In this document: one piece after another, positions 1 to 64,000 of the stretch
How the letters are laid out: each line of letters starts with the position of its first letter
Numbering within the stretch: position 1 is the first letter of the stretch
Assembly: GCA_903850505.1 (NCBI GenBank)
Contig: CAINLT010000006.1
Location: 15,536-79,535 of the forward strand
DNA length: 64,000 nt
Direction: 5' to 3'
Source: an uncultured Myxococcales bacterium
GTDB lineage: Bacteria > Myxococcota_A > UBA9042
Made by a program: the position numbers and the translations under genes
The notes under the pieces: generated by a model
Seen by the model: the letters and a program-made list of their open reading frames with translations, nothing else
Databases searched by the model: none
Told to the model about the DNA's origin: nothing

Positions 1-4970
<4,970 letters not shown>

Positions 4971-4972
4971 CC

Positions 4973-5911
4973 CTACTTCCGCCCGTCGACAAGCGACTTC
5001 AGGAAATGCTCGCCCGCCCGGTAGCTCGACCGCACCAGCGGCCCTGACGCGCAATACAGAAAACCCAGCTCCAAGGCGCGCGCCTCCCAGCGCTGAAACG
5101 CCTCGGGCGTGATGTAGCTCAGCACTTCAAGGTGCCACGGCGACGGCCGCAGGTACTGCCCCAGCGTCACCGCGTCGCAGTCGTGCGCCCGCAGATCCCG
5201 CAACGCCTGGTCGATTTCCTCGTCGGTCTCTGACAAGCCCAGCATGATCGACGATTTCGTCACGACTTGCGGCCGATGCTGCTTGGCGAACTTCAGCACG
5301 TCCAGGCTCTGCTGGTACGACGCGCGGCGATCGCGCACGGACGGCGTCAGGCGCGCGACCGTCTCCACGTTGTGGGCGAACACGTCCGGCGCGCCGTCCA
5401 GCACCGCGGCGATCTGCTCCGGCTTGCCCTGAAAATCCGGGGTCAGCACTTCCACAAGCGTGTGCGGACTCGCCGCCTTGATCGCCTGGATGGTCGCGGC
5501 AAAGTGCGCCGCGCCGCCATCGGGCAGATCGTCGCGGTTCACGCTCGTCAGCACCACGTAGTCCAGCGCCATGAGCTGCACTTGCTCAGCGGACTTGCGC
5601 GGCTCGTCGGCATCCAGCTCCGGCGGCTTGGGATTGTTCTTCACCGCGCAGAAACGGCAAGCCCGCGTGCACGCCTCGCCCATCAGCATCAGCGTCGCCG
5701 TACCGGCGTTCCAGCACTCGCCGATGTTGGGGCACTGCGCTTCCTCGCAGACCGTGTGCAACTTGCGGGTGCGGAGACGATTCTTGATGTCGGCGTAGCG
5801 TTCACCGCCCGGCAACGGCGCTTTCAGCCAAGGTGGGAGGCGCGGACGTTCCACGCCGCGTTCGCGGTCGCGCTCGCGCAGGAGCGAGGTCTTTTCTGGA
5901 GAAATGCGCAC
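4973..5911 (-). CDS. lipA: Lipoyl synthase (radical SAM)
   Basis: Carries the two LipA cysteine clusters CPNIGECW and CTRACRFCAV, and the remaining sequence also reads as LipA-like. The track ORF runs to 6010, but that would overlap the upstream gene end (5940). An in-frame GTG at 5911 gives 312 aa. The start is uncertain. Confidence 0.9.
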   Translation of the reverse strand: MRISPEKTSLLRERDRERGVERPRLPPWLKAPLPGGERYADIKNRLRTRKLHTVCEEAQCPNIGECWNAGTATLMLMGEACTRACRFCAVKNNPKPPELDADEPRKSAEQVQLMALDYVVLTSVNRDDLPDGGAAHFAATIQAIKAASPHTLVEVLTPDFQGKPEQIAAVLDGAPDVFAHNVETVARLTPSVRDRRASYQQSLDVLKFAKQHRPQVVTKSSIMLGLSETDEEIDQALRDLRAHDCDAVTLGQYLRPSPWHLEVLSYITPEAFQRWEARALELGFLYCASGPLVRSSYRAGEHFLKSLVDGRK

Positions 5912-5939
5912 AGGCGGACTCCGCGCAACCCGGGGCGGG

Positions 5940-7730
5940 CTACGGTTTGCAGGCGGCTTGATTGGCGGCCGCTGAGAAAGGCGCCGAGACGATCTGCGCA
6001 GCGGCGTCAAAGGCGTCCGTCGCGGACGCTGGCAGGGACACGACGGTCGCGAGGCCGCCCGTCAGCACCGCGCCAACCGGCAACGCCACGGCGATCTGGC
6101 CAAAATGTGGCCCCATGGGCGAAAGCCCGTCGATCTTCACGGCCGTCATCGCGACCTGGGCTGGCGTCAAATCGGCGGGCGGCGCGAGCAGGACAAAGCC
6201 GCTGACGAGGCACCCTGTCTTGGTCTGGTCATCGGTCTGGCACTGGCTCTGTGGATCGGCGCTCGACGCCAGCTTGCCGAGGCCAAGCAGGCCACCAGAG
6301 ACGAGGATGTAACCGCCGTCCAGACGCGTCGCCGCGACGCCGATGCCGCCCGGAAGGACGGTGTCCGCGGGCAGCGCGACTTTCTTGCAGACCGCGGTCC
6401 TGGCCACGCGATCGACGATGACGATGTAGCTGGGTGTGCCCGTTGCCCAGCCGGCGTCAACGGGAATGCCGCCGGTGATGAAGAATGTCAGGACGTCGCC
6501 CTGCTCGCTCAACACAACCGCGGCTGCGCCCATCGCCTGCGCGTTCGGGTCGGTCAAGATGGCGTCGCCCGTGACGGTGAGGAGCGCGCCGGCTTTGCCA
6601 TCCTTGTCGATGAGCTCGCCAAAATCCGCTGCCTTGGCGGAGACCTGACCGCCCCAGACAACGACGGCGCCATCGGCGTAGGCCAGCACGTTGGGCTGAA
6701 CCCGCGCCGCGGCGAGCGTGAGTGCGTCGGTGGTCCCAGCACCAAGGTTGGCGATCTCGGCGAGCCCCCGCACGCGCGCGCCCGTCGCGAGCGCCTTGTT
6801 GTCTTCTCCCAGACCGCCGGCAAAGACGACGGTGTCACCGGCAACCGTCGCGCTGGCAAAAGGCCGCACGCCCGAACCGATGTTGGCCACTGCCGCGGCC
6901 GACTTCGCGCCTTCCGTTTGCACGTCCAGGACTTCCGCAGCGGGGGCGACAAGCGCCGCCGACGACAGGTCATCGGGCGCAAAAAGGGTAATGGGCAGCG
7001 TATTGTTGGTCTTCTGCAAGCGCGCGCTGCCACCTGCCACAAGCACGTGAGTCGCGTCCAGAGGCAGGACTTGCGGCCAGATGCGCGCGGCCAGCAGCGT
7101 CGGTCCGGCGCGCCACGTGCCCAGCTTGTAGTCGTAGATGTCCGTCGCAACGGACGCCTTGGCCAACGTTCCATCCCACTTGTCCGCACCACCGACCGCG
7201 ATCGCGTTCCCGGTCGTCAGCGCCGCGCCGCCGGCAAAAGCCCGCGGCGTCTGTAGCGTCCCGCCCGCGCCCGCGTTGCCCGCGCACGCCAGCTTGCCCG
7301 GCGGCGTCATGAACACGCGCGCGGTGGTATCCTCGCCCTGCTTGACGACGAAATCGCTGCCCTTGCCGTACCAGACCACGCGGTTGTCGGCGGTGCACGC
7401 GTAGACCTGCAGTTGCAGCTGCTGGGAAACTGGCAGGACGCCGACGTTCCACGTGCCATTGCTCGCAACTTCCTTGGCAGTGATGCTCGCCGTCGCCGAC
7501 TTGCCCGTGTCGAGTTCGGTCCAGCGCAACGTCAAGCGATCGACCGCGTCCGCGCCTGCCGCCGGTGGTGTGCCCGTGCCATTCCAGGTCGCTGAACAGG
7601 CCTGCGTGCCTTCCAACGCGGCAAACGCAATCGCCACGCCGCCCGCCGCCGGAGCCGACGCATTGGCGGTACAGCCCAGCGCAATCGCCGGCAGAATCAG
7701 CCATTTTGCCCGATGCCACACTGTTGCCAC
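5940..7730 (-). CDS. Putative lipoprotein, beta-propeller-like (possibly Kelch-like) secreted protein
   Basis: Lipoprotein-type signal ...HRAKWLILPAIALGC. Gly/Ala-rich repeated blades (..VAGG.., ..VWGG.., ..ITGG..). I place the start at a GTG (7730 or 7721) instead of the track start 7817. Confidence 0.6.
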   Translation of the reverse strand: MATVWHRAKWLILPAIALGCTANASAPAAGGVAIAFAALEGTQACSATWNGTGTPPAAGADAVDRLTLRWTELDTGKSATASITAKEVASNGTWNVGVLPVSQQLQLQVYACTADNRVVWYGKGSDFVVKQGEDTTARVFMTPPGKLACAGNAGAGGTLQTPRAFAGGAALTTGNAIAVGGADKWDGTLAKASVATDIYDYKLGTWRAGPTLLAARIWPQVLPLDATHVLVAGGSARLQKTNNTLPITLFAPDDLSSAALVAPAAEVLDVQTEGAKSAAAVANIGSGVRPFASATVAGDTVVFAGGLGEDNKALATGARVRGLAEIANLGAGTTDALTLAAARVQPNVLAYADGAVVVWGGQVSAKAADFGELIDKDGKAGALLTVTGDAILTDPNAQAMGAAAVVLSEQGDVLTFFITGGIPVDAGWATGTPSYIVIVDRVARTAVCKKVALPADTVLPGGIGVAATRLDGGYILVSGGLLGLGKLASSADPQSQCQTDDQTKTGCLVSGFVLLAPPADLTPAQVAMTAVKIDGLSPMGPHFGQIAVALPVGAVLTGGLATVVSLPASATDAFDAAAQIVSAPFSAAANQAACKP

Positions 7731-7893
7731 GCGTTGCCCCTGCGATCCGCCCAAGCGCGGACGGCGTGGTTGTAACGCCGCTGGCAGCAAGCTGCAAATG
7801 GCGCTTTGGGAATGCACTGTGCATCTGCTGTGCTATGCTTCCAAGCGCCTGAAACCGGGCACGCCTCACTTATCCCCTCTGCGCGGGTCGTTC

Positions 7894-9663
7894 ATGCCGT
7901 TGCTCTACGCGCTTCTCATGCTTGTGCCGCTCGTGCTGTTCCACGAGTTCGGCCACTTCGTCGTCGCCCGCTGGATGGGTGTGCGCGTCTTGTCGTTCTC
8001 CATCGGCTTTGGCCCGGTGGTGCTGGAATGGCAGCGCAATGGGACGCAGTACGCCATTCGCGCGCTGCCCCTGGGCGGTTACGTGCGGATGCTGGGCGAT
8101 GATCCGTCCGCGCCGGCCGATCCTGAGTTGGCCAACGAGCCCGATGCGTTCACTTCCAAGCCGGTGTGGCGACGGACGCTGATCGTCGCCGCGGGGCCGA
8201 TTTTCAACTTCATCCTGCCGCTGTTCGTGCTCTTCGGCAGCGCGTTGGCGTTCCGGCAGCAGGTCGTGCCATCCGTCGTTGGCGCAGTGGTTCCCGGCGG
8301 TCCAGCGGCGATCGCGGGCCTGCGCACGGGCGACCAGATTCGCGCGATCGATGGCGAGCCCGTGGCGACGTTTGATGAGCTGGTTGACGCGGTCTCCGCG
8401 CGCCCGGGGAAGCTGACGAAGTTTTCGATTGAGCGCGCCGGCCAGCCGCGGGATATCCTCGTCACGCCGATTCGCCAGCGACAGATGATTCCGGAGCTGG
8501 GCATGGTCCGCTACGTCGGGCGTATCCAGGTCCTGGCGCAGCCGGAAGCGTCCGTGGTGTCCGTGCAGCCCGGCTCGGCGGCGTGGCAAGCGGGCGTGCA
8601 AAGTGGCGATCGCGTGCGCGCCGTGGAAGTGAACAGCAAGGTGACGCCGGTGGAGCGGTTTTACGAACTGGAAGATCGCCTGCGTCTCGCGCTCCAGCAG
8701 CACGCGCCCGTGACGCTGCACATTTCGCACCTGCGTTGGCAGACGGAAGTCAGCGGCGACACGCTGGAAAAGGCCGTCGAACACCCACACAACGACGCGA
8801 CCGTGCGCATCGCGGTTGCCCCGGGTCAGGCGGTCGACATGGCCGCGCTTGGTTTGCTGCCGCCGGGCGCGATTGTCGGTTCGCTGGAGAAAGCGACGCC
8901 GGCCGTGACGGAGGCGCACCTGCAGCCGGGCGACGAATTGCTGACGCTGGACGGCAAGCCGCTGACGTCCCTGATGCAACTCTACGACGAGCTGCGCCGG
9001 CCGTTCGACGACGTGCGCGGCAAGAAGGAGAACCAGGGCCGCGCGCCTGAGGAGATTCTGGCGCAGGCCAAGCTGGTGCTGAAGCCGCATCTTCTGCACT
9101 TGCGCCGCCGGGTCGCGCAGCCGCAGCCGGGTCAGGCGGATTTTGTCGAACTGGACACGCCGCTGACCTTGGGGATCGCGCTGTCGGCTGAGCACCGGCC
9201 GCATGCGCAAATCGGCATCGGACCGGCGACGGACTACACCGTCGCGCCGCTCATCGCCAATCCGCGGCCGATCGCGTCGGCGCTGACGTGGACCGGCGAG
9301 AAATTCGTCGAGGGCGCGGAGATGGTGTTCCGCACGCTCGCCGGGCTGTTCAAGGGCGATGTGCCGGTGCGCGAGGTCGGCGGACCGCTGTTCATCGCGC
9401 AGATCGCCAACAAAAGCGCGGAATTGGGCGCGGAAACATTTCTGGTGACGATGGCCGGGCTGTCGATCAATCTGGGCATCGTCAACCTGCTGCCGATTCC
9501 GCTGGTCGATGGCGGCCACCTGCTGTTCCTGCTGATTGAGGCGATTCGCCGTGGGCCGGTGCGCTTGCGGACCCGGCAAATCGCCGCGTACGTCGGCATG
9601 ACGTTCCTGGGGCTGCTGTTTCTCGTCGTGATGAAGAACGACATTGAACGGCTGATCCGCTGA
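7894..9663 (+). CDS. rseP: RIP (site-2) zinc metalloprotease RseP with PDZ domains
   Basis: An ATG at 7894 gives MPLLYALLMLVPLVLFHEFGHF, containing the HExxH motif. The C-terminal NLLPIPLVDGGHLLF motif is present. PDZ-like GLRTGDQIRAIDG and LQPGDELLTLDG are present. The track ORF start at 7453 is an upstream over-extension. Confidence 0.9.
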   Translation: MPLLYALLMLVPLVLFHEFGHFVVARWMGVRVLSFSIGFGPVVLEWQRNGTQYAIRALPLGGYVRMLGDDPSAPADPELANEPDAFTSKPVWRRTLIVAAGPIFNFILPLFVLFGSALAFRQQVVPSVVGAVVPGGPAAIAGLRTGDQIRAIDGEPVATFDELVDAVSARPGKLTKFSIERAGQPRDILVTPIRQRQMIPELGMVRYVGRIQVLAQPEASVVSVQPGSAAWQAGVQSGDRVRAVEVNSKVTPVERFYELEDRLRLALQQHAPVTLHISHLRWQTEVSGDTLEKAVEHPHNDATVRIAVAPGQAVDMAALGLLPPGAIVGSLEKATPAVTEAHLQPGDELLTLDGKPLTSLMQLYDELRRPFDDVRGKKENQGRAPEEILAQAKLVLKPHLLHLRRRVAQPQPGQADFVELDTPLTLGIALSAEHRPHAQIGIGPATDYTVAPLIANPRPIASALTWTGEKFVEGAEMVFRTLAGLFKGDVPVREVGGPLFIAQIANKSAELGAETFLVTMAGLSINLGIVNLLPIPLVDGGHLLFLLIEAIRRGPVRLRTRQIAAYVGMTFLGLLFLVVMKNDIERLIR

Positions 9664-9666
9664 CGC

Positions 9667-10383
9667 ATGAACCTCATCGCGCTCACGACTTCGACGTCAC
9701 AGTGGTCCGTTTGGCTGCACCGCCAGGATGGCTGGCAACGCGCCGCGCATGCGGACGCGGGTCGCGGAACGGGCCAGCGCGCAAGCCTGACGCGGATGGT
9801 GTGGCAGCTGCTCGCGGAGGCGGACCTCCAGCCGTCGGACCTGCAGCGGGTGGTGTGCGACATTGGCCCCGGGAGCTTTACCGGGCTGCGCCAAGGACTC
9901 GCGCTGGCACGGGCGCTGGCGTGGGCAAATGCGATTCCGACTCACGGGGTGGGCTCGCTGCAATCGATGGCGTGGGCGGTCCAAGCGCAGCTCGCGACTG
10001 GCCAAACGTGCGCGGTGGCGCTGCCGGCGCGCGCGGACGTCGATTTCGTCGGCATCGGCGACGGCGCAACATTCACCGAGCGCGCATTGACGCAGCAGGA
10101 CGCGCTGGCGTGGTGGCAGGAAATTCGCCCTGACGTGCTCGCGATTCCCGCCGCCGATCTGGGACGCTCGTTGGCCAAAATGGCGCTGGCGCAGGGCGCG
10201 CAATGGCTGGAATTGCACCCGGAAGCCGAGGCAATGGGCCGCTGGAGCCTCGCACAGCCGGAGGCCGCATCGACGTTGGCGCCGCGCTATCTCGCTGTCT
10301 CTGAAGCGGAAAACCACGCAGGCGTGGCAGTGCCGGAAATCATGGTCGCGTCCGTTGACCGCAGTGGTGGCGGCGCCATCTAA
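9667..10383 (+). CDS. tsaB: tRNA threonylcarbamoyladenosine (t6A) biosynthesis protein TsaB
   Basis: IGPGSFTGLRQGLALARALA motif, about 238 aa. ATG lies 3 nt after the rseP stop. Confidence 0.8.
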   Translation: MNLIALTTSTSQWSVWLHRQDGWQRAAHADAGRGTGQRASLTRMVWQLLAEADLQPSDLQRVVCDIGPGSFTGLRQGLALARALAWANAIPTHGVGSLQSMAWAVQAQLATGQTCAVALPARADVDFVGIGDGATFTERALTQQDALAWWQEIRPDVLAIPAADLGRSLAKMALAQGAQWLELHPEAEAMGRWSLAQPEAASTLAPRYLAVSEAENHAGVAVPEIMVASVDRSGGGAI

Positions 10384-10393
10384 GCAACCTACC

Positions 10394-10422
10394 TTGTCAG
10401 CCGTTCGGCTGATCGGCACAAT
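10394..10422 (+). promoter_or_regulatory. Candidate sigma70-like promoter upstream of the pqqD-like gene
   Basis: TTGTCA (10394-10399), a 17-nt spacer, then CACAAT (10417-10422), in the 110-150 nt gap after tsaB. Sequence pattern only. Confidence 0.25.
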
Positions 10423-10492
10423 GAAGGCGGATGGGTGTCCGCTGAGTGCGCAACCTTTTTGCATCTCGCAGCAACAAAAGTTCAGGTGACCC

Positions 10493-10894
10493 GTGAGCCA
10501 CGCGGGACAACGGTCACTGAGCCACCCAAGGATGCACGGTACGATGACGGCAACCACTCAACTTCGCTACCGTTTGCACCCGCAAGCCGCCCACCGCAAG
10601 GTCGCTGGCGAAGTGTTCGTGGTCACGGGCGATCGGGCCTTTCATCGCATGCAAACCACCACGGCCATCGCACTTTTTGACGCGCTCGGGCAAGCCGAAG
10701 CGGGTGCAAGCCCTGGCGAGCTCGTGGCGGCGCTGTGCCAACAATTCGATGTGACGAAAGCGACGGCGGAAAACGACGTTGCGGATTTTATTGCTACGCT
10801 CGTGACGCGCCAATTGGCCGTGCCGGTCGATGCGCCGCGCACCGCAGCCGATCTTCCATCACCTGCCGACCCCCAAGCAGAGGTGACTCCATGA
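10493..10894 (+). CDS. PqqD-family peptide-binding protein (RiPP recognition element type)
   Basis: YRLHPQAAHRKVAGEVFVV...TTTAIALFDAL...SPGELVAALCQQFDV..A.NDVADFIATLVTRQL follows the PqqD pattern: strands, then a helical wing with D-V-x-x-F-[LI]-x-x-L. The true start may be ATG 10532 or 10544. The stop TGA 10892-10894 overlaps the next ATG (ATGA). Confidence 0.7.
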   Translation: MSHAGQRSLSHPRMHGTMTATTQLRYRLHPQAAHRKVAGEVFVVTGDRAFHRMQTTTAIALFDALGQAEAGASPGELVAALCQQFDVTKATAENDVADFIATLVTRQLAVPVDAPRTAADLPSPADPQAEVTP

Positions 10895-13800
10895 ATTCCA
10901 GCGACCTACGCACCCGGTTCACGCCTCTCGCCCGCCAGCCCATGGTCTGGTTCAGCCTGCTTTGCGCCGCAACCGCGCTGACCGCGTGCGCACCGGACAC
11001 GCCCGCGCCGCACCCCGCGTGCATTTGGGAGGACGGCTGCCCGTCGGCGGACGCGGAGGGCGACGGCCAAGTCGGCGATTCGTCTGACGTCACGACGACC
11101 GTCACGCGAACGCTGGTCTTTTCCATTGATACCGCCATCGGTCCCGTGCTGACCGGCGACGTTTCCATCGCGACAATTGGCCCGAATGCGGACAAGGATC
11201 CGGCGACAGTCGGCGTGCAAGTCGACGTTTCGGTGACGACCGGCAACGTGCCCGACGGCGCGGCGCTGGAAGTGCTGCTGGACGGCGTCAAAGTGGGATC
11301 GCCGCAGGTCGTGCTCAACAACGCCGGCCGGATCAACGGCATCACGTTGACGTGCACGGCGACCAACGCGCCGCACTCGATTTCCGTGCGCGCCATCGTC
11401 AACGCCGCCAAGGGCGACGCGGCCGTGAGCAAAGACAAGAGCCTGCTGGTCAAGTGCGCGCAGGCGTGCACCGCAACGGTCGATCCGCTCTCGCAGTCTT
11501 GCCTGACGCAGGACCAGGATCCGCAGACGCCGGGGTTCCAGCAGAGTTTCATCGTGCACAGCGACCAGCCGGATTGCACGGATGCGTACCTGCTCGTGGT
11601 GGGCCCGCCGGGAACGCCGACCGAGACGGTGCATGTGGCGCTGAACGGTTCGACGTCTGTGCCGGTGATGGCGACGCTCGCGGTCGATGAAGCCGGGCTC
11701 ATCGGCGTGACCGCGACGGTGATCGGCGTGGTTGAAGATACCAACAATCCGGATCGCCAGTCCGTGCCGTCCGCGCCAGTGAGCGCGGTCATCACGACGG
11801 AAGCGCCGACGATCGTGCTGATGCAGCCGGCTTCGGGCCAGATCAAGCTGAGCGACGACACGGATCCGGCGACGCCGGGCATCCAGATTACCCTGATCGG
11901 CATGGCGACGGCGCTGACGTCTGCCGACAAGAACGCGATCGAGCTGTATGTGGACGGTACGCTGACGACGAAGACGACGCAGCAGATCGACGGGCAGTTT
12001 GTCATTCCGCTGAGTTTCACGACGACGGGAACGCACGCGCTGCTGGTGAAAGCGACCAACGGTTGCGGGCTGAGCGGCCAGAAGTCGAAATCGCTGGCGG
12101 TGTTCGTCGACAAGGCGGGACTCGCGATCCTCGCGCCGACGCAGGATGTCGTGCTTCACGTGGCGGACGACCTGGACAAGACGACGGCCGATATCCTCGA
12201 CACGACGCTCTCGGTCGCTGTGACGACCGAGACCGCGGGCACCGATCTGGAGGTCTACTGCAAGCCCAAGATCGCCAAGGCCTACCCGACGACGCCGACT
12301 GCGACCGTGCTCTACAGCGACGCCTCGCTGCAGACGGTCGATATCCCGCTGTCGCTGTCGGTCAGCCAGCTGGGTCAGGAAATTGAGTGCCGCGTGCAGG
12401 ACAACTCGCCCAACCAGACGGTGAGCGCGCCGGTGGGCTTTGTCGCCGCGTTGCCGCCGCCGTGCCTGCATGTGATTACGCCCGCTGCAGCGGTGACGGT
12501 GACGACCGCTGGCGTGGAATTCCTGCTGGCGACTTCCGGCTTGGACGGCCAAATCGTGCAGGGCTACCTGATCACGCCGAGCGGCGTGCCGCTGGATGCC
12601 GTGGATCTGGGCACGCCGGTGACCAACGGTCTCGCGGGCACGTTCCCGCTGCTGGACGGCGGCGTGCAGGTTCCGGACGGCACGTACACGCTGTCGTTCC
12701 AGGCGATGGACAAATGGGGCAATTTTGCCGGTCAATCGCTGTGCTCGGACGTCACGCGGACGGTGACCATCGACACGACGCCGCCGACGCTGGTGATTAC
12801 GCTCCCGGTCAAGGCGACGCTGACGACGCTGGACGATCCGGACAGCGATCCCGCGAAGCCGGGCTACCAGATCGACGTAGAAGTGACGATTACCGACGCC
12901 CATGTGGTGTGCCTGAACGTCGACGGCGTCCTGTTCGCGTGCAATGCCAACGTGCCGGAAGGCGCGGGCGTCGTCGTGTTCCACGATGTGACGCTGCAGC
13001 CGGGGCTGACGGCGCTGTCCGTGTACGGCTCGGACATCAACGGCAACACTTCCGCGCCGGCGCCGACGCTCGTGACGCTGATCTCTGACGTGCCGATCGT
13101 GAAGTTTATCTCGCCGGTCGGGTCACTGAAGGTCGCCAGCGACAGCGTAACGTTCACCGTCAGCGTGACCAGCCCGACCGACGGCTTGCCCGTGACGGCG
13201 GCGACGCTGGAAATCCTGCAGAACAGCGTGGCCATGCCGGTGACGCCGACGGAAACCGCGCCCGGCGTGTACACCTTCACGTTGAGCGGCTTCTCGTCGG
13301 GCGTGACGACCGTGCAAGTGGGCGCCTTCGTGCCCGCGCTACCTGACAAGAAAGGCTATTCGGGCGAAATTACGGTCACGTTCAAGGGCGACTTGCCGAC
13401 GGCGACGATCAGTTCGCCGACCGAAGGCCTTGTGTTCAACGCCAGCAACCTGACCTGCGCGCTGGGTCAGGCGGACTGCGTGTTGCCGGTCGCCGCGACG
13501 TTCACCAACGTCGAAGACGGCAGCGCGGTCGAACTGACCGTGACGTGCGGCGGCAGCGTCAGCAAGACCACCGGCACCGTTCAGGGCGGCAACGCCAAGC
13601 TGGCCAACGTCAAGCTGCTGGACCAGAACGCCTGCGAGCTGTCGCTTGCGGTCACGGACGCTGCGGGCCAGACCGCGGTCTCGGCGGTCATCCACGTCAC
13701 GGTGGATCGCATCGCACCGGCATTTGGCGAGCTCAAGTCGCCGACCCCGTACGGCGGCCTGACGCTGCTGGCGATCAACGATCTGGACGCCGATCCGACC

Positions 13801-16800
13801 AATGGCATGCAGGTGAACTGGGTCCAACAAATCGCTGGCGTGCCGGCGGGTGCGACGGTGACGTGCGATGTGACGGACGATCTGGGCAAGTCCGCGCCCG
13901 GCTTCTCGACGAACGTGGCGACGACGACGTCCGACGCGGTGTTCGAGTCGGTCAGTTTCGGCGCCATCACCCTGCCCAACGGCTACAACATCAAGATCGT
14001 CTGCACAGTGAAGGATCTCGCGGGCAATCAGACCCAGAAGACGCTGCTTGCGCAGGTCCTCGCCGACTTGCCGCAGGTCATCATGAGCACGCCGTACCCG
14101 AACGCCGATCCGTGCGCGGGCAATGGCGATTGCTCGTTTGGCGGTTTCTGCTACCAAAAGATCTGCACCGCGCCGTGGAACAAGACGAGCGACCGCAAGC
14201 TCGCGTTCACGACCACCGGCCTGCCCGACGGCGCGGCTGCGCGGCTCTGCACCAACACGCCTGGCGTGACCGGCACCGCGTGCGCGACCGCCGGCTACGT
14301 GTCAATCGGCAGCATCACCGTCCAGAAATCCGCGGCGACGTTTGACCTCAGCAATCTCGCGGACGGCAGCTACCACGTCATGGTGGAAGTCTTCTTCGCC
14401 GCCAAGACCACTTGGGTCACGTCGCTCGACAGCGGCTTCCTCAAAGGTCGCGAACGCGCGCTGCTCATCGACACCGTGCCGCCGCAAGTCGCCAGCGTGA
14501 CCGGTCCGAGCGCGCCGGGTGTGCCCGCCGCTTGCCTCGCCGCCGCTTCGCAATCCGTGGCCGATGGCCAGCAGCCCGGCGGCAAGTTCCAGTTCCAGAT
14601 CGCGATGGCCAACGAGGACGCGACCGTGTCATTGCTCGTCAACAACGTCTCGGCCGGGTCACTGACGACCGTGGGCAAGAGCGGCGCGCTGGCCGTCACG
14701 ATCGCGACGGAAGGGACGGCGACGTTTGAAACTGTGGCTGTCGATCTGGTCGGCAACGTCAGCGACATCCAGCAGTTGCCTTCGCTGTTCGTCGACACGA
14801 TCGCGCCCAATGGCGATTTTTCGACGCCGGCCAAGTCGCCGCTGATCGTGGGCGACAACCGCGACGTTGCCGTGGTCAGCGTCAATGACGACGTCGAAAA
14901 CGAGCCGGTCACGGTCAAGGACCTCGGCCTCGTCAAGGCGGCGCAGAACTTCATCGCCGGCACCGCGCTGTTCCCGGACGCGACTTTCGGCCTGCTGTCC
15001 GAAGGCTCGCATACGCTGACGGCGGATCTGCGCGATCACTGCGCCAATACCTCTACGATCGGGTCGACGCCCGCCGTGGTCGTTGTCGACACGCAGCCGC
15101 CGACGCTGGCGATCACTGCGCCGTCGGAGGGCTCGCTGTTCACGGACAACGATGATGCGGCGCCGGCGCAGAGCGGCTATCAGGTCGCGCTGACGTTCTC
15201 GACGACCGGCGCGGCGACGTGGACGCTGGAGCTTGGCACGGACTGCGATTCGGGTTCCCTGAATTGCCCGAGCTACCAGCCGGCCGGGACGGGCACAATC
15301 GCCAATCCGGGTGGCCTGGAAGCTCCGGTGCTGGTGACGGTGCCGTTTGGCAACACCGTGCACTACAAGTTCCGGCTGACGGCCGTGGACAGCGCCGGCA
15401 ACAAGACGCTCGCGACGCGCGGCTTTGACGTGCTGCTGTCGGGCTGCCTCGTCAAGCTCACCGGCTTGCCGAGCAATGGCATGCTGAACACCCAAAAATG
15501 CGCGACGCCGGGGCAGAATTGCGCCAGCGTGGTCGTTCCCTTGACTGCCTCCTACGTCGGTCCGTGCGGCGCGGCGACGGCGATCAAGCTGATGAAGGGC
15601 GGACTGGAAGTTGCCACCGTCACGCCGTCAGCGCAGGCCGCGGCGTTTGACGTGACGATCGTCGATGGCGACAGCACGGACTTGGAAGCCGTGGTGTTCG
15701 AGGGGCTCAATGCCAAGGGTTCGTCGGGCAAGCTCGGTATCGCCGCTGACCTGACCAATCCGACCGTCAGCTTTGCCGCCGCGACCGTGCTCGGTTCGCC
15801 GACCGTGTCCGGTACGAGCGCGCTGCAAGGCAAGGACCAGGACTTGAACGCCGGCACGCCGGATCACCAGGTTCACATGCAATTGGCGCTGGCGGATGCG
15901 CATTTGAACGGCGGCAAGCTCACGGCGCTCGACCGCACGGTCAATGGCGCCACGGCGCCGCTCAGCAATGCGTCGGTGACGCCGCCGGTCGCGCTGACGG
16001 GTGCGGCGCAGTCGCTCGATGTCCAGTATGCCTCGCTGCTGGCCGATCAGGTCAACACGGTGAAGGCGACGGTGCAGGACAGCTTCGGCAACACCGGATC
16101 GGCGACCCTCGTCGTGACGGTGGACTGGCTGGCGCCCGCGGCGATTACGCTCGATGCGCTGGTGCCCGCGAACCTGAATCCGCGCCGCCCGTCGGCCAAG
16201 CTGACGTTCCAGGCGGTCGGCGACAATGGCGTGACCGGCACCGCGACGAGCTATCAGGTGCGGTATGCCAAAAAGGCGTTCACGACGCAGGCTGAGTTTG
16301 ACGCTGCGTGCGATCCGAGCCAGATCGCGGGCTTCACGGCCGTCATCCCGGCCGCGTCGGGTACATCGGACAGCGTGACGATCTCCGGCCCCGACGGCCG
16401 CAATCCCACCAACCTGTGCAAGTTCACGCCGCTCACGGACAACGGCATCTCGTCGTATTACTTCGCCATCGTCGCCGTCGACGCGGCGGGCAATAAAGGC
16501 CCGATGTCCAACGTCGTGTCGACCGACAAATTGCGGCTGAACTACCAGCGCATTACCAACAGCGGCGGCACGGGCTCGACATACGACCAACTGGCCTACC
16601 GCGCCCGCGTCTTTGGCCTGGGCGACCTGAACGGCGACGGCTTTGCCGATGTCGGCTTGGGCGGCGGCGCCACCACGCCGTTCTGCATCCTGTATGGCCG
16701 CGCGGGCAACGCGGACATCGACCTCGCGACCGAACCGGCGACGACGCTGCAGTGCCTGCCCAACGCGGGCGGCCTGGGCGGCGTGGTCGGCGGTCCCGCA

Positions 16801-18048
16801 GACGTCAACGGCGACGGGCTGAGCGACCTCGTCATCGGCGCCAAGACCGGCAGCGGCGTGCCGCGCGAAGTCTGGGTCTACCTCGGCAACAAGGGCGCGC
16901 AGTTGAATGCGACGCCAGCCGTGATCATCACGGGCGTCGTGGCGACGACCGCGACGGCGGCCGGACCGCAGCGCTTGCAGACCGTGGGCAACTTCAACGG
17001 CGACGTTTCAGCCAGCGGCAAGCCGGTCATGGACATCGCCGTGCGCAGCGCCAAGGACCTGAACTACGCACAGTCGGAGACGGTCTACGTGATTCCGGGC
17101 AATCCGGGCTGGTCCAACGCTTCTCCGCTGACCATCACGCTGACCAACGCGCTGGACCGCAGCAACAACAATATCGTCCGCGTGCGTTTGAGCGATGGCA
17201 CGAACACGTCGACGCTGTTTGGCCAGAACTTCCACGGCGGCAACGTGCTGCTGGAGAATGGCGGCGTCGGTCAGCAGTTTGACGAATTGGTCGTGTCGCA
17301 GCAGGCGTCGCCGCAGCAGGTCAACGTCATCCGCGGTCGTGAGCTGTCGGGCGCGCTCGACCTGATGATGACGTCGGCGAGCACGGGCGTGCAGCCCAAT
17401 GACGTGGACACGGTGCGCATCTTCCAACAGACCGGCACCGGCCAGCAGTCCTTTGGCGCCTACTTCGATCTCGTCGAGTTCGATGGCAAGCCCGGTCTTG
17501 ACCTGGCGATTCAGCACCAGACCGGCGGCGTGGCCGACCATCCCGGCTTCTACTGGCTGCGCGGCTCGGCCATTCAGGCTGCCGCTGTCGCGCCCCCGCA
17601 GAACACGATCACGCTGTACATCACAGCGGCGGTCGCGGGCTTCACGGATCTGTTCTCTGTGGGCGCTGGCTACCTCAGCTGGTCGTTCGTTTGGGGTCCG
17701 CAGAACACCGGGAATTTCTTTGATGATCCGAGCGCGGGCACGCACACGGACGTCATGTACGCGCGCCCGCCGTTCACCGGCGCCACGGGCGGTGGCCAAC
17801 AGGTCATCTTGCGCATGGCGGTGCCGCGGACGGAAACGGCCAATGAAGTTGGTTTCGTCTATGAAGACGTGGTGATCACCGACCCGTTCGTGCCGACCAA
17901 TAGCCTCTTCGGCTACAATGTCACGGCGCCCGGCGGTCTCGGTTTCGCACCAGCGGGAGACTTCAACAAGGACGGCTTCGTCGACCTGATCATCGGCTCA
18001 GCCGACGGCACAGGCGGCGTCAAGGGCAGCACGCTCATCGTTTACTAA
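10891..18048 (+). CDS. Giant surface lipoprotein: many Ig-like domains plus C-terminal FG-GAP/VCBS (integrin-alpha-like) repeats
   Basis: An ATG at 10891 gives MNSSDLRTRFTPLARQPMVWFSLLCAATALTAC, which contains a lipobox. This is followed by about 1900 aa of T/V/A/D-rich beta-sandwich-like segments. The C-terminus has GDLNGDGFADVGLGG, ADVNGDGLSDLVIGA and GDFNKDGFVDLIIGS. The track start 10735 is an over-extension into pqqD. Confidence 0.85.
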   Translation: MNSSDLRTRFTPLARQPMVWFSLLCAATALTACAPDTPAPHPACIWEDGCPSADAEGDGQVGDSSDVTTTVTRTLVFSIDTAIGPVLTGDVSIATIGPNADKDPATVGVQVDVSVTTGNVPDGAALEVLLDGVKVGSPQVVLNNAGRINGITLTCTATNAPHSISVRAIVNAAKGDAAVSKDKSLLVKCAQACTATVDPLSQSCLTQDQDPQTPGFQQSFIVHSDQPDCTDAYLLVVGPPGTPTETVHVALNGSTSVPVMATLAVDEAGLIGVTATVIGVVEDTNNPDRQSVPSAPVSAVITTEAPTIVLMQPASGQIKLSDDTDPATPGIQITLIGMATALTSADKNAIELYVDGTLTTKTTQQIDGQFVIPLSFTTTGTHALLVKATNGCGLSGQKSKSLAVFVDKAGLAILAPTQDVVLHVADDLDKTTADILDTTLSVAVTTETAGTDLEVYCKPKIAKAYPTTPTATVLYSDASLQTVDIPLSLSVSQLGQEIECRVQDNSPNQTVSAPVGFVAALPPPCLHVITPAAAVTVTTAGVEFLLATSGLDGQIVQGYLITPSGVPLDAVDLGTPVTNGLAGTFPLLDGGVQVPDGTYTLSFQAMDKWGNFAGQSLCSDVTRTVTIDTTPPTLVITLPVKATLTTLDDPDSDPAKPGYQIDVEVTITDAHVVCLNVDGVLFACNANVPEGAGVVVFHDVTLQPGLTALSVYGSDINGNTSAPAPTLVTLISDVPIVKFISPVGSLKVASDSVTFTVSVTSPTDGLPVTAATLEILQNSVAMPVTPTETAPGVYTFTLSGFSSGVTTVQVGAFVPALPDKKGYSGEITVTFKGDLPTATISSPTEGLVFNASNLTCALGQADCVLPVAATFTNVEDGSAVELTVTCGGSVSKTTGTVQGGNAKLANVKLLDQNACELSLAVTDAAGQTAVSAVIHVTVDRIAPAFGELKSPTPYGGLTLLAINDLDADPTNGMQVNWVQQIAGVPAGATVTCDVTDDLGKSAPGFSTNVATTTSDAVFESVSFGAITLPNGYNIKIVCTVKDLAGNQTQKTLLAQVLADLPQVIMSTPYPNADPCAGNGDCSFGGFCYQKICTAPWNKTSDRKLAFTTTGLPDGAAARLCTNTPGVTGTACATAGYVSIGSITVQKSAATFDLSNLADGSYHVMVEVFFAAKTTWVTSLDSGFLKGRERALLIDTVPPQVASVTGPSAPGVPAACLAAASQSVADGQQPGGKFQFQIAMANEDATVSLLVNNVSAGSLTTVGKSGALAVTIATEGTATFETVAVDLVGNVSDIQQLPSLFVDTIAPNGDFSTPAKSPLIVGDNRDVAVVSVNDDVENEPVTVKDLGLVKAAQNFIAGTALFPDATFGLLSEGSHTLTADLRDHCANTSTIGSTPAVVVVDTQPPTLAITAPSEGSLFTDNDDAAPAQSGYQVALTFSTTGAATWTLELGTDCDSGSLNCPSYQPAGTGTIANPGGLEAPVLVTVPFGNTVHYKFRLTAVDSAGNKTLATRGFDVLLSGCLVKLTGLPSNGMLNTQKCATPGQNCASVVVPLTASYVGPCGAATAIKLMKGGLEVATVTPSAQAAAFDVTIVDGDSTDLEAVVFEGLNAKGSSGKLGIAADLTNPTVSFAAATVLGSPTVSGTSALQGKDQDLNAGTPDHQVHMQLALADAHLNGGKLTALDRTVNGATAPLSNASVTPPVALTGAAQSLDVQYASLLADQVNTVKATVQDSFGNTGSATLVVTVDWLAPAAITLDALVPANLNPRRPSAKLTFQAVGDNGVTGTATSYQVRYAKKAFTTQAEFDAACDPSQIAGFTAVIPAASGTSDSVTISGPDGRNPTNLCKFTPLTDNGISSYYFAIVAVDAAGNKGPMSNVVSTDKLRLNYQRITNSGGTGSTYDQLAYRARVFGLGDLNGDGFADVGLGGGATTPFCILYGRAGNADIDLATEPATTLQCLPNAGGLGGVVGGPADVNGDGLSDLVIGAKTGSGVPREVWVYLGNKGAQLNATPAVIITGVVATTATAAGPQRLQTVGNFNGDVSASGKPVMDIAVRSAKDLNYAQSETVYVIPGNPGWSNASPLTITLTNALDRSNNNIVRVRLSDGTNTSTLFGQNFHGGNVLLENGGVGQQFDELVVSQQASPQQVNVIRGRELSGALDLMMTSASTGVQPNDVDTVRIFQQTGTGQQSFGAYFDLVEFDGKPGLDLAIQHQTGGVADHPGFYWLRGSAIQAAAVAPPQNTITLYITAAVAGFTDLFSVGAGYLSWSFVWGPQNTGNFFDDPSAGTHTDVMYARPPFTGATGGGQQVILRMAVPRTETANEVGFVYEDVVITDPFVPTNSLFGYNVTAPGGLGFAPAGDFNKDGFVDLIIGSADGTGGVKGSTLIVY

Positions 18049-18089
18049 TCAGGTCAATCAACGCCGACAAGGCGGCGAAGGGGAAACAC

Positions 18090-18266
18090 ATGAACCACAC
18101 GGAACACCAGCAGAACGTCCAACAAAGCCAGAGCGATCGGCAGACGGCGCGGCAGCCGTACGTCAAGCCGGAAGTCGAGACCTTGGGCGGCGCGCTGACC
18201 ACGCTGCTGGCGTCGGGCTGCCAGTGTGCGATTTGCCCGCCGGATCCCCAAGCGGACAACGTCTGA
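18090..18266 (+). CDS. Candidate RiPP precursor peptide (58 aa), not in the supplied ORF track
   Basis: My translation: MNHTEHQQNVQQSQSDRQTARQPYVKPEVETLGGALTTLLASGCQCAICPPDPQADNV. SD-like AAGGGG at 18078-18083, 6 nt before the ATG. Third-position G/C is high. Sits directly upstream of the kinase-like and rSAM/SPASM genes. Confidence 0.6.
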   Translation: MNHTEHQQNVQQSQSDRQTARQPYVKPEVETLGGALTTLLASGCQCAICPPDPQADNV

Positions 18267-18268
18267 AC

Positions 18269-19105
18269 GTGACGCGCGCGTTGGCCCCTTCCTTTCGGCG
18301 TTGGGCGTCGCGATTTGGCGACTCGGCCTATGCGGTGGACCTGCCGGACGCGTTTGGCACCGTGCGCCGTCCGTGGCGCGGGCCTGTCGACGCGGATCTC
18401 GTCTTCCAGTTTGCTGCTGAAGCCACCGCGGCACCTTTGGGCGAAGCAGCGACGAAGTTCTCGCGCCTCGACGCCGATGGCTTTGCGTTTACCGCGGCGT
18501 CGTGCCACGGCGCGGGTTGCTGGGCGGAGCGCGCTGGGACCGTCTACCTGCACGACGGCGAGCAATCGCCGCTGACCCGCGTCCAGATGCTGCAGGAGGC
18601 GCTGTTTGCCCCGGTTTACGGCCAGTTGCTCCTGCAAGGCGGCCTGCTCCTGCACGCCGCGACGCTGTGGATCGATGGCCACGCCTACGTGGTGGCGGGC
18701 TACTCGACCGCCGGCAAGACGACCCTGAGCGCGCGATTCGCGCCGAATTGGCTGAGCGATGAGCACGCGTTCCTCGCCCGCGATGGCGACAAGTGGCAGG
18801 TCCTCCGCCACATTGATTTCCGCGGCAACGAAGGCGATTTTCCCTGGCGCGCGCCGCTCGCCGGTCTGCTCTGGCTCGGTCCGGATCGCAGCCAGTCGCG
18901 GGTCACGCCGTTGTCGCCGGGGGACGCGCTGCAGCGGCTCCTGCCGCAGGCTTTGGTCGCAGGTCCGCCGACTTCCGCGCTTGTGCTGGACGCTGTCGCA
19001 CACCTGTGTCAGCAATTGCCGGTGATGGAACTGAGCCACAACCTTGCAACTTCCGTTGCAGACTTGGCGGAAATGATCGCGGGAGCGAGCCATGGCACAA
19101 GGTGA
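18269..19105 (+). CDS. HPr kinase/phosphorylase-related P-loop protein (HprK-related kinase family)
   Basis: LLLHAATLWIDGHAYVVAGYSTAGKTTLSARF...LSDEHAFL matches the HprK C-terminal-domain pattern H-G/A..x..G.g.l..G.S..GK[ST]. A GTG at 18269 lies 3 nt after the precursor stop. The track start 18224 would overlap the precursor core. Confidence 0.65.
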   Translation: MTRALAPSFRRWASRFGDSAYAVDLPDAFGTVRRPWRGPVDADLVFQFAAEATAAPLGEAATKFSRLDADGFAFTAASCHGAGCWAERAGTVYLHDGEQSPLTRVQMLQEALFAPVYGQLLLQGGLLLHAATLWIDGHAYVVAGYSTAGKTTLSARFAPNWLSDEHAFLARDGDKWQVLRHIDFRGNEGDFPWRAPLAGLLWLGPDRSQSRVTPLSPGDALQRLLPQALVAGPPTSALVLDAVAHLCQQLPVMELSHNLATSVADLAEMIAGASHGTR

Positions 19106-20279
19106 TGACGCCAGCCAGCTCGACGGCTTTCTCACGGCGCTGAGGGCGGCGTGGGCAACCGAAGACCGCCCGGTCAGCGCGCACCTGGACGTGACGTATC
19201 GCTGCGACCTCGATTGCGCGCACTGCTACCTCGACAACCGGACGACCTGGCCGGAGATGACCACGGCGGAGTGGCTCGACGTGCTGCAGCAATTGCACGA
19301 CGCGGGTGTCCTGTTCCTCGTTTGGAGCGGCGGCGATGTGCTGATGCGCAGCGATTTTGCCACGCTCCTGACGCGCGCCGCGGAGCTGGGCCTGCTGAGC
19401 CGCGTGAAGACCCACGGCGGCCAAGTCGACGCCACGTGGGCGCGCCTGTTCGCAGACAGCAAGGTCATCCGCACCGACGTCAGCGTGTACAGCTTGCGTC
19501 CTGAGATCCACGACGCGCTGACGCGGCGACCGGGTTCGCTCGTCAAAACACTCAACGGCGTCGCGGCATTGCGGGCAGCGGGCGTGCCGGTCAAGGTTTC
19601 CTGCTGGGTGCAGCCGGCGATCATCGACGAGATTGCCGCGCTGAGTCAGCACTTCACCGCGATGGGCTGCACGATCAGCTTTGAGACGCGCACGACGCTG
19701 GACCTTTCGGCGTCGGCCAACCTGGACGCGATGCGACTGGAGGGCGACGATCTCCTGCGGGCGCGCGTCGCGATCCTGCGGGCGCAGCCAGTGGCCAAAC
19801 CGACCGCGATCGCCGATCGGACGGTCCACGATCCTTGCGGCGCGGGGCGGACGCTCGTGTACATCAGCCCGGACGGCGAGCTGTGGCCGTGCATCAACTT
19901 TCCCATGGCGCTTGGCAACCTGCGCGAGAAGCCGTTGCTGGAGATCTGGCGCGAATCCGCAGCGCGCAAGAGCCTCGTCGCGTGGGACAACCGCGCGCGG
20001 ACGACGTGCCAAAGCTGCGCCGGCAGCGGCTTCTGCTTTTTCTGCCCCGGCGACGCGTACAAGACCACCGGCGATTTCCGCAAAGCGCCCGATGTCTTCC
20101 ACGCCGAAACACGTGCCAAGATGATCGCGTGGGAGCAGGTCAACGGCGACACGTTCAGCGCCGCGGACTGGTCCAGCGTGCCGGACGAAAGCGGCCGCGC
20201 GCCTGCCGCCAAACAGTTCATCTTCCCGATCCACCGGCCGAAACGCGGCGCCGGCGCTCGGGTCACGCAGGCCAAATGA
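19092..20279 (+). CDS. Radical SAM / SPASM-domain peptide-modifying enzyme
   Basis: VTYRCDLDCAHCY provides CxxxCxxC, and WSGGDVLM is a GGE-like SAM motif. The C-terminal SPASM-like cysteines are CGAGRTLVYISPDGELWPC ... CQSCAGSGFCFFCPGDAY. Overlaps the kinase gene by 14 nt. Confidence 0.85.
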   Translation: MAQGDDASQLDGFLTALRAAWATEDRPVSAHLDVTYRCDLDCAHCYLDNRTTWPEMTTAEWLDVLQQLHDAGVLFLVWSGGDVLMRSDFATLLTRAAELGLLSRVKTHGGQVDATWARLFADSKVIRTDVSVYSLRPEIHDALTRRPGSLVKTLNGVAALRAAGVPVKVSCWVQPAIIDEIAALSQHFTAMGCTISFETRTTLDLSASANLDAMRLEGDDLLRARVAILRAQPVAKPTAIADRTVHDPCGAGRTLVYISPDGELWPCINFPMALGNLREKPLLEIWRESAARKSLVAWDNRARTTCQSCAGSGFCFFCPGDAYKTTGDFRKAPDVFHAETRAKMIAWEQVNGDTFSAADWSSVPDESGRAPAAKQFIFPIHRPKRGAGARVTQAK

Positions 20280-20680
20280 CGCTCACGTGGCACGATCTGA
20301 CCGGGCGGTCCATGTGGCCATTGGGGGCGCCGATGCAGGCTGGCGTGGCGCCGGTCGCGGCAAAGTCGCTGCATGTCGGCGACGTCATTGCCTTCATCGC
20401 CAGCGACGCGCCGGTCCTCTGGCTGCATCGCGTCGTGCGGGTTGAAGCGGGTGCGATCGTCACGCGTGGCGACACCAACGGCTACGACGATCCGCCGGTG
20501 CCGTTCGCCGCGGTGCTTGGGCGGGTTGAAGCGGTGCGGATCGGCACGCTTGTGCTGCCGCTGCCGCATTCCGGTCGCCTCGGCGCGCTGCATCGCCGCG
20601 CTGGTCTCGCGTGGTCGCATCTCGCGCCGGCCTTGCGCCGTTTGCCCGCGGTGCGGGGGCGGACACGAAAAGGCGCATGA
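20276..20680 (+). CDS. Soluble S24/S26 (SipW/Sec11-like, S26B-type) serine peptidase domain protein
   Basis: 134 aa. GRSMWPL corresponds to the G-S-M-x-P nucleophile box. LHRVVRVEAGAIVTRGDTNGYDDPPV matches the H-R-[IV]...T-K/R-G-D-x-N...D..P box. No N-terminal TM anchor. The ATG overlaps the rSAM stop (ATGA at 20276-20279). Confidence 0.6.
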   Translation: MTLTWHDLTGRSMWPLGAPMQAGVAPVAAKSLHVGDVIAFIASDAPVLWLHRVVRVEAGAIVTRGDTNGYDDPPVPFAAVLGRVEAVRIGTLVLPLPHSGRLGALHRRAGLAWSHLAPALRRLPAVRGRTRKGA

Positions 20681-21693
20681 CGATCCTTGACAGGAGCGAA
20701 CGCCAAGGTACTGTGACCGGGGGCGCGCCGCAGGTGGCGCCATCGGGTGCTGTGTTGAAATCAACTGTGACTTCAGGCTATTGCCAACACCTATCCACAA
20801 CCCTGATCGCACGGGCGATTCGCTTGAGCGCGCCGGTTGTTTTGCTGGGTCTGCCGGCATGCGCCAACGATCAGCTCGCGCAGGTACGCCACGATGCCAC
20901 GGCGATGCGGGAAGAGCTCGCGGAAGTGAAGCGCAGCCAGACTGCGTCCCGCATCCAGTTCGAAGAACTGCGCAATCGACTCATCCTGATTGAAGACAAG
21001 GCCGACTCAGAAAAGGTCGCCCGCGCCCGCCGCGAAGAGTGGATTCCGCGGCTGCCGACGGTGAAAGTGGGCGAACCCGATGCCCATGTCGACGCCCGCG
21101 ACCAGGTTGGCCTGCCATCCAGCATTCCCAAGATGGACATGCCGCAAAAGGACATGCGCTCGGCCAACCAGCTGAGCGCGCAGACGATTCACCTGACGCA
21201 TGATGATCCGCTGCCCGGCGAAGCGAACGACGATCCCGTCGAAGTTTCCGGTCCAGCCGATGAGACGCCGCCGCAGGCCGCTGGCGCCAAGGCCAAGCTC
21301 GATCCGACCGCGTCGCTGTACGAAAAGGCCAAGTCGCTGTTTGATCAAGGGCAAATCGCCGAGTCGCGGCGGGTCTTTGAGACGCTGCACCGCCAGTACC
21401 CGCGGCATGATCTTGCCGACAACGCGCTCTACTGGATCGGTGAAGGCTACTACGCCCAAGCGCAGTGGCTCACGTCCGCCCAGGCATTCCTGCGGGTCGC
21501 CAAAGAATATCCGCGCGGCAACAAAGTGCCGGATGCAATGCTGAAAATGGCTTTGTGCTACCGCAAGTTGGGCGACGATCGCGGCGCGGACGACGTGCTG
21601 AAACAGTTGACGCGGCTGTATCCGGGTACGGAAGCGGCGGACAAGGCGACGGCGATGAAGAAGACGTCCGCCGATGGCACGGCTCAGCCGTAA
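20677..21693 (+). CDS. YbgF/CpoB-like TPR protein (coiled-coil N-terminus, C-terminal TPR)
   Basis: The C-terminus LYEKAKSLFDQGQIAESRRVFETLHRQYPRHDLADNALYWIGEGYYAQAQW...YPRGNKVPDAMLKMALCYRKLGD is the YbgF-type TPR signature. Possible signal/lipobox VVLLGLPAC. The start is uncertain: ATG 20677, or GTG/TTG around 20752-20767. Confidence 0.7.
   Translation: MTILDRSERQGTVTGGAPQVAPSGAVLKSTVTSGYCQHLSTTLIARAIRLSAPVVLLGLPACANDQLAQVRHDATAMREELAEVKRSQTASRIQFEELRNRLILIEDKADSEKVARARREEWIPRLPTVKVGEPDAHVDARDQVGLPSSIPKMDMPQKDMRSANQLSAQTIHLTHDDPLPGEANDDPVEVSGPADETPPQAAGAKAKLDPTASLYEKAKSLFDQGQIAESRRVFETLHRQYPRHDLADNALYWIGEGYYAQAQWLTSAQAFLRVAKEYPRGNKVPDAMLKMALCYRKLGDDRGADDVLKQLTRLYPGTEAADKATAMKKTSADGTAQP
20687..20714 (+). 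promoter_or_regulatory. Candidate sigma70-like promoter for the downstream TPR/LysM genes
   Basis: TTGACA (20687-20692), a 16-nt spacer, then TACTGT (20709-20714). The next ~80 nt have visibly A/T-richer third positions, suggesting non-coding leader. Pattern only. Confidence 0.25.
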
Positions 21694-21744
21694 GAACCGG
21701 TGTCTGTGGCGTTGCCGGATGCGATGCCAGAAGTGGAGCGGAGA

Positions 21745-22908
21745 ATGTCGGGCATGTTGGCCAAAATCTGCAAGACGCTGCTGCCGATCGCGGCGTTGCT
21801 CGGGGCGTTGACCGTGCAGGCCCAGGAGCTGCCGGATCGCACCGCGCCGGCCATCGCGATGCAGCAATCCGCGCCCAGCGGCGAGCGGACGTACGTGGTG
21901 GAAGCGGGCGACACGCTGTGGAGCATCGCGGAAGGCCTGTACGATGAGCCGTGGTACTGGCCGTCGCTGTGGTCCTACAACCCGCAAATCACCAATCCGC
22001 ACCTGATTTACCCGGGCGATCTGCTGTACCTGAGCCGCAAGAGCTCGCAGACCGCGGCGGAGAAATCCATCACGTTTGCGACGTCCCGCTACGAGCCGCG
22101 GCCCAAGAGCGGCATCGAATTGGTGCGCCGCGTGGGCTACATCTCCTCGCGCGACTACCGCGAATCCGGGGTGCTGGAAGCGAGCCGTGAAGAGCGCAAC
22201 ATGCTCGGCCAGCTCGACGAGGGCTATGTCCGCTTCAACACGCGGCGCTGCGCTGAGGACGACAAGGCCAAGGCGGAACGCGACGCGTTTCGTGCCAGTG
22301 AAGACGGTGAGGCCAAGCGCGACGAGAAGAAGTCCGACGACGACGAAGATGAAGCGCTGGTCGGACCGTGCGTGCGCGACGGCGATCGCTACACGCTGTA
22401 CCGGGTCGAGCGCGAGATCGTTCACCCGATCACCGGCAAGCGCGTCGGCTACAAGATCAACTTCCTCGGCGACGCCAAGGTGCTGAGCACGGTGCGGCCT
22501 CTCGTCAGCGTGCTGATCACCCGATCGCACAGCGAAATCAGCCGCGGCGACTTGCTGACCAACGTGTTTGAGCCGCTGCAGCTTGTGACGCCCTTGCCCA
22601 ACAAGGTGCAAGTCGCGGGCGTGATCCTCGATTTCCACCATGAAACGACGGCGGCGGGCGCTTACAGCTACGTCTACATCGACAAAGGCGCGGACGACGG
22701 CGTGGAAAAGGGCAACCGCTTTGAGATTGTCTGGCGCGGCGACGGCTTGGCGCGCGGCAATGTCGGCAACCTGAAAGACTACCCGGACGAGCAGATTGGC
22801 GTCGCGATGGTCGTGGAAGCGTACGATCGCCACAGTCTGGCGCTCCTCACGACGACCGTGCGGGAACTTGAACGCGGCATGCCGGCGATCATGGCCAAGG
22901 GCTTCTGA
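21745..22908 (+). CDS. LysM domain-containing secreted protein
   Basis: Signal-like MSGMLAKICKTLLPIAALLGALTVQAQE. LysM motif YVVEAGDTLWSIAEGLY...NPHLIYPGDLLYL. The track start 21700 is a possible alternative. Confidence 0.8.
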   Translation: MSGMLAKICKTLLPIAALLGALTVQAQELPDRTAPAIAMQQSAPSGERTYVVEAGDTLWSIAEGLYDEPWYWPSLWSYNPQITNPHLIYPGDLLYLSRKSSQTAAEKSITFATSRYEPRPKSGIELVRRVGYISSRDYRESGVLEASREERNMLGQLDEGYVRFNTRRCAEDDKAKAERDAFRASEDGEAKRDEKKSDDDEDEALVGPCVRDGDRYTLYRVEREIVHPITGKRVGYKINFLGDAKVLSTVRPLVSVLITRSHSEISRGDLLTNVFEPLQLVTPLPNKVQVAGVILDFHHETTAAGAYSYVYIDKGADDGVEKGNRFEIVWRGDGLARGNVGNLKDYPDEQIGVAMVVEAYDRHSLALLTTTVRELERGMPAIMAKGF

Positions 22909-23025
22909 AAGACCCTGCGCGCGCTGGCCATTTGCGGTTTGCTTCCGAGCGTGAACGAGTAGTACAGTCGCAGCGCTAACCGGCTGTCGTGCGACGTCAG
23001 CGCTTGACCCTGCAAGGCCTTCGCA

Positions 23026-24912
23026 ATGTACTTGGAATGGCTCGACAACGAGGGCGAGTTGGCGCGGCTGCCGCTGGATCCGGCGATGGAAGCCGTGACG
23101 ATCGGCCGCGGTCAGGCGTCCACGATCTACTCCAAAGAGACTTCCGTCTCCCGCAACCACGCCCGCATCGGCTGGGAGCCGTCTGGCTACTACATCAAGG
23201 ACCTCGGTTCGTCCAACGGCTCGTTCATCAACGGCGAACGCGTGCAACGCGGCCAACTGCGTGAAGGCGACGTGGCGCGGTGCGGTGAAGTGCTGGAGAT
23301 CCACATCTTCCCCGGATCGCCGCCGGACGCCAAGCAGAAGACCATGCACCTGGTGGATAAGGCGACAAGTCGCGCTGCGCCTCCACCGGCCACGGCAAAA
23401 AGCACGGATCGCGAAGTCCTGGTGGCTGCAGCGCGCGCTGCACGGCTGGGCCAGGCCGGCGGTGGCCTGCGCACCGATGCCCGTCCGGTTGAGCCGACGC
23501 CCGTCCGCGAGGTCTCCCGCCCGCAGATGGACGGCCGGGGCAGCGCGCCGCGCCCGGATCCGCGCGTTGTGACACCGCCGCCTGCGGCCGATCCAACCTT
23601 TCGCGCGCCGGTCCAGGCCGCGCACCCGGACGCCCAGCGGCGGATCGCTCAACTGGAGGATCAGCTCAACGCCGCCCGCGCCGCGCTGACCAAGGCGGAG
23701 AACGACGCGAAGGCCGTGGACGCGCGCTCCATGCGCTATTCCGTGGAGTTGGACGGCCTGAGCGACAAGTACGTCAAGCTCAAAGAGCACAACCAGGTGC
23801 TCAGCCAGGAGCTGGAGAAGACCCGCAGCGAGCTGCGGAACCGGGAAGACGAGTCGTTTGAGGCGAATCGCGCCGTCGAAGAGCTGAAGAGCCAGATTGG
23901 CCAGGCGCGTGAGAAAGCGGCGGATGCGACCGAGCAGCTGTCCGGCCTGAAAGTGCGGATCACCCAGAAGGATCGGCAAATCGAGGAGCTGCAGCGGCAG
24001 CTGGACCTGCTGGAGTATGAACTGCGCGCGGCGCGCGACGAAAATGACAGCCTGCAGTCGAGCTTCAACCGCGAAGGCGGCGACATGAGCCGGCTGGAGC
24101 GCAAGATCAACCTGCTGCAGGAAGTGATCCAGGAGAAAGAGGCGCTGATTGAGCAGCTGCGGATCGACCTGCGCGACAAGGACACGGAGATTCGCCAGGT
24201 GCGCATGGGCGTGGGCATCTCCGACCTGGAGCACGAGAAGCGGCGGCTGCTTGAGGACTACCATCAGGCGACGCGGCGCGTGGACGAGTTGAATGACCGG
24301 CTGCTCCAGCAGACCCGCCAGACGGAGACGCTCAAGGGCGAGCTGGACGTGGCGCGCGACGCGGTGGAGCGCAAGCCCGCGGCGCTGGCTGACGTGACGG
24401 AGCACCCGGATTTCAAGGCCAAGCTGCGCGAAGTGGAGCGGGCGCGCGAGGAGGTCAGCCAACTTCAGCGCGATCTGGCGAAGGCCGATTTGCGGCTGGA
24501 GACGACCGCGGCGGATCTGGCGCAGCAGAAAAGCGCGGCCGCAGAATCGCAAGTGGCGCAAAAACGCGTCGAAGCGCTCGAACTCAAGCTGCAGGAGACG
24601 GAAGCGCGGCTGAACGATGCGCTGACGACGCCCAAAGCGTCCGCGCTGCCGCCGGATCTCGCCGATGGCATCGAGAGCCTGTTGGACGCCGCCGTGGCTG
24701 CGCGGTCGAACGCCGCCGTGGTGCGCCGCTATGCCGAGGACCTGCAGGCGCAGCGCAGCAAGTGGCCAGAGCTGGCGGACACGCTGGAGCTTGTCAACGA
24801 CATCGCCAGCGTGCTGGCCAACGATCTGGCTGAACAAACGCGGACGCTGGAAGTGTTGCACCGCAAGGTCGTGACGCTCAGCCCGCCGCCCGCCGAAGGA
24901 AACGCCGCATGA
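23026..24912 (+). CDS. FHA domain protein with long coiled-coil C-terminal region
   Basis: N-terminal FHA signature TIGRGQAS....VSRNHARI......YIKDLGSSNGSFINGERV. About 400 aa of heptad-like E/R/L/Q-rich sequence follow. Confidence 0.85.
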   Translation: MYLEWLDNEGELARLPLDPAMEAVTIGRGQASTIYSKETSVSRNHARIGWEPSGYYIKDLGSSNGSFINGERVQRGQLREGDVARCGEVLEIHIFPGSPPDAKQKTMHLVDKATSRAAPPPATAKSTDREVLVAAARAARLGQAGGGLRTDARPVEPTPVREVSRPQMDGRGSAPRPDPRVVTPPPAADPTFRAPVQAAHPDAQRRIAQLEDQLNAARAALTKAENDAKAVDARSMRYSVELDGLSDKYVKLKEHNQVLSQELEKTRSELRNREDESFEANRAVEELKSQIGQAREKAADATEQLSGLKVRITQKDRQIEELQRQLDLLEYELRAARDENDSLQSSFNREGGDMSRLERKINLLQEVIQEKEALIEQLRIDLRDKDTEIRQVRMGVGISDLEHEKRRLLEDYHQATRRVDELNDRLLQQTRQTETLKGELDVARDAVERKPAALADVTEHPDFKAKLREVERAREEVSQLQRDLAKADLRLETTAADLAQQKSAAAESQVAQKRVEALELKLQETEARLNDALTTPKASALPPDLADGIESLLDAAVAARSNAAVVRRYAEDLQAQRSKWPELADTLELVNDIASVLANDLAEQTRTLEVLHRKVVTLSPPPAEGNAA

Positions 24913-26561
24913 GCCAGTCGCCAGTCGCCGCCGCCGCCGAACAGTCGCCCCATCGTCCGGTGCCCACGGCGGTCGACGAGCTGCACTACCTCATCCGCGC
25001 GCAGTACAAGCTGCTCTACGTCGTGTCCGCCGAAGAGGAGCGCGTGGAGCGCTGGCTGGGTGAATTGGCGACGCTGGAGAGCAAGCCGCTGCGCGAGCGC
25101 TGGGACGTCACGGCGTGGCAGGCGCGGCAGCTGATTCACTGGTCCTGCTCGCAGGGCTTTCGTTGCGCGTCGATGGACGTGCCCGGCGACGTGCGCGACC
25201 CGATTCGCGCGCTGGACTGGATCGCCAACAACTTGCAGCGCGACGCCATCGTGGTGCTGCGCGATTTCCACCCGTTCCTGAACGATCCGATGGTCGCGCG
25301 GCGCGTGCGTGATTTGCCGCACTTGTTCGCCGATGGCACGGCCAAGCGCTCCGTGGTGTTCCTCAGCCCGATCGTCAAGATTCCGGCGGAGATGGAGAAA
25401 GACCTGGTCGTGGTCGATTTTGACCTGCCGGATCGCCAGACGCTGGAAGACATCGTGCGCGATCAGGCTTTCGCGGGCGCGGCGTCGCAGCGCTTTGGCA
25501 AGAATTTCCAGAAAGTGCTGGAGAACCCCGCGCTGCAGCGGGAAATCGCGGAGGCAGCGCTTGGCTTGACGGAGCAGGAAGCGCGGCAGGTCTTCCAGAA
25601 GACGAGCGTGCGGGACAAGGGCTTTCACCTGCCGACGATCCTGCAGGAAAAGAAGCACATCATCCGCAAGTCGGGAATTCTCGAGTTCTACGAGACGGCG
25701 CTCGGCATGGAGTCCGTCGGCGGGCTGCAGCTGATGAAGGATTGGCTGAACAAGCGCCGCCACGCGTTTTCGCCCGCGGCCCAGGAATTTGGCTTGCCGG
25801 CGCCCAAGGGAATCCTGCTGCTGGGCGTGCCTGGCTGCGGCAAGTCCCTGTCGGCAAAAGCGATTTCTCAGGCGTGGCAGATGCCGCTGTTGCGGCTGGA
25901 CGTGGGCAAGGTGTTTGGCTCGCTGGTCGGCTCGTCAGAAGAGAACATGCGTAAGGCCATCAAGACCGCGGAAGCCGTGGCGCCGGCGATCCTGTGGCTG
26001 GATGAGCTGGAGAAAGGCTTCTCGGGCACGAAGTCGTCGGGGCAGTCCGATGGCGGCACGACGGCGCGCGTGTTCGCGACGTTCCTGACGTGGCTGCAGG
26101 AGAAGTCCTCGCCGGTTTTTGTGATTGCGACGGCGAACGACGTCAGCCAACTGCCGCCGGAGCTGCTGCGCAAAGGCCGCTTTGATGAAATCTTCTTCGT
26201 GGACCTGCCCAACAAGTCCGAGCGCGAGGAAATCCTCAAGATCCAGCTGCGCAAGCGCCATCGCGCGCCGGAGACGTTCGACATGAAGCGGCTTGTGGAT
26301 GCGACGTCGGGCTTCTCGGGCTCGGAGTTGGAAGAGGCGGTGGTCGGCGCGCTGTACGATACGTTTGACGTGAGTCAAGGCCAGACGGACATCCACACCG
26401 ACGAATTGGTGGCGGCGTGCCGCGAGGTGATTCCGCTGAGCCAGACGATGCGCGAACGGCTGGCGGAGATGCGCGAATGGTCCAAGTCGCGCGCGCGGCG
26501 GGCGTCGCCGGCGGATGACGCGTCCTCGGGCAATGAAACGGCGCCGAAGCTGGAAATGTAA
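24909..26561 (+). CDS. AAA+ ATPase, Ycf46-like
   Basis: Walker A GILLLGVPGCGKSL and Walker B AILWLDELEK, with an N-terminal domain of about 270 aa. The ATG overlaps the FHA stop (ATGA at 24909-24912). Confidence 0.85.
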   Translation: MSQSPVAAAAEQSPHRPVPTAVDELHYLIRAQYKLLYVVSAEEERVERWLGELATLESKPLRERWDVTAWQARQLIHWSCSQGFRCASMDVPGDVRDPIRALDWIANNLQRDAIVVLRDFHPFLNDPMVARRVRDLPHLFADGTAKRSVVFLSPIVKIPAEMEKDLVVVDFDLPDRQTLEDIVRDQAFAGAASQRFGKNFQKVLENPALQREIAEAALGLTEQEARQVFQKTSVRDKGFHLPTILQEKKHIIRKSGILEFYETALGMESVGGLQLMKDWLNKRRHAFSPAAQEFGLPAPKGILLLGVPGCGKSLSAKAISQAWQMPLLRLDVGKVFGSLVGSSEENMRKAIKTAEAVAPAILWLDELEKGFSGTKSSGQSDGGTTARVFATFLTWLQEKSSPVFVIATANDVSQLPPELLRKGRFDEIFFVDLPNKSEREEILKIQLRKRHRAPETFDMKRLVDATSGFSGSELEEAVVGALYDTFDVSQGQTDIHTDELVAACREVIPLSQTMRERLAEMREWSKSRARRASPADDASSGNETAPKLEM

Positions 26562-26573
26562 CGGGAGGCCCGC

Positions 26574-26984
26574 GTGTCGCATTTCACGACAGTCCAGACC
26601 AAGATTACCAGCCTGACCCGGCTGGAGCAGGTGCTGACGGAGTTGAAATTCAACTTCTCCAAGGCGGAAGCCGGGCAACTGTTGAACGTCAACGGCTATC
26701 TGGGACAAAAAGCCCAGGCGCAGATCGTCATCCACGCGTCCCGGACGTACGACATCGGCGTGAACGTGGACGCCCAGACCGGCGCGGCGACGTTTGTGGC
26801 GGACTGGGAATTCGTGGAGACGACGGCGGGCTACACGCAGGCTGAATTCACCAAGAAGATCATGCAGCGCTACGCCTACCACACGGTCAAAGAAGAAGTG
26901 ACCAAGCGCGGGTACACGCTGGAAGAGGAAAAAGTGGACGGCGAAGGCCATATCCACGTCAAAGTCTCGTCGTGGGGAGATTGA
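26574..26984 (+). CDS. DUF1257 (Ycf35-like) protein
   Basis: GTG start with GGGAGG 6 nt upstream. The MSHFTTVQTKI... N-terminus and the ..QRYAYHTVKEE...GYT..EE motif match my memory of the Ycf35/DUF1257 family. Confidence 0.75.
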   Translation: MSHFTTVQTKITSLTRLEQVLTELKFNFSKAEAGQLLNVNGYLGQKAQAQIVIHASRTYDIGVNVDAQTGAATFVADWEFVETTAGYTQAEFTKKIMQRYAYHTVKEEVTKRGYTLEEEKVDGEGHIHVKVSSWGD

Positions 26985-26987
26985 GCC

Positions 26988-27191
26988 ATGGCACAACGGC
27001 GGGAAATCCAGTTCACGATTGATGACAACGGCGAAGTGTCGATCCAGGTGCTCGGCGTCAAGGGCGCGGAGTGCGAGAAGCTGACGCGCGAGATGGAAGA
27101 AGCGCTGGGCATCGTGACGACGCGGCAGCATACCAGCGAGTATTGGCAGGCGGCGGAGACGGCCGTGAAGTTGGAGCAAGGCGAGGAATAG
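26988..27191 (+). CDS. DUF2997-like small protein
   Basis: 67 aa. EIQFTIDDNGEVSIQVLGVKGAECEKLTREMEEALG fits the DUF2997 pattern I-x-f-x-I-x-x-d-G-x-V....G..G..C...T..lE.aLG. Starts 3 nt after DUF1257 and has an SD. Confidence 0.65.
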   Translation: MAQRREIQFTIDDNGEVSIQVLGVKGAECEKLTREMEEALGIVTTRQHTSEYWQAAETAVKLEQGEE

Positions 27192-27194
27192 CCC

Positions 27195-27914
27195 ATGCCT
27201 GAAGCCCGCGCCCGCGACCTCCTCCACCAGCCGCTCGCGTGGCCGCTGGCGCGCGCGATCCGCCGACAGCAGCGTTTCTCCCGCGCGCACCTGCCGCTGG
27301 ACACGCAAAAACGTCGGATCGACCAGTTTTGCGTGTTTTCCCCGCATGATTTTCAAGCTGATCGGCTGACTGCATGGCTGGAGACGCACAGCTCGTTCAA
27401 GGAAACCTACGCGCGCGGTTTTCGCGTCAAGAGCGACAATGAGATTCCGGGCGACGTGCTCGAGGCGATCCAGCACGAGCACATGCCGCAGTTCAACTTG
27501 CGCAACATTGGGCGGGCGGAACGCGACGTCGAACTGGACGACCCACTGCCGCTGCAGCGCCAGCGCGGGATTGGCGGCCAGCTGGGCGCGGAGCTGGATG
27601 AAGTGCGCGAGGCGAAGGTGCCAAAGCCGCAGATGGCCGAAGTGTGGTCGGTGCGGCTGATGGGGCGGGTGCGCGGCAGCCTGCAGCGGATCCTGGTGGA
27701 AGACCCGTGGGAGCTGCGGCTGGGACCAGAGGCGACCTCAGGCCACGAGGGGCGGAGCTATCAGTTCGTGGCCGAAGGCACGCACCCGCACGATTTGCCC
27801 GACGCGTGGTGGGGACCGGAGCCCGTGCCGATGGCGGAGAACCGGATCGCCGCGCCGCCGGGTGAAGAGGAGACCGGGGACGTGATGGCGATGATGCGCG
27901 AGCTGACGAAGTGA
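27195..27914 (+). CDS. Hypothetical protein, last gene of the FHA/AAA/DUF1257/DUF2997 operon
   Basis: ATG 3 nt after the DUF2997 stop, with GAGGAA upstream. Third-position G/C is high along most of the ORF. No motif recognised. Confidence 0.55.
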   Translation: MPEARARDLLHQPLAWPLARAIRRQQRFSRAHLPLDTQKRRIDQFCVFSPHDFQADRLTAWLETHSSFKETYARGFRVKSDNEIPGDVLEAIQHEHMPQFNLRNIGRAERDVELDDPLPLQRQRGIGGQLGAELDEVREAKVPKPQMAEVWSVRLMGRVRGSLQRILVEDPWELRLGPEATSGHEGRSYQFVAEGTHPHDLPDAWWGPEPVPMAENRIAAPPGEEETGDVMAMMRELTK

Positions 27915-28041
27915 CGCGCGCGTCGCGCTGAGGCGAACAGCGAAGAATCTCCGCGACCTGCCTCGCCGCCGCTTGCATCCGTCGATAAGATCCCGCATCT
28001 CACCTTTGCGCACCGCTGCGCCCACTTCACGAGGCACCATC

Positions 28042-28515
28042 ATGATTTCCGTCGGCGACAAGCTTCCCTCCATCGAACTCCACGAAGGCAACCCCGGCAC
28101 CAAGGTCGACATCGCGGCGCTCTTCGCCGGCAAGCGCGGCATCCTCTTTGCCGTCCCGGGCGCGTTCACGCCGGGCTGCGACCGCTCGCACCTCCCCGGC
28201 TACGTCGCCGACGCCGAGAAGCTGCGCGCCAAAGGCGTCCAGGAAATCGCCTGCGTGTCCGTCAACGACGCGTTTGTGATGGGCGCTTGGGGCAACGCGC
28301 ACCACGCCGAGGGCAAAGTCCGCATGCTCGCTGACCCGAACGCCGTGTTCACCAAAGCCGTGGGCCTGGACGTGCAGGCGGACGCGCTTGGCGGCACGCG
28401 CTCCAAGCGCTACGCGATGCTGATCGACGACGGCGTAGTGACCGCGCTCCACGTTGAACCGGACGGTTTTGGCCTGACGTGCAGCCTGTCCAACGCGGTG
28501 CTCGCAGCGTTGTAG
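28042..28515 (+). CDS. Peroxiredoxin, Prx5-type
   Basis: MISVGDKLPSIEL...ILFAVPGAFTPGC contains the peroxidatic Cys motif. 157 aa counted from the internal ATG. Confidence 0.85.
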   Translation: MISVGDKLPSIELHEGNPGTKVDIAALFAGKRGILFAVPGAFTPGCDRSHLPGYVADAEKLRAKGVQEIACVSVNDAFVMGAWGNAHHAEGKVRMLADPNAVFTKAVGLDVQADALGGTRSKRYAMLIDDGVVTALHVEPDGFGLTCSLSNAVLAAL

Positions 28516-28683
28516 TCGGCAAACTCCCAGGTTCAATCCGCGAACGGGCCGCTGGGCAGCATCGCGTTGGAATGGCGGCGACCGGCATGGCTTCGTCACG
28601 CGCTTTTCGTGCAAATGCCATCCGATGCTGGCAGACTAGTTCGGCAGGCGCAAAGCCGGAACAACAGCAAAGCCAACCGCAAC

Positions 28684-30792
28684 ATGACGCACCAGCATCC
28701 CCCGCGGACCACCGGCCCTCTTCCGACCGCTTCCCAGGAAATTCTCGATCCGCGGCACGCGATCAACCGCGAGCTGAGCTCGCTGGCGTTCCAGCGGCGC
28801 GTGCTGTCGATGGCGCTGGACCCGGCGGTGCCGCTGCTGGAGCGCCTGCGCTTCGTGACGATCACGTGCGCCAACCTCGACGAGTTCTTTGAGATCCGCG
28901 TGTCCCGCCTGCAGCGTCAGGTCGAGCTGGGCCTGACCGCGAGCGGCACCGATGGCTTGCCGCCCAATGAGACGCTCAACCGCATCCACGAGGAGGCGCG
29001 GGCGATCGTCGCGGAGCAGTACCGCATCTGGTCCGAAGTGCTGCTGCCGGAGTTGGCCGCGGCGGGCATTCGCCTCCTGCAGTCAGAGGAGTGGACGGAC
29101 GATCAGAAATGCTGGGTGGAAACCTACTTTCGCCGCGAAGTCGTGCCGGTGCTGACGCCCATCGGCCTGGATCCCGCGCATCCGTTTCCGCACGTGCAAA
29201 ACAAGAACCAGAACCTGCTGGTTTCGCTCACCGGTCAGGATGCCTTTGGCCGACAATCCGGCATCGCGATCGTGCAGGTGCCGCGCTCGTTGCCGCGCGT
29301 GCTGGCGATCCCGGGGACCAAGCCCGGCGTGCACGCGTTCGTGCTGCTCTCCACGGTCATCCAGGCGTGCGTAGGCGAGCTGTTCCCGGGCATGGCCGTG
29401 ACAAACGTCGTGTCATTCCGCGTGACGCGCGACGCCGATCTGTGGCTGGCGGAAGAAGACGCTGACGATCTGCTCGAAGCGCTGCAAGGCGAACTGCACC
29501 GGCGGCGCTACGGCGATGCCGTGCGTCTGGAAGTGGCCGGCCATTGCCCGGATGCGATGGCGGAGTTCCTGCTGGGCGAGTTTGAGCTCGATCCGATTGA
29601 CCTCTACCGCGTGGAAGGTCCGGTCAACCTGCACCGCGTCGGCGCGATCCTGGACATGTGTGACCGACCCGAGCTGCGCTATCCGCCCTACACGCCGCGT
29701 TTGCCGCGCGGCTGGCAGGACGAAGACGATCGGTTTGAATGGCTGCGGCGCGCCGATTTGCTGCTGCACCATCCGTATGAGGCCGCGGCGCCGGTGCTCG
29801 AATTCCTGCGGCAAGCGGCGGACGATCCGGACGTGCTGGCGATCAAGCAGACGCTCTACCGGACTGGTCCGCGGTCGCCGTACGTGGAAGCGCTCGCGCA
29901 GGCGGCGCGCAACGGCAAGGACGTCACCGCGGTCGTGGAACTGCGCGCGCGTTTTGACGAAGCGGCCAACATCGACCTCGCGGCGCAGCTGCAAAAAGCC
30001 GGCGCGAACGTCGTGTACGGCGTCGTGGGCTACAAGACCCACGCCAAGATGCTGCTCGTGGTGCGGCGCGAAGGCGATGGCATTCGGCGGTACGTGCATC
30101 TGGGGACGGGCAACTACCACCCGCAAACCGCGCGGACATACACGGATTTGGGCCTACTGACGTCGGACCCCGTGATTGGCGAGGACGTGCACAAGGTGTT
30201 CCTGCAGCTGACCGGTCTGGGCACGCCGCGCAAGCTGGAGCGTCTGCTGGAGTCGCCGTTCACCCTGGGCCGCGAGGTGATCGCGCGCATTGACGCGCAG
30301 GCGGCGCGCGCGCGGGAAGGGCTGCCGGCGCGGATCCAGGCCAAGATGAACGCGCTGAGCGAGCCCAATGTGATCGCCGCGCTTTATCGGGCTTCACAGG
30401 CGGGCGTCCCGATCGACCTGCTGGTGCGCGGCATTTGCTGCCTGCGGCCGGGGATGCCGGGCGTGTCGGAGACGATTCGCGTGCGGTCGATTGTTGGCCG
30501 GTTCCTGGAGCATTCGCGCGTCTGGTGCTTTGGTGAAGGTGACGACGCCGAAGTGTGGTTCGCGAGCGCCGATTGGATGTCCCGCAGCTTTTCACGGCGC
30601 GTGGAAGTGGCGACGCCGGTGCGCAACGCAGATTTGCGCGCGCGGATCGTGGAAGAATGTTTGGCGCAGCCGCTGCGGGACAACGTGCAAGCGTGGCTGC
30701 TGGCTGTGGACGGAACGTACACGCGGGCGACGCCCGGTGACGAAATCGCTTTTGGCGTGCAGGATTGGCTGGCGGGGCGCGGGGAGAGCTGA
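28684..30792 (+). CDS. ppk: Polyphosphate kinase 1
   Basis: INRELSSLAFQRRVL N-terminus. The HAKMLLVVRREGDGIRRYVHLGTGNYH motif is present, and a similar C-terminal region (FLEHSRVWCF) follows. Start chosen at ATG 28684. Confidence 0.9.
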   Translation: MTHQHPPRTTGPLPTASQEILDPRHAINRELSSLAFQRRVLSMALDPAVPLLERLRFVTITCANLDEFFEIRVSRLQRQVELGLTASGTDGLPPNETLNRIHEEARAIVAEQYRIWSEVLLPELAAAGIRLLQSEEWTDDQKCWVETYFRREVVPVLTPIGLDPAHPFPHVQNKNQNLLVSLTGQDAFGRQSGIAIVQVPRSLPRVLAIPGTKPGVHAFVLLSTVIQACVGELFPGMAVTNVVSFRVTRDADLWLAEEDADDLLEALQGELHRRRYGDAVRLEVAGHCPDAMAEFLLGEFELDPIDLYRVEGPVNLHRVGAILDMCDRPELRYPPYTPRLPRGWQDEDDRFEWLRRADLLLHHPYEAAAPVLEFLRQAADDPDVLAIKQTLYRTGPRSPYVEALAQAARNGKDVTAVVELRARFDEAANIDLAAQLQKAGANVVYGVVGYKTHAKMLLVVRREGDGIRRYVHLGTGNYHPQTARTYTDLGLLTSDPVIGEDVHKVFLQLTGLGTPRKLERLLESPFTLGREVIARIDAQAARAREGLPARIQAKMNALSEPNVIAALYRASQAGVPIDLLVRGICCLRPGMPGVSETIRVRSIVGRFLEHSRVWCFGEGDDAEVWFASADWMSRSFSRRVEVATPVRNADLRARIVEECLAQPLRDNVQAWLLAVDGTYTRATPGDEIAFGVQDWLAGRGES

Positions 30793-30864
30793 CCGCCCTG
30801 CCGCTTGACCAAACCCGTCCTCAGCGCCACTCTGCCACCAGCCGCACGTTCGGCGCGAGGCACC

Positions 30865-32364
30865 ATGGCCGATCCCTCCCTCATCGCCGCCGTCGACCTT
30901 GGCTCCAACAGCTTTCACCTCGTCGTGGCGCGCGTGCTGCAAGGCCAAATCGTCGTCGTCGATCGGATGCGGGAGACTACGCGGCTCGCGGCTGGCCTCG
31001 ATCACAACCGCCGCCTCGACCCGGCGCTGATGCACCGCGCGCTGGGCACGCTCACCCAGTTTGGCCAGCGGATCCGCGAAGTGCCGCGCGATTCCCTGCG
31101 CGTGGTCGGCACGGCGACGCTGCGGCGTGCCAAGAACGCCGACGAGTTCATGGACGCGGCCAAAGACGCGCTCGGCGTGCCGATTGAGGTGCTGAGTGGA
31201 CGCGAGGAAGCGCGGCTCATCTACCTCGGCGTGGCGCACAGCCTGGAGGTACCCGACGGCCGCCGTCTGGTCGTCGATATCGGCGGCGGCAGCACAGAAA
31301 TCATCCTCGGCGAGCGTTTTGACCCGCTGGAAACCGAGAGCGCCGAGATCGGCTGCGTGACCTGGACCAGCGAGTTTTTTGCCGACGGCGAGCTGAAGAG
31401 CGCCAACTTCCGCGCGGCAGAGACGGCGGCGAGCCTGGAATTGCAGCACATGGCGCGCCGCTACCGCACGCTGGGCTGGGACGAGGCGGTCGGCTCGTCG
31501 GGGACGGTCGAAGCCATTGAAGGCGTGCTGCGCGCGATGGGTTGGAGCAAACGCGGCATCACGGCGCGCGGCCTCGCGAAGCTGCGCGAGGAGCTGATCA
31601 AGTTCGGCAAGATCCAGAAGGTCGACCTGCCCTCACTGCGGCCTGACCGCGTCGCAGTGTTTCCCGCGGGCGTGGCGATCCTGACGGCGCTGTTTGAGAC
31701 GTTCGACATCCGCAAGATGGAAGCGGCGACCGGCGCGCTGCGCGAAGGCGTGCTGTACGACCTCCTGGGCCGCATCCGCCACGAGGATCTGCGCGACCGC
31801 ACGGTGATGGCGCTGGCGGCGCGGTGGCATGCGGACGAGGAACAATCGGCGCGCGTCGAGCGGACGGCGCTGAACCTGCTGAAGCAAGTCGGCGGCGAGT
31901 GGGTCAGCGACGAGCCCTTGGCGCGGCAGCTGCTGAGCTGGTCGGCGCGGCTGCACGAGGTCGGCCAGACGATCGCCCACAGTGGCTATCACAAGCACGG
32001 CGCGTACCTTGTGGCCAATTCCGACATGCCGGGCTTTTCGCGCGACGATCAGATGCTGCTGGCGAGCCTGATCCGCGTCCATCGCCGCAAGCTGGCGACG
32101 CTGTTTCGCGACACGCCGCCGCTGCGCTCCGAGTTCGCCCTGCGGCTGGCGGTGCTGCTGCGGATTGCCGTGTTGCTGCATCGCGCGCGGAGCCCACAGC
32201 CGCTGCCCCACGTGGCGGTCCACGCGGAGGGCCGCAAGGTCAGCGTGACGCTGCCCGCGCGCTGGCTGGAAGATCACAGCCTTGTCGCCGCCGATCTGCG
32301 GTCAGAGATCGACGAGCTGAGCGTGATTGGCATGGAACTTGTGGTGAAGCCGGTCGAGCGGTAG
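30865..32364 (+). CDS. ppx: Exopolyphosphatase / guanosine pentaphosphate phosphohydrolase family
   Basis: AAVDLGSNSFHLVVARV and VVDIGGGSTEI are ASKHA phosphate motifs. Sits directly downstream of ppk. Confidence 0.9.
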   Translation: MADPSLIAAVDLGSNSFHLVVARVLQGQIVVVDRMRETTRLAAGLDHNRRLDPALMHRALGTLTQFGQRIREVPRDSLRVVGTATLRRAKNADEFMDAAKDALGVPIEVLSGREEARLIYLGVAHSLEVPDGRRLVVDIGGGSTEIILGERFDPLETESAEIGCVTWTSEFFADGELKSANFRAAETAASLELQHMARRYRTLGWDEAVGSSGTVEAIEGVLRAMGWSKRGITARGLAKLREELIKFGKIQKVDLPSLRPDRVAVFPAGVAILTALFETFDIRKMEAATGALREGVLYDLLGRIRHEDLRDRTVMALAARWHADEEQSARVERTALNLLKQVGGEWVSDEPLARQLLSWSARLHEVGQTIAHSGYHKHGAYLVANSDMPGFSRDDQMLLASLIRVHRRKLATLFRDTPPLRSEFALRLAVLLRIAVLLHRARSPQPLPHVAVHAEGRKVSVTLPARWLEDHSLVAADLRSEIDELSVIGMELVVKPVER

Positions 32365-32369
32365 TTCGT

Positions 32370-34307
32370 TCAGTCCCAGAAAATCTTCGGCGCGATGCCG
32401 ACGGCGACGCCGTCGATGCGGACGTTGACGACGGTGGTGCCGGGCGCGCTTGGGGCGCTGACGCTGTAGGTCCACGCGCCCGCGTTGGCGCCAGCGACGT
32501 TGGCGGGCTCGAGGGTCGCGGGCGCACCGGTCAGGCTGACTTCCACCTGGGCGCTTGGGCGCAGCGCGCCATCGCCGTCGCGCGGCGTGACGATGATCTT
32601 GACCACCGTGTTGCCGCCCGACGGCGCGTGCCGGGACGGCGGATCCAGCGCGATGAGCTGCGGCTCCACGACATCGTGGATCTTGCCGATCGCCAGACCG
32701 CGCAGGGTTTGAACGTAGCCGGACGGCCAGACGATGCGGGCGCTGTCCAAGCTCGTCGCCGCGCCCGTGCCGATGAACACGAGCGGCTCGGAGAGCGCAA
32801 ACGGCGAACCGACCCCGTCGCCCACCAGCAGTCGCTCCTTGTCGCCCCGCAGCGACTTGGCCCAGACCTGCGCGCCCACGCCGAGGTGATTGCTCGTCGT
32901 GCCGTGCAGGCGCAGCGCGAGGCGATGGCCGCCGGTGTCGACGTCATTGCGATACACGCGCGGCACCCGGCCGACGCCGCCCATCACCGCGTCGACATCG
33001 CCGTCGCCGTCCAGATCGCCGATCGTCAGCGCGCGCCATTGACCAACGCGGTCGATGTGCGCGGCGGCGGAAGCGTCGACAAAGTGAAAGTCGCCACGCC
33101 CGAGGTGCAGCGTCGGATACTGCGGCGCCAGGCGCTCGATTGGCCCGTCGTCATTGCCATTGGCGGCGAGCATGTCCAGCACGCCGTCGCCGTCCACGTC
33201 CACAAATGCGATGCCCCATGGAATCAGCGCGTGTTTGGCCGGATCGGGCGTGATCGCCAACAGGCACGCGTCCACGGTGCGATCGACAAAGGGCCACGTG
33301 TCGCGCGTCTGGAAGAAGTTGCGCTCGGTGTCGGCAGAAACGCCAACATCCAAGCGGCCGTCGCCATCCAAATCGGCCACTGCGGCGGCCATGGGCACAA
33401 AATCGGCGAGCGTCGCGCCGACAAAACTCGCGCTGTAGTAGCGCGCGTTGGGCGGGGTCGGATCAAACGGCGTGAAGTGCGGCTCGTTCAGCGCGTTCGT
33501 CGTCGCGGCGCGGTAGAAGATCGGCGTGCCGGCGTAGCTGCAGGCGTTGTTGGCGCCCATCGCGACCACCAAGGTGAACTCGCCCGGGTGCAACTGCGCC
33601 GCCAGCACGGCGTTGACCTGACCGCCCGGCGTCGCGTCGAGCCAATCCGGACGCGCCGTGAACGTGCGCAGCCCTGTGCGCTGAACCGGCCACATCACCT
33701 TGCACGTCGTTTCGCATGGCGGGCACTCGGCGCCCGCAAGCAGATCCAGCCAGCCGTCGCGGTCGAAATCCGCCATGTGCAGCGCCCGGGGCGGGGGTGC
33801 CGCAGTCTGCGCACCCAACGCGCCAACGGTGAACGAGCCGTCCGCCGCGCCCCACGCGACTTCCGCCGAGCTGCCCGAGATGATGTCGGGGAAGCCATCG
33901 CCGTCGAGATCAAGGACGCCGAGCGCGGATGTGAAGCCGACGGCCGGACGCAGCGCGCGGCGATCGCCGAAGGTTGCCGTCGCGGGATCGTACGTGAACC
34001 GGACGAGCTCCGTGTTGCCGGCGATCAGGTCGATTTTGCCGTCGCCATCGATGTCGCCGAGGAATCCTGTGAGGTTGGCCGACATGCCGACGCCTCCCCC
34101 GCCCGTCGCAAACGCCGGATCGTTGTCAGGAACCGCATTGAGGTCGGCGAAGCCGCCGCCAAGGGCGCCGACCGCCAAAGAGTCAGGTGGTGTGCAAACG
34201 GCCTTGGGCCCATCCTGTGAACCACCGCAAGCGCCCAAGGCGGCGAGAAGCGCCAGCCAAGGCGCGGCACGCCCGGCGCCCAATCCGCTCCACGCTCGCG
34301 ATTCCAC
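32370..34307 (-). CDS. FG-GAP/VCBS repeat lipoprotein with ASPIC/UnbV C-terminal domain (CRTAC1 family)
   Basis: Signal LALLAALGACGG. Repeated DxDGDG motifs (DIDGDGKIDL, DLDGDGFPD, DFDRDGWLDL, DVDGDGVLD, DLDGDGDVD). C-terminal ..GAQVWAK......LLVGDG.GSPF.LSEPLVFIGTG....LDSARIVWPSG. Confidence 0.85.
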   Translation of the reverse strand: MESRAWSGLGAGRAAPWLALLAALGACGGSQDGPKAVCTPPDSLAVGALGGGFADLNAVPDNDPAFATGGGGVGMSANLTGFLGDIDGDGKIDLIAGNTELVRFTYDPATATFGDRRALRPAVGFTSALGVLDLDGDGFPDIISGSSAEVAWGAADGSFTVGALGAQTAAPPPRALHMADFDRDGWLDLLAGAECPPCETTCKVMWPVQRTGLRTFTARPDWLDATPGGQVNAVLAAQLHPGEFTLVVAMGANNACSYAGTPIFYRAATTNALNEPHFTPFDPTPPNARYYSASFVGATLADFVPMAAAVADLDGDGRLDVGVSADTERNFFQTRDTWPFVDRTVDACLLAITPDPAKHALIPWGIAFVDVDGDGVLDMLAANGNDDGPIERLAPQYPTLHLGRGDFHFVDASAAAHIDRVGQWRALTIGDLDGDGDVDAVMGGVGRVPRVYRNDVDTGGHRLALRLHGTTSNHLGVGAQVWAKSLRGDKERLLVGDGVGSPFALSEPLVFIGTGAATSLDSARIVWPSGYVQTLRGLAIGKIHDVVEPQLIALDPPSRHAPSGGNTVVKIIVTPRDGDGALRPSAQVEVSLTGAPATLEPANVAGANAGAWTYSVSAPSAPGTTVVNVRIDGVAVGIAPKIFWD

Positions 34308-34546
34308 TGTCGAACCTCATCTGCGCTGCACCCGCACCGGCGCTTTCCCGGCAGTCTGACTTGCCGGGGATCGCCCGTCAAGCGCAACTTATGCACGTGT
34401 TTTCATGCAATTGACCGTTCCGATCAGCCGAACTTTGGCGCCCGACGGCACGGGGCGATGCGCGAACTGTTTCGCATCCGCGCGTTGCCAATCCCCACCC
34501 CATCCCGCAAAATGCCGACGCGGCGCCATCGCCGCCTGAGCTCACC

Positions 34547-35353
34547 GTGTCCACCTATGCCATCGGCGATATTCAGGGCTGCTTTGGCGCGCTGCAGCGC
34601 CTGTTGACCCACATCGACTTCCGGGCGGATCGCGACCGGCTGTGGCTGGCCGGCGATTTGGTCAACCGCGGCCCCGATTCGCTGAAAGTGCTGCGTTGGT
34701 GCCAGGCGCATACGGACAACATCACCGCGGTGCTGGGCAATCACGACCTGCACGCCCTGGCGCGCGCGGCGGGCGCGGCGGGGCCAAAGCGGCGGGATTC
34801 GCTGGAGGAGCTGCTCCATGCGCCGGATTGCGCCGCGCTGCTGACTTGGCTGCGCCAGAAGCCGCTCCTGTACCGCGAGGGGCCATTCACGATGGTGCAC
34901 GCGGGGTTGCTGCCGGCCTGGACTGTGGCGGACGCGCAGGCGATTTCCGACGCGTTTGCCGCCGAACTCAACGGTCCGCGGATGCCGCTGGCGCTGCGGG
35001 CCCTGCGCGATCAGGACATTCACCTTCCCGACTTGAGTAAATTGGCGCAGGACGCCGGCCTGCTCACGCGGATTCGCACGTGCACCGCGACGGGCGAGCC
35101 GTGCGTTGATTTTGCCGGCTCGCCGCAGGATGCGCCGCCAGGCTGCATTCCGTGGTTCCGCGTGCCGGGGCGCAAGAGCGCTGACGACTGCCTGGTTTTT
35201 GGCCACTGGGCGGCGCTGGGCCTGCTGATGGAAGAGAACCTCATCGCGCTGGATACCGGCTGCGTGTGGGGCAACGCGCTGACGGCCGTGCGGCTGGAGG
35301 ATCGCGCCGTGTTCCAGGTGGCGGCGGCCGAACGTCCGGCGAATTTGCGATAA
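34547..35353 (+). CDS. apaH: Bis(5'-nucleosyl)-tetraphosphatase, symmetrical
   Basis: MSTYAIGDIQGC, GDLVNRGPDS and VLGNHDLH are metallophosphatase motifs in the ApaH arrangement. Confidence 0.9.
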   Translation: MSTYAIGDIQGCFGALQRLLTHIDFRADRDRLWLAGDLVNRGPDSLKVLRWCQAHTDNITAVLGNHDLHALARAAGAAGPKRRDSLEELLHAPDCAALLTWLRQKPLLYREGPFTMVHAGLLPAWTVADAQAISDAFAAELNGPRMPLALRALRDQDIHLPDLSKLAQDAGLLTRIRTCTATGEPCVDFAGSPQDAPPGCIPWFRVPGRKSADDCLVFGHWAALGLLMEENLIALDTGCVWGNALTAVRLEDRAVFQVAAAERPANLR

Positions 35354-35401
35354 CTGCCGCGCTGCTGCTATCACGCGCGGCGGCCTTTTGGAGTGAAACC
35401 G

Positions 35402-36961
<1,560 letters not shown>

Positions 36962-37066
36962 CGATCCACAGCATCGCGTAGGATCTTGGGCGCATTGAAT
37001 AATCTGAGCGCTCAGGCGTTGTTGCCCTGACGGCGCGCCGTCATTTTCCGGTCCCGCGAGGTTGGC

Positions 37067-37579
37067 ATGCATCCAAGGCTTCTGGCTCTCGTGCTCGTGA
37101 CGCTGCCCGCGTGCGTGTCCCAGGTCATGCCGCTCATTCCCGAGTCGTCGCCGGTCGCGATGCGCGCCGATTTGCCGCTGGACGTCGTGACCAAGCTGGC
37201 CGGTGCGCAGGACCCGCTGCCGGTCAAGGGCACTTCCTGGCAGTTCAGTGAACTGGAGCACGCGGTGGGTCGCGCGGTCATGACGGGCGCGGCACCCTGG
37301 GCCGAGGCGCACCGGGCAGAGCGCGAAGGCGGCTGGCAGATCCAGGTCGACGTCATCAAGAGCGACGCGGCCGTCGTGGACGGTCAGGCGCGCACCAGCC
37401 TGGGCGTGCGCGCGACGCTCCGCGCCGTGGTTGGGCAAGTGTATTTGGCGCAAACACAATCGTTTTGCATGACCGCTGGCTTGGTCAAGTCAGAGGCGGA
37501 AGCGCGCGACGTGCTCTGGCGCTGCATCAGCAACGTGGGCCGCAACATCAGCGGCTGGCTGGACGGCGTTCACCCGTGA
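37067..37579 (+). CDS. Hypothetical lipoprotein
   Basis: MHPRLLALVLVTLPAC lipobox. No other motif recognised. Confidence 0.55.
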   Translation: MHPRLLALVLVTLPACVSQVMPLIPESSPVAMRADLPLDVVTKLAGAQDPLPVKGTSWQFSELEHAVGRAVMTGAAPWAEAHRAEREGGWQIQVDVIKSDAAVVDGQARTSLGVRATLRAVVGQVYLAQTQSFCMTAGLVKSEAEARDVLWRCISNVGRNISGWLDGVHP

Positions 37580-37596
37580 TTTTCAAGGAGTTTACC

Positions 37597-38595
37597 ATGT
37601 CCAAGCTGCTGCTTTTGCTGCTCGCCGTGACGTCGGTCGCGTGCGGTTCGACGATTGAACCGGGCCACCGCGGCCTCCTCTTCAACCCGCGCGACGGCGG
37701 TTTGCAGCACAACGTGCTTGAGCCGGGCCGACACTACACGGGCTTCTACGGTCGCCTCGACGATTTCGACGTGACCTACACAACGCGCCAGGAAGAGATG
37801 AACACGGTGTCGCAAGAAGGTTTGCGCCTGGTGGTGCACGTCTCGGCTATTTTCCGCCCGGTCGTGTCGGAACTGTATGAGCTGGATACTGAGATTGGCC
37901 CGCTCTACTACGAGGAAGTGATCGGCCCGGAATTCCGCAGCGCGGCGCGCGGCGTCTTTGCACGGCACAGCTACATGGACATTGCCAAGCAAAATGAGGC
38001 GATTGAGAACGAGATCGAGACCGACCTGCGGCGGCGGACCGCGGGCAAGCACGTGGAAATCACGTCCGTGACGCTGGAAGGCGTGAGCTACGCGCCGGAG
38101 ATCGCCAAGGCGATCCAGGACAAGCTGGTCGGCGAGCAGGACACGGCGCGGCAAAAAGTGCTGCTGGACAACGACGCGCTGCGTCGCAAGCTGGAACTGG
38201 AGCACGAAGCGGAGCGCGAGAAGCTGAAGGCGGAATCCGAACTGCGCGAGGCGACGCGGCGCGTGGAAGTGGCCAAGGCGCAGGCGGAGCTGGATCGGCT
38301 GCGGGCGGCGACCGAGGGCGAAATCAAGGTGACGCGGGCGACGGCGGACGCGAAGGAAATGACGCTGCTGGCCACGGCGAAAGCGGCGATGAAGAAGGCG
38401 GAGGCACAGGCGCTGACGCCGCTGATGGTCATGATGCGGGCGTATGAGGCGCTGGGGCAGCTCGGGCAGAACGGCGCGACGGTGTATCTCGGCGACTTCA
38501 GCCACGTGCCGGCGTTCCTGTTCCCGAAGGTGCCGGGCTTCTCGCCGGCGTTTGACCCGGGCAAGGGGATGGCGCCGGAAAGCAAGCACAAGTAG
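37597..38595 (+). CDS. SPFH/band-7 (prohibitin-like) lipoprotein
   Basis: AAGGAG sits 6 nt before ATG 37597. MSKLLLLLLAVTSVAC lipobox. IEPGHRGLLFNP...EVIGPEFRSAARGVFA is SPFH-like. The C-terminal region is an E/A/K-rich coiled coil. Confidence 0.8.
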   Translation: MSKLLLLLLAVTSVACGSTIEPGHRGLLFNPRDGGLQHNVLEPGRHYTGFYGRLDDFDVTYTTRQEEMNTVSQEGLRLVVHVSAIFRPVVSELYELDTEIGPLYYEEVIGPEFRSAARGVFARHSYMDIAKQNEAIENEIETDLRRRTAGKHVEITSVTLEGVSYAPEIAKAIQDKLVGEQDTARQKVLLDNDALRRKLELEHEAEREKLKAESELREATRRVEVAKAQAELDRLRAATEGEIKVTRATADAKEMTLLATAKAAMKKAEAQALTPLMVMMRAYEALGQLGQNGATVYLGDFSHVPAFLFPKVPGFSPAFDPGKGMAPESKHK

Positions 38596-38598
38596 CGG

Positions 38599-39447
38599 TC
38601 AGCCGAGCTCGATTTCCTCGATGACCGCGCGATCCTTGCCGGCGTGCTTGGCGCGATACATCAGGCCGTCGGCGCGCTGCAGGAGCGCATCCACGGTCCC
38701 CGCGCCATGCTTGAAGACGGCCGCCCCCACGCTCGCGGACACCGGCATCCCCGGCGTTTGACCGAACAGGGCGCGCAGCTCGGCCATCAGCCGCGCCACC
38801 TGCGCTTCAGTCGCCGCATGGCCGGTCTCCGGGAGCAGCACGGCAAACTCGTCCCCGCCCAAGCGCGCGACGCGATCCGTGCGGCGGGTAGAACGCTGCA
38901 GCGCGAGCGCGACGTCCGCGAGCAGCTTGTCGCCCGCGTTGTGGCCCAAGTTGTCATTGACCCATTTGAAGTTGTCGAGATCGAGAAACACGAGCGCAAA
39001 GGCCGCATGAGAGCGCTCGGAGCGCTCCAGCTCCTCCGCGACTTCCTCATGGAACTGCCGCCCATTGAGGAGGCCCGTCAGCGAATCCGTGCGCGCAAGG
39101 TGCCGTTCATGCACCAGCGCCATGCTCAGGCGCGCGGTCAGCACGGCGAACGTGGCAAAAGACATGAACTGCGTCACGGTGTTGAACGCCCACATCCACG
39201 GCTGCGAGTAGTGCATCCCGCCCAGCCAGTTGGCGCCGAGCCAGGTCAGCGCCGTCGTCACCGCGAGCCCAACCGACGGCGCAGTCGCGCGCTGCCACGT
39301 GCCAATCGTCAGCGGCAGAAAGTACAGCGGATAGACGCGCAGCTCGTTGCCCGTGGCGTAGTCGACCCAGCCGATGCCGAGCGTGACAAGCACGCCGAAC
39401 AGCATCCGCGTGCGTTCTGGCCAAGTGCGCGGATCGAGCCATGTCAT
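38599..39447 (-). CDS. Diguanylate cyclase (GGDEF) with N-terminal membrane domain
   Basis: RLGGDEFAVLL and FLDLDNFKWVNDNLGH motifs. About 100 aa of hydrophobic helices lie at the N-terminus. Confidence 0.9.
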   Translation of the reverse strand: MTWLDPRTWPERTRMLFGVLVTLGIGWVDYATGNELRVYPLYFLPLTIGTWQRATAPSVGLAVTTALTWLGANWLGGMHYSQPWMWAFNTVTQFMSFATFAVLTARLSMALVHERHLARTDSLTGLLNGRQFHEEVAEELERSERSHAAFALVFLDLDNFKWVNDNLGHNAGDKLLADVALALQRSTRRTDRVARLGGDEFAVLLPETGHAATEAQVARLMAELRALFGQTPGMPVSASVGAAVFKHGAGTVDALLQRADGLMYRAKHAGKDRAVIEEIELG

Positions 39448-39648
39448 CGCGGCGCCTCTCCGGACGGCCCATTGGCGCGATCGAACGTGGGTGGGGCAAG
39501 TCGCAAGGTGGCGCCCTTACGTCCAGCGGGCCCAAACTTCGCGGCGCTTTGCGCGAATGCGGGTCGCCCGACGTCGGCAGTTTGCCACGATTCGCGCGCA
39601 AACGGCCAATTTTGCCTTGTGGCCAAGCCGTTTCCGGGCAATGGCCGA

Positions 39649-41358
39649 CTACTTCGCCTTGGACTTCTTGCCGTGCGCCTTCTTGCCGTGCGCTTTCTTC
39701 GCGTGCTTGGCGACGGGCGGCTTGTCGCCATGGGCTTTTTCCGCCTTGGCCTTCTTGGCAGTCGCCGCCTTGTCGGCCTTGGCTTGCTTGGCCGCAGCAG
39801 CTTTTTCCGCCTTCGCGTGCTTCTTTGCTGCGGCTTTTTCCGCCTTGGCGTGCTTGCGGGCGGCCGCCTTCTCCGCCTTCACTTTCTTGGCCAGCGCCGC
39901 CTTTTCCTTCTTGGTCAGCGGCTTCTCAACCTTGGCCGGCACCGGCGCTGCGATCTTTGGCGCTTCCACCTTGGCCGGCTCGACCTTGGGCACAGGCGCC
40001 ACGTCCGGGCAACCGTCGCCATCCTCAAAGCCGTTCTTGGTCTCCGGGCTGGACGGGCACAAATCGTCCACGTCCGGGATGCCATCCTTGTCGTTGTCGG
40101 GATCGGGGCAGCCGTCAGTATCCTCAAAGTTATCAATATCTTCCGCGACGTTCGGGCACTTATCCTGCGCGTCCGGAATGCCGTCTTTGTCGTTGTCGAG
40201 GTCCGGGCAGCCGTCCGCGTCCTCAAAGCCGTCCTTGTCTTCGGCGATGCGCGGGCATTTGTCCGCGTCGTCGGGGATGCCATCGCCGTCGTCATCCAGA
40301 TCTGGGCAGCCATCGCTGTCCTCAAAGCCATCCTTGTCCTCGGCTTCATTGGGGCACTTGTCGTCCTTGTCGAGGATGCCGTCGCCGTCCTGGTCGCGGT
40401 TGATCTTGCGCGCGTCAAACTGCACGCCCGCGGCCAGCCGCAAGCCCGCCGAACCCATCGCCGACGTCGGCGCGCCGCCTGCCATGGCAAAAATCCGCCA
40501 CGCGTCGCACACACGCACGTCCCCGCCGACCACCACGTCCACGACCGCCTGCGTCGTCGGCAGCGGGTTGGTCAAAAGCGTGCCCTGCCCCTGCATTTCC
40601 GCGCGCAGGCCAAACAGGTCGTCGGCAAAAGCCCGCCGCGCCGCCGCGCGCATCAACCAAACCGAACCCGAGCGCGCGATTGTCGTGTCCGTGCCGTTCT
40701 CAATCGTGAAGCCTTGGGCGTCCACCGGATGCACGCGCAGCGACTGTGACGCCTGACCGCGCACGCCAAGGTTGACGTCCGCGCGCCACGGCCCCAACAC
40801 CGCGGTCGCCAGAAGTTCCAGCGCGCCCGTCCAAGCGCCGCCCATCATCGAACCGGCCTTTGCAGTCGGCAGTTCGCCCACGCCCGCGAGGCCAAGGTGA
40901 AAGCTGAAGTCCTCGTCTTTCATGGACCAAAGCTGCCAGCGCGCGTCCACCCGTAGGTCGCCCATCGCCGGCGCGCTCGGCGTGTCCAACTGCGCGAGGT
41001 TGGCGCCACCGCCGCGAATCACGCCGGCGATCGGCAGGCTCACGCCGATCATCCCGCGATCGAGCAGGCCCAGAGCGCCGCCGAATTCCACGGTACCCAG
41101 GTCGCCAACCAGCGTCTGCGTCGCCCCAACTGTCGAATTTTGCAGGCGCAGCGGCATCCGCGCGTAGCCAAAACCCAGCCAACCGGACGCATCCAGGTGT
41201 CCCGGCACCAGCGCCGACTTGGTCAACAAACCGTCATCCGGGCCCATGCCCGGCCGCCACGTCTGGACGTTCCACGCCGGCGCCGGCAGCGGTTGCGCCA
41301 GCGCGGGCACGGCCGCAAGCGTTGCCAACAGCGCACAGAGTTTCAGCAGAAATCGCAT
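39649..41358 (-). CDS. Outer-membrane-type protein with thrombospondin type 3 repeats and Lys/Ala-rich C-terminal tail
   Basis: Signal MRFLLKLCALLATLAAVPALA, followed by a beta-barrel-like N-terminal half. At least 6 TSP3-type D-x-D-x-D-G-[IV]-x-D-x-x-D-x-C-P units are present. The last ~117 aa are KAEKAAA-type repeats where an OmpA-like domain would be expected. Confidence 0.8.
   Translation of the reverse strand: MRFLLKLCALLATLAAVPALAQPLPAPAWNVQTWRPGMGPDDGLLTKSALVPGHLDASGWLGFGYARMPLRLQNSTVGATQTLVGDLGTVEFGGALGLLDRGMIGVSLPIAGVIRGGGANLAQLDTPSAPAMGDLRVDARWQLWSMKDEDFSFHLGLAGVGELPTAKAGSMMGGAWTGALELLATAVLGPWRADVNLGVRGQASQSLRVHPVDAQGFTIENGTDTTIARSGSVWLMRAAARRAFADDLFGLRAEMQGQGTLLTNPLPTTQAVVDVVVGGDVRVCDAWRIFAMAGGAPTSAMGSAGLRLAAGVQFDARKINRDQDGDGILDKDDKCPNEAEDKDGFEDSDGCPDLDDDGDGIPDDADKCPRIAEDKDGFEDADGCPDLDNDKDGIPDAQDKCPNVAEDIDNFEDTDGCPDPDNDKDGIPDVDDLCPSSPETKNGFEDGDGCPDVAPVPKVEPAKVEAPKIAAPVPAKVEKPLTKKEKAALAKKVKAEKAAARKHAKAEKAAAKKHAKAEKAAAAKQAKADKAATAKKAKAEKAHGDKPPVAKHAKKAHGKKAHGKKSKAK
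39727..39879 (-). repeat. In-frame tandem 33-nt (11-aa) Lys/Ala repeats within the TSP3 protein tail
   Basis: KAEKAAARKHA / KAEKAAAKKHA / KAEKAAAAKQA / KADKAATAKKA / KAEKAHGDK. The repeat is also visible at DNA level as repeated ctttttccgccttsgcgtgctt units on the + strand. Confidence 0.8.
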
Positions 41359-41381
41359 GATCATGACCTTTTTTGTCGGGA

Positions 41382-42173
41382 TTACGGCTGCAAGGACTTG
41401 ACCTGAACGCCCGCCGGCGGGGTCCACTCAAACGCCTTGTCGTCCGTCGCCTCGTACTTGACGTCTTTCCACGCCAGCGCGGTCTCGTCACCCAGCGGGT
41501 CGATCAGGCGCGAACCGCGCACGGCGCCCGTCTTCCGGTCGACAAGCAGCGTCAGCGACCGCATCACCTGCGTGCCTTTGCGCGGCGTCAGCTTGAGCGG
41601 CACGACGTCCGGTTCCGGCGACCCGAGAATCTCCGTCTGGAAGTCGCGGGCGAGGTTGCCCTGACCGACGAGATACGACGTCGCCTGATACACTTGGCTG
41701 TTCTTGACCGGCACTTTGGTCGCCAGCCGCTCGCGGCGTTCATAGGCCCACAGCGTGACGCCGTCACAGAAGTAGAACACTTCCTCGTTGGGATACTCCC
41801 AGCGCATCTTGCCCTGCTTGCCCGTCTTGGCGTCGCCGCGCTGCAGGTACACCACGCCTTCGCGGGTGATGCCCGTCGCGAGGCCCTTCTTTTTCACGAT
41901 TTGCGTGAAGTGCGCCTGAAAACCCGGTTGCTTCTCGTAGAACGCCTGCACCGCGTCGGCGACCTGCTGCGGCGTCGGCTTGTCGGGCAGCGGCAGGACC
42001 ACGACCGGCTTGCCCGTCGCGTCAGCCGCGGGCTTGGCTTCAGACGCGGCCGGTGTTGTCACGACGGAAGGCTGCTTGGCCTTCTTGGCCTTGTGAGCCG
42101 CCAAAACGCCTGTCGGCACTGCGATCAGGCAGGCAGTTGCCAGGAGAAATGCCACTTTTTGCCGATACGCCAT
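41382..42173 (-). CDS. lolA: Outer-membrane lipoprotein carrier protein LolA-like
   Basis: Signal MAYRQKVAFLLATACLIAVPTGVLA. The body F.Q........G.V.L.R.......KMRWEY..P.E....CDG.TLW.Y fits LolA. Confidence 0.75.
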   Translation of the reverse strand: MAYRQKVAFLLATACLIAVPTGVLAAHKAKKAKQPSVVTTPAASEAKPAADATGKPVVVLPLPDKPTPQQVADAVQAFYEKQPGFQAHFTQIVKKKGLATGITREGVVYLQRGDAKTGKQGKMRWEYPNEEVFYFCDGVTLWAYERRERLATKVPVKNSQVYQATSYLVGQGNLARDFQTEILGSPEPDVVPLKLTPRKGTQVMRSLTLLVDRKTGAVRGSRLIDPLGDETALAWKDVKYEATDDKAFEWTPPAGVQVKSLQP

Positions 42174-42448
42174 TACGCCTCCAACAGCGCCAAACCCGTA
42201 CAGTATCGCCGCAGGTTGACGACGCGACAACCTTTGCGCGGGTCGACATTGCATTATCTGTTTTTTCAACGTGATTCCATGCTGTTACAGACCGCTGCTT
42301 ACGAGGCGCACGGCAACCCTGTGCTGCAAGTCCGCGAGACTACGTAAGCGCGCGTAGCTGTCCGGAGATTTCTGGCGGGCGATCGGGGCCGTGGTAGCGT
42401 CGAACGTGCCCAACTTCCACGTGAAGCGGGCTCGAATTGGAGAAAGCC

Positions 42449-45307
42449 ATGGCCCGCGCGCAGACAGACACGCTCATCAACCGGGACGGGATCGACAACG
42501 ACGTTGCCGAGCCGCGCCGCAACAAGAAGGCGGGCGAGCCGGCGACGGCCAAGCAGCACAATGTGCGCGGCGAAATCGTCGGCCTCGTGCTGCTGTTCTC
42601 CGGCCTGGCTTTTGCCGCCGCGCTCGTGACGTTTTCGCCGCGCGACCTGAAGATCCTGCAGGACGGCCGCCAGACTGCGGAAGCGGTGCACAACGCGATT
42701 GGCCCGGTGGGCGCGCGCATCGCCGACCTGATGCTGAACCTGTTTGGCCTCGGCGCGTTCGTGCTGGATGCCCTGCTGCTGGCGCTGGCTGGCCGCACGC
42801 TGATGGGCAAGATGGCGGCGCCCAAGCTGCGTCCCACTGCGGGCATCGTCGGCGCGACGCTCTCCGTGCTCATCTTGCTGTACATGTCGTCCAAGAGCGT
42901 CGGGCTGCGGCCGCTGGGCCACGATCCGGCGGGCTTCATTCCCGGCGCGATTGCCGTGGTCCTGTTGGCGCTGCTGTCGACGCTGGGCACAACACTCGTC
43001 GCCGTGTGGATGCTGGCGGCCTCGCTCGCGGCGCTGACGGGCAAGGCGCTGGTCGGTGACACGGTGCGCTGGTTCTCCGGCCGCGCGCAGCCGGTTGCCG
43101 TGACGCTCGGTGTGTCGAGTGCGCAGGCGGCGCGTCAGGGTCTGGGTACGCTGAGCGCAGTGCCCGCGTGGTTCGCCCGTCGCCGCGCTGAGAAAGCCAT
43201 GGCCGCGGAAACTGCAGCGGCGGATGAGACGGACGATCACGGCGCGGATGCGGCGGTGAGCGCCTTCTTTGGTGAAGTGGAAAGCGTCAAGGCAGCCGTG
43301 GCGGCGCCGTCGAAGGGTGCGGAAACGGCCGTCCGCATGGCCCCGCCGCTCTCGCCGAGCGAGCCGGCCGTCAAGGAAGAGCGGCGCTTTGAGAGCCTGG
43401 ATGTGCCGACGTCCGTGCGCCGCGCCCGCGAGGAAGCGAGCGTGCGCATTCGCTTGCCGGAGACGCCGGTTGTTGCCCATCGCGCGCTGACCGACGTGAC
43501 GCCGCAGGAACAGGTCGAGACGAGCCACGCCGATCTGGCGCGCATCGCCGCGGCGACCATGCCGACCGCCGCGCTGGCCACCGGTCCGATGCCGACCATC
43601 GAGATTGAAGATCTGCCGCTGGAAGCCATCAAGGCGACGCTGCCGGAGATCGCGGACGTGCCGCCGCCGGTGCCGGAAGCGCCGCTGGCCATCGCCGCTG
43701 CGCCTGTCCATCGCCTGACCCAGCCGGATCGCGGCCCGCGCATCATCGAGACGGAAGCGCTGCGGACCGATCGCCCGGCCGTCGCGGCGAGCTCGATCCA
43801 GGGCAACCTCGGCCTGTCGAAGACGTGGATTTGCCCGCCGGCGTCGCTGGTGCAGGAGCCGCCGGCGCGCGTCGTCAACATGGACGCGGCAATGCTGCGT
43901 GAGAACGCGCTGGTGCTGGAGCAGAAGCTCGGCGAGTTCAACATTCACGGCGAAGTGACCGATATCCGCCCGGGTCCGGTCGTCACGACGTATGAATACC
44001 GGCCGGCGCCGGGCATCAAGATCTCCAAGATCGTCAACCTGCGCGATGACTTGACGATGTCGCTGTCCGCGCTGCGCGTGCGCATCGTGGCGCCGATTCC
44101 CGGCCGCGACGTGGTCGGCATCGAAGTGCCGAACCAGAACCGCCAGATGGTCTATTTCCGCGAGATCATTGAAGCGCCGGTGTTCCGCGAGTCGACGAGC
44201 CCGCTGACGCTCATCCTCGGCAAGGACATTGAAGGCCGGCCGATTTGCACGGACCTCGCGCGCGCGCCGCACATGCTGGTGGCCGGCGCGACGGGCACGG
44301 GCAAGTCCGTGGGCATCAACACCTTCCTCTGCTCGATGCTCTACCGCTGCTCGCCCGACGACGTCAAGCTGATCCTGATCGACCCGAAGATCCTCGAACT
44401 GAGCGTCTATGAAGGCATTCCGCACCTGCTGCTGCCGGTGCTGGACGAGCCGCGCAAGGCCGAGTTGGCGCTGAAATGGGCCGTGGCGGAGATGGATCGC
44501 CGGTATCGCCTGCTGGCCGATGCGGAAGTGCGCAACCTCGCCGGTTACAAGGCGAAGCTGCCGGAGCTCCGCGCTGCGGCGCTGCGCAAGAAGCAGCTGG
44601 CGGAGCGCGTGGATGCCAACGGCGACATGAGCGAGGACGTCATCGATATCCCCGACGACATGCCGTACATCGTGGTGGTCATCGACGAATTCGCCGACCT
44701 CATCATGGCGGCGGGCAAGGAAGTGGAGATCCCGGTGGCGCGGCTGGCGCAGAAAGCGCGCGCGGCGGGCATCCACGTGATTCTGGCCACGCAGCGGCCG
44801 TCGGTCGACGTCATCACCGGCATGATCAAGGCCAACTTCCCGACGCGGCTGAGCTTCCAGGTCGCGTCGTCGATGGACTCCAAGGTCATCCTGGGCGCGG
44901 TTGGCGCGGAGACGCTGCTGGGCAAGGGCGACATGCTGTTTGTCCCGCCGGGCGAGGGCCACCTGCGCCGCTGCCACGGCACGTGGATCACCGACGACGA
45001 GGTTGTGGCCATCGCCAAGCACTGGCGGGATCAGGGCGCGCCGAAGTACGAGATGGACATCCTGCGCGACCCGGATGACCAGGCGCACAGCGCGTCGGAC
45101 ATGGACGACGCCGAGATGGACCCGCTGTATGACGACGCGATCCAGATTGTGCTGGAGAGCCAGCAGGCGTCGGTGAGTTTTCTGCAGCGCAAGCTGGGGA
45201 TTGGGTACGGGCGGTCGGCGCGGATCGTGGATACGATGGAGGCTCGGGGGATTGTGGGGCCGAGTCGGGGGCCGAATAAGCCTAGAGAGATTTTGATTCA
45301 GCATTAG
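42449..45307 (+). CDS. ftsK: DNA translocase FtsK
   Basis: N-terminal TM helices and a Pro/Ala-rich linker. HMLVAGATGTGKSVGIN is the Walker A, VVVIDEFADL the Walker B. The C-terminal gamma domain is LYDDAIQIVLESQQASVSFLQRKLGIGYGRSARIVDTMEARGIVGP. GGAGA lies 5 nt before ATG 42449. Confidence 0.95.
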   Translation: MARAQTDTLINRDGIDNDVAEPRRNKKAGEPATAKQHNVRGEIVGLVLLFSGLAFAAALVTFSPRDLKILQDGRQTAEAVHNAIGPVGARIADLMLNLFGLGAFVLDALLLALAGRTLMGKMAAPKLRPTAGIVGATLSVLILLYMSSKSVGLRPLGHDPAGFIPGAIAVVLLALLSTLGTTLVAVWMLAASLAALTGKALVGDTVRWFSGRAQPVAVTLGVSSAQAARQGLGTLSAVPAWFARRRAEKAMAAETAAADETDDHGADAAVSAFFGEVESVKAAVAAPSKGAETAVRMAPPLSPSEPAVKEERRFESLDVPTSVRRAREEASVRIRLPETPVVAHRALTDVTPQEQVETSHADLARIAAATMPTAALATGPMPTIEIEDLPLEAIKATLPEIADVPPPVPEAPLAIAAAPVHRLTQPDRGPRIIETEALRTDRPAVAASSIQGNLGLSKTWICPPASLVQEPPARVVNMDAAMLRENALVLEQKLGEFNIHGEVTDIRPGPVVTTYEYRPAPGIKISKIVNLRDDLTMSLSALRVRIVAPIPGRDVVGIEVPNQNRQMVYFREIIEAPVFRESTSPLTLILGKDIEGRPICTDLARAPHMLVAGATGTGKSVGINTFLCSMLYRCSPDDVKLILIDPKILELSVYEGIPHLLLPVLDEPRKAELALKWAVAEMDRRYRLLADAEVRNLAGYKAKLPELRAAALRKKQLAERVDANGDMSEDVIDIPDDMPYIVVVIDEFADLIMAAGKEVEIPVARLAQKARAAGIHVILATQRPSVDVITGMIKANFPTRLSFQVASSMDSKVILGAVGAETLLGKGDMLFVPPGEGHLRRCHGTWITDDEVVAIAKHWRDQGAPKYEMDILRDPDDQAHSASDMDDAEMDPLYDDAIQIVLESQQASVSFLQRKLGIGYGRSARIVDTMEARGIVGPSRGPNKPREILIQH

Positions 45308-45341
45308 TGGGGGGTGCGGCCGGCGCCGCAGGCGCGCCGGT

Positions 45342-45384
45342 GCGAGAGAAACCGCAGGTTTCTCTCGCGCTCTCTTCCTTTTGG
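45342..45384 (+). terminator. Rho-independent-type terminator after ftsK
   Basis: Perfect 12-bp stem: gcgagagaaacc (45342-45353), loop gcag, then ggtttctctcgc (45358-45369). It is followed by the T-rich gctctcttcctttt. Confidence 0.6.
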
Positions 45385-45830
45385 CTCGCTGCGCAGGTCG
45401 GGCTACGCCCTCCCCGTGCTCGCTCGACGAAGTGTTGGGTAGGAAGGTCGATGGGTGGCACGGCGATCTTGGCCGGCTGCGCAGGTCGGCGCACGCGCCT
45501 CCCCGTGCTCGCCTTGGATGGGGGCTTGGCGCTTCGCGCCTCGCTGGGGTGAAGGCGGGCTTGGCGCTTTGCGCCTCGCTGGAGGGAGCGGCGTGGGCTT
45601 GTTTGGCCCGACCGGTGTCTCAAACCCACTGGGAATACACCATAACCGGACGGGCCGGGTAGGGTCAGGCCTCCGGCCTGACCGGTTTTGACAACATAAC
45701 GACGCCGCTGGCCTGGCCGGTTGTGGTCGGCGGCCGATGGCATGTTTGGCCCGACCGCGGGTGACGCGCCGGTATTTCCAACCCGATGGAAACACGCAAT
45801 AACCGGACGGGCCGGAGGCCCGTCCCTACC
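45383..45830. repeat. Cluster of intergenic direct repeats and REP-like GC hairpins
   Basis: A ~42-bp repeat lies at 45383-45424 and 45471-45513 (ggcYSgctgcgcaggtcgg...cctccccgtgctcgc). A 26-bp repeat lies at 45522-45547 and 45557-45582. An ~85-bp unit starts gtttggcccgaccg (45601 and 45744) and contains ataaccggacgggccgg (45643 and 45799). There are 9-bp-stem hairpins at 45663-45683 and 45805-45825 whose sequences are near reverse complements of each other. Confidence 0.8.
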
Positions 45831-45844
45831 CGTGACGCAGCTAC

Positions 45845-46168
45845 CTACGCCTTCGCGTCCACATTGCTCCTGAACTGCACAATCTCCGGTGCGCGCGGGC
45901 CGAACGTCGCCTCGGCGAAGCGGATGAGCTTCTGCCGCTCCACCGCCGCCGCCTTCAGCTCCTTTTGCAGCGCCGCCGTCGCGGTCTTGAGCGCCGTGCG
46001 CGCCGCCTCCTGGTCTGCGTTGTATTTCTCAATCAGCGGCGAGCGCTTGGCCAGCGACTCGGCGATGGGGCCTGCCACCGGCGGCAGCTCTTTCAGGTGC
46101 GCCTTGGTCCCGGCGACGGCAAGGTTGTTGCGCAGAATTTGGCCGGCTGTGGATTGGGTTGCAGTCAT
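45845..46168 (-). CDS. Hypothetical small helical protein (107 aa)
   Basis: AAGGAG lies 7 nt upstream of ATG 46168 (MTATQSTAGQILRNN...). Coding-like third-position G/C. No family recognised. Confidence 0.6.
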   Translation of the reverse strand: MTATQSTAGQILRNNLAVAGTKAHLKELPPVAGPIAESLAKRSPLIEKYNADQEAARTALKTATAALQKELKAAAVERQKLIRFAEATFGPRAPEIVQFRSNVDAKA

Positions 46169-46290
46169 TTTCGTCTCCTTGGGTCGGTGAAGTGGGTGGA
46201 TTGGGCCAAAATGGACTGTGCGGAGGTAGATCAACGTTGTTGAGGTCCAGAACAGGGCTGAAAGTGATGGGGCGTTTCGCGCGGCAACGG

Positions 46291-46329
46291 ATGAATAGGG
46301 TGATTGGGTCCATGAATAGGGTGCTTGGG
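46291..46329. repeat. Two phased 18-mers (possible operator/iteron) upstream of the 45845..46168 gene
   Basis: atgaatagggtgattggg (46291-46308) and atgaatagggtgcttggg (46312-46329) share 17 of 18 positions and have start-to-start spacing of 21 bp. They lie within a G/T-skewed, apparently non-coding stretch. Confidence 0.55.
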
Positions 46330-47032
46330 CGGGTGAAGCGCGTTGCTGGCTGGTGCGGTACGGTTGTTGTCGGGGCCAAGCGGAGAGAGACGCGCGCGAC
46401 GGCTTGTGGGGTCACTGTACGGGAGCGCGGATTTGGCTGGCAAGAGGGTAGTTGTGGTTGGATGTCATGGGGTTGTCATGGATGATTGCACGCTGCTGCG
46501 TCCGACAGCCCGACGCTCTGGATACTCGTGGGTCGCGCCAATGTCAGACGGAGTCGAGTCACAACAGCCCCGTCGCCGGTACGAAGCGTTCATCCTTGCC
46601 GCAATGGTGCTGGACCATGATCGTCGAGTCGGTCTTCGTTGGGGTACAAATCGAGGGAGCGATCGTTCCCATAACCGACGAGCGGGATTTTTCCTTCGGC
46701 CGTCACCAAGGCTCCAGTCGCGGTCGGCGCGGCATCCGGTTGAGTGTTCGTAGCTGGCGCCTCGTCTCGGGCGGTCGGTATCGTTCGATCGATCGAAACC
46801 CTGCTGCAGCAACGAACGCGCATATCGGGCGGCAATTGAAGTTCGCCCGTGTACGGTGGACAGTTCAAGTCCATCTTGCCGGCGAAGACAGCTGTGCGCG
46901 CCGGGGTCAGTTGGGCTCGGAGATAGTAGACACCGCCAGCAAAGATCGCCGCATCGCACACGGTCCCGCGGCAAAATCCGCCGCGGCACGAATACCTCCT
47001 GCGCCATAGCCACACCTCGCGCCAGGAGTCCC

Positions 47033-47293
47033 ATGCCCGTCATCAGCCGCTTCTTCGGCATCGTCATCCGCATCCACTTCCGCGAACACGCGCCGCCGCA
47101 CTTCCATGCCCAATACGGCGACGAGGCGGCGAGCATTGCCATTGGCGATTTCGCAGTGCTCGAAGGGCGGCTGCACCCGCGCGTTCTGGGCCTTGTGATG
47201 GAATGGGCCGCCTTGCACAACGCCGAGCTTCTCGTAGACTGGCAGCGCGCGCTTGCAGGGCAACAGCCAAATCCAATCGCGCCACTGGACTGA
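47033..47293 (+). CDS. DUF4160 domain protein
   Basis: MPVISRFFGIVIRIHFREHAPPHFHAQYGDEAASI matches the DUF4160 signature (..F.GI.I.my..EH.PPHFHa.Y.e). AGGAG lies upstream of ATG 47033. Confidence 0.75.
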   Translation: MPVISRFFGIVIRIHFREHAPPHFHAQYGDEAASIAIGDFAVLEGRLHPRVLGLVMEWAALHNAELLVDWQRALAGQQPNPIAPLD

Positions 47294-47301
47294 GGTCGCC
47301 G

Positions 47302-47601
47302 ATGACCATGCACTTTGACCGCATCCCGATCCCGCGCGGGCTTTTCCGCGTCGTTGCCGTGCAAGCGGTCGGCCCAACGTCGCTGCGCGTCACCTTTGAC
47401 GACGGCGTCAGCGGCGAACTCGACATGGACACTTACCTGCAATGGGACGGCGTGTTCGCAGCGCTGAAGACCGATCCGCCCCTGTTCGCGCAGGTGTTTG
47501 CGGACCCGGAGTCGGGAACGGTTGCGTGGCCGGGCGATATCGACATCGACAGCGAGGCGCTCCACGCCAGAATCCTCTGGGATCGCGCGCACCACACCTG
47601 A
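47302..47601 (+). CDS. DUF2442 domain protein
   Basis: LRVTFDDGVSGELDM.........AL.....FAQV.....GTVAWPGDIDIDSEALH fits DUF2442. Lies 8 nt downstream of the DUF4160 gene, the usual pairing. Confidence 0.7.
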   Translation: MTMHFDRIPIPRGLFRVVAVQAVGPTSLRVTFDDGVSGELDMDTYLQWDGVFAALKTDPPLFAQVFADPESGTVAWPGDIDIDSEALHARILWDRAHHT

Positions 47602-47603
47602 TC

Positions 47604-48044
47604 CTACCGCACGTCCGCCTCAACCAACTGCGCCAGCAGCCCCAGCGACTGCTGCCAGCCCAGCTGGCAAAACTCCACCAGCATCTGCGCGGGCAGGTTC
47701 TCCTGGACAATCACCACTTCCGTGCCGCACAGGACCGGCCGCAGGGTGACGGTAACCGTCATTTCCGCGGGCATGTTGGGGTCGTCAAAGCGGTCGATGT
47801 AGCGGATGCGCTCGCTGGGCACCAGCTCCGTGAACGTGCCGCCAAAGCCGTGACTTTGGCCGGTGCCGAGATTGGTGAACGTCATGTGGTAGGTGCCGCC
47901 GACGCGGGCGTCCAGGTGCTGGACTTCGCCGACAAAGCCGTGTGGCGGCAACCACTTGCACTTGGCGCGCGGATCGAGGAAGGCGCGGTAGATGCGGTCA
48001 GCGGGGGCGCAAAGGATGCGGTGGAATTGGACGGCGTTGGACAT
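47604..48044 (-). CDS. SRPBCC / AHSA1-family (Activator of Hsp90 ATPase homolog 1-like) protein
   Basis: MSNAVQFHRILCAPADRIYRAFLDP....WLPP.GF.G.V...D.RVGG.Y...F....G..H.F.G.F.ELVP..RI.Y. 146 aa. The rest of track ORF 47604..49289 is shadow. Confidence 0.8.
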   Translation of the reverse strand: MSNAVQFHRILCAPADRIYRAFLDPRAKCKWLPPHGFVGEVQHLDARVGGTYHMTFTNLGTGQSHGFGGTFTELVPSERIRYIDRFDDPNMPAEMTVTVTLRPVLCGTEVVIVQENLPAQMLVEFCQLGWQQSLGLLAQLVEADVR

Positions 48045-48200
48045 GTTCGGAATCCTTGGAAATTGCGTTCGCGCCCGATGATGCCGCGCGTATTCGCATT
48101 CAGCAACACGCGCGCAATTCCCCACGGGGACTGGCAACAACGGCCGGATTGCGCCATCCTGTACGCCGTCCGCGGGCCCAGCCGCCCGCCCGAGGTCTCC

Positions 48201-49352
48201 ATGTTGCGCCGCCTCCTCGCCCTCCTCCCTTGCCTCGTCCTCGCCGTCGCGTGCGCCAAGACCACGACGCCCGGCCCGGTCGACAGCCTCTGCACCGACG
48301 GCACATTCCAGTGCTTTGGCAACGTCTCGGCGGCCTGCGCCGCGGACGGCAAGAGCTACAACGTCACGCAATGCGGCACCGACAAGTTCTGCAACGCCAC
48401 GACCGGCAAGTGCGAAGCGACCGTCTGCGAGAAAGGCAGCAGCAAGTGCGCGGGCAGCGACTCCAGCAACGTCTGCAACGCCGACGGCAGCGCGGTCACC
48501 GTCAAGACGTGCCTCGCCAGCGAGAAGTGCATGGCCGGCATCTGCGTTTCCAACAGCTGCGGCGGCACGCAGCAGAAGTGCGGCTGGAACGCGGTCCTCA
48601 CGTGCACGGCCAAGGCGTGGGGCTTGCAGAACTGCAAGGCTGACGAGATGTGCGACCCGGCGACCTTCGCGTGCAAGGCGCGGGCGTGCGACGGTTCCAC
48701 GACGCAGTGCTCCGACGACCAGGCGACCGTCGCGATTTGCAGCCCCACCGGCGACGCGTGGCAGACCCAGACGTGCAGCGCTGGCCAAGCCTGCTTTGAC
48801 GGCATTTGCCACGCGCTGGTCAACGGCACAACGGTCGAGGACACCGGCAGCGGCAACACGGACGGCGACGCGGTCAGCGGCAACGACGCCAAGGACGGCA
48901 AGACGCTCCTGGAACTGCCGCCCAAGGACATCCAGCTGGACGCGCCGGATCTGTTCCAATGCGTGATCAGCGAAGCCGCGACGGCGCCCGATGGCGCGAC
49001 GCCGATGGTCTTCTCCAACGCGAGCGCGGCGTGGCTGGACTCGCTCGGCACGCTGCAAATCACCGGCGCGGAAGGCACGCAGAAAGTCGAGATTCAGGTC
49101 GCCAAGATCACCGAATTCGCGACCGGCAGCTTCACGGCGGTCGGCGGCGAAGCGCCCGATTCGATCATCGGCTACAGCGACGGCACCGGCGCGCCCGGCA
49201 AGTTCCAATATCAGGCCGCGGACTACACGATTGCGATCGACGAGTTCGGCGACGTCGGCGGACGCATCAAGGGCTCCTTCTCTGGCCAATTGGCTGACGC
49301 CAACGGCAAAAAAGTCTGGCTGCTTGACGGCAAGTTCGACATCAAGCGGTGA
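48201..49352 (+). CDS. Cysteine-rich repeat lipoprotein
   Basis: MLRRLLALLPCLVLAVAC lipobox. About 5 tandem ~45-aa units with conserved Cys spacing (C..G...C.......C..DG.......C......C....G.C). The C-terminal domain is unknown. Confidence 0.75.
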   Translation: MLRRLLALLPCLVLAVACAKTTTPGPVDSLCTDGTFQCFGNVSAACAADGKSYNVTQCGTDKFCNATTGKCEATVCEKGSSKCAGSDSSNVCNADGSAVTVKTCLASEKCMAGICVSNSCGGTQQKCGWNAVLTCTAKAWGLQNCKADEMCDPATFACKARACDGSTTQCSDDQATVAICSPTGDAWQTQTCSAGQACFDGICHALVNGTTVEDTGSGNTDGDAVSGNDAKDGKTLLELPPKDIQLDAPDLFQCVISEAATAPDGATPMVFSNASAAWLDSLGTLQITGAEGTQKVEIQVAKITEFATGSFTAVGGEAPDSIIGYSDGTGAPGKFQYQAADYTIAIDEFGDVGGRIKGSFSGQLADANGKKVWLLDGKFDIKR

Positions 49353-50863
49353 TGATGGTGCACGAAAGTCCGGAACGTTTGCCTGAAGAGCTGTTCATCC
49401 AGTCCTCGCCCGAAGAGACACGCGTAGCCGTCAAGCAGGGCGAGCGCGTGCTGGAGATTCAGGTCGAGCGCACGTCAGGTCGCGGCTTGTCAGGCAACAT
49501 CTACCGCGGTCGCGTGGCGCGGGTCATTCCGTCCATGGACGCGGCGTTCGTCGAGATCGGTCTGGATCGCGCGGCGCTGTTGCACGCACCCGACGTGTGG
49601 CTGCCAGGCCTGAGCGCGCAGCACGAGGATGACGAGCAGCAACCGCGGGCGCCGATCGCGATTGGCCGGCTGCTGAGCCCGGGCCAGCAAATCCTGGTGC
49701 AAGTGGTGCGTGAGCCGGTGGGCAAGAAGGGGCCGCGGATCACGATGTTCGTGTCGCTACCGGGCCGCAACGCCGTGCTGCTGGCGCGCGATAGCCACGT
49801 TGGCGTGTCCAAGATGATCGCGGATCCGGCGGAGCGCGAACGCCTGCGGTCGCTGGTGGCGGGACATGTGCCTGCGGGCTGCGGCGCGATCGTGCGGACG
49901 GTCGGCGAAGGCGCGACGGAAGCCGAGATTGCCGACGACCTGCGCCTCCTGGCCGACCAGTGGAGCGACATCCAGGCGCGCTTTGATACCGCGTCAGGGC
50001 CGAGCTTTCTGTACGACGATCTGGATCTGACCCTGCGGGCGCTGCGCGACCAGGTTGGCACGCACACGCAGACGGTCTGGATCGACGACGCCAGCGACTA
50101 TGTGCGCGTCGAGCGGTTCGTCAAACGCTTCCACAAGGACAGCCAAGCGGCCGTGCGACTGTGGGATGGCCCAGGCGCGCTGTTTGACGCGCATGGCATC
50201 GACAAGTGGGTGCGCGAGGCAGTGGAGCCGCGCGTGTTCCTGCCGTCGGGTGGCGAGTTGGTGATTTCGCGCACGGAGGCGATGACGGTCGTCGATGTCA
50301 ACTCCGGTCGGCAGACCGGGTCGGAGTCGCTGGATGAGGCGCTGCTGGCGCTGAACCTGGAAGCGGCGCACGAGGTCGCGGCGCAACTGCGGCTGCGCAA
50401 CATCGGCGGCTTGGTCATCGTGGATTTTGTCGACATGCCCAACGCGGAGAACCGCCGGGCGCTGGAAGACGCGTTTGCCCATGCGCTGGCGCACGACCGG
50501 GCGCGCGTGCGGGTGGGTAAGCTCAGCGAATTTGGCACGATCCAGCTGACGCGCAAACGCGTGCGGGAGAGCCTGTACGAGCGGTTGACGGAGCCCTGCC
50601 CGACCTGCAAGAGCAAAGGCTACGTGCGATCGGCGAGCGATCTGGCCGTGGAAGTCGTGGGCCGACTGCGGCGCGCGGTGACGGCGGCGGAAGGACGTTC
50701 GAGCGTGTTTCGCATTCAGGTGCCGACGCGGGTGCACGCGATCCTGACGGAGACGCTGGCCGGCGCGCTCAAGGACCTGGAGAAGAGCCACGGCTGCAAG
50801 ATTGAGGTCGTCGCCAACGGCGGCACCGGCAACAGCGACGTGCGAATTGTCGGCGAGAGCTGA
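49352..50863 (+). CDS. rng: Ribonuclease G/E family endoribonuclease
   Basis: S1-domain motif GNIYRGRVARVIPSMDAAFVEIG. Catalytic-domain motifs VVDVNSG and GGLVIVDFVDM. C-terminal CPTCKSKGYV. The start overlaps the upstream stop (GTGATGATG). Confidence 0.9.
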   Translation: MMVHESPERLPEELFIQSSPEETRVAVKQGERVLEIQVERTSGRGLSGNIYRGRVARVIPSMDAAFVEIGLDRAALLHAPDVWLPGLSAQHEDDEQQPRAPIAIGRLLSPGQQILVQVVREPVGKKGPRITMFVSLPGRNAVLLARDSHVGVSKMIADPAERERLRSLVAGHVPAGCGAIVRTVGEGATEAEIADDLRLLADQWSDIQARFDTASGPSFLYDDLDLTLRALRDQVGTHTQTVWIDDASDYVRVERFVKRFHKDSQAAVRLWDGPGALFDAHGIDKWVREAVEPRVFLPSGGELVISRTEAMTVVDVNSGRQTGSESLDEALLALNLEAAHEVAAQLRLRNIGGLVIVDFVDMPNAENRRALEDAFAHALAHDRARVRVGKLSEFGTIQLTRKRVRESLYERLTEPCPTCKSKGYVRSASDLAVEVVGRLRRAVTAAEGRSSVFRIQVPTRVHAILTETLAGALKDLEKSHGCKIEVVANGGTGNSDVRIVGES

Positions 50864-51210
50864 AAAAATCAGGCAGGCGCCGCGGCAAAACCTGCGAACG
50901 CACGAATACCAAGTTGCGGGGCGAGCTGGGCCCCGGTTCATGCGCAACACCTCGGCGTACGCGGGGCGATGGCGTGGACACACAACTCGGCTGCCGGGCG
51001 GCTGCGGGACTACCCGCGAGCCAACAAGGCAGGGCGGCGCAGCGGAAACGCTGTGGGTCCGCGGGCAATGCGGGCGCGAAAGCGCCAACAGCGCCCAGGG
51101 TGGTGGTGTACCTGGCGGAAGCTGGGTGCACAGTGGGGGAGGCTTTTGCCAGGCCGTGTGGAGGCCCGGCGCGAAGGGCGAGCTGCGTCGAGTCGAGATC
51201 TGCCTCCCGG

Positions 51211-52773
51211 TCAGCCGTTCACGCCAAACCGCGCTTCCAGCCGCTTGAGCAACGCCCCATGAAGCCCCTGAAAATCCCGGCCTGACATCGCCAGAATCAC
51301 ATCGCCCGGCTCCGCCTTGGTCGCGATGAAATCGACAATATCGCCAACCGCGGGGATGTAATTCGCCGGCACGCCGAGTTTCTCGATGCTGCGGCAGACC
51401 GCGCCAGCGTCCATCGTTTCTTCGGCCGTGAGCTTGTCGCCTTCCTTGAACAGCGGCTGACACAGGACCACGCGATCCGCCTGCGCCAAGGCTTGCGGGT
51501 AGACCGTCTCAAAGACCTTGCGCCGGGACGTGTTGGACTCCGCTTCAAACACCGCCCACAGCCGCTGGCCCGGGTATTGACCGCGAATCGCCGCGACCGT
51601 CTCCAGAACCGCCGTCGGATGGTGGGCATAATCGTCCATCACCAGCACGCCGCCGACCACGCCGCGAATTTCCTGACGCTTCTTGACGCCCTGGAACGCG
51701 GCGATCGCCAACTGCAACTGAGCGACGGTCGCTCCGAGATCCAGCGCGATCGTCAGCGCCGCCGCGGCGTTGAGGCAGTTGTGCTTGCCCGCCATCGGTG
51801 ACTGGAACCGGCCAATCAGCTCCCCGGCCTTGAAATTCGGCAGCGGATCGCGACCGTTCACCGGCGCGGCGATGCCCTTGAACAGCGAAAAATCAGCGCC
51901 CTTCGGCCCGACCCCGTGCAGCTGGATTTCAATATCGAGCGGCAGACCCGGATCGGCGCAAGGCACGGCGGCGACCTGAAATCCATACCGCGCGACGCGT
52001 CCCGGGCAGGCGTCCAACACGTCGGTCACACGTTCGTCTTCGCCCCACGCGACCAGGAGGCCGTCCGCCGGGAACAAGGTCGCGTACAGCCGGAACGCGC
52101 GCTGGACCGCCGCGAAATCCGGATAGATGTCCGCGTGGTCAAATTCGCAGGACGTCAGCACGCCGTGATGCGGCCGGTAGTGCACGAATTTCGGGCGCTT
52201 GTCGTAGTAAGCGGTGTCGTACTCATCGCCTTCGATGACAAATGGCGCGCCTTCGCCCAGCCGGAAGCTCGTCCCAAGGTTCTTGGGCACGCCGCCGACC
52301 AACAGGCCCGGCGACAGGCCCGACGCTTCCAGCAGCCACGCAGTCAGCGACGTCGTCGTCGTTTTGCCGTGCGTCCCGGCGATCACGGTGGAGACGCGGC
52401 CCGGCAGAATCCACTCGCCCAGCGCTTCCGGAAAGCTGCAGTACGGCAGGTTTTCGTCGCGCACGCGCTGGGCCTCCACGTTGTCGCGGCGGACCACATT
52501 GCCGATCACGACCAGATCGGGCTGCCAATCGAGATTCTGCGCCGACCAGCCTTCATTGAACGGAATCTGCCACTTCAGGAGCTGCGCCCGCATCGGATCA
52601 AAGACCGTGACGTCCGAACCGCGCACTTCCAGCCCCTTGGCTTGCAGCATGCCGGCAAAATTGCCCATGGCGGAGCCGCCGATGCCGATCAGGTGGACCT
52701 TCTTGATGCTGGCGTAGTCAACAGGAGGACGCGGCTCAGGCACGCGCTCGGCGGGGCCGGGGATGAAGCTCAT
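51211..52773 (-). CDS. mpl: UDP-N-acetylmuramate:L-alanyl-gamma-D-glutamyl-meso-diaminopimelate ligase
   Basis: VHLIGIGGSAMGNFAGMLQAKG N-terminus and the GTHGKTTTTSL P-loop. The Mur-ligase architecture resembles Mpl. Confidence 0.85.
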   Translation of the reverse strand: MSFIPGPAERVPEPRPPVDYASIKKVHLIGIGGSAMGNFAGMLQAKGLEVRGSDVTVFDPMRAQLLKWQIPFNEGWSAQNLDWQPDLVVIGNVVRRDNVEAQRVRDENLPYCSFPEALGEWILPGRVSTVIAGTHGKTTTTSLTAWLLEASGLSPGLLVGGVPKNLGTSFRLGEGAPFVIEGDEYDTAYYDKRPKFVHYRPHHGVLTSCEFDHADIYPDFAAVQRAFRLYATLFPADGLLVAWGEDERVTDVLDACPGRVARYGFQVAAVPCADPGLPLDIEIQLHGVGPKGADFSLFKGIAAPVNGRDPLPNFKAGELIGRFQSPMAGKHNCLNAAAALTIALDLGATVAQLQLAIAAFQGVKKRQEIRGVVGGVLVMDDYAHHPTAVLETVAAIRGQYPGQRLWAVFEAESNTSRRKVFETVYPQALAQADRVVLCQPLFKEGDKLTAEETMDAGAVCRSIEKLGVPANYIPAVGDIVDFIATKAEPGDVILAMSGRDFQGLHGALLKRLEARFGVNG

Positions 52774-52809
52774 GACAACCTCGTGGGAAGATGGATGACG
52801 CGGAGGGCG

Positions 52810-55800
52810 CTACGGCAGGAGCAGGCGGACTTGCTGCGGATCGGCGGGCGTGGCCTGGAAGCGCCAGATCCACGCGAGGCGGCCGTCGGCAAAGACTGCA
52901 ACGCGTGGCGACGACTGGTCGCCGGTCGACTCCGCGCTGGAAACGACGACTTCCGGATCAGCGAACGTGCCGTCAGGAGCCAGCGTCCGCGACGAGACTT
53001 CAAGTCCAGCAGCAACGCTGACGGCCTGCGGCGAAGTCCAACCGATGACTGCGCCGCCATTGGCGAGCTGGGCGATCGTCGCGTCGGCCTGATCACCGGC
53101 GGTGATGGTGTTGACGGCGCTGACCTGACCCGTCGGCGCGCCTTGGTTGTCTGCCTGGCGGAGGCCAATACCCGCGCCGCTGCCGTCGGTGGACGTGCCG
53201 GACCAGGTGATGGCGAAGCCCTTGGCGAACGGCGCAATGGCAGGGTGCGAGCCGGTTCCCGTGCTCGAGTAGGCCATCACGCCGTTGATGGCGGCGCTGG
53301 CGGCGTTAAAGAGGTGGCCGCGCACGCGCTGTTTCACGGAACTGTCGACGTGCATCCAGACGATGGCGAAGCTGCCATCCGCGCGCATGGTCACGGCGGG
53401 CTGCTGCTGGTCACCTTGAATCGGATCGTCCAAACCGCTGCCATTGGGGTCTTCGTTGGCCAACAGCAAATCGCCGGCGAGCTGACCGTTGACGTCGAAA
53501 CGCTGGGCGCCGATGCCCAAAGTGCCCGTGCCTTCAAGGTCGGTCGTCGTCCAGACCGCGACGAAATCGCTGCCGTTGCTGGCGAGCGCAGGGTCGGTCT
53601 GGTCGCCTTGTGAATCGTTGGGCGCGTTGGCGATGAACGCCGCGGCCTTGGGCGTGCCGGCGCTGTCGAACAGCCGGACGTAGATGTCGGCATCGCCAGC
53701 CGCCTTTGACGTCCAGGCCAACGCGAAGCCGTCACCTACCTTCGCGATCGCGATGCGCGAACCCTTGATTGCCGGTGTGCTGCCTTGAACCGGTGCGCCC
53801 GCTCCCGCAGCGACGCCGTCTGCGCTGAACATCCGCACGCTCACGGACGCGACGGTTGCCGAGTCACTCAACCACGCGGTGGCGATCTTGCCGTTGCTGA
53901 GGACGGTCGTGACGCCGCCGTAACCCGAAGTCGTGTCGCTCACCGCGATGCTGCCATCGGGCACGCAGACGCCGTCGCCAGAGCAGTGATCGCCCGCGGT
54001 GCATGCGCCTTTGGGGGCAACGCTCTTGCCGTCGGCGGCGCACTGTTGAATCTTGGTCGCGTCCGCCGGATCGCAGCGCAGCGCGTTGGGCGTGCACAGG
54101 ACGCACGCGCCTGAGACGCACACGGGCAAGTTGGAGCCGCACACGGTGGGCGCGCCCCAGGTGCCGGACGTGCAAGAAGCGATGCTTTTCGAGGTCAAGC
54201 ACCGCGTGCCCGCGTCATCGGCAAAGACCATCGCGCCAAAATCGCCGATCGCCGCGCACTGTTTGGGCTTGACCGTGCAGGCCTTGCCCGTGCCGCCCAG
54301 GACTGTGACGCAGGTGCCCGTCGTGCAATCCGCGTCCGCTTGGCACGGCGCGGCGGGCGGGCAGACGTTCAAGTCGGTCTTGCCGTCGCAGTTGTTGTCC
54401 AGGCCGTCGCAGGAGACTTCGCTGCTCTCATAGCCGGCGACGCTCTGGTAAATGCACATCGACTGGGCGCTGATGCACGCCGCCGGTACGCCCGCCGCGC
54501 ACACGCCCTTGGCCTTGCACGTGGACGCGTCGACGACGCCTTCGTCCGTCAACCCGTCGCAGTCGTTGTCCTTGCCGTCGCACTTCGTCTCGACCGTTTC
54601 GTAGTCCGCGGCGATCGCCGTCGGGTCGCATTTCCAAGTGCCGCCCGTGCAGCTCGCGCTGGCCAACGCGCAGACGCCCTTGCTGCAGCCGCTGGCGCTG
54701 GCGTCGAGGGCGTCCGGCTCGTCGGTCTGGCCGTCGCAGTCGTTGTCCACGCCGTCGCAAAGCGTTTCAATCGCTTGGAAGCCGGCGATGTGGCTGTAGT
54801 CGCACGTCGCCTTGCCAGCCGCGCATGTGACCGCAGCGCCAAAGCCGCACACGCCTTGCATCTTGCACTTAGCGGACTTAGCGCTCACGGTCTCGTCGGT
54901 CAGCCCGTCGCAGTCGTTGTCCTTGCCGTCGCATGTCTGCTCAAACGCCTCGTAGCCCTTGCTCGCGATGCTGCTCCAGTCGCACGTCCAGAGGCCACCG
55001 CTGCACTGCGCCTTGGCGTCGGCGCACACGCCGGTGCTTGGGCACGGGGACAAACTCGGGCTGGGCAGGCTGACGTCGGTCGTGCCGTCGCAGTCGTTGT
55101 CCTTGCCGTCGCAGCTCTTCTCCGGCGATTCGTACTTGGCCACCGCGCCGTAGTTGCACACGAACACGCCCGCTTCGCAGCGTTTGACGATCTTGTCCGG
55201 GTTGGCGCCGCAGACGCCTTTGGTCGTGCAATCGCTGGTGTCCTTGGCCTGCAGCGGCAAGGCGCTGCCGGCGAGGTTGTCGACCACACCGTCGCAGTCG
55301 TTGTCCTGGCCGTCGCACGTCTGCTCAAAGGCTTCAAAGCCCGCAACAGCAGTGTAGTCGCACGTCGCGACGCCGCCCGCGCACACTTGTTTCACGCCCG
55401 CGGTGCAGACGCCCTGGCCGAGGCAGCTCAAGCCGGTTACGGTCAAATTCGCGTCGACGATGCCGTCGCAATCGTTGTCCTTGCCGTCGCACTTGGTCTC
55501 GACAGCCTCGTAGTCCGCGCCTTCATACGCACAGTCCCAAGTGCCGCCGGTGCAAGCGGGCGCTGGCAGGCTGGCGCACACGCCCGCACGCTTGCAGGTG
55601 GCGATGCCGGGGGAGACGTTGTCGTCGGTCTTGCCGTTGCAGTCGTTGTCCTTGCCGTCGCAGCTTGTCTCGATGGCTTCGTAGCCGGCCACGCCGCTCC
55701 AGTCGCAAATCCACGTGCCGGCGTTGCAGACCGCGTGGCTGAGTGATTGCCCCGCGCACACGCCGACCGCCGGGCACGTGCCCTTGGGCGGCAACACGCC

Positions 55801-56136
55801 TTCGTCGGTCAGGCCGTTGCAGTCGTTGTCCTTGCCGTCGCAGAGCGTTTCAATCGGCTCGTACCCATCGGGGACCGTCAACGTCTTGCCGTCCTTGATC
55901 GCCGGGCTCTTGGGCGTCCAGGCGCTGCATTCCGCGACGCCGTTGGGCGACGTGCACGTAGCCGTCCAGCCGGTGCAGACACCCACTTCCGCGCACGGAT
56001 TGGGATCGCAAGGATCAGTCGCCGATTGCTTGTTGATGGTGACCGAACAGGCGCTGAGCGCGAGCGCAGCCACGCAGCCAAGCAGCAAGGCCGGCAGGCG
56101 GTGGAGAACAAAAGGCAAAAGGCGACGGGACATCAT
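52810..56136 (-). CDS. Secreted cysteine-rich repeat protein (MopE-type motifs) with C-terminal repeated beta-rich modules
   Basis: Signal/lipobox MMSRRLLPFVLHRLPALLLGCVAALALSAC. 9 copies of CDG[KQVL]DN[DN]CDG..D. The C-terminal half has repeated ..G.GI..Q.F...G...G......(W) modules. The SD GGAG overlaps the upstream stop. Confidence 0.85.
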   Translation of the reverse strand: MMSRRLLPFVLHRLPALLLGCVAALALSACSVTINKQSATDPCDPNPCAEVGVCTGWTATCTSPNGVAECSAWTPKSPAIKDGKTLTVPDGYEPIETLCDGKDNDCNGLTDEGVLPPKGTCPAVGVCAGQSLSHAVCNAGTWICDWSGVAGYEAIETSCDGKDNDCNGKTDDNVSPGIATCKRAGVCASLPAPACTGGTWDCAYEGADYEAVETKCDGKDNDCDGIVDANLTVTGLSCLGQGVCTAGVKQVCAGGVATCDYTAVAGFEAFEQTCDGQDNDCDGVVDNLAGSALPLQAKDTSDCTTKGVCGANPDKIVKRCEAGVFVCNYGAVAKYESPEKSCDGKDNDCDGTTDVSLPSPSLSPCPSTGVCADAKAQCSGGLWTCDWSSIASKGYEAFEQTCDGKDNDCDGLTDETVSAKSAKCKMQGVCGFGAAVTCAAGKATCDYSHIAGFQAIETLCDGVDNDCDGQTDEPDALDASASGCSKGVCALASASCTGGTWKCDPTAIAADYETVETKCDGKDNDCDGLTDEGVVDASTCKAKGVCAAGVPAACISAQSMCIYQSVAGYESSEVSCDGLDNNCDGKTDLNVCPPAAPCQADADCTTGTCVTVLGGTGKACTVKPKQCAAIGDFGAMVFADDAGTRCLTSKSIASCTSGTWGAPTVCGSNLPVCVSGACVLCTPNALRCDPADATKIQQCAADGKSVAPKGACTAGDHCSGDGVCVPDGSIAVSDTTSGYGGVTTVLSNGKIATAWLSDSATVASVSVRMFSADGVAAGAGAPVQGSTPAIKGSRIAIAKVGDGFALAWTSKAAGDADIYVRLFDSAGTPKAAAFIANAPNDSQGDQTDPALASNGSDFVAVWTTTDLEGTGTLGIGAQRFDVNGQLAGDLLLANEDPNGSGLDDPIQGDQQQPAVTMRADGSFAIVWMHVDSSVKQRVRGHLFNAASAAINGVMAYSSTGTGSHPAIAPFAKGFAITWSGTSTDGSGAGIGLRQADNQGAPTGQVSAVNTITAGDQADATIAQLANGGAVIGWTSPQAVSVAAGLEVSSRTLAPDGTFADPEVVVSSAESTGDQSSPRVAVFADGRLAWIWRFQATPADPQQVRLLLP

Positions 56137-56141
56137 GGCTC

Positions 56142-57611
56142 CTAGAACGACCACGTCAGCGAGAAACTGGAGGGCGAAATGCCGATCATCGGCACGGCGG
56201 CTGCCACTGGCGCCGCTTCCACCTGCGTGTGTTTGCGCGACGACGGCGCGGCGTCATGCGGGGCAAAAAGCCACCACGCTGCACCAGCCGCAACCAGGAC
56301 GCCGCCGCTCACGATCAGCGCGTTGGCCAGCGTGGCATTGTGCGTGGCGGACGTGGCCAGCGTATCGACCTGGCCGCCATAGGTCGCCGACTTGGGATTC
56401 AGCCCGTTGGCCGAGCTCGCGTCGCTCATCGCCTGGATACCAAACCAGCCGCCCGCACCCAGCGCCAGCACGCCGAGGCCCGCCACCGTGTACGGCCCAA
56501 CCTTTTGGATCCACGAGACTTTGCCCGACGTATCCTCGTGCTTCTCAATGCCCATCGGCGGCACGGCGTCCTGCTTGACCACCGGCTTCGGCTCTTCAGC
56601 CGGCTTGGGCGGCTCAACGGGCTTGGCCACTTCCACAGGCTTCGGCTTCTCGACCGGCTTGGGCTGTTCGATCGGCTTGGGCTGTTCGATCGGCTTGGCG
56701 ATTTCGACGGCTTTGGGCTTTTCAAGGGGCTTGGGCTGCGCGATCGGCTTGGGCTGCTCGGTCGGTTTGGCCACTTCTACCGGCTTGATGGGCTCCACCG
56801 GCTTGATGGGCGCCACGGCCTCGATCGGCGCTTCCGCCACCACCGGCTTCTCCGTTGCGGGCGGCAGCACGGGAACGACGACTGGCGTTTCTTCCGGCTC
56901 CGGCTGGGCATTGACCATCGCCGCACCCTGGTCTTCCGGAACCAGCGCGATCGCCACGAGGCTGCCTTCGCCGCCGACTTGCACCGTGCGCAATTCGCTG
57001 CTGAAGCCTTTTGCCGTCGTCTCCATCGCCCACGTGCCGGGCGCCAGCCACGCGTGACCGGAGCCAATCAGCACGCGTTCCGCACCGCGGCGGCTCTTGC
57101 GATCGGCGCGGCTGAGTTCAACCCGCGCGCCTTCCGGCCGCACCAGGATCGCAACGCGCACCAGTCCCGCCGGAATCTGCGGCGTGACGCGCGCCACAAC
57201 CTGCTCGGCCCGCTGTTTCTCGCCGGGATTGAGATCGCGCGCCAAAGCCCGCGTCGCTGTTTCACGTGCTTCCGCATACAGCCGCGCCCGTTCCTGCGCC
57301 TCCGCCTGCTCCACCACCCAGATCGGCTCACCGCCCAGCCGCGTCGCCGCGCGCCAGTGCTCTGCCGCCAATTGCTCAAGACCGGCGCGGGCTTCCACGC
57401 GCGCCAAGCTGGCAAGGCGGAGGGCTTGGGTGTAGCGCTCGGGACCAGTCGGGCCGTCAACGTCGAGGCGGCCAGACTGCTGGACGACCTGAGTACCGCC
57501 GCCGCAGGCCACAAGTGTGCAAAACCACAAGCCAAGCAACAATGACCCAAACAGCTTGCGGGTGCGAGGCTGAGGTAAGGTCATTGGGGGTCTGGAGCGC
57601 GCACAGCTCAT
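56142..57611 (-). CDS. PEGA-domain lipoprotein with Pro/Lys/Glu-rich repeat linker and C-terminal TM segments
   Basis: Lipobox LWFCTLVAC. PEGA motif VRPEGARVEL...LAPGTWAMETTAKGF. KP[VI]E[QP]PKP-type repeats, seen at DNA level as cggcttgggctgttcgat repeated twice near 56650-56690. Two hydrophobic helices lie near the C-terminus. Start is 57611 or 57584. Confidence 0.75.
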   Translation of the reverse strand: MSCARSRPPMTLPQPRTRKLFGSLLLGLWFCTLVACGGGTQVVQQSGRLDVDGPTGPERYTQALRLASLARVEARAGLEQLAAEHWRAATRLGGEPIWVVEQAEAQERARLYAEARETATRALARDLNPGEKQRAEQVVARVTPQIPAGLVRVAILVRPEGARVELSRADRKSRRGAERVLIGSGHAWLAPGTWAMETTAKGFSSELRTVQVGGEGSLVAIALVPEDQGAAMVNAQPEPEETPVVVPVLPPATEKPVVAEAPIEAVAPIKPVEPIKPVEVAKPTEQPKPIAQPKPLEKPKAVEIAKPIEQPKPIEQPKPVEKPKPVEVAKPVEPPKPAEEPKPVVKQDAVPPMGIEKHEDTSGKVSWIQKVGPYTVAGLGVLALGAGGWFGIQAMSDASSANGLNPKSATYGGQVDTLATSATHNATLANALIVSGGVLVAAGAAWWLFAPHDAAPSSRKHTQVEAAPVAAAVPMIGISPSSFSLTWSF

Positions 57612-57701
57612 CGGTTCCAGACTACGGGCAGGCCCTTGGAGTGTCAACGAAACTGCCCGCAAAACCGCCGTGCGGGACGACGCATCCGACCTGCCAGCCA
57701 A

Positions 57702-57980
57702 CTACTTGCCCAGCGCCGCTTTCATGCGCGCGAGGCGAGGCGCAACGTCGCCGTCCAGGCCAAACGTCCGCCCGGCTTCCTTGAATTCCACGCTGCCGGC
57801 GACCTCGTTCAGGCCATGGCTGCCAAACGCGCGGCGCTGGACGCCCATCGCGAGGTCCATCAGGCGCGGGACATCACCCTTGGCCTTGGCTGCGGCATAA
57901 TCGGCGCGGAACGCCGGAGCTTCAAAGCCAACGACGATTTCCTCCAGGATTTCCAAAAACACCGGCTTGTCCATGGCCAT
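57702..57980 (-). CDS. Hypothetical small protein (92 aa) coupled to the upstream AAA+ gene
   Basis: ATG 57980 lies 2 nt after the AAA+ stop codon (57983-57985). MAMDKPVFLEILEEIVVGFEAPAFRADYAAAKAKGD... No family recognised. Confidence 0.55.
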   Translation of the reverse strand: MAMDKPVFLEILEEIVVGFEAPAFRADYAAAKAKGDVPRLMDLAMGVQRRAFGSHGLNEVAGSVEFKEAGRTFGLDGDVAPRLARMKAALGK

Positions 57981-57982
57981 CC

Positions 57983-60331
57983 TCAATCGTCGGGGTAGAT
58001 GCGAACGACGCGTCCTGCGTCTTTGTACTCGCGTTCTCCGGCCTTGGCGAGCAGCGCGTGGCTCAACGGCGACCGCGCATCGCGCGCCCACACGGCCGCC
58101 CGCAGCACCGCGTTTTGGATCTGGCCGCCCGTCAGCTCCCAGTCCGCCGCGAGGTCGCTCAGCTTCAGCTCAACGTCCTGCGGCGCGTCGGCCGGAATCA
58201 TGACCTGCCACAGCCGCGCGCGTTCCGCAACTTCAGGCGGCGGAAAGTGCGGCTTGAAACGGATGCGCCGCAGGAATGCGCCATCGATCGCATCGGGATG
58301 ATTGGAGGTGAGGATGACGACGCCGTCAAAGTCTTCCAGCCGCTGCAGCAGGTAATTCACTTCCAGATTCGCGTAGCGATCCACCGACGACTGAACGTCC
58401 GTGCGCTTGGCAAAGAGCGCGTCGGCTTCGTCGAACAACAGCGCAATGCCGGCGTCGTGGCTGGCGTCGAAGAGCTTGGACAGCCGCTCCTCGGTTTCGC
58501 CGATGTACTTGGAAACGACGCTGGCGAGGTCGACGCGAAACAGCTCCAGGCCGAGATCGCGCGCCACGAGACCGGCGCACAGCGTCTTGCCGGTGCCGGA
58601 CGGGCCGGAGAAAAGCGCGGTCAGCGCCCGGCCGTAGCCCATCGTGCGGCCGTAGCCCTGCTCGTCCAGCACGAAGCCGGCGTGGCGGCCAAAGCGCACC
58701 ATCTCGTCGAGCACTTCGCGCGTGTCGTCCGGCAGGATCGTCGTGTTCCAGCGACCGCGCACGTTGACGCGGGTCGCGAGCCCGGCGAGGCGTGAACTCG
58801 CCACTTCGCGGCACGCGCGCTCCACATCGCCGACGGCCAACCGCGTGGTGCTGGCGTTGCGGGACGTTGCAGCGGCGAGCGCCAGGCTCGATGCGAGGTC
58901 GATTTCGTCGACCCCAAACTTGTAGACACTCACGGACGCCACGGTATCTTCGACCTCCGCCGCCGCCATCCGCTCTTCCAAACGGTTCAGCCACAGCGCC
59001 TTGCGTTCGTCCACGGCCAGCGCGGCGGTTGGCAGTTCCACGCAGCCCAGTTCGCGCAGCAGCCCAAGGCGGGCGCGCGGCGTCAAATGCGTCGATTCCG
59101 CCGACCGGCCGACATGACCGTGAAAGAACAGCGTCGTCGTCTCGCGCTCCAGCAGGTGCAGCAGGCCGGCCAAGCGCTCCGCGCCGTGTTCGCCGGAATC
59201 GATCGCTTCCGCGTGGCTGAAGAACACGCCCGATCGCGCCAAACGCGCGCGACCCAACAAGCTCCCAAGGCGGGTGAGATCGCCTTCCAGCAGCAGATCC
59301 AGCCGCACTTCCAGCATCCCTTCGCCCAACTGCGAGAGCGCTTCGCGGGCCATCCGCAGCGCACCAGCGCGCTCAGAACCGACGACAAGGAACCGCCGCC
59401 GACCGCGAAATCCGCGGGTCAGCGCGTCGCGCAACACCGGCGTCAGCGCTGGGGACGCGGTCTCCGTCCGCAGCGGGTGGGCGAGCACGCCCGTCATGTC
59501 GTCCAGCTCGGACGGCACGCCCAGCAGGTGCCGACACACCCAGCGCGCGACCTGCCACCGGGTGCTCTCCGCGCCGTCACCCGCCACGCGCACGAGACCA
59601 TAGCGCCGCAGTGTCGCGTTCTGCGCCAGATCCGCCAGCACAGCGGCGCCGCGCATCGCAAAGGGGTCCAGCGCGTGCAGCAGCAGATCCTCGGGCCAAG
59701 CGGTCTGCGTCGGATCGCGCCAGAGCGCGCGGTACAGCCACAGGAACTCCGGCACCAGCGCCGGCGCCAGCAGCAGCCACAGCGCGTCGCACGCCAGATC
59801 GTTCAGGCCAAAAGCCGCGCGCAGTTCATCAAACCGCCGCGCCGTGTCGCTGGTCGGCGCGATCGCATCGTACGGCATCGCCAGTTCGGCATCGAGACGC
59901 TGCACGAAAGCCTGCCGTTCGGCGTCCAGCGCTTCGCCGCGCAGACAACGCAGCGCGGTCGCGTCCAGCGTCGCCGCCACGCCGGTCGGCCACGGCGTCC
60001 GCGTCGGGTCATCGCCCGGGCGCTCCCACGGCCGCAGCACCGCCAGATACCGCTGGAGCAGCGCGCGCACACGGTCCAGATACGGTGCAAAATCGACCGC
60101 CGCGCCCGCCAGCCACGGCGTCTCCGTCGCCACCGCGCCATCGGCGTCGCGCAGCAACTGCCGCACCAGATCCAGCTGCGCCGCCGTCAGCGACTCCGTC
60201 GTGATTTCCGGGTCAATGTGCGCTTCCTGCAGGATCGCCTTGGCGCGCGCGCGACTCACGCCCGGCAGCCACGTGAGCGCCGTTTCAATCGGTCGGTGCG
60301 GCGGCAAGCCTGTCAATCCGAGTCGCGCCAT
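57983..60331 (-). CDS. AAA+ ATPase with degenerate first ATPase-like region and an N-terminal ribosomal-protein-S13-like domain
   Basis: The C-terminal AAA domain has LFSGPSGTGKTL (Walker A), ALLFDEADALF (Walker B) and VVILTSN (sensor 1). The N-terminus MARLGLTGLPPHRPIETALTWLPGVSRARAKAILQEAHIDPEITTESLTAAQLDLVRQLL aligns with the E. coli S13 N-terminus as I remember it. Confidence 0.85.
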   Translation of the reverse strand: MARLGLTGLPPHRPIETALTWLPGVSRARAKAILQEAHIDPEITTESLTAAQLDLVRQLLRDADGAVATETPWLAGAAVDFAPYLDRVRALLQRYLAVLRPWERPGDDPTRTPWPTGVAATLDATALRCLRGEALDAERQAFVQRLDAELAMPYDAIAPTSDTARRFDELRAAFGLNDLACDALWLLLAPALVPEFLWLYRALWRDPTQTAWPEDLLLHALDPFAMRGAAVLADLAQNATLRRYGLVRVAGDGAESTRWQVARWVCRHLLGVPSELDDMTGVLAHPLRTETASPALTPVLRDALTRGFRGRRRFLVVGSERAGALRMAREALSQLGEGMLEVRLDLLLEGDLTRLGSLLGRARLARSGVFFSHAEAIDSGEHGAERLAGLLHLLERETTTLFFHGHVGRSAESTHLTPRARLGLLRELGCVELPTAALAVDERKALWLNRLEERMAAAEVEDTVASVSVYKFGVDEIDLASSLALAAATSRNASTTRLAVGDVERACREVASSRLAGLATRVNVRGRWNTTILPDDTREVLDEMVRFGRHAGFVLDEQGYGRTMGYGRALTALFSGPSGTGKTLCAGLVARDLGLELFRVDLASVVSKYIGETEERLSKLFDASHDAGIALLFDEADALFAKRTDVQSSVDRYANLEVNYLLQRLEDFDGVVILTSNHPDAIDGAFLRRIRFKPHFPPPEVAERARLWQVMIPADAPQDVELKLSDLAADWELTGGQIQNAVLRAAVWARDARSPLSHALLAKAGEREYKDAGRVVRIYPDD

Positions 60332-60366
60332 GGCCTGAACCTACTGCCGTTCAGGATCGCGTGCAA

Positions 60367-61665
<1,299 letters not shown>

Positions 61666-61898
61666 TCAAATGCCAACATGCAGGTCCCGTTGGCGCGCGC
61701 ACTGGACCACAACGGCGGCTGGCACGCAAGGGCGGGCGCGTGAATGGTTGGTGACACAGATGTCGCGACGCCGTAGCGGCGAGTCGATTGACAAGAATGT
61801 CAGGTCGCCGGCCAACGCTTTGCGCTGGGCGGGATCGCTCCGTAGGGTTCGATCAGGTCACACGGCGCGATCCCCAGCTGCCGGACCCGGAGGTCAGG

Positions 61899-62339
61899 AT
61901 GAAGACTTGGAAGATGTTCATGGCGGCGATGATGTTGACCACAAGCGTGGCGAGCCAAGCGTGGGCGGACGCCGACGCGATCAGTTCACCCGCGGATGCG
62001 TCTGCGACCGACGACGCGACGAGCCCGCCCGCGGACGCGTCTGCGACTGAAGCCGATGCCACGGGAACTGCGGCGGATGCTTCAGGCACAGCAGCCGATG
62101 CGGCGCCTGCGGCGGACGCGGCGACAACGGCGGATGCAACGGCGGCGGATACTGCGGCTGACGGCACCGCGACAAGTGGCCCGGGCGACGGCGATCAGGA
62201 TGGCGGCAAACACGGCGGCGGCTGCACGGCCGGCACGACCGCCAACAGCCCCATTGCGCTCGGCCTCGCGGGCGCAGTGCTCGGCTGGCTCGTGTCCCGC
62301 AGCCGCAAGCCGGCCAAGGCGCCCGTCCGCAGCCGCTGA
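61899..62339 (+). CDS. Low-complexity secreted protein with MYXO-CTERM-type sorting tail
   Basis: GGAGG lies upstream of ATG 61899. Signal MKTWKMFMAAMMLTTSVASQAWA. An Ala/Asp/Thr-rich repeat region follows. The C-terminal GGCTAG....IALGLAGAVLGWLVSRSRK (Gly-Cys, TM helix, basic tail) is the MYXO-CTERM pattern. Confidence 0.75.
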   Translation: MKTWKMFMAAMMLTTSVASQAWADADAISSPADASATDDATSPPADASATEADATGTAADASGTAADAAPAADAATTADATAADTAADGTATSGPGDGDQDGGKHGGGCTAGTTANSPIALGLAGAVLGWLVSRSRKPAKAPVRSR

Positions 62340-62343
62340 TCAG

Positions 62344-64000
62344 CTACGGCAAGGAACCGGTGCAGTTCGTGTTGCTGCGGAAGTCGATGTAGAGGTACGG
62401 ATTGAAGCAGTAGTCCAGCGACCAGCCGGTCTTCTTGATGGCGTCAAACTCGCCCAGCGGCTGCTTGGTGTCCTCAAATCGCTTGGAGTTGGCGAAGCCC
62501 GGATCCAGGAAAATGGTGCCCACCGGCAGGTCGTAGAAGTCGGCGCCCTTCCAGCGCCACGCCCAAGGCGGTCGGCTGGCGTCCGTGTCCTTGTTGTAGA
62601 ACTTGCCGCCCATGGCGACCAGCTTGTTCCCGGCTGGACGGCCGGTCGGCGGCACATAGGTGTAGCTCGCGTCGATCCACATGCCGTCGGAACCGACGTC
62701 CTGCCGGCGGGGCCACCAAGTGTCGTAGGTTGAAACGAGGCCATACGTTGCCGACGGACCAGGCGCTGCGGCCGTTGCCGGCTCGGTCGGCGTCACGCCC
62801 GGCGCGTAGTCAACCCACAGGAGCGTGGCCTGCGTGGAAGCATTGTTGGTGCAATTCAGGCTGTCGCCGCTGTCCAGCCACAGGCAACTCTGGTGGTTGC
62901 CGGACGTCAGGAACGCCGGAAAGCGCTTGGGCGTGCAGCCCGCGATGTTCTCGCAGCCCCACGTATCCTTGGCCGACGGAAACAGCGTCGCTTCCGGGAA
63001 AACGCCGCGCACATAGCCGGTCTTGGGAATGCCGCTCTCGGCCGTCACCCACGTCCACTGCTCTTCCATGCTCTTTTGCTTGAACCACGTGGTCACGGCG
63101 ACCGGATGCTCCGCGGGCCAGCGCGCCACGGCGACCGTCGCGCCCGATGCGTCATTGTCAAAGGCCACGCCAGCCAGAACCGTCGTGCGATGCGGCCAGA
63201 AATAGACGTAGGTGATGAAGAAGTGGCTCTGCGTCTCGATCACCGACCAGCCGACCTCGCCGAGCGCCGGGAACTTCGTGAAGTTCATGCCGTTGTCGCC
63301 CGCCTGCCAATTGCCGTCGTAGTCAAAAGACCGCAGCTGGTCGTACTTGTCGTTGCCCGACGCCACGGCCTGCCGCAGCGTGGGCGCGTAGCGTTGCGCC
63401 AACTTCGCGTAGGGCGCCATGCCGTCAAAACCGCGGACGTAGAAGTGGAAGCTGGTCTGGTTGGGCAGGTTGTAGCCAATCTCCGCCTGAACGAGCGGCG
63501 ACAGCGTCACGTCCACGCGGCTGGCCGGCAGGACCGGCGACGTGGAGGTAAACGAAAACGAATTGCAGGCGACGCTGAACTTGCCGTCGATGATCTCGCC
63601 GTTGACGACGACCTGGACGGTGTTGGGGCCAATCACGACGGCCTTGACCTGCGTGTTGAACGTGATGGTGAAGCTGAACGGCACGCCAACGCCAGCCGTG
63701 CCGTCGGGCGGATCCGTGGAGACGATGTGGAAATCCGTTACTTTGCCGCCGCCGCAGCCGATGTCGCTCGCGTCCACGTCCGCACCTGGACCGGTGTCGA
63801 GGATGAATACGCCGTCCGTGAGTTGCACATCTGAACCGGCGTCGACAACCGCGGCATCTGAGCCATCCGCGATCCCGTCTTCGCCGTCCGTGGCGTCACT
63901 TTCCGTCGCGTCCGCGCCGTCCTGCGTGCCGTCTGGCAGCTTGACGTCCTGCTTGGCGATGTCGCCCGTCGCATCGCCGCCGCTGCCCGTGCCTGTCGAT
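62344..64000 (-). CDS. Secreted protein with N-terminal Ig-like (SbsA/Big_5-like) domain, 5' end beyond window
   Basis: The reading frame stays open from the track start (a GTG at 63828) to nt 63999 (STGTGSGGDATGDIAKQDVKLPDG...), so the N-terminus probably lies outside the window. FHIVSTDPPDGTAGVGV.F.F.ITFN is Ig-like. The remainder is unknown and Trp/Cys-containing. Confidence 0.7.
   Translation of the reverse strand, partial: STGTGSGGDATGDIAKQDVKLPDGTQDGADATESDATDGEDGIADGSDAAVVDAGSDVQLTDGVFILDTGPGADVDASDIGCGGGKVTDFHIVSTDPPDGTAGVGVPFSFTITFNTQVKAVVIGPNTVQVVVNGEIIDGKFSVACNSFSFTSTSPVLPASRVDVTLSPLVQAEIGYNLPNQTSFHFYVRGFDGMAPYAKLAQRYAPTLRQAVASGNDKYDQLRSFDYDGNWQAGDNGMNFTKFPALGEVGWSVIETQSHFFITYVYFWPHRTTVLAGVAFDNDASGATVAVARWPAEHPVAVTTWFKQKSMEEQWTWVTAESGIPKTGYVRGVFPEATLFPSAKDTWGCENIAGCTPKRFPAFLTSGNHQSCLWLDSGDSLNCTNNASTQATLLWVDYAPGVTPTEPATAAAPGPSATYGLVSTYDTWWPRRQDVGSDGMWIDASYTYVPPTGRPAGNKLVAMGGKFYNKDTDASRPPWAWRWKGADFYDLPVGTIFLDPGFANSKRFEDTKQPLGEFDAIKKTGWSLDYCFNPYLYIDFRSNTNCTGSLP

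Follow-up and report, generated by a model that had tools for sequence, protein, structure and literature searches.

The closest characterised system to the locus analysed here is the 'linear polyphosphorylated peptide' (LPP) pathway of Bacillota. There, three proteins (an RRE, an HprK-like kinase and a SipW-like peptidase) work on a YxxPxVLxHQxIxFETxxS leader, with cleavage after Tyr+15 and phosphorylation on Tyr+18, which is Ser3 (Popov et al., Nat Commun, May 2026; PMC13381572). The LPP leader peptidase, LppS, is a soluble, RRE-dependent signal peptidase I of the SipW/archaeal type (S29/H68/D93); the paper describes LPPs as confined to Bacillota and nowhere mentions radical SAM enzymes (PMC13381572). 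HprK-like kinases are a typical tailoring of phosphorylated lasso peptides, and YxxPxL leaders are bound by lasso B1 RREs (PMC13381572).

Here we describe a locus in a 64,000-nucleotide stretch of an uncultured Myxococcales genome (the window) that encodes a small Cys peptide and, as its predicted tailoring set, an RRE, a kinase-like ATPase, a radical SAM enzyme and a protease resembling signal peptidases, a combination not yet described. The preliminary description was upheld in its reading of a RiPP-type operon that encodes a stand-alone PqqD RRE, a Cys precursor, an HprK-fold P-loop protein, a radical SAM/SPASM enzyme and a soluble S26B-type peptidase. On balance, we judge it somewhat probable that the product is an RRE-guided, Cys-crosslinked and probably phosphorylated ribosomal peptide cleaved by a signal-peptidase-like enzyme.

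Organisation of the locus

Six co-oriented genes spanning positions 10544–20680 (forward strand) are chained by overlaps or tiny gaps, and each junction described previously was found in the sequence: the pqqD-like stop and the start of the following gene share an ATGA (10891–10894), a 41-nt gap separates the end of the giant ORF (18048) from the small-ORF ATG (18090), the small-ORF stop (18264–18266) precedes the kinase-like GTG at 18269, the kinase-like stop (19103–19105) and the radical SAM ATG (19092) give a 14-nt overlap, and the radical SAM stop and peptidase ATG share an ATGA (20276–20279). A further ATGA (20677–20680) couples the peptidase gene to a YbgF/CpoB-like gene, so that start and stop codons overlap at four junctions; gene order and translational coupling were read directly. 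Promoter-like hexamers in the tsaB–pqqD intergenic region (TTGTCA-17-CACAAT, 10394–10422, +; 9/12 match) are a weak candidate, as the 2 such sites in 12.5 kb, with 0.9 expected, are not above chance.

The YbgF/CpoB-like TPR protein (20677–21693, +; NCBIfam tol_pal_ybgF 99 bits, cut-off 90.1) is encoded after the peptidase gene in all Myxococcota relatives examined; in locus L037, judged by eye, a lipoprotein with a similar N-terminus follows. Inspection of clusters from distant phyla did not reveal the gene, which is probably a housekeeping neighbour, though synteny cannot part it from the module. No exporter or immunity gene was found near the locus.

Precursor peptide and recognition element

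The small ORF (18090–18266, +) follows a Shine-Dalgarno-like AAGGGGAA, has a GC3 of 0.83 and encodes a 58-aa peptide, MNHTEHQQNVQQSQSDRQTARQPYVKPEVETLGGALTTLLASGCQCAICPPDPQADNV; public assemblies annotate it as a gene, without a name. Its leader motif is Y24-x-x-P27-x-V29, followed by S42 at Tyr+18 and by Cys at 44, 46 and 49, the first at Tyr+20. Every relative keeps this ORF (9 orthologues). A precursor HMM, whose seeds included the small-ORF sequence itself, matched only this ORF in the 64-kb window (E = 3.8e-9). Across several phyla, 20 precursors share invariant Y24, P27 and C44. The first Cys is found in 26/26 precursors, with a fixed spacing to the RRE motif, and Ser or Thr occupies Tyr+18 in 10/10 Myxococcota precursors. 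This nameless family is marked by a YxxPx[VIL] leader and a first Cys 18–20 residues past the Tyr, while within the lineage the core holds 1 to 4 Cys (a single one in the L036 orthologue) and the C-termini vary. Distant precursors have an invariant C-terminal Ser that is missing in the myxobacterial lineage. Judged by this sequence conservation, the small ORF is a genuine precursor peptide.

The discrete PqqD-family RRE (116 aa, 10544–10894, +) scores 34.7 bits against Pfam PqqD (cut-off 23.4); alternative starts lie at 10532 and 10493, and public assemblies call both 116-aa and 120-aa forms. Among proteins of solved structure it comes closest to the lasso B1 RREs TbiB1 (E = 1.6e-4) and TfuB1. 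This stand-alone protein would bind the 58-aa peptide via Y24-V-K-P27-E-V29, and the complex would offer the junction and core to three enzymes. In L037, the PqqD gene is absent from the 16.5-kb contig.

Predicted maturation enzymes

The folds and motifs of the three enzymes are observed; the chemical steps, the step order and the cleavage and phosphorylation sites are inferred. The radical SAM/SPASM peptide maturase (395 aa, 19092–20279, +) exceeds the cut-off for both Pfam domains (Radical_SAM 67 bits, SPASM 45 bits), with CX3CX2C at C38/C42/C45 and the SPASM Cys cluster CQSCAGSGFCFFC, and lacks an N-terminal RRE domain. The profile assignments proposed earlier stood for PqqD, Radical_SAM and SPASM, whereas the HprK-related and peptidase models stayed below cut-off. 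The maturase matched 53 NCBIfam radical SAM families, all far below cut-off, with NirJ2, AhbD, TIGR04053, ScmE (88 bits, cut-off 400), PqqE (85, cut-off 381) and MftC (82, cut-off 265) at the top; heme-pathway enzymes lead these matches, and the chemistry is not readable from sequence. Of the solved structures, that of the sactisynthase SkfB comes nearest (E = 1.6e-15), ahead of SuiB and PqqE. The enzyme would modify the Cys-bearing core, most likely by a Cys-derived thioether crosslink of the sacti- or ranthipeptide-like kind. We consider it unlikely, but worth weighing, that the product is essentially an LPP-like linear (poly)phosphorylated peptide and that the radical SAM enzyme does something other than form a Cys thioether, for example C–C or C–N crosslinking, epimerisation or oxidation of the invariant Cys. 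The RRE/kinase/SipW-like-peptidase core and the Tyr+18 Ser would fit LPP, the best radical SAM matches span heme, PQQ, mycofactocin, sactipeptide and streptide enzymes, and the L036 core has one Cys only; the invariance and fixed spacing of the first Cys, the sactisynthase as best solved relative and the Cys-rich cores, which are typical of sacti- and ranthipeptides, argue instead for the thioether.

The same matches bear on the peptide-derived redox cofactor of PQQ or mycofactocin style that the preliminary description had entertained. PqqE and MftC are among them, the parts list runs parallel (small peptide, PqqD, radical SAM/SPASM and peptidase) and the locus is vertically inherited in the core genome, but both scores fall far short of the curated cut-offs, and neither pathway uses a kinase or a protease of the signal-peptidase type. 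Because the core, Cys number and C-terminus vary within the lineage, unlike in PqqA or MftA, and no PqqB/C/F, MftD/E/F or cofactor-dependent dehydrogenase genes were found nearby, we regard a cofactor as very improbable.

The putative kinase of the crosslinked-peptide pathway that we favour is a 278-aa P-loop protein of the ScmC family with a PEPCK/HPr-kinase fold (18269–19105, +, GTG start). It had no match in the Pfam copy searched, but all homologues carry a precomputed PF27840 'ScmC' match. Its NCBIfam scores are below cut-off (ScmC 35 vs 125, HprK_rel_A 21 vs 200, HprK_rel_B 19 bits); with ScmC as the nearest model and no PqqD_rel_X match, the suggested membership of an 'HPr-rel-A system' was not sustained. 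Walker A and the SDE motif are intact, and G144, S146, A148, G149, K150, T152 and D164 are invariant in the alignment. The AF2 model (pLDDT 92.5) matched PEPCK (E = 1e-7) and HPr kinase 1knx (E = 2e-4) in Foldseek, and the protein is a predicted peptide kinase. With ATP it would phosphorylate Ser/Thr, with S42, the counterpart of LPP Ser3, as the leading candidate; the target in this lineage is uncertain because the C-terminal Ser of distant precursors is missing.

The predicted leader peptidase (134 aa, 20276–20680, +) is a soluble serine peptidase of the Sec11/SipW type (S26B) with candidate catalytic residues S12 (GRSMWP), H51 (LHRV) and D66 (RGD). It scores 29 bits against NCBIfam sigpep_I_arch (archaeal signal peptidase I; cut-off 51.85), and its family profile, A3, matches human SEC11A (E = 2.2e-9) with the Ser/His/Asp motifs aligned. 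M13, P15, G35, H51, R52, D66 and G82 are invariant in the family, 10/15 members match Pfam Peptidase_S24, and 3 homologues have Cys for the catalytic Ser. The enzyme would cut off the leader, in an RRE-dependent manner, between T38 and C44; a cut at the LPP-equivalent position would place Leu at −1, an unusual residue there for signal peptidases.

A giant lipoprotein linked to the module

The gene between pqqD and the small ORF, one of the six operon genes and passed over in the preliminary description, encodes a 2385-aa protein (10891–18048, +) with a signal peptide, an LTAC lipobox (read by eye), Ig-like domain arrays and a C-terminal FG-GAP region (Pfam Big_13, Big_3_3, FG-GAP, FG-GAP_3). 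One identical copy is known, and the other full-length homologues share between 79% and 32% identity; they are followed by the small ORF, ScmC-like, radical SAM and peptidase genes wherever the contig reaches that far (that of L036 ends at the small ORF); in L037 this linkage is kept under a different upstream flank. By this sequence linkage, the giant lipoprotein is a conserved module member, and it would serve as a conserved pathway partner at the surface. In the operon of distant relatives, a large secreted protein of the Peptidase_C25 family occurs instead. The conserved surface lipoprotein and these C25 proteins point to a role of the product in the cell envelope rather than as a classical diffusible antibiotic.

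That the enzymes act on the lipoprotein itself, or attach the peptide to it, with the peptide as prosthetic or partner element or mere scaffold and not a free natural product, seems to us quite improbable. The translational coupling of its gene to pqqD inside the operon, the linkage that persists at 32% identity and beside another upstream flank, the missing exporter gene and the distant C25 proteins (the family of sortase-like PorU) would suit such a role. However, the giant protein has no detectable similarity to the C25 proteins or to an 889-aa protein of L022, and Nitrospira-type clusters do without any large protein. Since the flanks are likewise conserved, inherited synteny could account for the adjacency, and the exported lipoprotein would be separated from maturases with a predicted cytoplasmic location.

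Distribution and origin

The precursor family occurs beside ScmC-like/PqqD/radical SAM/peptidase sets in at least 6 other phyla. Among 27 non-myxobacterial loci gathered by ScmC similarity alone, the adjacent genes include radical SAM/SPASM in 26/27, PqqD in 25/27, an S26B-like peptidase in 23/27 and a YxxP/Cys precursor in 22/27, and a peptide-only search recovered a further ScmC–PqqD–radical SAM cluster (L039). L022 holds peptide, ScmC, PqqD and radical SAM genes together with an LPP-type NTP_transf_5 gene, which ties the LPP type and ScmC/radical SAM type systems together. It is extremely unlikely that the genes form no functional unit and that the small ORF or the adjacency arose by chance: the housekeeping flanks are syntenic too, so lineage conservation alone is no proof of function, but such a reading is contradicted by the co-occurrence of four protein families and the peptide in unrelated phyla with different flanks, as well as by the peptide-only recovery of L039 and the four overlapping junctions.

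Synteny of the locus and its housekeeping flanks extends to relatives with a giant protein of only ~40% identity, and on this evidence the locus has been inherited vertically and is no recent acquisition. The accessory or foreign origin proposed earlier is thereby contradicted; the excess of A/T-ending codons claimed for two genes held for pqqD (GC3 0.63), the only one with low GC3, but not for the kinase-like gene (0.785, against 0.787 for tsaB and 0.844 for rseP).

Comparison with known systems

As the preliminary description had already held, the locus is not a PQQ, mycofactocin or lasso pathway, and it stays below the curated cut-offs of the SynChlorMet, HPr-rel-A, PQQ and mycofactocin families. 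With the sacti- and ranthipeptide maturases (SkfB, AlbA, StsB, PapB) it shares a radical SAM/SPASM enzyme acting on the Cys core of a leader-bearing peptide, the crosslink here being predicted; it differs in a separate RRE protein rather than an N-terminal domain, in curated family scores far below cut-off and in its kinase and S26B peptidase. Paeninodin-type lasso systems, tailored by an HprK-like kinase and a nucleotidyltransferase, likewise combine a B1-type RRE, a [Y/W]xxPx[L/V/I] leader and an HprK-fold kinase, and the C-terminal Ser, the phosphorylated residue in paeninodin, is invariant in distant ScmC-type superfamily members; here, however, the lasso cyclase and B2 protease are absent, and the myxobacterial lineage has lost this Ser and has no nucleotidyltransferase. 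SynChlorMet (SCM; TIGR04249–04251: ScmC, ScmE and ScmF, with a PqqD homologue) is likewise a predicted peptide-modification cassette of ScmC-family, PqqD and radical SAM/SPASM proteins, and PF27840 bears the ScmC name, but scores are far under the equivalog cut-offs and one radical SAM enzyme is encoded here rather than two, together with a peptidase, a recognisable precursor (to our knowledge, none has been identified for SynChlorMet) and the giant lipoprotein.

The likeness to LPP extends to a discrete lasso-type RRE, a soluble SipW/archaeal-type leader peptidase (a predicted one here) with a Ser-to-His spacing of 39 residues in both, an HprK-like kinase (likewise predicted here) and a YxxPxV leader motif with a Ser exactly 18 residues past the Tyr. 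In contrast to LPP, the myxobacterial cluster has neither the NTP_transf_5 nucleotidyltransferase nor the MsbA-like exporter, its leader is without the HQxIxFET part and its kinase-like protein belongs to the ScmC family, while it adds a radical SAM/SPASM maturase, a Cys-bearing core and a giant lipoprotein gene in a Myxococcota host.

Operon organisation and codon usage

The cluster lies on the + strand downstream of rseP (to 9663) and tsaB (9667-10383), both on the same strand, with a 160-nt spacer before its first gene. It comprises a PqqD-like gene (10544-10894), a 2385-aa ORF (10891-18048), a 58-aa ORF (18090-18266), a 278-aa kinase-like P-loop gene (18269-19105), a radical SAM (rSAM)/SPASM gene (19092-20279) and a 134-aa peptidase-like gene (20276-20680). 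Reading of the sequence reproduced every junction listed in the preliminary description (ATGA at 10891-10894, a 41-nt gap before and a 2-nt gap after the 58-aa ORF, a 14-nt overlap of the kinase-like and rSAM genes, and ATGA at 20276-20279), and its observation as a whole was confirmed; its interpretation, a novel RiPP or peptide-derived-cofactor operon, is partly supported overall. The rSAM/SPASM gene is thus translationally coupled within the operon. The next gene, YbgF/CpoB-like, is joined to the peptidase gene in the same way, by an ATGA at 20677-20680. An Rfam scan of the window gave no match, and terminator-like sites occurred at chance level.

The region and the window as a whole do not differ in G+C content, and third-position GC was 0.63 in pqqD, 0.785 in the kinase-like gene, 0.787 in tsaB, 0.83 in the small ORF and 0.844 in rseP. 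The earlier suggestion that the pqqD-like and kinase-like genes favour A/T-ending codons therefore stands for pqqD and falls for the kinase-like gene, which is close to tsaB. Because only pqqD is low, the compositional hint of an accessory origin fails, and a foreign origin based on codon usage was rejected.

The precursor peptide

The small ORF is preceded by a ribosome-binding site (AAGGGGAA), its third-position GC is typical of coding sequence, and it is called as a gene, without a name, in public assemblies. Its expected conservation beside the rSAM gene was borne out: all related contigs long enough to include the site have an ortholog there. These orthologs share a P-Y-x-x-P-x-V-E-[ST]-L-G-G...L-L-A-S-G-C block, and the Cys-containing tail behind it varies more. 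Judged by its sequence relatives, the small ORF is a genuine precursor.

An HMM of 14 peptides, including the window peptide, was run on every stop-to-stop segment in the window and in 34 loci. Matches separated cleanly, all those with E<0.02 lying on the cluster strand beside maturase genes and noise beginning at E>0.1; the window yielded exactly one, the 58-aa ORF, itself among the HMM seeds. Across 20 precursors from several phyla, Tyr24, Pro27 and Cys44 are the only invariant positions, and the first Cys always falls 18-20 residues past the Tyr. Profile searching of 5.8 billion proteins recovered 143 such peptides, all annotated as 'hypothetical' and lacking a Pfam or NCBIfam family, and no NCBIfam model matched the window peptide or six diverse precursors. 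Fifteen of the 16 distinct tabulated precursors from outside the window's lineage end in Ser (...PITS, ...INS, ...LQS, ...PRAS/PRPS, ...GGS, ...LGS), examples among comparison loci L004-L032 being those of L010 (about 12195-12356) and L016 (about 9460-9660). The exception, L037, is the most distant giant-lipoprotein relative, and the other nine Myxococcota peptides mostly have D-x-x ends without a conserved C-terminal Ser. By these sequence features the peptides form a recognisable precursor family, with a YxxPx[VIL] leader, a first Cys at Tyr+18 to +20 and, in most phyla, a C-terminal Ser.

One of two independently looked-up homologs, on contig L038 (8001-8117; MKKTYEKPAIIHTEKIEARAVSCAKSDEAVCGAGPIQS), is an orphan without maturase genes within 8 kb, so the peptide family is not always clustered. 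Its neighbours are an ECF sigma/anti-sigma pair, two unnamed secreted proteins and an 832-aa FG-GAP protein.

Predicted maturation proteins

The PqqD-like protein scores 34.7 bits in Pfam, where the PqqD family requires 23.4. Among solved structures it matches only two lasso-peptide RREs, TbiB1 and TfuB1, and in NCBIfam only lasso and PQQ PqqD models, all below cut-off. The rSAM protein has Radical_SAM and SPASM domains above the Pfam cut-offs, with C38/C42/C45 forming a CX3CX2C motif and a C-terminal SPASM auxiliary-cluster group of Cys residues. Its N-terminus lacks an RRE domain, which makes sense of an RRE encoded separately. In NCBIfam, 53 curated rSAM families match the protein, none near its cut-off; its best solved relatives are the thioether-forming SkfB (E=1.6e-15), SuiB and PqqE.

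The kinase-like protein had no match in a local Pfam copy, including Hpr_kinase_C; all its homologs carry the precomputed Pfam assignment PF27840 'ScmC'. Its NCBIfam scores are all below cut-off, at 35.4 bits for ScmC (cut-off 125), 21.1 for HprK_rel_A and 19 for HprK_rel_B (cut-offs 200). Alignment of 16 homologs revealed the invariant pattern LH.A...G.S.AGK.T...SDE, and an AF2 model (pLDDT 92.5) matched PEP carboxykinases (E about 1e-7) and the HPr kinase/phosphorylase 1knx (E=2.4e-4). Searched against the PDB by sequence, the ScmC profile gave P-loop-level matches only, the fold becoming visible from the structure model. Pattern and model together therefore predict for the protein a PEPCK/HprK P-loop fold whose nucleotide site is intact.

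The 134-aa peptidase alone reached 29 bits against archaeal-type signal peptidase I in NCBIfam, below the 51.85 cut-off. A profile of 15 family members matched human SEC11A and SEC11C (E=2e-9 to 2e-8; SEC11A 2.2e-9), with the SM.P, HR and GD motifs aligned, and M13, P15, H51, R52 and D66 are invariant in the family. As an N-terminal membrane anchor is also not evident, the original designation of a soluble S26B-type peptidase was right. In three homologs (L015 6244-6711, L027 12110-12589 and L034 3777-4445) the nucleophile Ser is replaced by Cys (GxCMxP), a swap expected of the nucleophile position, which suggests thiol variants of the signal-peptidase fold.

The giant lipoprotein and conservation in the lineage

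The 2385-aa protein carries a signal peptide whose LTAC lipobox was identified by eye; Ig-like Big_13 and Big_3_3 domains follow, and FG-GAP repeats make up its C-terminal part. Another FG-GAP protein, which also has an ASPIC/UnbV domain, is encoded at 32370-34307 (-). The ScmC-like protein has few close homologs (13 proteins, 45-92% identity), and in a species-level genome set these occur only in four 'uncultured Myxococcales' MAGs. All of their loci have the order rseP-tsaB-pqqD-giant-smallORF-scmC-rSAM-peptidase-ybgF-lysM-FHA. Searching with the giant protein reached deeper relatives: of three contigs at 39-41% identity, two preserve the complete gene order with the same flanks and the third (L036) ends just past the small ORF, and at 32% identity L037 (3320 aa) keeps the giant-smallORF-scmC-rSAM-peptidase block behind a different upstream flank, with no PqqD gene found on the contig. 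This shared order down to 32% identity shows that the locus is old and vertically inherited in the lineage, and that the conserved block includes the lipoprotein gene. That the enzymes act on the lipoprotein, or attach the peptide to it, is an improbable alternative to the maturation of a separate small peptide.

A region kept downstream in all relatives (23026-27500) encodes an FHA-domain coiled-coil protein followed by an AAA ATPase, DUF1257, DUF2997 and an unnamed gene. Two very large proteins of 1633 and 1114 aa, encoded at 69-4970 (+) and 52810-56154 (-), are full of MopE-type putative Cu/metal-binding motifs (Pfam Cu-binding_MopE E=3.5e-104 for the former).

Related clusters in other phyla

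ScmC similarity alone was used to gather 27 loci from outside the lineage, including Nitrospira, Chloroflexota/Ardenticatenaceae, Gammaproteobacteria, Acidobacteriota, Kiritimatiellia and Cytophagia. The ScmC-like gene is adjoined by an rSAM/SPASM gene in 26/27, PqqD in 25/27, an S26B-like peptidase in 23/27 and a YxxP/Cys precursor in 22/27, and 21/27 contain all four proteins; these counts come from HMMs iterated on the same locus set, every listed match having E<=1e-23. This cross-phylum co-occurrence essentially excludes chance adjacency of the genes. The wider ScmC-like superfamily comprises 7,532 protein clusters (50% identity) in public data at E<=1e-10 against the profile, and the gene set of the window recurs in loci of Nitrospira, Chloroflexota, Acidobacteriota, Gammaproteobacteria and Kiritimatiellia. 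Members of the Nitrospira-, Chloroflexi- and Acidobacteria-type clusters do not reach the SCM (SynChlorMet) or HprK_rel cut-offs, which rules them out as curated SCM cassettes.

Nitrospira-type clusters have three rSAM genes, and most single-rSAM clusters contain a large Peptidase_C25 protein inside the operon. One or two such proteins (860-2525 aa) lie beside precursor genes in L004, L009, L010, L012, L015, L027, L032 and L039; the literature searched offered no explanation for their presence in ScmC-type operons, and by BLAST the window's giant protein has no similarity to the C25 proteins or to an 889-aa protein of the acidobacterial locus L022. The L022 rSAM protein is the closest outside Myxococcota (36% identity). 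An NTP_transf_5 nucleotidyltransferase occurs in Nitrospira-type clusters and in L022, where Wzy_C O-antigen-ligase-like and NTP_transf_5 genes precede the peptidase, ScmC, PqqD and rSAM genes (6408-8970), a context that echoes the polysaccharide-locus setting reported for 'linear polyphosphorylated peptide' (LPP) clusters.

Proposed pathway and possible role

In the proposed pathway, PqqD would bind the YVKPEV leader and present the junction and core. The rSAM/SPASM enzyme would act on Cys44, which is invariant, with Cys46 and Cys49 as probable further targets, most likely forming thioether crosslinks; another rSAM chemistry is unlikely. The ScmC-family protein may phosphorylate a hydroxyl. 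Ser42 is the leading candidate, since this lineage lacks the C-terminal Ser that is invariant in other phyla. The Sec11-type peptidase would cut off the leader between Thr38 and Cys44, at L39/L40 by LPP geometry or at A-S-G/C by a small -3/-1 rule. The precursor family and these concrete cleavage- and phosphorylation-site predictions go beyond what curated models offer. No exporter, immunity gene or nucleotidyltransferase was found in the cluster neighbourhood.

A cofactor route of the PQQ or mycofactocin kind, to which the preliminary description had likened the parts list, is very unlikely because the core varies and pathway-specific genes are absent (no PqqB/C/F or MftD/E/F in the cluster neighbourhood). 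Membership of either system, which would call for an invariant core of the PqqA/MftA type, was rejected on the same variable core and on scores of 85 against 381 bits for PqqE and 82 against 265 for MftC. If the RiPP model is true, the locus belongs to a large RiPP superfamily, so far uncurated, that would unite RRE/HprK-like kinase/SipW-like peptidase logic with radical-SAM/SPASM crosslinking of Cys-rich cores, hitherto studied apart.

As speculation, a cell-envelope role seems more plausible than antibiosis, because the lipoprotein is always linked, C25 surface proteases take its place in other phyla, and the locus sits stably in a core-genome position among envelope genes (rseP, cpoB-like, LysM); such a role would be unusual among RiPPs. 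A more specific version, to which we give little credence, holds that the matured peptide is a dedicated partner of the giant surface lipoprotein, either binding it or linked covalently to it or the envelope, rather than a free natural product, and that the PorU-like Peptidase_C25 proteins in the same operon position elsewhere perform equivalent attachment or processing. If true, this would be a widespread, vertically inherited 'RiPP-for-the-cell-surface' system with a radical-SAM-crosslinked, phosphorylated peptide as envelope component. PPK1 (28567-30792) and a Ppx/GppA phosphatase (30805-32364) lie ~8 kb downstream of the cluster, PPK being syntenic in relatives; the proximity of PPK1 is probably coincidence, and is noted because related LPP kinases build polyphosphate chains on peptide Ser.

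Comparison with known systems

SynChlorMet (TIGR04249/04250/04251) membership was rejected on scores of 35.4 against 125 bits for ScmC and 88 against 400 for ScmE; that system needs two rSAM/SPASM proteins (ScmE and ScmF, each with at least 400 bits), whereas the operon has one rSAM gene, and ScmF was not among the 25 matches listed. The suggested HPr-rel-A system (TIGR04352) does not apply either, given the HprK_rel_A score and the sub-cut-off lasso and PQQ matches of the PqqD protein. The exclusion of a lasso cluster was upheld, Asn-synthetase-like cyclase (C) and transglutaminase-like protease (B2) domains being absent from the operon proteins and their neighbours. The CX3CX2C rSAM motif, the SPASM domain and the Cys-containing core agree with those of sacti- and ranthipeptides, the Cys sulfur-to-carbon thioether crosslink being predicted here.

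In the LPP clusters of Bacillota (Popov et al., Nat Commun 2026, PMC13381572), precursors carry YxxPxVLxHQxIxFETxxS, LppK polyphosphorylates core Ser3, and LppS (S29/H68/D93) cuts after Thr-1 only when the leader is presented by LppB, unphosphorylated precursor being cleaved poorly. According to that paper, no SipW-type peptidase had been known from a RiPP pathway before and LPPs are Bacillota-restricted; radical SAM enzymes are not mentioned. The combined logic of RRE, HprK-like kinase and SipW-like leader peptidase was thus shown, for LPPs, only in 2026. Our searches found no literature on SynChlorMet, or on ScmC, HPr kinase/HprK or SipW joined with radical SAM, and an LPP-type pathway combined with a radical-SAM enzyme, described in no paper found, seems new.

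Like LPP clusters, the window operon has a discrete PqqD/B1-like RRE gene and a SipW/archaeal-type signal peptidase I homolog, with a Ser/His/Asp triad recognised through the family profile and a Ser-to-His spacing of 39 residues (S12 to H51), equal to that in LppS. The kinase-like protein, with its predicted PEPCK/HprK fold and intact P-loop, is a candidate counterpart of LppK but belongs to the ScmC family and has no Hpr_kinase_C match. The window peptide has YVKPEV and Ser42 at Tyr24+18 but lacks the HQxIxFET segment. LPP cleavage follows Tyr+15, a Thr, with the phospho-Ser at Tyr+18 (PMC13381572), whereas the window peptide has Thr at Tyr+13 and Tyr+14. Position Tyr+18 is Ser or Thr in each of the ten Myxococcota orthologs, and in loci L031 and L032 E-E-T-L-[SA]-[ST] at Tyr+13 to Tyr+18 resembles the LPP F-E-T-x-x-S. 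Most of the distant precursors have Ala at Tyr+15 and a small residue at Tyr+13, which fits a signal-peptidase site at the LPP position. The LPP core set includes an NTP_transf_5 nucleotidyltransferase and an MsbA-like exporter, both absent from the window neighbourhood (tblastn found no NTP_transf_5 homolog in the 64-kb window), and its product is linear, without another class-defining maturase, whereas the window cluster has the coupled rSAM/SPASM gene. On this comparison LPP is the closest CHARACTERISED system, and the cluster's mode of working would most resemble an LPP-type pathway to which a radical-SAM maturase has been added.

Follow-up and report, generated by a model that had tools for sequence, protein, structure and literature searches.

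A conserved 58-codon gene next to kinase-like and radical SAM genes in uncultured Myxococcales probably encodes a RiPP precursor peptide

What is encoded by a short open reading frame (ORF) that directly precedes a kinase-like gene and a radical SAM (rSAM) gene in an uncultured Myxococcales bacterium? The window, the whole stretch of 64,000 nucleotides (64 kb) analyzed here, had received a first-pass annotation that singled out a 58-aa ORF and described it as unlisted and as having a lasso-like leader motif. On the window DNA read directly, the ORF starts at ATG 18090 and stops at TGA 18264-18266, and the 58-aa length, the SD-like run, the G/C-biased third positions, and the Cys and Pro motifs (Y24-x-x-P27-x-V29, G33-G34, C44-x-C46-x-x-C49, PPDP) are all present as quoted. 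The word "unlisted" holds for the earlier ORF list, but an identical protein (P0001) is already deposited, unnamed, in NCBI/ENA-derived collections. The features of this ORF are as follows.

18078..18083, plus strand: SD-like AAGGGG, 6 nt before the ATG; identical in orthologous locus L002, GGAGAGG at the equivalent place in L003
18090..18266, plus strand: probable precursor-peptide gene, 58 aa (translation, GC3, conservation, dN/dS)
18090..18149, plus strand: residues 1-20, polar Gln-rich N-terminus, unconstrained by dN/dS and unalignable across the peptide family
18150..18176, plus strand: residues 21-29, R-Q-P-Y-V-K-P-E-V, the [KR]xPYxxPx[LIV] motif and putative RRE-binding strand; P23, Y24, and P27 invariant in 10/10 family sequences
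18177..18221, plus strand: residues 30-44, ETLGGALTTLLASGC, conserved block ending at Ser42 and Cys44 (invariant residues, synonymous codons)
18222..18263, plus strand: residues 45-58, QCAICPPDPQADNV, variable C-terminal tail (family comparison)

Is this ORF a gene at all? High-GC DNA produces many spurious ORFs, and in this 66% GC DNA an 18-kb segment contains 135 ORFs that reach 40 aa or more, so that ORF length alone is uninformative here. The region might thus be a chance ORF lying over the 5' end of a kinase-like gene that starts at 18224, in a reading frame that is open in three orthologues. Composition and evolution of the ORF argue against this. Its GC3 is 0.83 versus a GC2 of 0.46, and over 18070-18250 the highest GC3 is that of its own frame. 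When 1.84 billion representative proteins were searched with a profile, 8 peptide clusters of 50 to 64 aa emerged from Myxococcales metagenome assemblies; length and frame are kept in all eight, and the ORF is neither lost nor frame-disrupted in any orthologous cluster. Purifying selection, a check proposed in the first pass, is evident over residues 23-58 (dN/dS of about 0.2; range, 0.21 to 0.24), whereas residues 1-22 give 0.9 to 1.7. Substitutions at codon positions 1, 2, and 3 number 119, 90, and 223, with the third position dominating, and the residues that never vary (P, Y, P, E, L, L, L, S, and C) each use 2 to 4 synonymous codons. The SD-like purine run upstream is kept in both orthologues aligned as DNA, and the pattern Y..P.[LIVM].{12,14}C occurs a single time in the six frames of the window. 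The conservation of the peptide, the codon-position substitution pattern, and this single pattern match are beyond chance.

The start of the kinase-like gene bears on the same question. Its features are the following.

18269..19105, plus strand: ScmC-like protein (PF27840) with an HPr-kinase/PEPCK fold (NCBIfam, PF27840, AF2 and Foldseek)
18698..18724, plus strand: its P-loop, GYSTAGKTT

The L003 kinase ATG aligns with GTG 18269 of the window, 3 nt past the peptide stop, and in five other lineages the kinase-like calls begin between the peptide stop (with a 1-nt overlap at the P0008 locus) and 29 nt downstream of it. Orthologues therefore put the kinase start at 18269 rather than 18224, and the two genes do not overlap, in line with the earlier suggestion that the kinase-like gene begins after the peptide; the longest-ORF call from 18224 is an annotation error to be corrected to 18269. 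A chance ORF is thus a highly improbable explanation. Judged by its sequence evolution, the 58-codon ORF is a genuine small gene, conserved in uncultured freshwater Myxococcales and under purifying selection at the protein level. Rfam gave no credible RNA element in 10000-22000, and promoter and terminator scans performed no better than chance.

Which parts of the peptide are conserved? The family shares the signature [KR]-x-P-Y-x-x-P-x-[LIV]-x14-C, conservation across the family is highest in the YxxPx[LIV] leader motif, and Ser42 (Tyr+18) and Cys44 (Tyr+20) are invariant in all ten clade sequences compared. Two elements highlighted in the first pass did not survive this comparison, since they are local rather than family features. 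Position 33 can be G, S, D, or E, and one member, P0006, has Ala in place of G34; with the C39 peptidase also absent, double-glycine cleavage was rejected. The Cys triad, offered as a thioether donor set, was rejected as a family feature on similar grounds: Cys46 and Cys49 are missing from 2 of the 8 clusters, P0009 and P0010 have one Cys each, and Cys44 alone is invariant. C-termini also vary in the clade and lack a conserved Ser; the window peptide, whose last residues are ADNV, contains neither Ser nor Thr beyond Ser42. A free N-terminus, a conserved recognition block, and a hypervariable tail form a pattern typical of precursors, and the tail (residues 45-58) is probably the hypervariable part of the core. 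Searches of Pfam and NCBIfam with 8 peptides (3 of the window clade and 5 distant analogues) matched no curated precursor family.

In every contig long enough to display it, the peptide belongs to the same operon, ordered PqqD, ~2380-aa Ig/FG-GAP lipoprotein, peptide, ScmC-like protein, rSAM/SPASM enzyme, and 122- to 138-aa S24/S26-fold protease. The peptide gene lies directly 5' of the ScmC-like and rSAM/SPASM genes at every recovered locus, as the proposed synteny with the rSAM gene had anticipated. The PqqD gene (orthologues of 116 to 120 aa) and the giant-lipoprotein gene (orthologues of 2378 to 2385 aa) occupy equivalent upstream positions wherever a contig extends that far. The remaining genes of the window operon are listed below.

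10532..10894, plus strand: PqqD-family RRE chaperone (Pfam PqqD, 34.3 bits versus a gathering cutoff of 23.4, for ORF 10493-10894)
10891..18048, plus strand: giant predicted lipoprotein of 2385 aa containing Ig-like and FG-GAP repeats (lipobox, FG-GAP Pfam matches)
19092..20279, plus strand: radical SAM/SPASM enzyme with no fused RRE (Pfam Radical_SAM, 2.7e-18; SPASM, 9.8e-12)
19203..19226, plus strand: CxxxCxxC motif of the rSAM enzyme (C38-x3-C42-x2-C45)
20276..20680, plus strand: 134-aa soluble S24/S26-fold peptidase homologue, putative leader peptidase (NCBIfam, motifs, AF2 and Foldseek)
20303..20320, plus strand: GRSMWP motif of the peptidase, followed by LHRVV and TRGDTNGYDD
20677..21693, plus strand: YbgF/CpoB-like TPR protein, its ATG overlapping the peptidase stop (ATGA); syntenic in all long orthologous contigs

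The PqqD gene starts at ATG 10532 or ATG 10544 (the longest ORF runs from GTG 10493), and its stop overlaps the ATG of the giant-lipoprotein gene (ATGA). The TPR gene is probably the downstream end, or a continuation, of the operon. Three features of generic RRE-dependent rSAM/SPASM RiPP systems are found in the window, namely, an adjoining precursor ORF, CxxxCxxC plus SPASM, and a discrete PqqD. We favor, with a probability of about 0.7, the reading that ORF 18090-18266 is a translated gene for the precursor peptide of a RiPP-type pathway encoded in the same operon, a pathway that appears from its genes to be a variant of RRE-dependent rSAM systems.

PqqD-type RREs are binders of short leader peptides, and the Y-x-x-P-x-L leader motif reported in the first pass is conserved family-wide as YxxPx[LIV] in an operon encoding both PqqD and an rSAM/SPASM enzyme. 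What would such a leader present, and to which enzymes? The fold of the ScmC-like protein was assigned by structure prediction and Foldseek, as was that of the peptidase. Its AF2 model (pLDDT, 92.5) matches PEPCK (1e-7) and HPr kinase 1knx (2.4e-4), while a PDB sequence search returned only insignificant P-loop matches. NCBIfam ScmC is its best match (E = 7.9e-9), at 35.3 bits below the 125-bit TIGR04249 cutoff, and PF27840 is recorded on all ScmC-like orthologues. H129, G144, S146, G149, K150, T152, and D164 are invariant, E165 nearly so, and position 151 is always Thr or Ser, giving a catalytic motif H...GxSxAGK[TS]T...SD[ED] that is kept across homologues. This is the H...G..G.GK[ST]...D[DE] motif of lasso kinases, with deviations in the second Gly (Thr or Gly) and the second acid (Glu or Asp), and the H-to-G distance of 15 and G-to-K distance of 6 are those of BsfK H148/G163/K169. 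The corresponding H/P-loop/acid motif is required in lasso kinases (PMC10368454), and HPr-kinase homologues phosphorylate RiPP precursors in a reaction enhanced by RRE proteins (PMC8498205, PMC10368454). Kinase-tailored lasso clusters (paeninodin PadeK; Bradymonas BsfK/BsfB1/BsfA) also resemble the window in combining a YxxPxL leader, as defined previously (PMC10368454), with a discrete PqqD-type RRE, and the kinase of the Bsf cluster, assisted by the RRE, acts on core Ser3 of BsfA at Tyr+19, a position adjacent to that of the invariant Ser42 in the window peptide (Tyr+18).

Does this make the peptide a lasso precursor? YxxPx[LV] at lasso spacing, the fact that the best NCBIfam matches of the PqqD protein are lasso PqqD (B1) models (both under their cutoffs), and the known role of HPr-kinase homologues as lasso tailoring enzymes would suggest so. 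The leader motif is indeed lasso-like, but an Asn-synthetase-like cyclase, a transglutaminase-like B2 protease, and an ABC exporter are absent from the cluster, from the 64-kb window, and from orthologous loci; in their place, the operon has an rSAM/SPASM enzyme and an S24/S26-fold peptidase. If Tyr24 is set at -17, the core starts at A41, and its positions 7-9 are A, I, and C, with no Asp or Glu. Classical kinase-modified lasso precursors also have a C-terminal Ser, in contrast to the window clade. Since there is neither a cyclase nor a B2 protease, the lasso reading was rejected, and we assign it almost no probability.

A RiPP precursor of the rSAM-modified kind accords with the enzyme encoded 3' of the kinase-like gene. 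Its Radical_SAM and SPASM matches (67 and 45 bits) both exceed Pfam gathering, and among solved proteins it is most closely related to the peptide maturases SkfB, SuiB, and PqqE, with SkfB nearest (1.6e-15) in an alignment that starts at SkfB residue 107. It scores far under every curated NCBIfam cutoff, its top matches there being the heme enzymes NirJ2 and AhbD. Sacti- and ranthipeptide systems (SkfB, AlbA, StsB, PapB), PqqE/PqqD, MftC/MftB, and SuiB likewise use an rSAM/SPASM enzyme with an RRE, and sacti-/ranthipeptide-type precursors have Cys in the core, as does the window peptide. The window differs from them in having a separate RRE protein whose gene lies 7 kb upstream, a single invariant Cys, no C39/PCAT or S8 leader protease, a kinase as obligatory neighbor, and no curated maturase family above cutoff.

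The earlier idea of signal-peptidase-type processing gains from the gene that follows the rSAM gene, which encodes an S24/S26-fold protease of signal-peptidase type. NCBIfam sigpep_I_arch (TIGR02228) matches it at 6.1e-7 (29.4 bits versus a cutoff of 51.85), and Foldseek places its AF2 model (pLDDT, 85.3; the C-terminus a long basic helix) closest to LexA, lambda cI, SpsB, Escherichia coli SPase I, and SipA; a PDB sequence search gave 0 matches. Like ER/archaeal signal peptidase I (SipW/Sec11, S26B) and the LexA/S24 clan, it has GxSMxP, HR, and GDxN..DD motifs. H51, R52, G65, D66, D71, and D72 are invariant among 13 homologues, and S12 is missing only in P0034, whose sequence starts at M13. 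Unlike the S26B enzymes, however, it is just 134 aa long, is paired genetically with an rSAM gene, and has no transmembrane anchor, Ser12 being too near the N-terminus for a transmembrane segment; the peptidase is therefore presumably cytoplasmic.

How might these proteins act together on the peptide? By homology, the discrete PqqD would bind the leader via P23-Y24-x-x-P27-x-V29, as lasso B1 proteins bind YxxPxL. Such binding would hold Ser42 and Cys44, ~18 to 20 residues downstream, in the partner enzymes' active sites, thus serving as a fixed ruler; the spacing emerges from comparison of the sequences, and the ruler function is what we infer from it. By analogy with BsfK and other lasso kinases assisted by an RRE, the ScmC-like enzyme, with intact P-loop, His, and Asp motifs, would phosphorylate a residue with a hydroxyl group, Ser42 being the most plausible target. 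The rSAM/SPASM enzyme would introduce a radical modification centered on Cys44, for which a thioether or a different crosslink to the variable tail is the most plausible form, and the soluble ER/archaeal-type signal-peptidase homologue would cut off the leader at a conserved site, L-L-(A/G)-S or A-S-G.

Loci outside the clade allow this spacing to be compared further. When genome contigs were scanned with the ScmC-like protein, two closely related Myxococcales MAGs and a distant locus, L006 ("Ca. Methylomirabilis"), were recovered; a metagenome-contig scan with a ScmC alignment gave one uninformative 1.1-kb match. L006 and two loci on metagenome contigs, L013 and L014, are unrelated ScmC/PqqD/rSAM loci, and small ORFs adjoining these genes carry [KR]x(P)YxxPx[LIV], with the first Cys after the motif Tyr at +20, +20, and +18. 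In L013 the spacing is kept despite a charged segment before the Cys (EARAIAC). All three small ORFs end in Ser.

The block preceding Cys44 could also be read as part of a tiny secreted lipoprotein, with residues 31-43 as the h-region, L-A-S-G-C44 as the lipobox, and Cys44 lipidated, while the rSAM enzyme, PqqD, and kinase act elsewhere. LLASG|C does look like a lipobox or a cleavage site of the AXA type, the gene just upstream codes for a genuine lipoprotein, and the cluster has no dedicated exporter. The n-region, however, would span 30 residues with a net negative charge, E28 and E30 lying right beside the hydrophobic stretch, and the best 11-residue hydropathy is merely 0.8 to 2.15. In P0008 to P0010 the uncharged run is down to 7 to 8 residues and broken by D/E/Q, and against the consensus [LVI][ASTVI][GAS]C, A-S-G-C is merely lipobox-like, with a weak h-region and charged interruptions in P0009 and P0010. 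The preserved spacing across the charged segment of L013 and the lack of a membrane anchor in the co-encoded peptidase also speak against lipidation, which is quite improbable.

Returning to the precursor reading, which known cassette does the operon most resemble? SynChlorMet (SCM) is defined by ScmC (TIGR04249/PF27840), ScmD (PqqD, TIGR04248), and the rSAM/SPASM proteins ScmE and ScmF. It shares with the window operon a ScmC-family HPr-kinase-like protein, a PqqD, and a PqqE-like rSAM/SPASM enzyme. The window misses the equivalog cutoffs (ScmC, 35 versus 125 bits; ScmE, 88 versus 400 bits), its PqqD gave no match to TIGR04248 at E <= 0.1, and it has one rSAM gene where SCM has two, together with an extra soluble S26-like peptidase and the giant lipoprotein. 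To our knowledge, SCM is a purely computational cassette definition whose precursor and product have never been assigned, and a literature search returned nothing relevant on SynChlorMet/ScmC or on RiPP systems combining an HPr kinase, rSAM/SPASM, and PqqD.

What, then, is the part of the giant lipoprotein (N-terminus MNSSDLRTRF...LLCAATALTAC, with lipobox)? The peptide is strictly co-inherited with it and the genes are translationally coupled, the CxxC motif occurs in the tail of 8/10 family sequences, and the genomic context is one of housekeeping genes. It is conceivable on these grounds that the peptide is an unmodified small protein, for instance a metal- or redox-active Cys/CxxC peptide or a partner in the assembly or regulation of the giant lipoprotein, and that the rSAM enzyme and PqqD have a different substrate, which may be the giant protein. 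The latter has one Y..P.[LIVM] match compared to 0.6 expected by chance and no Cys ruler; for want of motif enrichment, it was rejected as an RRE substrate. The peptide, in contrast, bears exactly the motif that PqqD-type RREs recognize in short leaders, two family members do without CxxC, and the distant loci pair a peptide with ScmC, PqqD, and rSAM genes where a giant-protein homologue is absent. We consider an unmodified protein unlikely. For the modified peptide that we favor, the small mature product, we speculate, probably works with the co-transcribed giant Ig/FG-GAP lipoprotein. ORF domain scans found no exporter or immunity genes within the 64-kb window, and the locus, set among housekeeping genes, looks vertically inherited, a setting no less compatible with a physiological role (cofactor, protein partner) than with an antibiotic-type product. 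The Qhp operon provides a functional analogy, and no more than that, for the tie to the giant protein: it encodes QhpC, the small, Cys-containing subunit of quinohemoprotein amine dehydrogenase, which is made with a leader, together with the rSAM/SPASM enzyme (QhpD) that crosslinks it and large exported subunits, one of them a beta-propeller, and FG-GAP repeats likewise form propellers. No QhpD model is among the 25 best NCBIfam matches listed for the window rSAM enzyme.

A bolder joint reading, which we hold to be doubtful, would make peptides of the form [KR]xPYxxPx[LIV]-x12-14-(S)-C the substrate type of ScmC-type (SynChlorMet-like) rSAM cassettes and a new RiPP class, in which a lasso-type RRE ruler presents Ser/Cys to the kinase and the rSAM enzyme, a cytoplasmic ER-type signal-peptidase homologue serves as the leader protease, and the product is a crosslinked partner or ligand of the 2385-aa surface lipoprotein rather than an antibiotic. 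If the precursor assignment is correct, it provides a concrete substrate for HPr-kinase-like/PqqD/rSAM-SPASM cassettes so far defined only computationally, and [KR]xPYxxPx[LIV]x12-14C becomes a simple rule to find precursors in other phyla. A giant surface lipoprotein conserved as part of the operon would suggest a physiological, cell-envelope-linked role, rare among RiPPs. Two unusual arrangements also raise questions of enzymology: an rSAM enzyme alongside a precursor kinase, and a soluble signal-peptidase homologue as a RiPP leader protease. The pairing of rSAM and peptidase genes is found at the distant locus L016 as well.

The 58-codon peptide ORF is a conserved gene. Its neighbours follow a conserved order (PqqD, giant lipoprotein, peptide, ScmC family, rSAM/SPASM, a 122- to 138-aa protein, a YbgF/CpoB-like TPR protein, and a LysM protein), co-directional and tightly packed in every recovered locus with a contig long enough.

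Peptide gene and its operon neighbours in the window
10532/10544-10894, forward: PqqD, Pfam score 34.3 bits (cutoff 23.4); stop overlaps the start of the giant gene (ATGA); orthologues of 116 to 120 aa
10891-18048, forward: predicted giant lipoprotein, 2385 aa; lipobox LTAC; Ig-like and FG-GAP repeats
18090-18266, forward: peptide ORF, ATG 18090 to TGA 18266; translation MNHTEHQQNVQQSQSDRQTARQPYVKPEVETLGGALTTLLASGCQCAICPPDPQADNV
18269-19105, forward: ScmC-like protein (ScmC family, PF27840)
19092-20279, forward: rSAM/SPASM enzyme, by Pfam domains
20276-20680, forward: 134-aa protein, S24/S26-like peptidase homologue
20677-21693, forward: YbgF/CpoB-like TPR protein; ATG 20677 overlaps the peptidase stop (ATGA)

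The window DNA is ~66% GC and contains 135 mostly meaningless ORFs of at least 40 aa within 18 kb; therefore, ORF length alone does not prove a gene. The ATG, stop, and translation are as the first-pass annotation gave them, with the SD-like AAGGGG 6 nt before the ATG. GC1, GC2, and GC3 in the peptide frame are 0.66, 0.46, and 0.83, the highest GC3 of any frame over 18070-18250, which upholds the proposed third-position bias; this pattern is the coding signature of the source genome. The ORF is unlisted only in the first-pass track: an identical, unnamed protein is already present in NCBI/ENA-derived collections. Two further 58-aa orthologues share 78% and 68% identity with the window peptide, and DNA alignment shows that both the ATG and the SD-like run are kept. 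The dN/dS ratio (Nei-Gojobori) is 0.21 to 0.24 over residues 23 to 58, compared to ~1 over residues 1 to 22. Within a 22-codon conserved block from seven lineages, pairwise differences number 119, 90, and 223 at codon positions 1, 2, and 3, and the invariant P, Y, P, E, L, L, L, S, and C are each encoded by 2 to 4 synonymous codons. Searched by profile, 1.84 billion representative proteins gave only eight peptide clusters, all of 50 to 64 aa. Pfam and NCBIfam scans of eight peptides, three from the window clade and five distant analogues, matched no curated family, and Rfam found no RNA element at the locus.

The longest ORF of the ScmC-like gene opens at GTG 18224, inside the peptide ORF. DNA alignment places the ATG of the orthologous contig L003 exactly at window GTG 18269, 3 nt past the peptide stop, and in other lineages the kinase-like gene is called from the peptide stop codon (1-nt overlap, P0008 locus) to 29 nt beyond. 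These starts agree with the earlier proposal that the longest-ORF call masks the peptide, and GTG 18269 is the predicted true start, leaving the two genes without overlap. A chance ORF is excluded by this start together with the conservation and selection evidence.

Within the clade, the first ~20 residues and everything past Cys44 are free to vary, with a conserved block, (R/K)-x-P-Y-x-x-P-x-(V/L/I)-E-(T/S)-...-L-L-(A/G)-S-(G)-C, between them. Position 33 is G, S, D, or E, and one member has Ala in place of Gly34. A CxxC formed by Cys46 and Cys49, its offset variable, is found in 8 of 10 sequences; both residues are absent from P0009 (tail TDPDPA) and P0010 (tail NGPGTGTQE). Thus, the Gly-Gly pair and the C-x-C-x-x-C triad, both singled out initially, are local features. 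The YxxPx[LIV] leader motif fared better, being part of the conserved block and recurring in small ORFs that adjoin three unrelated ScmC/PqqD/rSAM loci.

Distant ScmC/PqqD/rSAM loci with small ORFs
L006 (Ca. Methylomirabilis): S24/S26-like peptidase, methyltransferase, and NTP_transf_5 gene; small ORF ...KRPYERPRLEPSQIFGAEAMVGSCC...
L014: 2OG oxygenase and NTP_transf_5 gene; small ORF MLDKKPYSTPQLVQVALNHEQAILSAC...
L013: followed by a 1478-aa C25-peptidase/fn3 protein; small ORF in three tandem copies, MKKNYEKPAIIHTETIEARAIACS...

The order at L006:9003-14512 (a MAG contig, DATIFO010000003.1) is S24/S26-like peptidase, ScmC-like, PqqD, rSAM/SPASM, 67-aa ORF (MSKRTKEPGGQSKRPYERPRLEPSQIFGAEAMVGSCC...STTS), methyltransferase, and NTP_transf_5, with polysaccharide-export genes after the cluster; a longer ORF in the same frame keeps the small one out of the ORF listing. 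The single L014 ORF (4138-4401; MLDKKPYSTPQL...RPS) lies between the 2OG-Fe(II) oxygenase and ScmC. The three L013 ORFs (2486-3150; 38 to 59 aa, C-termini GGP(I/L)TS) come after the ScmC, PqqD, and rSAM genes and before the C25-peptidase/fn3 gene.

Counted from the motif Tyr, the first Cys falls at Tyr+20 in 9 of 10 clade sequences and at Tyr+19 in the tenth, at Tyr+20 in both L006 and L014, and at Tyr+18 in all three L013 copies. A Ser occupies Tyr+18 or Tyr+19 in nearly all of these peptides, and the pattern Y..P.[LIVM].{12,14}C has a single match across all six reading frames of the window. The lipobox-like LASG|C could instead mark a lipoprotein signal, which is unlikely: the segment is only weakly hydrophobic, an acidic stretch of 30 residues would have to serve as the "n-region", the "h-region" of divergent members is broken by charged residues, and analogues with a charged pre-Cys segment still obey the Cys ruler. 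A role for the peptide as an unmodified partner of the giant lipoprotein is a less likely reading; in the distant analogues the peptide still accompanies the enzymes, and the giant protein is absent.

The nearest solved relatives of the rSAM enzyme are the peptide maturases SkfB (1.6e-15), SuiB, and PqqE. The alignment to SkfB begins only at SkfB residue 107, so the enzyme has no fused RRE (the PqqD-type leader-binding domain), which fits the discrete PqqD. NCBIfam matches are all far under their cutoffs, with NirJ2 and AhbD on top; hence, homology does not fix the chemistry. The ScmC-like model is confident (pLDDT 92.5), with PEPCK and HPr kinase as structural matches, and the invariant motif is H129...G144-x-S-x-A-G-K-T/S-T...S-D164-E. 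Its His-to-Gly and Gly-to-Lys spacings equal those of the Bradymonas lasso kinase BsfK, in which these residues are needed for activity (PMC10368454). The 134-aa protein has no Pfam match at E <= 0.01 and a weak match to archaeal/ER-type signal peptidase I (6e-7). Its model (pLDDT 85) best matches LexA, lambda cI, SpsB, E. coli SPase I, and SipA (probability ~1, TM 0.5 to 0.6); GxSMxP, HRVVR, and TRGD..DD are kept across homologues, and its N-terminus is too short to hold a membrane anchor. In a further lineage (L016:3-1183, GCA_964406905.1), the genes for a distant rSAM/SPASM protein (28% identity to the window enzyme) and a distant peptidase homologue overlap by 4 nt, which suggests a conserved rSAM-peptidase module beyond the window clade.

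Lasso B1/PqqD proteins require YxxPxL at -17 to -12 (PMC10368454). HPr-kinase homologues phosphorylate lasso precursors at the C-terminal Ser before leader removal (PMC8498205); the Bradymonas homologue instead targets core Ser3, equivalent to Tyr+19, in a reaction strongly stimulated by the RRE (PMC10368454). By analogy, PqqD would bind P23-V29 and present Ser42 and Cys44, the ScmC-like protein would phosphorylate Ser42, favored because no hydroxyl residue follows it in the window peptide, and the rSAM/SPASM enzyme would modify Cys44, probably with a crosslink into the tail. The soluble SPase homologue may cut at LL(A/G)S| or ASG|, both of which obey the small -1 rule. We infer this whole mechanism by comparison. 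The small ORFs of L006, L013, and L014 share the C-terminal Ser of kinase-modified lasso precursors, and these loci mirror phospho-glycosylated lasso peptides, with Ser C-termini in all and an NTP_transf_5 nucleotidyltransferase in two (PMC8498205); the window clade has either lost this feature or never had it.

In its workings the system resembles the RRE-dependent rSAM/SPASM pathways of RiPP biosynthesis, with leader and kinase both of lasso type, and falls outside the curated definitions of the SynChlorMet cassette, lasso peptides, and every named rSAM maturase family. A lasso peptide is rejected, as genes for a cyclase, a B2 protease, and a transporter are all missing from the cluster and from the rest of the 64-kb window. 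Four features appear undescribed in the literature searched: this combination of genes, a soluble protease of SPase type, a Tyr-to-Cys ruler common to several phyla, and a giant lipoprotein conserved inside the operon. The system is relevant to RiPP enzymology, on a case that is comparative throughout.

The giant lipoprotein (~2380 aa) keeps its position in all orthologous contigs that extend far enough; it is unusual for a RiPP-type operon to include a structural or surface protein. Carriers of the operon are uncultured Myxococcales MAGs, and the flanking genes are housekeeping (RseP, TsaB, LipA, PPK, PPX, FtsK, RNase G, and PurA). Called as its longest ORF, the TPR gene would open at GTG 20611, inside the peptidase gene; ATG 20677 agrees with the start called in some orthologues. 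After the cluster, a forward run at 23026-27914 (FHA/coiled-coil protein, AAA+ ATPase, DUF1257, DUF2997, and a 239-aa protein without Pfam match) is syntenic in closer orthologous MAG contigs and partly replaced in the most divergent (L007, P0008 locus). A second FG-GAP protein (FG-GAP_3 and ASPIC/UnbV domain; 32370-34316, reverse) lies 14 kb downstream of the giant lipoprotein. Two very large proteins, at 3-4970 (forward; running past the window start) and 52810-56253 (reverse), are full of MopE-type "putative metal-binding motif" repeats (PF11617; E = 8e-104 and 4e-33, respectively).

What the first reader, a model, noticed from the sequence alone, without database searches (positions are those of the whole stretch)
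23026..27914. Five-gene operon FHA, Ycf46-like AAA+, DUF1257 (Ycf35-like), DUF2997 and unknown: a conserved but functionally undescribed module in a myxobacterial context
The genes are packed tightly. The FHA stop overlaps the AAA start (ATGA at 24909-24912), and the following gaps are 12, 3 and 3 nt, each with its own SD. From memory, the AAA/DUF1257/DUF2997 trio recurs in cyanobacteria (ycf46/ycf35 neighbourhood) and other phyla without a known mechanism. Here it has an N-terminal partner with a phospho-Thr-binding FHA domain plus about 400 aa of coiled coil, and a fifth 239-aa protein with no recognisable motif. That composition suggests a signalling-regulated ATPase machine and not simple housekeeping.
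Basis: partly seen in the sequence, partly recalled or inferred. Interest (0 to 1): 0.68.

Follow-up and report, generated by a model that had tools for sequence, protein, structure and literature searches.

The report
FHA-gated AAA+ ATPase module, injection-system relative
This is a real, tightly conserved five-gene operon in an uncultured myxobacterium, built around a protein-unfolding ATPase and two small partner proteins of unknown function (relatives of the algal plastid genes ycf46 and ycf35); in other bacteria the same gene set sits inside gene clusters for phage-tail-like injection machines, which gives the first concrete lead to what these proteins do.

Summary
Five co-directional ORFs lie at exactly the stated coordinates, with an ATGA overlap and 12, 3 and 3 nt gaps. 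Pfam recovers FHA, AAA, DUF1257 and DUF2997 above threshold. The fifth protein (X) matches no known family, but it is a conserved and rare family.

Synteny is strong:
- All five genes are kept in every sufficiently long relative of the window's clade of freshwater Myxococcota MAGs.
- FHA-coiled-coil, AAA, DUF1257 and DUF2997 are kept across Myxococcota (DUF1257/DUF2997 47/47, FHA-CC 36/39).

New findings:
- In Polyangia/Haliangium-type Myxococcota and in Spirochaetes, the same AAA/DUF1257/DUF2997/FHA set is embedded in contractile-injection-system (CIS) clusters. These contain baseplate J, P2-I, sheath, tube, hub and eCIS_core genes.
- The trio also travels on a Bacillus plasmid and on viral contigs.
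- DUF1257 and DUF2997 are fused into one ORF in two viral contigs.
- The window holds no homologue of the CIS proteins searched with.

Best reading: a phosphothreonine-recruited AAA+ unfoldase with a DUF1257/DUF2997 cofactor pair. It is a free-standing version of a CIS-associated ATPase module, with a lineage-specific fifth subunit or client. The target is unknown. I rate it a new variant of a known kind, of moderate to high interest.

The parts
23026..24912 (+). Gene 1: FHA-coiled-coil protein (628 aa). It has an FHA domain, a variable Pro/Ala-rich linker (res ~101-200) and a long coiled coil (res ~200-600).
   Evidence: ORF. Pfam FHA 9.7e-17. Only coiled-coil-type matches for res 200-600. 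Found directly upstream of the AAA in 13/13 loci of the window's clade and 36/39 other Myxococcota loci.
23095..23274 (+). FHA domain (res 24-83) with the canonical phosphothreonine-binding residues G27, R28, S42, R43, H45, S62 and N64.
   Evidence: Pfam. Conservation in 48 homologues: G27 48/48, R28 48/48, S42 46/48, R43 48/48, H45 41/48, S62 48/48, N64 48/48. That these positions bind pThr is established FHA knowledge, not tested here.
23923..24165 (+). Most conserved coiled-coil block (res ~300-380); candidate docking segment.
   Evidence: Blocks of 20 residues covering 301-340 and 361-380 are 33-40% identical to distant clades, against ~10-20% for much of the remaining coiled coil. It lies within the only coiled-coil segment retained (res 287-393) in the natural short form of L006.
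24909..26561 (+). Gene 2: AAA+ ATPase (550 aa), made of a family-specific N-domain (res ~20-285) and one classical AAA module.
   Evidence: ORF. phrog_8638 matches the full length at 8.7e-138. At least 596 genomic loci encode relatives of the N-domain.
24966..25763 (+). AAA N-domain (res 20-285), with conserved motifs IRARYPLLYVVS.EE.RV, LRDFHPF, RRLRDL, IP.ELEKE..V.D..LP, AALGLT..EAE, EK.QIIRKSG.LEFY and VGGL..LK.WL.KR.
   Evidence: Alignment A1 of 16 sequences from several phyla. No solved homologue by sequence. Weak but topologically consistent similarity to the family's own AAA module (hhalign E 0.019, probability 2.4%), so a degenerate D1 is only suggested.
25812..26204 (+). AAA module (PF00004, res 302-432). 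It carries Walker A GVPGCGKS (K312), pore loop 1 L-V-G-S-S-E (339-344), Walker B D365-E366, sensor-1 N410 and Arg fingers R421/R424.
   Evidence: Pfam 9.9e-30. These residues are invariant in alignment A7. The best solved relatives are the D2 domains of p97/Cdc48 (E ~1e-53).
26574..26984 (+). Gene 3: DUF1257 (Ycf35-type) protein, 136 aa, with an invariant N-terminal Met-Ser-His.
   Evidence: Pfam 6.9e-20. Invariant M1 S2 H3 G41 Y59 D77 E82 Y100 G113 in 33 sequences. AF2 model pLDDT 91 with no significant PDB fold match. Follows the AAA in 16/16 and 47/47 Myxococcota loci.
26988..27191 (+). Gene 4: DUF2997 protein, 67 aa, with invariant G15, G26, C29 and E37.
   Evidence: Pfam 1.2e-16. Alignment A3. 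Follows DUF1257 in all Myxococcota loci with room. Fused to DUF1257 in viral contigs L093 and L095.
27195..27914 (+). Gene 5: protein X, 239 aa, a lineage-restricted family with motifs AWPL, PQFxLRNIGRxE, EVRxA, EDPWE, EGTHPDD and WGP.
   Evidence: No hit in four profile libraries or the PDB. 29 clusters among 5.8e9 proteins. 71 representatives among 1.84e9. Alignment A4. AF2 confidence is low, pLDDT 52. Present in 14/14 loci of the window's clade; a shorter core is present in 19/39 other Myxococcota loci.
20611..22908 (+). Conserved neighbours; their membership of the module is uncertain. A TPR lipoprotein-like gene (20611-21693) and a LysM protein with a signal peptide (21700-22908).
   Evidence: Pfam. 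The pair lies upstream of the module in the window's clade and downstream of it in L026 and L032. A lipobox-like LGLPAC and a signal peptide are read from the sequence.

Best explanation
The operon encodes a cytoplasmic, phosphothreonine-recruited AAA+ protein-remodelling machine.

Proposed parts and roles:
- The 550-aa ATPase forms a ring that threads or unfolds a client through its pore loops. This is inferred from intact classical-AAA motifs.
- DUF1257 and DUF2997 form a small heteromeric cofactor that works obligately with the ATPase. This is inferred from invariant gene linkage and natural fusion.
- The FHA-coiled-coil protein is a long dimeric scaffold. Its FHA domain docks on a Thr-phosphorylated partner, phosphorylated by a kinase encoded elsewhere. 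This places or switches on the ATPase, in the way Fha1/TagH does for the type VI secretion system.
- Protein X, which is poorly predicted and restricted to this lineage, is a lineage-specific adaptor or the client itself.

The module is the free-standing form of an ATPase module that is built into contractile-injection-system gene clusters in Polyangia-type Myxococcota and in Spirochaetes. There it most likely does what Afp15/Pvc15-type ATPases do, namely handle or load proteins for the machine. In the window's lineage it is detached from such genes and presumably acts on another client, still unknown.

Shown: gene content, synteny, conserved catalytic and pThr-binding residues, CIS embedding in relatives, and the DUF1257-DUF2997 fusion.

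Inferred: ring formation, unfolding activity, complex formation, phospho-regulation, and the role of X.
For: - Operon and domains.
- AAA motifs are invariant (Walker A/B, pore loop, sensor 1, Arg fingers), and the closest solved relatives are p97/Cdc48 D2 unfoldase modules.
- FHA pThr-binding residues are conserved in 41-48 of 48 homologues.
- Linkage: DUF1257 and DUF2997 follow the AAA in 16/16 (window's clade) and 47/47 (other Myxococcota) loci; FHA-CC precedes it in 13/13 and 36/39.
- The trio is also linked on a B. cereus plasmid (AAA-DUF2997). In 13 of 17 viral contigs DUF1257 and/or DUF2997 lies within a few kb of the AAA (both in 9).
- Single-ORF DUF1257-DUF2997 fusions occur in L093 and L095.
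- CIS embedding in Treponemataceae L060: DUF1257, Tail_P2_I, FHA, VWA, sheath, two tube genes, hub, Fer4_12, AAA, gpV-PAAR spike.
- CIS embedding in T. succinifaciens pTRESU01: VgrG/Pvc8, AAA, gpV.
- CIS embedding in Haliangium-type L078 and L043: Baseplate_J, P2_I, three FHA genes, FHA-CC, AAA, DUF1257, DUF2997, eCIS_core, pentapeptide.
- The same CIS genes are found in about 12 Polyangia-type and about 13 spirochaete loci.
- Precedents: Pvc15 is needed for payload loading and unfolds signal-peptide-tagged cargo (PMC11495950). Afp15-like ATPases occur in more than 85% of eCIS loci (PMC6899500). Fha1/TagH is activated by PpkA and interacts with ClpV (PMC13584744).
- A Ser/Thr kinase lies within about 6 kb in 6 of about 15 CIS-embedded Myxococcota loci.
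Against: - No homologue of the spirochaete sheath, tube, hub, P2-I, VWA or associated proteins used as queries is found in the 64-kb window or within 10 kb of any locus of the window's clade, and the nearest flanks are unrelated genes. The link to CIS is therefore by homology and synteny in relatives only.
- No kinase or phosphatase is found in the window.
- The direction of evolution (detached from CIS, or recruited to CIS) is not resolved. The NJ tree has no support values, and the outgroups (plasmid, phage) are not CIS-linked.
- The relative L006 keeps a short FHA protein and X but lacks the AAA, DUF1257 and DUF2997. FHA and X can therefore persist without the ATPase.
- No interaction was modelled or measured.
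- The X model is low confidence, and the DUF1257 fold has no solved relative. No structural support exists for an adaptor role.
- In Chloroflexota, Armatimonadota and one unidentified genome the AAA stands alone.
Confidence: 0.45

Rival explanations
1. The module is still the ATPase of a contractile injection system encoded elsewhere in the same genome. It acts in trans to load cargo or to assemble or recycle the machine. X would be a cargo or a loading adaptor.
For: The same AAA/DUF1257/DUF2997/FHA set is inside CIS clusters in two phyla. In Haliangium-type loci the gene after DUF2997 is an eCIS_core (DUF4157) protein, which is the same position that X occupies here. Pvc15 is dispensable for assembly but needed for loading, a function that could be supplied in trans.
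Against: No homologue of the CIS proteins searched with is found in the 64-kb window or in the 10-kb flanks of 17 window-clade loci and about 35 other stand-alone Myxococcota loci. X is unrelated to the eCIS_core family (hhalign probability 0.4%). The rest of the genome could not be examined.
Confidence: 0.22
2. DUF1257 and DUF2997 are not adaptors. They are the functional core of a redox or Fe-S-linked stress system, like cyanobacterial Ycf35/Ycf46, and the AAA matures, remodels or regulates them. Under this reading the CIS association is a secondary recruitment.
For: Cyanobacteria keep duf2997-ycf35 next to ferredoxin fed7 (PMC4284462). A radical-SAM-like Fer4_12 gene sits next to the AAA and DUF2997 in spirochaete CIS clusters, on a B. 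cereus plasmid and on viral contig L108. DUF1257 has an invariant N-terminal Met-Ser-His and DUF2997 has an invariant Cys, which would fit metal binding or catalysis. The ycf46 operon of Synechococcus is induced under severe oxidative stress (bioRxiv 10.1101/2025.07.21.665879). ycf35 and ycf46 each show habitat-linked presence or absence in red-algal plastids (PMC5940233).
Against: No Fe-S or radical-SAM gene belongs to the Myxococcota modules; the rSAM/SPASM gene upstream in the window belongs to a separate ScmC-type cluster. Metal binding is pure inference. No solved fold relative exists to support an enzymatic role.
Confidence: 0.15
3. It is an anti-phage defence system built on an IetA-like AAA ATPase.
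For: PADLOC IetA and NCBIfam IteA models match the AAA module (1.6e-24 and 4.4e-21). Relatives occur on plasmids and phages.
Against: The matches cover only the generic AAA module (res 292-512) and fall far below the NCBIfam cut-off (75.5 bits against 510). There is no IetS-type protease, and the other four proteins have no defence-family match apart from coiled-coil-type hits of FHA-CC. Within the window's clade the locus is fixed between the same TPR/LysM and ppk genes in most members with enough flank, which indicates vertical inheritance and not a defence island.
Confidence: 0.05

Closest known systems
Afp15 / Pvc15 / Cis15 AAA+ ATPases of extracellular contractile injection systems
   Same: Both are classical-clade AAA ATPases with one active C-terminal AAA module and a non-catalytic N-terminal part. 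Close homologues of the window protein (39-49% identity over the N-domain) are encoded inside CIS clusters in Spirochaetes and Polyangia-type Myxococcota. The expected activity is the same: unfolding or handling proteins for a larger assembly.
   Different: Pvc15 is about 698 aa with N, D1 and D2. This protein is 550 aa with one Pfam AAA hit and a family-specific N-domain that has no solved relative. The window holds no homologue of the CIS proteins searched with. DUF1257, DUF2997 and FHA partners were not found described for Afp/PVC systems in the searched literature. No direct sequence comparison with Afp15/Pvc15 was possible.
Type VI secretion threonine-phosphorylation pathway (PpkA-PppA-Fha1/TagH) with ClpV
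   Same: An FHA-domain protein is genetically coupled to an AAA+ ATPase in a contractile-machine context. Fha1 is activated by a Ser/Thr kinase and interacts with ClpV. The CIS-embedded relatives carry three or four FHA genes, a VWA gene and often a nearby kinase.
   Different: The ATPase here is a p97-D2-like classical AAA, not a Clp/Hsp100. The FHA protein carries a coiled coil of roughly 400 aa. No kinase or phosphatase is linked in the window. No T6SS genes are present.
Ycf46 (AAA) and Ycf35 (DUF1257) of cyanobacteria and red-lineage plastids
   Same: Gene 3 is a DUF1257 protein with the same invariant N-terminal MSH reported for Ycf35 (PMC13060386). DUF2997 is adjacent to ycf35 in cyanobacteria and cyanophage. 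Full-length AAA homologues occur in cyanobacteria at 33-41% identity over 89-92% of the protein.
   Different: In cyanobacteria the AAA is not reported next to ycf35/DUF2997, and FHA-CC and X are absent. None of the proteins has a known mechanism.
Cdc48/p97 with its cofactor proteins
   Same: The AAA module is most similar to p97/Cdc48 D2 (E ~1e-53). The logic is the same: an unfoldase ring whose specificity comes from small cofactors bound to an N-terminal domain.
   Different: There is no double-psi barrel N-domain and no second active AAA module. The cofactors are unrelated (DUF1257 has no solved fold relative). No ubiquitin-like tag is evident.
IetAS anti-phage system (IetA ATPase)
   Same: The AAA module is similar.
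   Different: Similarity is limited to the generic AAA module. There is no protease partner, and the locus is inherited vertically within the window's clade.

Membership tests
FHA domain (PF00498) | Profile match above the curated cut-off | tested here: met
   61.6 bits against a cut-off of 20.7, res 24-83.
FHA domain (PF00498) | Conserved pThr-binding residues (Gly-Arg, Ser-x-x-His, Asn loops) | tested here: met
   G27, R28, S42, H45, S62 and N64 are present in the window protein and conserved in 41-48 of 48 homologues. Binding itself was not tested.
Classical AAA ATPase (PF00004) | Walker A, Walker B, sensor 1, second region of homology with Arg fingers, and pore loop 1 | tested here: met
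   104 bits. K312, D365/E366, N410, R421/R424 and the V-G of the pore loop are invariant or nearly invariant in A7.
Ycf46 family | Full-length similarity, including the N-domain, to cyanobacterial or plastid Ycf46 | tested here: inconclusive
   Cyanobacterial plasmid-borne homologues show 33-41% identity over 89-92% of the protein. JGI labels relatives 'SpoVK/Ycf46/Vps4 family', which is only a broad COG name. No reference Ycf46 (for example Slr0374) was available.
DUF1257 / Ycf35 (PF06868) | Profile match above the cut-off and the N-terminal MSH motif | tested here: met
   71.6 bits against a cut-off of 22.2. M1-S2-H3 is invariant. The motif is reported for Ycf35 in PMC13060386.
DUF2997 (PF11211) | Profile match above the cut-off | tested here: met
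   60.7 bits against a cut-off of 24.1.
eCIS ATPase (Afp15/Pvc15/Cis15) | Encoded within a CIS gene cluster (sheath, tube, baseplate) | tested here: not met
   No CIS homologues are found in the 64-kb window or in the flanks of the window's clade. The feature is met by homologues in Spirochaetes and Polyangia-type Myxococcota.
eCIS ATPase (Afp15/Pvc15/Cis15) | N-D1-D2 architecture of about 700 aa with a degenerate D1 | tested here: inconclusive
   The protein is 550 aa with one PF00004 hit. The N-domain shows only a weak, topologically consistent match to an AAA module. The Pvc15 architecture is taken from PMC11495950.
eCIS ATPase (Afp15/Pvc15/Cis15) | Sequence orthology with Afp15/Pvc15 | not testable with these tools
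   No Afp15 or Pvc15 sequence or solved structure was available in the collections searched.
T6SS threonine-phosphorylation pathway | Linked Ser/Thr kinase and PP2C phosphatase, and a ClpV-type ATPase | tested here: not met
   No kinase is found in the window. The ATPase is p97-D2-like, not Clp/Hsp100.
IetAS defence system | IetA ATPase above the family cut-off plus an IetS protease partner | tested here: not met
   NCBIfam IteA gives 75.5 bits against a cut-off of 510. PADLOC gives no IetS-type match for the other four proteins (DUF1257, DUF2997 and X have no match; FHA-CC only coiled-coil-type matches).

The most novel reading that the evidence does not exclude
The Ycf46-like AAA, DUF1257 (Ycf35) and DUF2997 form one ancient, mobile three-protein machine. 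It is found in phages, plasmids, injection-system clusters, Myxococcota operons, cyanobacteria and plastids, and it has a single biochemical activity not yet described. In this reading the invariant N-terminal Ser2-His3 of DUF1257 and the invariant Cys of DUF2997 form a catalytic or metal/Fe-S site served by the ATPase, so the pair is not a plain adaptor. The myxobacterial FHA-CC/X operon would then be a phospho-regulated version of a new enzyme-chaperone system, and would explain two plastid 'ycf' genes that have had no function for decades.
Probability: 0.18. Interest if true: 0.82.

Novelty: new variant of a known kind. Interest (0 to 1): 0.6.

Why it matters
Ycf35 (DUF1257), DUF2997 and Ycf46-type ATPases are widespread, yet no mechanism for them turned up in the literature searched.

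This locus and its relatives show three things:
1. The three genes are inherited as one unit across a whole phylum and on mobile elements.
2. Two of them are naturally fused in some viruses.
3. The unit is a built-in part of some contractile injection systems, together with FHA-type phospho-signalling.

That turns an open annotation problem into testable hypotheses: complex formation, unfoldase activity, cargo handling and phospho-gating. The work could be done in culturable relatives such as Haliangium, Treponema succinifaciens or Bacillus cereus plasmid carriers.

It also points to an accessory layer of injection-system biology (FHA/VWA/kinase regulation plus DUF1257/DUF2997) that I did not find described in the literature searched. 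This is relevant to engineering these machines for protein delivery.

Tried and rejected
1. Structure of X: AlphaFold2 with a 26-sequence alignment gave pLDDT 52 and pTM 0.21. This is too poor for a fold search, so none was run.
2. X against known families: nothing in Pfam, NCBIfam, PADLOC, PHROGs or PDB profile searches, including distant members. X against the eCIS_core proteins that occupy its position in Haliangium gave hhalign probability 0.4%, so they are unrelated.
3. DUF1257 fold: the model is confident (pLDDT 91), but Foldseek found no significant PDB match (best E 0.057, TM about 0.3) and only one viral DUF1257 homologue.
4. Profile searches of the AAA N-domain, DUF1257 and DUF2997 against PDB sequences found nothing significant.
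5. N-domain as a degenerate AAA D1: hhalign gave only E 0.019 and probability 2.4%. This is suggestive and not usable as proof.
6. The promoter/terminator scan was uninformative in this GC-rich DNA, and there were no Rfam hits.
7. Defence-system reading: rejected (see rivals).
8. Tape-measure protein reading of FHA-CC (phrog_167, 2.5e-11): judged to be coiled-coil composition similarity, because SMC, MukB and Rad50 models hit the same region.
9. Looking up the 100%-identical DUF1257 protein P0219 to find the source contig returned no record.
10. Kinase enrichment near the window's clade: not found.
11. A literature search for CIS in Myxococcota or Treponema returned nothing relevant.

Full report
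OBSERVATION

The five ORFs exist exactly as described, all on the + strand: 23026-24912 (628 aa), 24909-26561 (550 aa), 26574-26984 (136 aa, GTG start), 26988-27191 (67 aa) and 27195-27914 (239 aa). The ATGA stop/start overlap and the intergenic gaps of 12, 3 and 3 nt, each preceded by a purine-rich Shine-Dalgarno-like stretch, are visible in the sequence.

Pfam gives FHA (9.7e-17), AAA (9.9e-30), DUF1257 (6.9e-20) and DUF2997 (1.2e-16), all well above the curated cut-offs. Nothing matches the fifth protein, and NCBIfam, PADLOC and PHROGs add no family for it. Third-position GC is 0.82-0.86 in all five genes.

The flanks are unrelated genes. Upstream lie an rSAM/SPASM gene, a TPR lipoprotein-like gene and a LysM gene. 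Downstream lie a peroxiredoxin, ppk, ppx and an FG-GAP protein on the opposite strand. The gaps of 117 nt upstream and 127 nt downstream delimit the unit.

WHO CARRIES IT

A scan of one genome per species, using a profile of the ATPase's N-terminal domain, found at least 596 loci. Among the best 80, sixteen form a close group (70-97% identity). They come from uncultured freshwater Myxococcota MAGs, and three of them carry obviously wrong Klebsiella or Enterobacteriaceae labels. Identity then drops to 49% or less for other Myxococcota and for Spirochaetes.

SYNTENY

I searched six-frame ORFs of all loci with iterated profiles of the five window proteins.

| Clade | DUF1257 + DUF2997 after the AAA | X | FHA-CC upstream |
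|---|---|---|---|
| Window's clade | 16/16 with room | 14/14 | 13/13 |
| Other Myxococcota | 47/47 | shorter core in 19/39 | 36/39 |

Independent gene calls on metagenome contigs show the same five genes with different outer flanks. This is far beyond chance. It defines a four-gene core (FHA-CC, AAA, DUF1257, DUF2997) plus a lineage-restricted fifth gene.

THE PARTS

FHA-CC
- The canonical pThr-binding residues are conserved in 41-48 of 48 homologues.
- A variable Pro/Ala-rich linker follows the FHA domain.
- The long coiled coil has its best conserved block at about residues 300-380.

The ATPase
- It has an intact Walker A, Walker B, pore loop (L-V-G), sensor 1 and Arg fingers, invariant across phyla.
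- It is closest to the D2 unfoldase modules of p97/Cdc48.
- Its N-domain of about 270 aa carries sharply conserved motifs and has no solved relative.
- The N-domain shows only a weak resemblance to an AAA module.

DUF1257
- It has an invariant N-terminal Met-Ser-His and a few other invariant residues.
- Its AlphaFold model is confident (pLDDT 91) but matches no solved fold.

DUF2997
- It has an invariant Cys, two invariant Gly and one invariant Glu.

X
- It is a real conserved protein with motifs such as PQFxLRNIGRxE, EDPWE and EGTHPDD.
- It is a rare family: 29 clusters among 5.8 billion proteins, and 71 representatives among 1.84 billion.
- It is poorly predicted by AlphaFold (pLDDT 52).

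THE KEY CONTEXT

In spirochaete loci the homologous ATPase sits in a contractile-injection-system cluster. For example, Treponemataceae L060 reads: DUF1257, Tail_P2_I, a 515-aa protein, FHA, VWA, sheath, gp19-type tube, CIS tube, hub, a Fer4_12 radical-SAM-like protein, the AAA, then a gpV-PAAR spike.

On the plasmid of the cultured Treponema succinifaciens, the ATPase lies between genes annotated as VgrG/Pvc8-family and gpV.

In Haliangium-type Myxococcota the order is: Baseplate_J, Tail_P2_I, the same protein of about 515 aa, FHA, VWA-FHA, FHA, FHA-CC, AAA, DUF1257, DUF2997, an eCIS_core (DUF4157, HExxH) protein, and a pentapeptide-repeat protein.

Homologues of these CIS genes occur in about 12 Polyangia-type and about 13 spirochaete loci. 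These Polyangia-type loci are among those in which X is not detected. None occurs in the window, in the window's clade, or in the other stand-alone Myxococcota loci, apart from stray VWA-type hits in L037 and L062.

The shared order P2_I, 515-aa protein, FHA, VWA ... AAA ... DUF2997 ... pentapeptide in two phyla shows that these clusters are homologous as wholes.

An NJ tree of the ATPases gives (plasmid, (Spirochaete-CIS, (window's clade, (Polyangia-CIS, stand-alone)))) with the phage sequence as root. The tree has no support values and the outgroups are not CIS-linked. I therefore treat the relationship as solid and the direction (detached from CIS, or recruited into it) as open.

THE TRIO ELSEWHERE

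- A B. cereus plasmid carries Fer4_12, two unknown genes, the AAA and DUF2997.
- Of 17 IMG/VR viral contigs with the ATPase, 13 have DUF1257 and/or DUF2997 within a few kb.
- In two of those contigs, DUF1257 and DUF2997 are one ORF in the same order as in the window. This is classic fusion evidence that the two proteins work together.
- Cyanophage P-SSM2 and cyanobacteria have the DUF2997-DUF1257 pair without the ATPase.
- Mycobacteriophages of the Corndog type (Catdawg) have the ATPase alone.
- In Chloroflexota, Armatimonadota and one unidentified genome the ATPase is solitary.

MECHANISM

I commit to the following, at a confidence of about 0.45:
- The ATPase is a ring unfoldase or remodeller.
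- DUF1257 and DUF2997 form its obligate small cofactor.
- FHA-CC is a phosphothreonine-reading scaffold that positions or switches on the machine.
- X is a lineage-specific adaptor or client.

The precedents are:
- Pvc15 and Afp15, which are needed for loading and unfolding of cargo in injection systems.
- Fha1/TagH, which is activated by a Ser/Thr kinase and contacts ClpV in type VI secretion.

A kinase lies near 6 of about 15 CIS-embedded myxobacterial loci, but none lies in the window. The signal would therefore have to come from a kinase encoded elsewhere.

The target in the window's lineage is unknown. Rival readings are: an in-trans role for a CIS encoded elsewhere (0.22), a redox or Fe-S-linked system centred on DUF1257/DUF2997 (0.15), and defence (0.05).

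A natural variant, L006, sits in the same chromosomal neighbourhood. It keeps a 222-aa FHA protein and X with an ATGA overlap, but it lacks the ATPase, DUF1257 and DUF2997. The FHA protein consists of the FHA domain plus a coiled-coil segment that includes the conserved block. This argues that FHA-CC and X interact directly, and it cautions that they can function, or at least persist, without the ATPase.

COMPARISON AND NOVELTY

By function the module most resembles an Afp15/Pvc15-type ATPase module with T6SS-like FHA control. By membership it fails the defining context feature in the window (no CIS genes), and it differs in architecture.

DUF1257 membership is firm. 'Ycf46-like' remains unverified for lack of a reference sequence.

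No paper in the searched library describes this gene set or links DUF1257 or DUF2997 to injection systems or to FHA signalling. I rate it a new variant of a known kind, with interest 0.6. It is not a new principle, but it gives a concrete and testable handle on three widespread protein families of unknown function, and on an accessory layer of injection-system biology that I did not find described in the literature searched.

Noticed in passing
L006 9336-10711 (ENA ERZ19026175 scaffold_147): A relative in the same neighbourhood (FG-GAP giant protein, ScmC, rSAM/SPASM, TPR, LysM ... ppk) has only a 222-aa FHA protein directly overlapping X. That protein is the FHA domain plus the coiled-coil segment matching window residues 287-393. 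The AAA, DUF1257, DUF2997 and most of the coiled coil are missing, so this is a natural FHA+X-only variant.
   Followed up: partly
L093 7161-7763; L095 9386-10057 (IMG/VR contigs): Single ORFs in which a DUF1257 domain (starting MSH) is fused to a C-terminal DUF2997 domain, next to the Ycf46-like AAA.
   Followed up: yes
L060 9366-9962; L088 13336-13944; L089 5068-5709; L108 10532-11182: A small radical-SAM-like Fer4_12 (4Fe-4S single-cluster) gene recurs next to the AAA/DUF2997 in spirochaete CIS clusters, a B. cereus plasmid and a viral contig. It is absent from the Myxococcota modules. Together with the cyanobacterial duf2997-ycf35-fed7 cluster, this hints at an Fe-S or redox connection.
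   Followed up: partly
window 26574-26582 (and alignment A2): The N-terminal Met-Ser-His of DUF1257 is invariant in 33 sequences from two phyla. It is also reported for plastid Ycf35. It may be a catalytic or metal-binding N-terminus.
   Followed up: no
window 20611-22908; L026 14878-17057; L032 14327-16788: An exported TPR lipoprotein-like gene and a LysM gene form a pair. The pair is upstream of the module in the window's clade and downstream of it in two distant stand-alone loci, which suggests a possible link to the cell envelope.
   Followed up: partly
window 10735-20279; L006 1-6695: Upstream lies a conserved cluster: a protein of about 2400 aa (a 2437-aa ORF here; its L006 counterpart has faint FG-GAP/Big_13 hits), a likely ScmC-family gene (the window ORF 18224-19105 was not checked) and an rSAM/SPASM maturase (19092-20279). 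It looks like a peptide-modification system unrelated to the finding.
   Followed up: no
L008, L012, L013 (CAMDBH010000042.1, CAYHHL010000005.1, CAYURO010000005.1): MAG contigs labelled Klebsiella pneumoniae or Enterobacteriaceae carry the myxobacterial five-gene locus at 81-86% identity over the AAA N-domain. The labels or the binning are almost certainly wrong.
   Followed up: no
L001 3896-5674 (Mycobacterium phage Catdawg gp97): Corndog-type mycobacteriophages (34 Mycobacterium-phage records matched) encode a full-length homologue of the ATPase (31% identity, N-domain included). No DUF1257 or DUF2997 is found in the 9.6 kb examined around Catdawg gp97.
   Followed up: partly
L078 12322-12993; L043 8492-9124: The eCIS_core (DUF4157) proteins that follow DUF2997 in Haliangium-type clusters carry a conserved HELTHVAQ (HExxH) motif, as in zinc metallopeptidases. 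A pentapeptide-repeat gene follows them, and this gene is also conserved in the spirochaete clusters.
   Followed up: partly
window 58094-58621 (- strand): A second, unrelated AAA-module match lies elsewhere in the window. It was not examined.
   Followed up: no

Follow-up and report, generated by a model that had tools for sequence, protein, structure and literature searches.

On the minus strand of the window, by which we mean the whole 64,000-nucleotide stretch of DNA that was analysed, an open reading frame at 57983..60331 encodes a protein of 782 amino acids with the N-terminus MARLGLTGLPPHRPIETALTWLPGVSRARAKAILQEAHIDPEITTESLTAAQLDLVRQLL, and a short partner gene lies immediately behind it. 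The features considered here are the following:

57983..60331, minus strand: whole gene for the 782-residue S13-headed tandem AAA+ ATPase (P0001), from the open reading frame, its translation and Pfam matches to S13, WHD and AAA
60149..60331, minus strand: residues 1-61, the head, a homologue of the N-terminal H2TH domain of uS13, from homology and fold
60107..60148, minus strand: residues 62-75, a linker that is variable, acidic and predicted to be disordered
59477..60106, minus strand: residues 76-285, the helical and winged-helix N domain, with Pfam PF22977 on residues 118-281 (E 2.5e-13)
58772..59440, minus strand: residues 298-520, D1, an AAA fold with dead motifs, from the secondary structure of the model, Foldseek and sequence motifs
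58019..58729, minus strand: residues 535-771, D2, an active-looking AAA domain of the classic clade, from Pfam AAA (E 6e-25) and PDB sequence matches
60332..60366, minus strand: 35-nt spacer between purA and the ATPase gene, with a 7-bp inverted repeat (CCTGAAC...GTTCAGG) read from the sequence
57702..57980, minus strand: partner gene of about 90 amino acids, its likely start being the second ATG at 57974

The neighbours of the ATPase gene are purA (upstream), the partner gene, a TPR/lipoprotein-like gene and a gene for a Cys-rich secreted giant or MopE-repeat protein, with no translation genes among them; a scan for consensus promoters and terminators called none in the spacer behind purA. 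A GAGG motif ahead of the partner gene overlaps the ATPase stop codon (57983-57985), and the two genes are, as judged from their sequence, translationally coupled. The initial annotation had feared that the true start of the ATPase might lie downstream of the S13-like segment. This worry is settled, as only three codons separate the upstream in-frame stop from the ATG (open frame of 785 amino acids); M1 is retained in 43 of 46 homologues, and the predicted ATG start of the 782-residue protein can be regarded as secure.

Residues 1-61 are homologous to the N-terminal H2TH domain of uS13, as demonstrated by pairwise search, Pfam, family profiles and predicted structure. A resemblance of the segment at 60152-60331 (residues 1-60) to S13 had initially been proposed from about 20 identities over some 58 positions with an E. 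coli S13 sequence, and it is borne out here as an H2TH module that runs ungapped from Met1. Against that S13 sequence, we counted 21 identities over 60 ungapped positions, with a BLOSUM62 sum of 91 compared with -49 +/- 15.5 in 200,000 shuffles (z = 9). Support for the sequence used comes from the E. coli uS13 chain of known structure, whose residues 1-58 align with residues 1-58 of the head (E 8e-5). When residues 1-70 were compared by phmmer with the full set of PDB sequences, S13/S18 chains made up 59 of the 60 matches listed, headed by Thermus S13 (1-60 onto 1-60, E 1.2e-5), while the sole exception, a fatty-acid oxidation subunit, came last at E 0.12.

Profile comparisons led to the same assignment. 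Positions 1-60 of the 128-position Pfam profile Ribosomal_S13 aligned with residues 3-62, scoring 27.2 bits (E 5.7e-6, under the gathering score of 31) for the whole protein and 32.8 bits (E 1.1e-7, over it) for the isolated 70 residues. TIGR03631 also matched the head (E 9e-7), with NCBIfam scores of 23.6-29.3 bits against a cut-off of 130. A head profile built from 46 family members found S13 chains in the PDB at E 3.9e-11, all 60 matches listed being S13 or eukaryotic S18, and among 1.84 billion library proteins it reached true S13 fragments (E 5e-12 to 2.5e-8). Across 372 Myxococcota genomes from outside the family, it returned exactly one non-self match per genome, namely rpsM, in 272 (E 3e-15 to 1e-6). 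The predicted head (pLDDT 81.5), with three helices at residues 15-19, 27-36 and 50-61, superposed on uS13 chains with TM-scores of 0.7-0.82 and an rmsd of about 1 Å, and the best 50 Foldseek matches to it were all uS13/eS18.

The genome carries its true rpsM elsewhere (G000:C455), in the order adk-rpsM-rpsK-rpsD. A few JGI automatic names call the ATPase itself 'ribosomal protein S13'. The family's own S13 has an unusual H2TH (GVGPKVAVDVC). Co-evolution of the head with this S13 was considered and set aside; it lacks a specific signal because the same residues, P27 together with non-basic positions 29 and 31, also occur in the S13 of other Myxococcota.

The protein as a whole has homologues in 46 clusters at 52-90% identity, and beyond the head and linker it is a tandem AAA+ ATPase. 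The degenerate ATPase-like middle region noted in the initial annotation is indeed a D1 domain with an AAA fold and lost Walker motifs, the segment VVGSERAGAL (residues 316-325) being modelled at the strand-loop-helix proper to a P-loop. Walker A is replaced by GSERAGAL (318-325) and there is no D-E after the strand at 367-372, in agreement with the family consensus. The canonical C-terminal AAA domain, recognised from GPSGTGKT and DEAD, was likewise correctly identified: D2 has Walker A GPSGTGKT at 576-583, the pore loop K608-Y609-I610-G611, Walker B D634-E635 within LLFDEAD (631-637), sensor-1 N677 and the Arg fingers R688-R689, all of which are invariant in the 46 homologues. These features (GxxGxGKT, hhhhDE, an aromatic pore loop, a sensor-1 Asn and two Arg fingers) place D2 in the classic clade of AAA+ proteins, and its sequence matches in the PDB are VAT, Cdc48 and NVL. 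D1 is thus catalytically dead and D2 intact. With the full model, Foldseek retrieved the tandem-AAA folds of NVL, Drg1, Cdc48 and Rix7 over 520-650 aligned columns.

Afp15/Pvc15 ATPases are the cargo loaders of phage-tail-like contractile injection systems (CIS), and it is to this family that the body of the S13-headed ATPase can be assigned by sequence, collinear with ATPases of CIS loci. The initial description as an unfoldase-type ATPase was therefore right as to the AAA domains but too generic. Using a profile of residues 1-535, we recovered 1080 relatives. Two of them, P0065 and P0075, each stand first in a locus composed of AAA, eCIS_core, Pvc16_N, sheath, tube, VgrG and gp25, and share 31% identity with residues 166-774 (E 5e-76) and 170-740 (E 1e-74), respectively. 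Pvc15 has been described as having an N domain, a dead D1 and an active D2 with GTGK, DEAD, a KY pore loop and RR fingers (PMC11495950). The same plan is found here, in the form of a PF22977 N winged-helix, a degenerate D1 and an active PF00004 D2. A tblastn search of residues 77-540 against plasmids, seeking a named afp15, gave no match. The nearest headless relatives begin at the conserved helix YLDRVRxLLQRY.

A survey of its distribution showed that the fusion is confined to a single GTDB family of uncultured Myxococcota, where 26 of the 29 genomes sampled carry it, as opposed to 0 of 372 outside the family. In a collection of 1.84 billion representatives, all its occurrences fall into one cluster at 50% identity, and a word-indexed search with the head alone returned same-genus proteins only. 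The architecture had been flagged as unfamiliar; we found no paper describing an S13-headed AAA+ fusion, and neither the fusion nor its small partner gene is known to have been described. The partner adjoins the ATPase in 16 of 16 loci and is present in 28 of the 29 family genomes and 0 of the 372 others; its homologues fall into 118 clusters of a single lineage, the same as that of the ATPase. P_C10 (PF14974) is the only Pfam family that these homologues match repeatedly, in 11 of 116 at E <= 0.01 (best 4.5e-4), all sub-threshold, and it gave no match at E <= 10 with the window's own copy. By hhalign, the partner and P_C10/C10 aligned end to end over 83 columns at probabilities of 26-42%, the human C10 sequence used being approximate. 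A profile search of the PDB with the partner found no match. The partner may tentatively be called C10-like.

Our preferred account of the whole, which we hold at somewhat less than even confidence, is that of an Afp15/Pvc15-type unfoldase/translocase that is encoded outside a CIS locus and carries a uS13-derived N-terminal module. The ATPase would have left the injection-system locus and acquired the H2TH module at its N-terminus. The tandem AAA+ ring, presumably hexameric, would unfold or translocate protein, with D2 as the only motor threading the substrate via its KYIG pore loops while D1 would stabilise the ring. Each subunit would contribute one S13-like head, and these heads may swing above the ring as a targeting module on the acidic linkers, whose residues 62-75 have a pLDDT below 50, a mean column identity of 0.45 and a length that differs among homologues.

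As ligand of the head we lean, again a little short of an even chance, towards a structured nucleic acid, most likely an RNA of rRNA-like or ribosomal nature, because the H2TH/HhH hairpin is retained in the head along with its basic residues (LPGVSRARAKAIL); the initial annotation had also hinted at a ribosome- or nucleic-acid-directed activity. In this hairpin, G24, R27 and A30 are invariant and R29 and K31 near-invariant. However, positions 27, 29 and 31 are not conserved as basic among real Myxococcota S13, so that the retained basic residues are weak evidence for RNA binding. Nor do the neighbouring genes, none of which serves translation, favour this ligand. With a nucleic-acid ligand, the 90-residue partner might assist the ATPase as a cofactor or be one of its clients. 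The C-terminal half of S13 helps to anchor S13 in the 30S head; given that this half is missing and that S13-invariant residues have changed, the head is unlikely to occupy the S13 site exactly. Here we speculate further that the pair might constitute a bacterial ribosome-directed AAA+ remodeller, a functional analogue of Rix7/NVL and Drg1/Afg2 derived from an injection-system ATPase, although we consider this extended proposal unlikely. In such a remodeller, the heads would use molecular mimicry to dock the ring on one of three targets, namely the 30S head, an assembly intermediate that lacks S13, or an S13 partner such as uS19, uL5 or bL31, and the D2 motor would pull out or unfold a ribosomal or ribosome-bound protein.

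Alternatively, the head may be a protein-protein module for docking the 90-residue partner, which could be an adaptor, a regulator or a substrate; the H2TH surface would then be re-used with no nucleic acid involved. The translational coupling of the two genes, their shared restriction to the family and the duplication of the pair as a unit in G154 are supportive of such a role, as are the remote relatives P0085, G271 and G191, which have eroded heads, lack the 90-residue partner and are paired with a second AAA paralogue instead. On the other hand, co-distribution ties the partner to the protein rather than to the head specifically, and one same-genus species (G052) has cleanly lost the ATPase yet keeps an intact partner, so that the two are not strictly interdependent. 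On balance, we regard partner docking as rather unlikely, though it deserves to be taken seriously.

Considerably less probable is the idea that the S13-headed ATPase acts as an unlinked loader of the organism's CIS, with a head that selects or tethers special cargo. Apart from the Pvc15-family body, this idea draws on the family's own CIS, present in 29 of its 31 genomes, whose loci lie on other contigs, start with Pvc16_N and lack any AAA or eCIS_core gene over 10-20 kb. However, each genome encodes 2-4 PF22977 AAA genes, with two or three further paralogues besides the S13-headed ATPase, and these paralogues align full-length with CIS-linked ATPases equally well (31-32%), which led us to reject the S13-headed protein as the only Pvc15-like ATPase available for loading. 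Moreover, the stable neighbours of the gene are not CIS genes, and G052 retains a CIS sheath locus without the S13-headed ATPase. A joint loss of ATPase and CIS in that species was also rejected: the sheath gene is still there, with the contig ending 367 nt away, Pvc16_N being absent only because of this assembly break, and the ATPase alone is truly deleted.

A functionless relic of a gene-fusion accident would fit the eroded heads of the remote relatives; within the family, however, only one part of the protein is more conserved than the head, whose mean column identity of 0.82 exceeds that of the N domain (0.75) and D1 (0.72), with 18 of 61 positions invariant (30%) and codon differences within the genus that are mostly synonymous (10:2, 17:4, 30:3, 17:6). 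The head is therefore under purifying selection, and the relic reading, contradicted by these conservation data, is very improbable. Least credible of all and close to refuted is a generic helix-hairpin-helix or chance similarity without S13 descent, for which one might cite a weak Pfam HHH match on residues 22-35 (E 0.076) and the failure of BLASTP to align the head with the same genome's own S13 (though the ungapped score has z = 6.9), as against an ungapped match from Met1 to about residue 62 that spans the N-terminal strand and all three helices, the near-exclusive S13/S18 matches listed by sequence, profile and fold, and a profile specific for rpsM in 272 genomes.

To our knowledge, clear sequence-level copies of ribosomal-protein domains recruited into other machines are rare. 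Here, donor (uS13), recipient (an injection-system loader ATPase) and boundary (Met1 to residue 61, followed by a disordered linker) are sharply defined, and the module should thus be easy to excise and test. Should the head prove to bind rRNA or ribosomes, the protein would represent a bacterial AAA+ unfoldase directed at the translation machinery. Should its ligand be the 90-residue partner instead, a fold that binds RNA in the ribosome would have been turned to a protein ligand, and the tentatively C10-like family would gain its first genomic partner. Either way, the case shows Pvc15-type ATPases repurposed outside injection-system loci.

Compared with known systems, the head shares with uS13 (RpsM; PF00416; S13-like H2TH superfamily) the three-helix fold and the register from Met1, at 27-44% identity to real S13, with M1-A2-R3, P10, K/R13, A18-L19-T20-Y21, G24, A30, L48 and R57 in common. 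It differs in that positions 61-128 of the 128-position profile are absent, so are the long C-terminal helix and the basic tail, and in that residues nearly invariant in S13 are replaced at I4-A5-G6-V7, Y23, G26 and G38; it is, moreover, joined to a 720-residue ATPase outside the ribosomal-protein operon in a genome that has a separate rpsM. For the partner, human protein C10 (C12orf57) is the nearest candidate relative, with all matches below threshold. The anti-phage ATPase IetA/IteA gave the best NCBIfam and PADLOC match, in the D2 region only; membership was rejected because its 83.9 bits fall below the cut-off of 510, and the gene, unlike IetA/IteA, sits at a stable core-genome position, with purA as its upstream neighbour and no protease family (Pfam) of the kind expected for an IetS-type partner in the three downstream genes. 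The type II AAA+ unfoldases Cdc48/p97, NVL/Rix7 and Drg1/Afg2, of which the latter two act on pre-ribosomes, are structurally closest to the full model across both AAA domains and resemble D2 in sequence (E 1e-25 to 1e-31), whereas their N domains differ, D1 of the present protein is catalytically dead, and the relation goes no further than shared membership of the classic AAA clade. Afp15/Pvc15 ('Cis15') shares the plan of N domain, dead D1 and active D2 together with its motifs, but the S13-headed ATPase stands outside a CIS locus, has gained the head and the acidic linker, and is paired with a 90-residue protein where Afp15/Pvc15 is paired with eCIS_core/Pvc16.

The head of the protein, derived from S13, is joined by a flexible linker to a Pvc15-type body made of an N domain, an inactive first AAA domain (D1) and an active second one (D2), and its gene is coupled to that of a small partner. 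The features are as follows:

57983-60331, minus strand: S13-headed ATPase gene, 782-codon ORF
residues 1-61 and 62-75 of its product: head and linker
residues 118-281: PF22977, in the helical plus winged-helix N domain (Pfam and model)
residues 298-520: D1, first AAA fold (model)
residues 535-771: D2, second AAA fold (model)
52810-57701: TPR/lipoprotein-like gene (519 aa) and a protein of 1114 aa with nine Cys-rich, metal-binding repeats of the MopE type

The N-terminal sequence quoted in the initial annotation is the exact start of the ORF product. We judge this start secure, since the nearest in-frame stop upstream is only three codons from the ATG (giving an open frame of 785 aa), the second Met is residue 152, and M1 is present in 43 of 46 homologues. 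Between purA, the upstream neighbour, and the ATPase gene lies a 35-nt spacer (60332-60366) with an inverted repeat of 7 bp (CCTGAAC...GTTCAGG). The locus of a distant homologue (L003) has a 4-nt overlap of these two genes.

The resemblance of the N-terminus to S13, with its H2TH module, had been proposed from a quoted E. coli S13 sequence, which shares 21 identities with the head over 60 ungapped positions and gives a BLOSUM62 sum of 91, compared with -49 +/- 15.5 for shuffles (n=200,000). The quoted string proved adequate, as the solved E. coli chain aligns 1-58 to 1-58 (phmmer, PDB sequences). When residues 1-70 were searched against all PDB sequences with phmmer, S13/S18 chains made up 59 of the 60 matches listed, the remaining one, in last place, being a fatty-acid oxidation subunit (E 0.12); the best match was from Thermus (E 1.2e-5, ungapped, 1-60 to 1-60). 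Positions 1-60 of the 128 in Pfam Ribosomal_S13 fall on residues 3-62; the whole protein gives E 5.7e-6, and residues 1-70 in isolation give E 1.1e-7 and, at 32.8 bits, exceed the gathering score (31). Three NCBIfam uS13 models concur. A head profile built from 46 homologues matched S13 chains with E 3.9e-11, and a profile of residues 1-535, head included, run against 1.84 billion representatives retrieved true S13 fragments at the head positions (E 5e-12 to 2.5e-8). The AlphaFold model of residues 1-66 (pLDDT 81.5; helices 15-19, 27-36 and 50-65) has uS13/eS18 chains as all of its best 50 PDB fold matches (TM 0.7-0.82; 50-59 residues superposed at an rmsd of ~1 A). Pairwise search, Pfam/NCBIfam, family profile and predicted fold thus all support the S13/H2TH reading.

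The genome's real rpsM lies at a separate site, in the order adk-rpsM-rpsK-rpsD. The head has 16-27 of 61 residues in common with real Myxococcota S13 N-domains, which share 24-57 among themselves (25-39 between the S13s of the family and the rest), and is an old, diverged paralogous domain. The family's own S13 (L001, 1404-1769; L047-L073) has an unusual H2TH, ALRS/ALQS..YGVGPKVAVDVC, with Pro27 and Cys34; it shares 17-21 of 61 residues with the ATPase head, compared with up to 27 for S13 of other Myxococcota, and is not reached by the head profile at E 1e-6. Mean column identity over the 46 homologues is highest in D2 (0.87), followed by the head (0.82, with no variation at 18 of its 61 positions) and then by the N domain (0.75) and D1 (0.72), while the acidic, predicted disordered linker is variable in length and reaches 0.45. 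Together with ratios of synonymous to nonsynonymous codon differences of 10:2, 17:4, 30:3 and 17:6 within the genus, the conservation of the head indicates that it is translated and under purifying selection.

Among the species genomes of Myxococcota (n=401), the N-terminal architecture is complete only in one GTDB family (12 genera), in 26 of its 29 genomes. The head profile gave 28 matches in frames of 785-902 aa (E 1e-28 to 1e-39), all in this family, and exactly one match, the 122-177-aa rpsM frame, in each of 272 other genomes. The three exceptions comprise a contig break with the partner at the contig end (G314), a genome (G204, 83% complete) missing both ATPase and partner at the syntenic site, and a clean ATPase deletion in the same genus (G052), where ~80 nt (L106, G052:C33, 9760-9839) between purA and an intact partner gene (70.6% identity) replace window positions 57976-60373. 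In two other families, remote relatives have the head in eroded form (hhalign: P0085, E 1.7e-5 over 38 columns; a G271 protein, 3e-4 over 58 columns), so the head may predate the family and be well preserved only within it. In these relatives a second AAA paralogue follows in place of the small partner gene. At L018 (G191:C17, 1983-6472) and L017 (G271:C341, 1992-6603), a 785-aa eroded-head relative is translationally coupled to this paralogue (710-750 aa, degenerate N-terminal half), the two forming a two-ATPase module.

The partner, a gene of ~90 aa, directly follows the ATPase gene in 16 of 16 loci examined, mostly with a 4-nt overlap or a gap of a few nt; in the window, a GAGG that overlaps the stop codon of the ATPase gene lies 7 nt ahead of the likely partner ATG at 57974. 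Within the family its profile matches 28 of 29 genomes; the 372 others have no match. In a single genome (L028, 10833-11177; G139:C51) the partner is inverted, so that the two genes converge. G154 carries two complete pairs on separate contigs (C101:1342-4032; C91:1007-3706), so the pair is duplicated as a unit. The window's copy has no significant Pfam match. A relationship to C10 is tentatively suggested by P_C10 matches at E <= 0.01 in 11 of the 116 homologues (best 4.5e-4) and by a full-length hhalign probability of 26-42% against a human C10 sequence. In 12 of the 16 loci, across genera, a TPR/lipoprotein-like gene and one for a ~1100-aa MopE-repeat Cys-rich protein come after the pair, an arrangement that may be an operon or merely conserved core-genome order; one genus has the pair in a different context, so the unit consists of the two genes.

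The full-length model (pLDDT 74) resolves three parts after the linker. The degenerate ATPase-like middle region of the initial annotation corresponds to D1, which has GSERAGAL in place of the P-loop lysine motif and no acidic pair behind the Walker-B strand, and therefore cannot hydrolyse ATP. The canonical C-terminal AAA domain recognised there is D2, whose GPSGTGKT, KYIG pore loop, DEAD, N677 and R688-R689 are invariant in the 46 homologues. The subunits would form a ring, presumably hexameric, in which D2 threads substrate, D1 is structural and the S13-like heads serve as targeting modules. The H2TH/HhH hairpin of the head is retained, LPGVSRARAKAIL, without variation at G24, R27 and A30 and with hardly any at R29 and K31, which leads us to favour, though at less than even odds, structured nucleic acid, probably RNA, as its ligand. 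Docking of the partner or of another protein ranks second, somewhat less likely. Compared with real S13, the head is missing the C-terminal half and has I4-A5-G6-V7, Y23, G26 and G38 replaced, and the basic H2TH positions vary even among real Myxococcota S13 proteins, all of which counts against strict S13 mimicry. A ribosome-directed function of the ATPase is a testable hypothesis.

The search with the profile of residues 1-535, without D2, yielded 1080 relatives (E < 0.001); apart from fragments, the head is borne by just one 50%-identity cluster among them. Of those without a head, the nearest, P0048 (~40% identical) and P0049, are 725 aa each and start exactly at the conserved post-linker helix. 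Two more distant relatives, whose environmental loci served for comparison, each open a textbook contractile injection system (CIS) locus, with the order AAA, eCIS_core, Pvc16_N, sheath, tube, VgrG, gp25, and are collinear with residues 166-774 (P0065, 31% identity, E 5e-76) and 170-740 (P0075, 31%, E 1e-74). This collinear homology places the body, by sequence, in the Afp15/Pvc15 family of CIS ATPases, although it is encoded outside any CIS locus. Of 31 genomes of the family, 29 have a CIS locus with Pvc16_N, two sheath genes, tube, VgrG and gp25. Neither an AAA nor an eCIS_core gene lies within 10-20 kb of it, as would suit an S13-headed ATPase acting as a loader encoded in trans; however, two to three further PF22977 AAA paralogues per genome fit CIS-linked ATPases equally well, and G052 retains its CIS though the S13-headed ATPase is gone, which weakens this explanation. 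CIS loci of the family and of other Myxococcota (L100/L101, G144:C4:90001-130000; L104, G184:C37; L039-L042) start at Pvc16_N and lack, within 10-20 kb, the AAA ATPase and eCIS_core genes that the canonical loci L044 and L045 possess. The Pvc15-family paralogues are all unlinked to CIS (e.g., G000:C266:15217-15648 and C190:6521-7081). Matches to IetA/IteA are confined to D2 and lie far under the cut-off.

"Ribosomal protein S13" is the automatic JGI name of a few homologues, and no description of the fusion turned up in literature searched on PF22977, on S13-like/H2TH with AAA+, on PF00416 with AAA and on orphan Afp15-type ATPases. The protein is a variant, with an S13-derived head, of an already known kind of ATPase, and its full model aligns over 520-650 columns (Foldseek) with the tandem-AAA proteins NVL, Drg1/Afg2, Cdc48 and Rix7.
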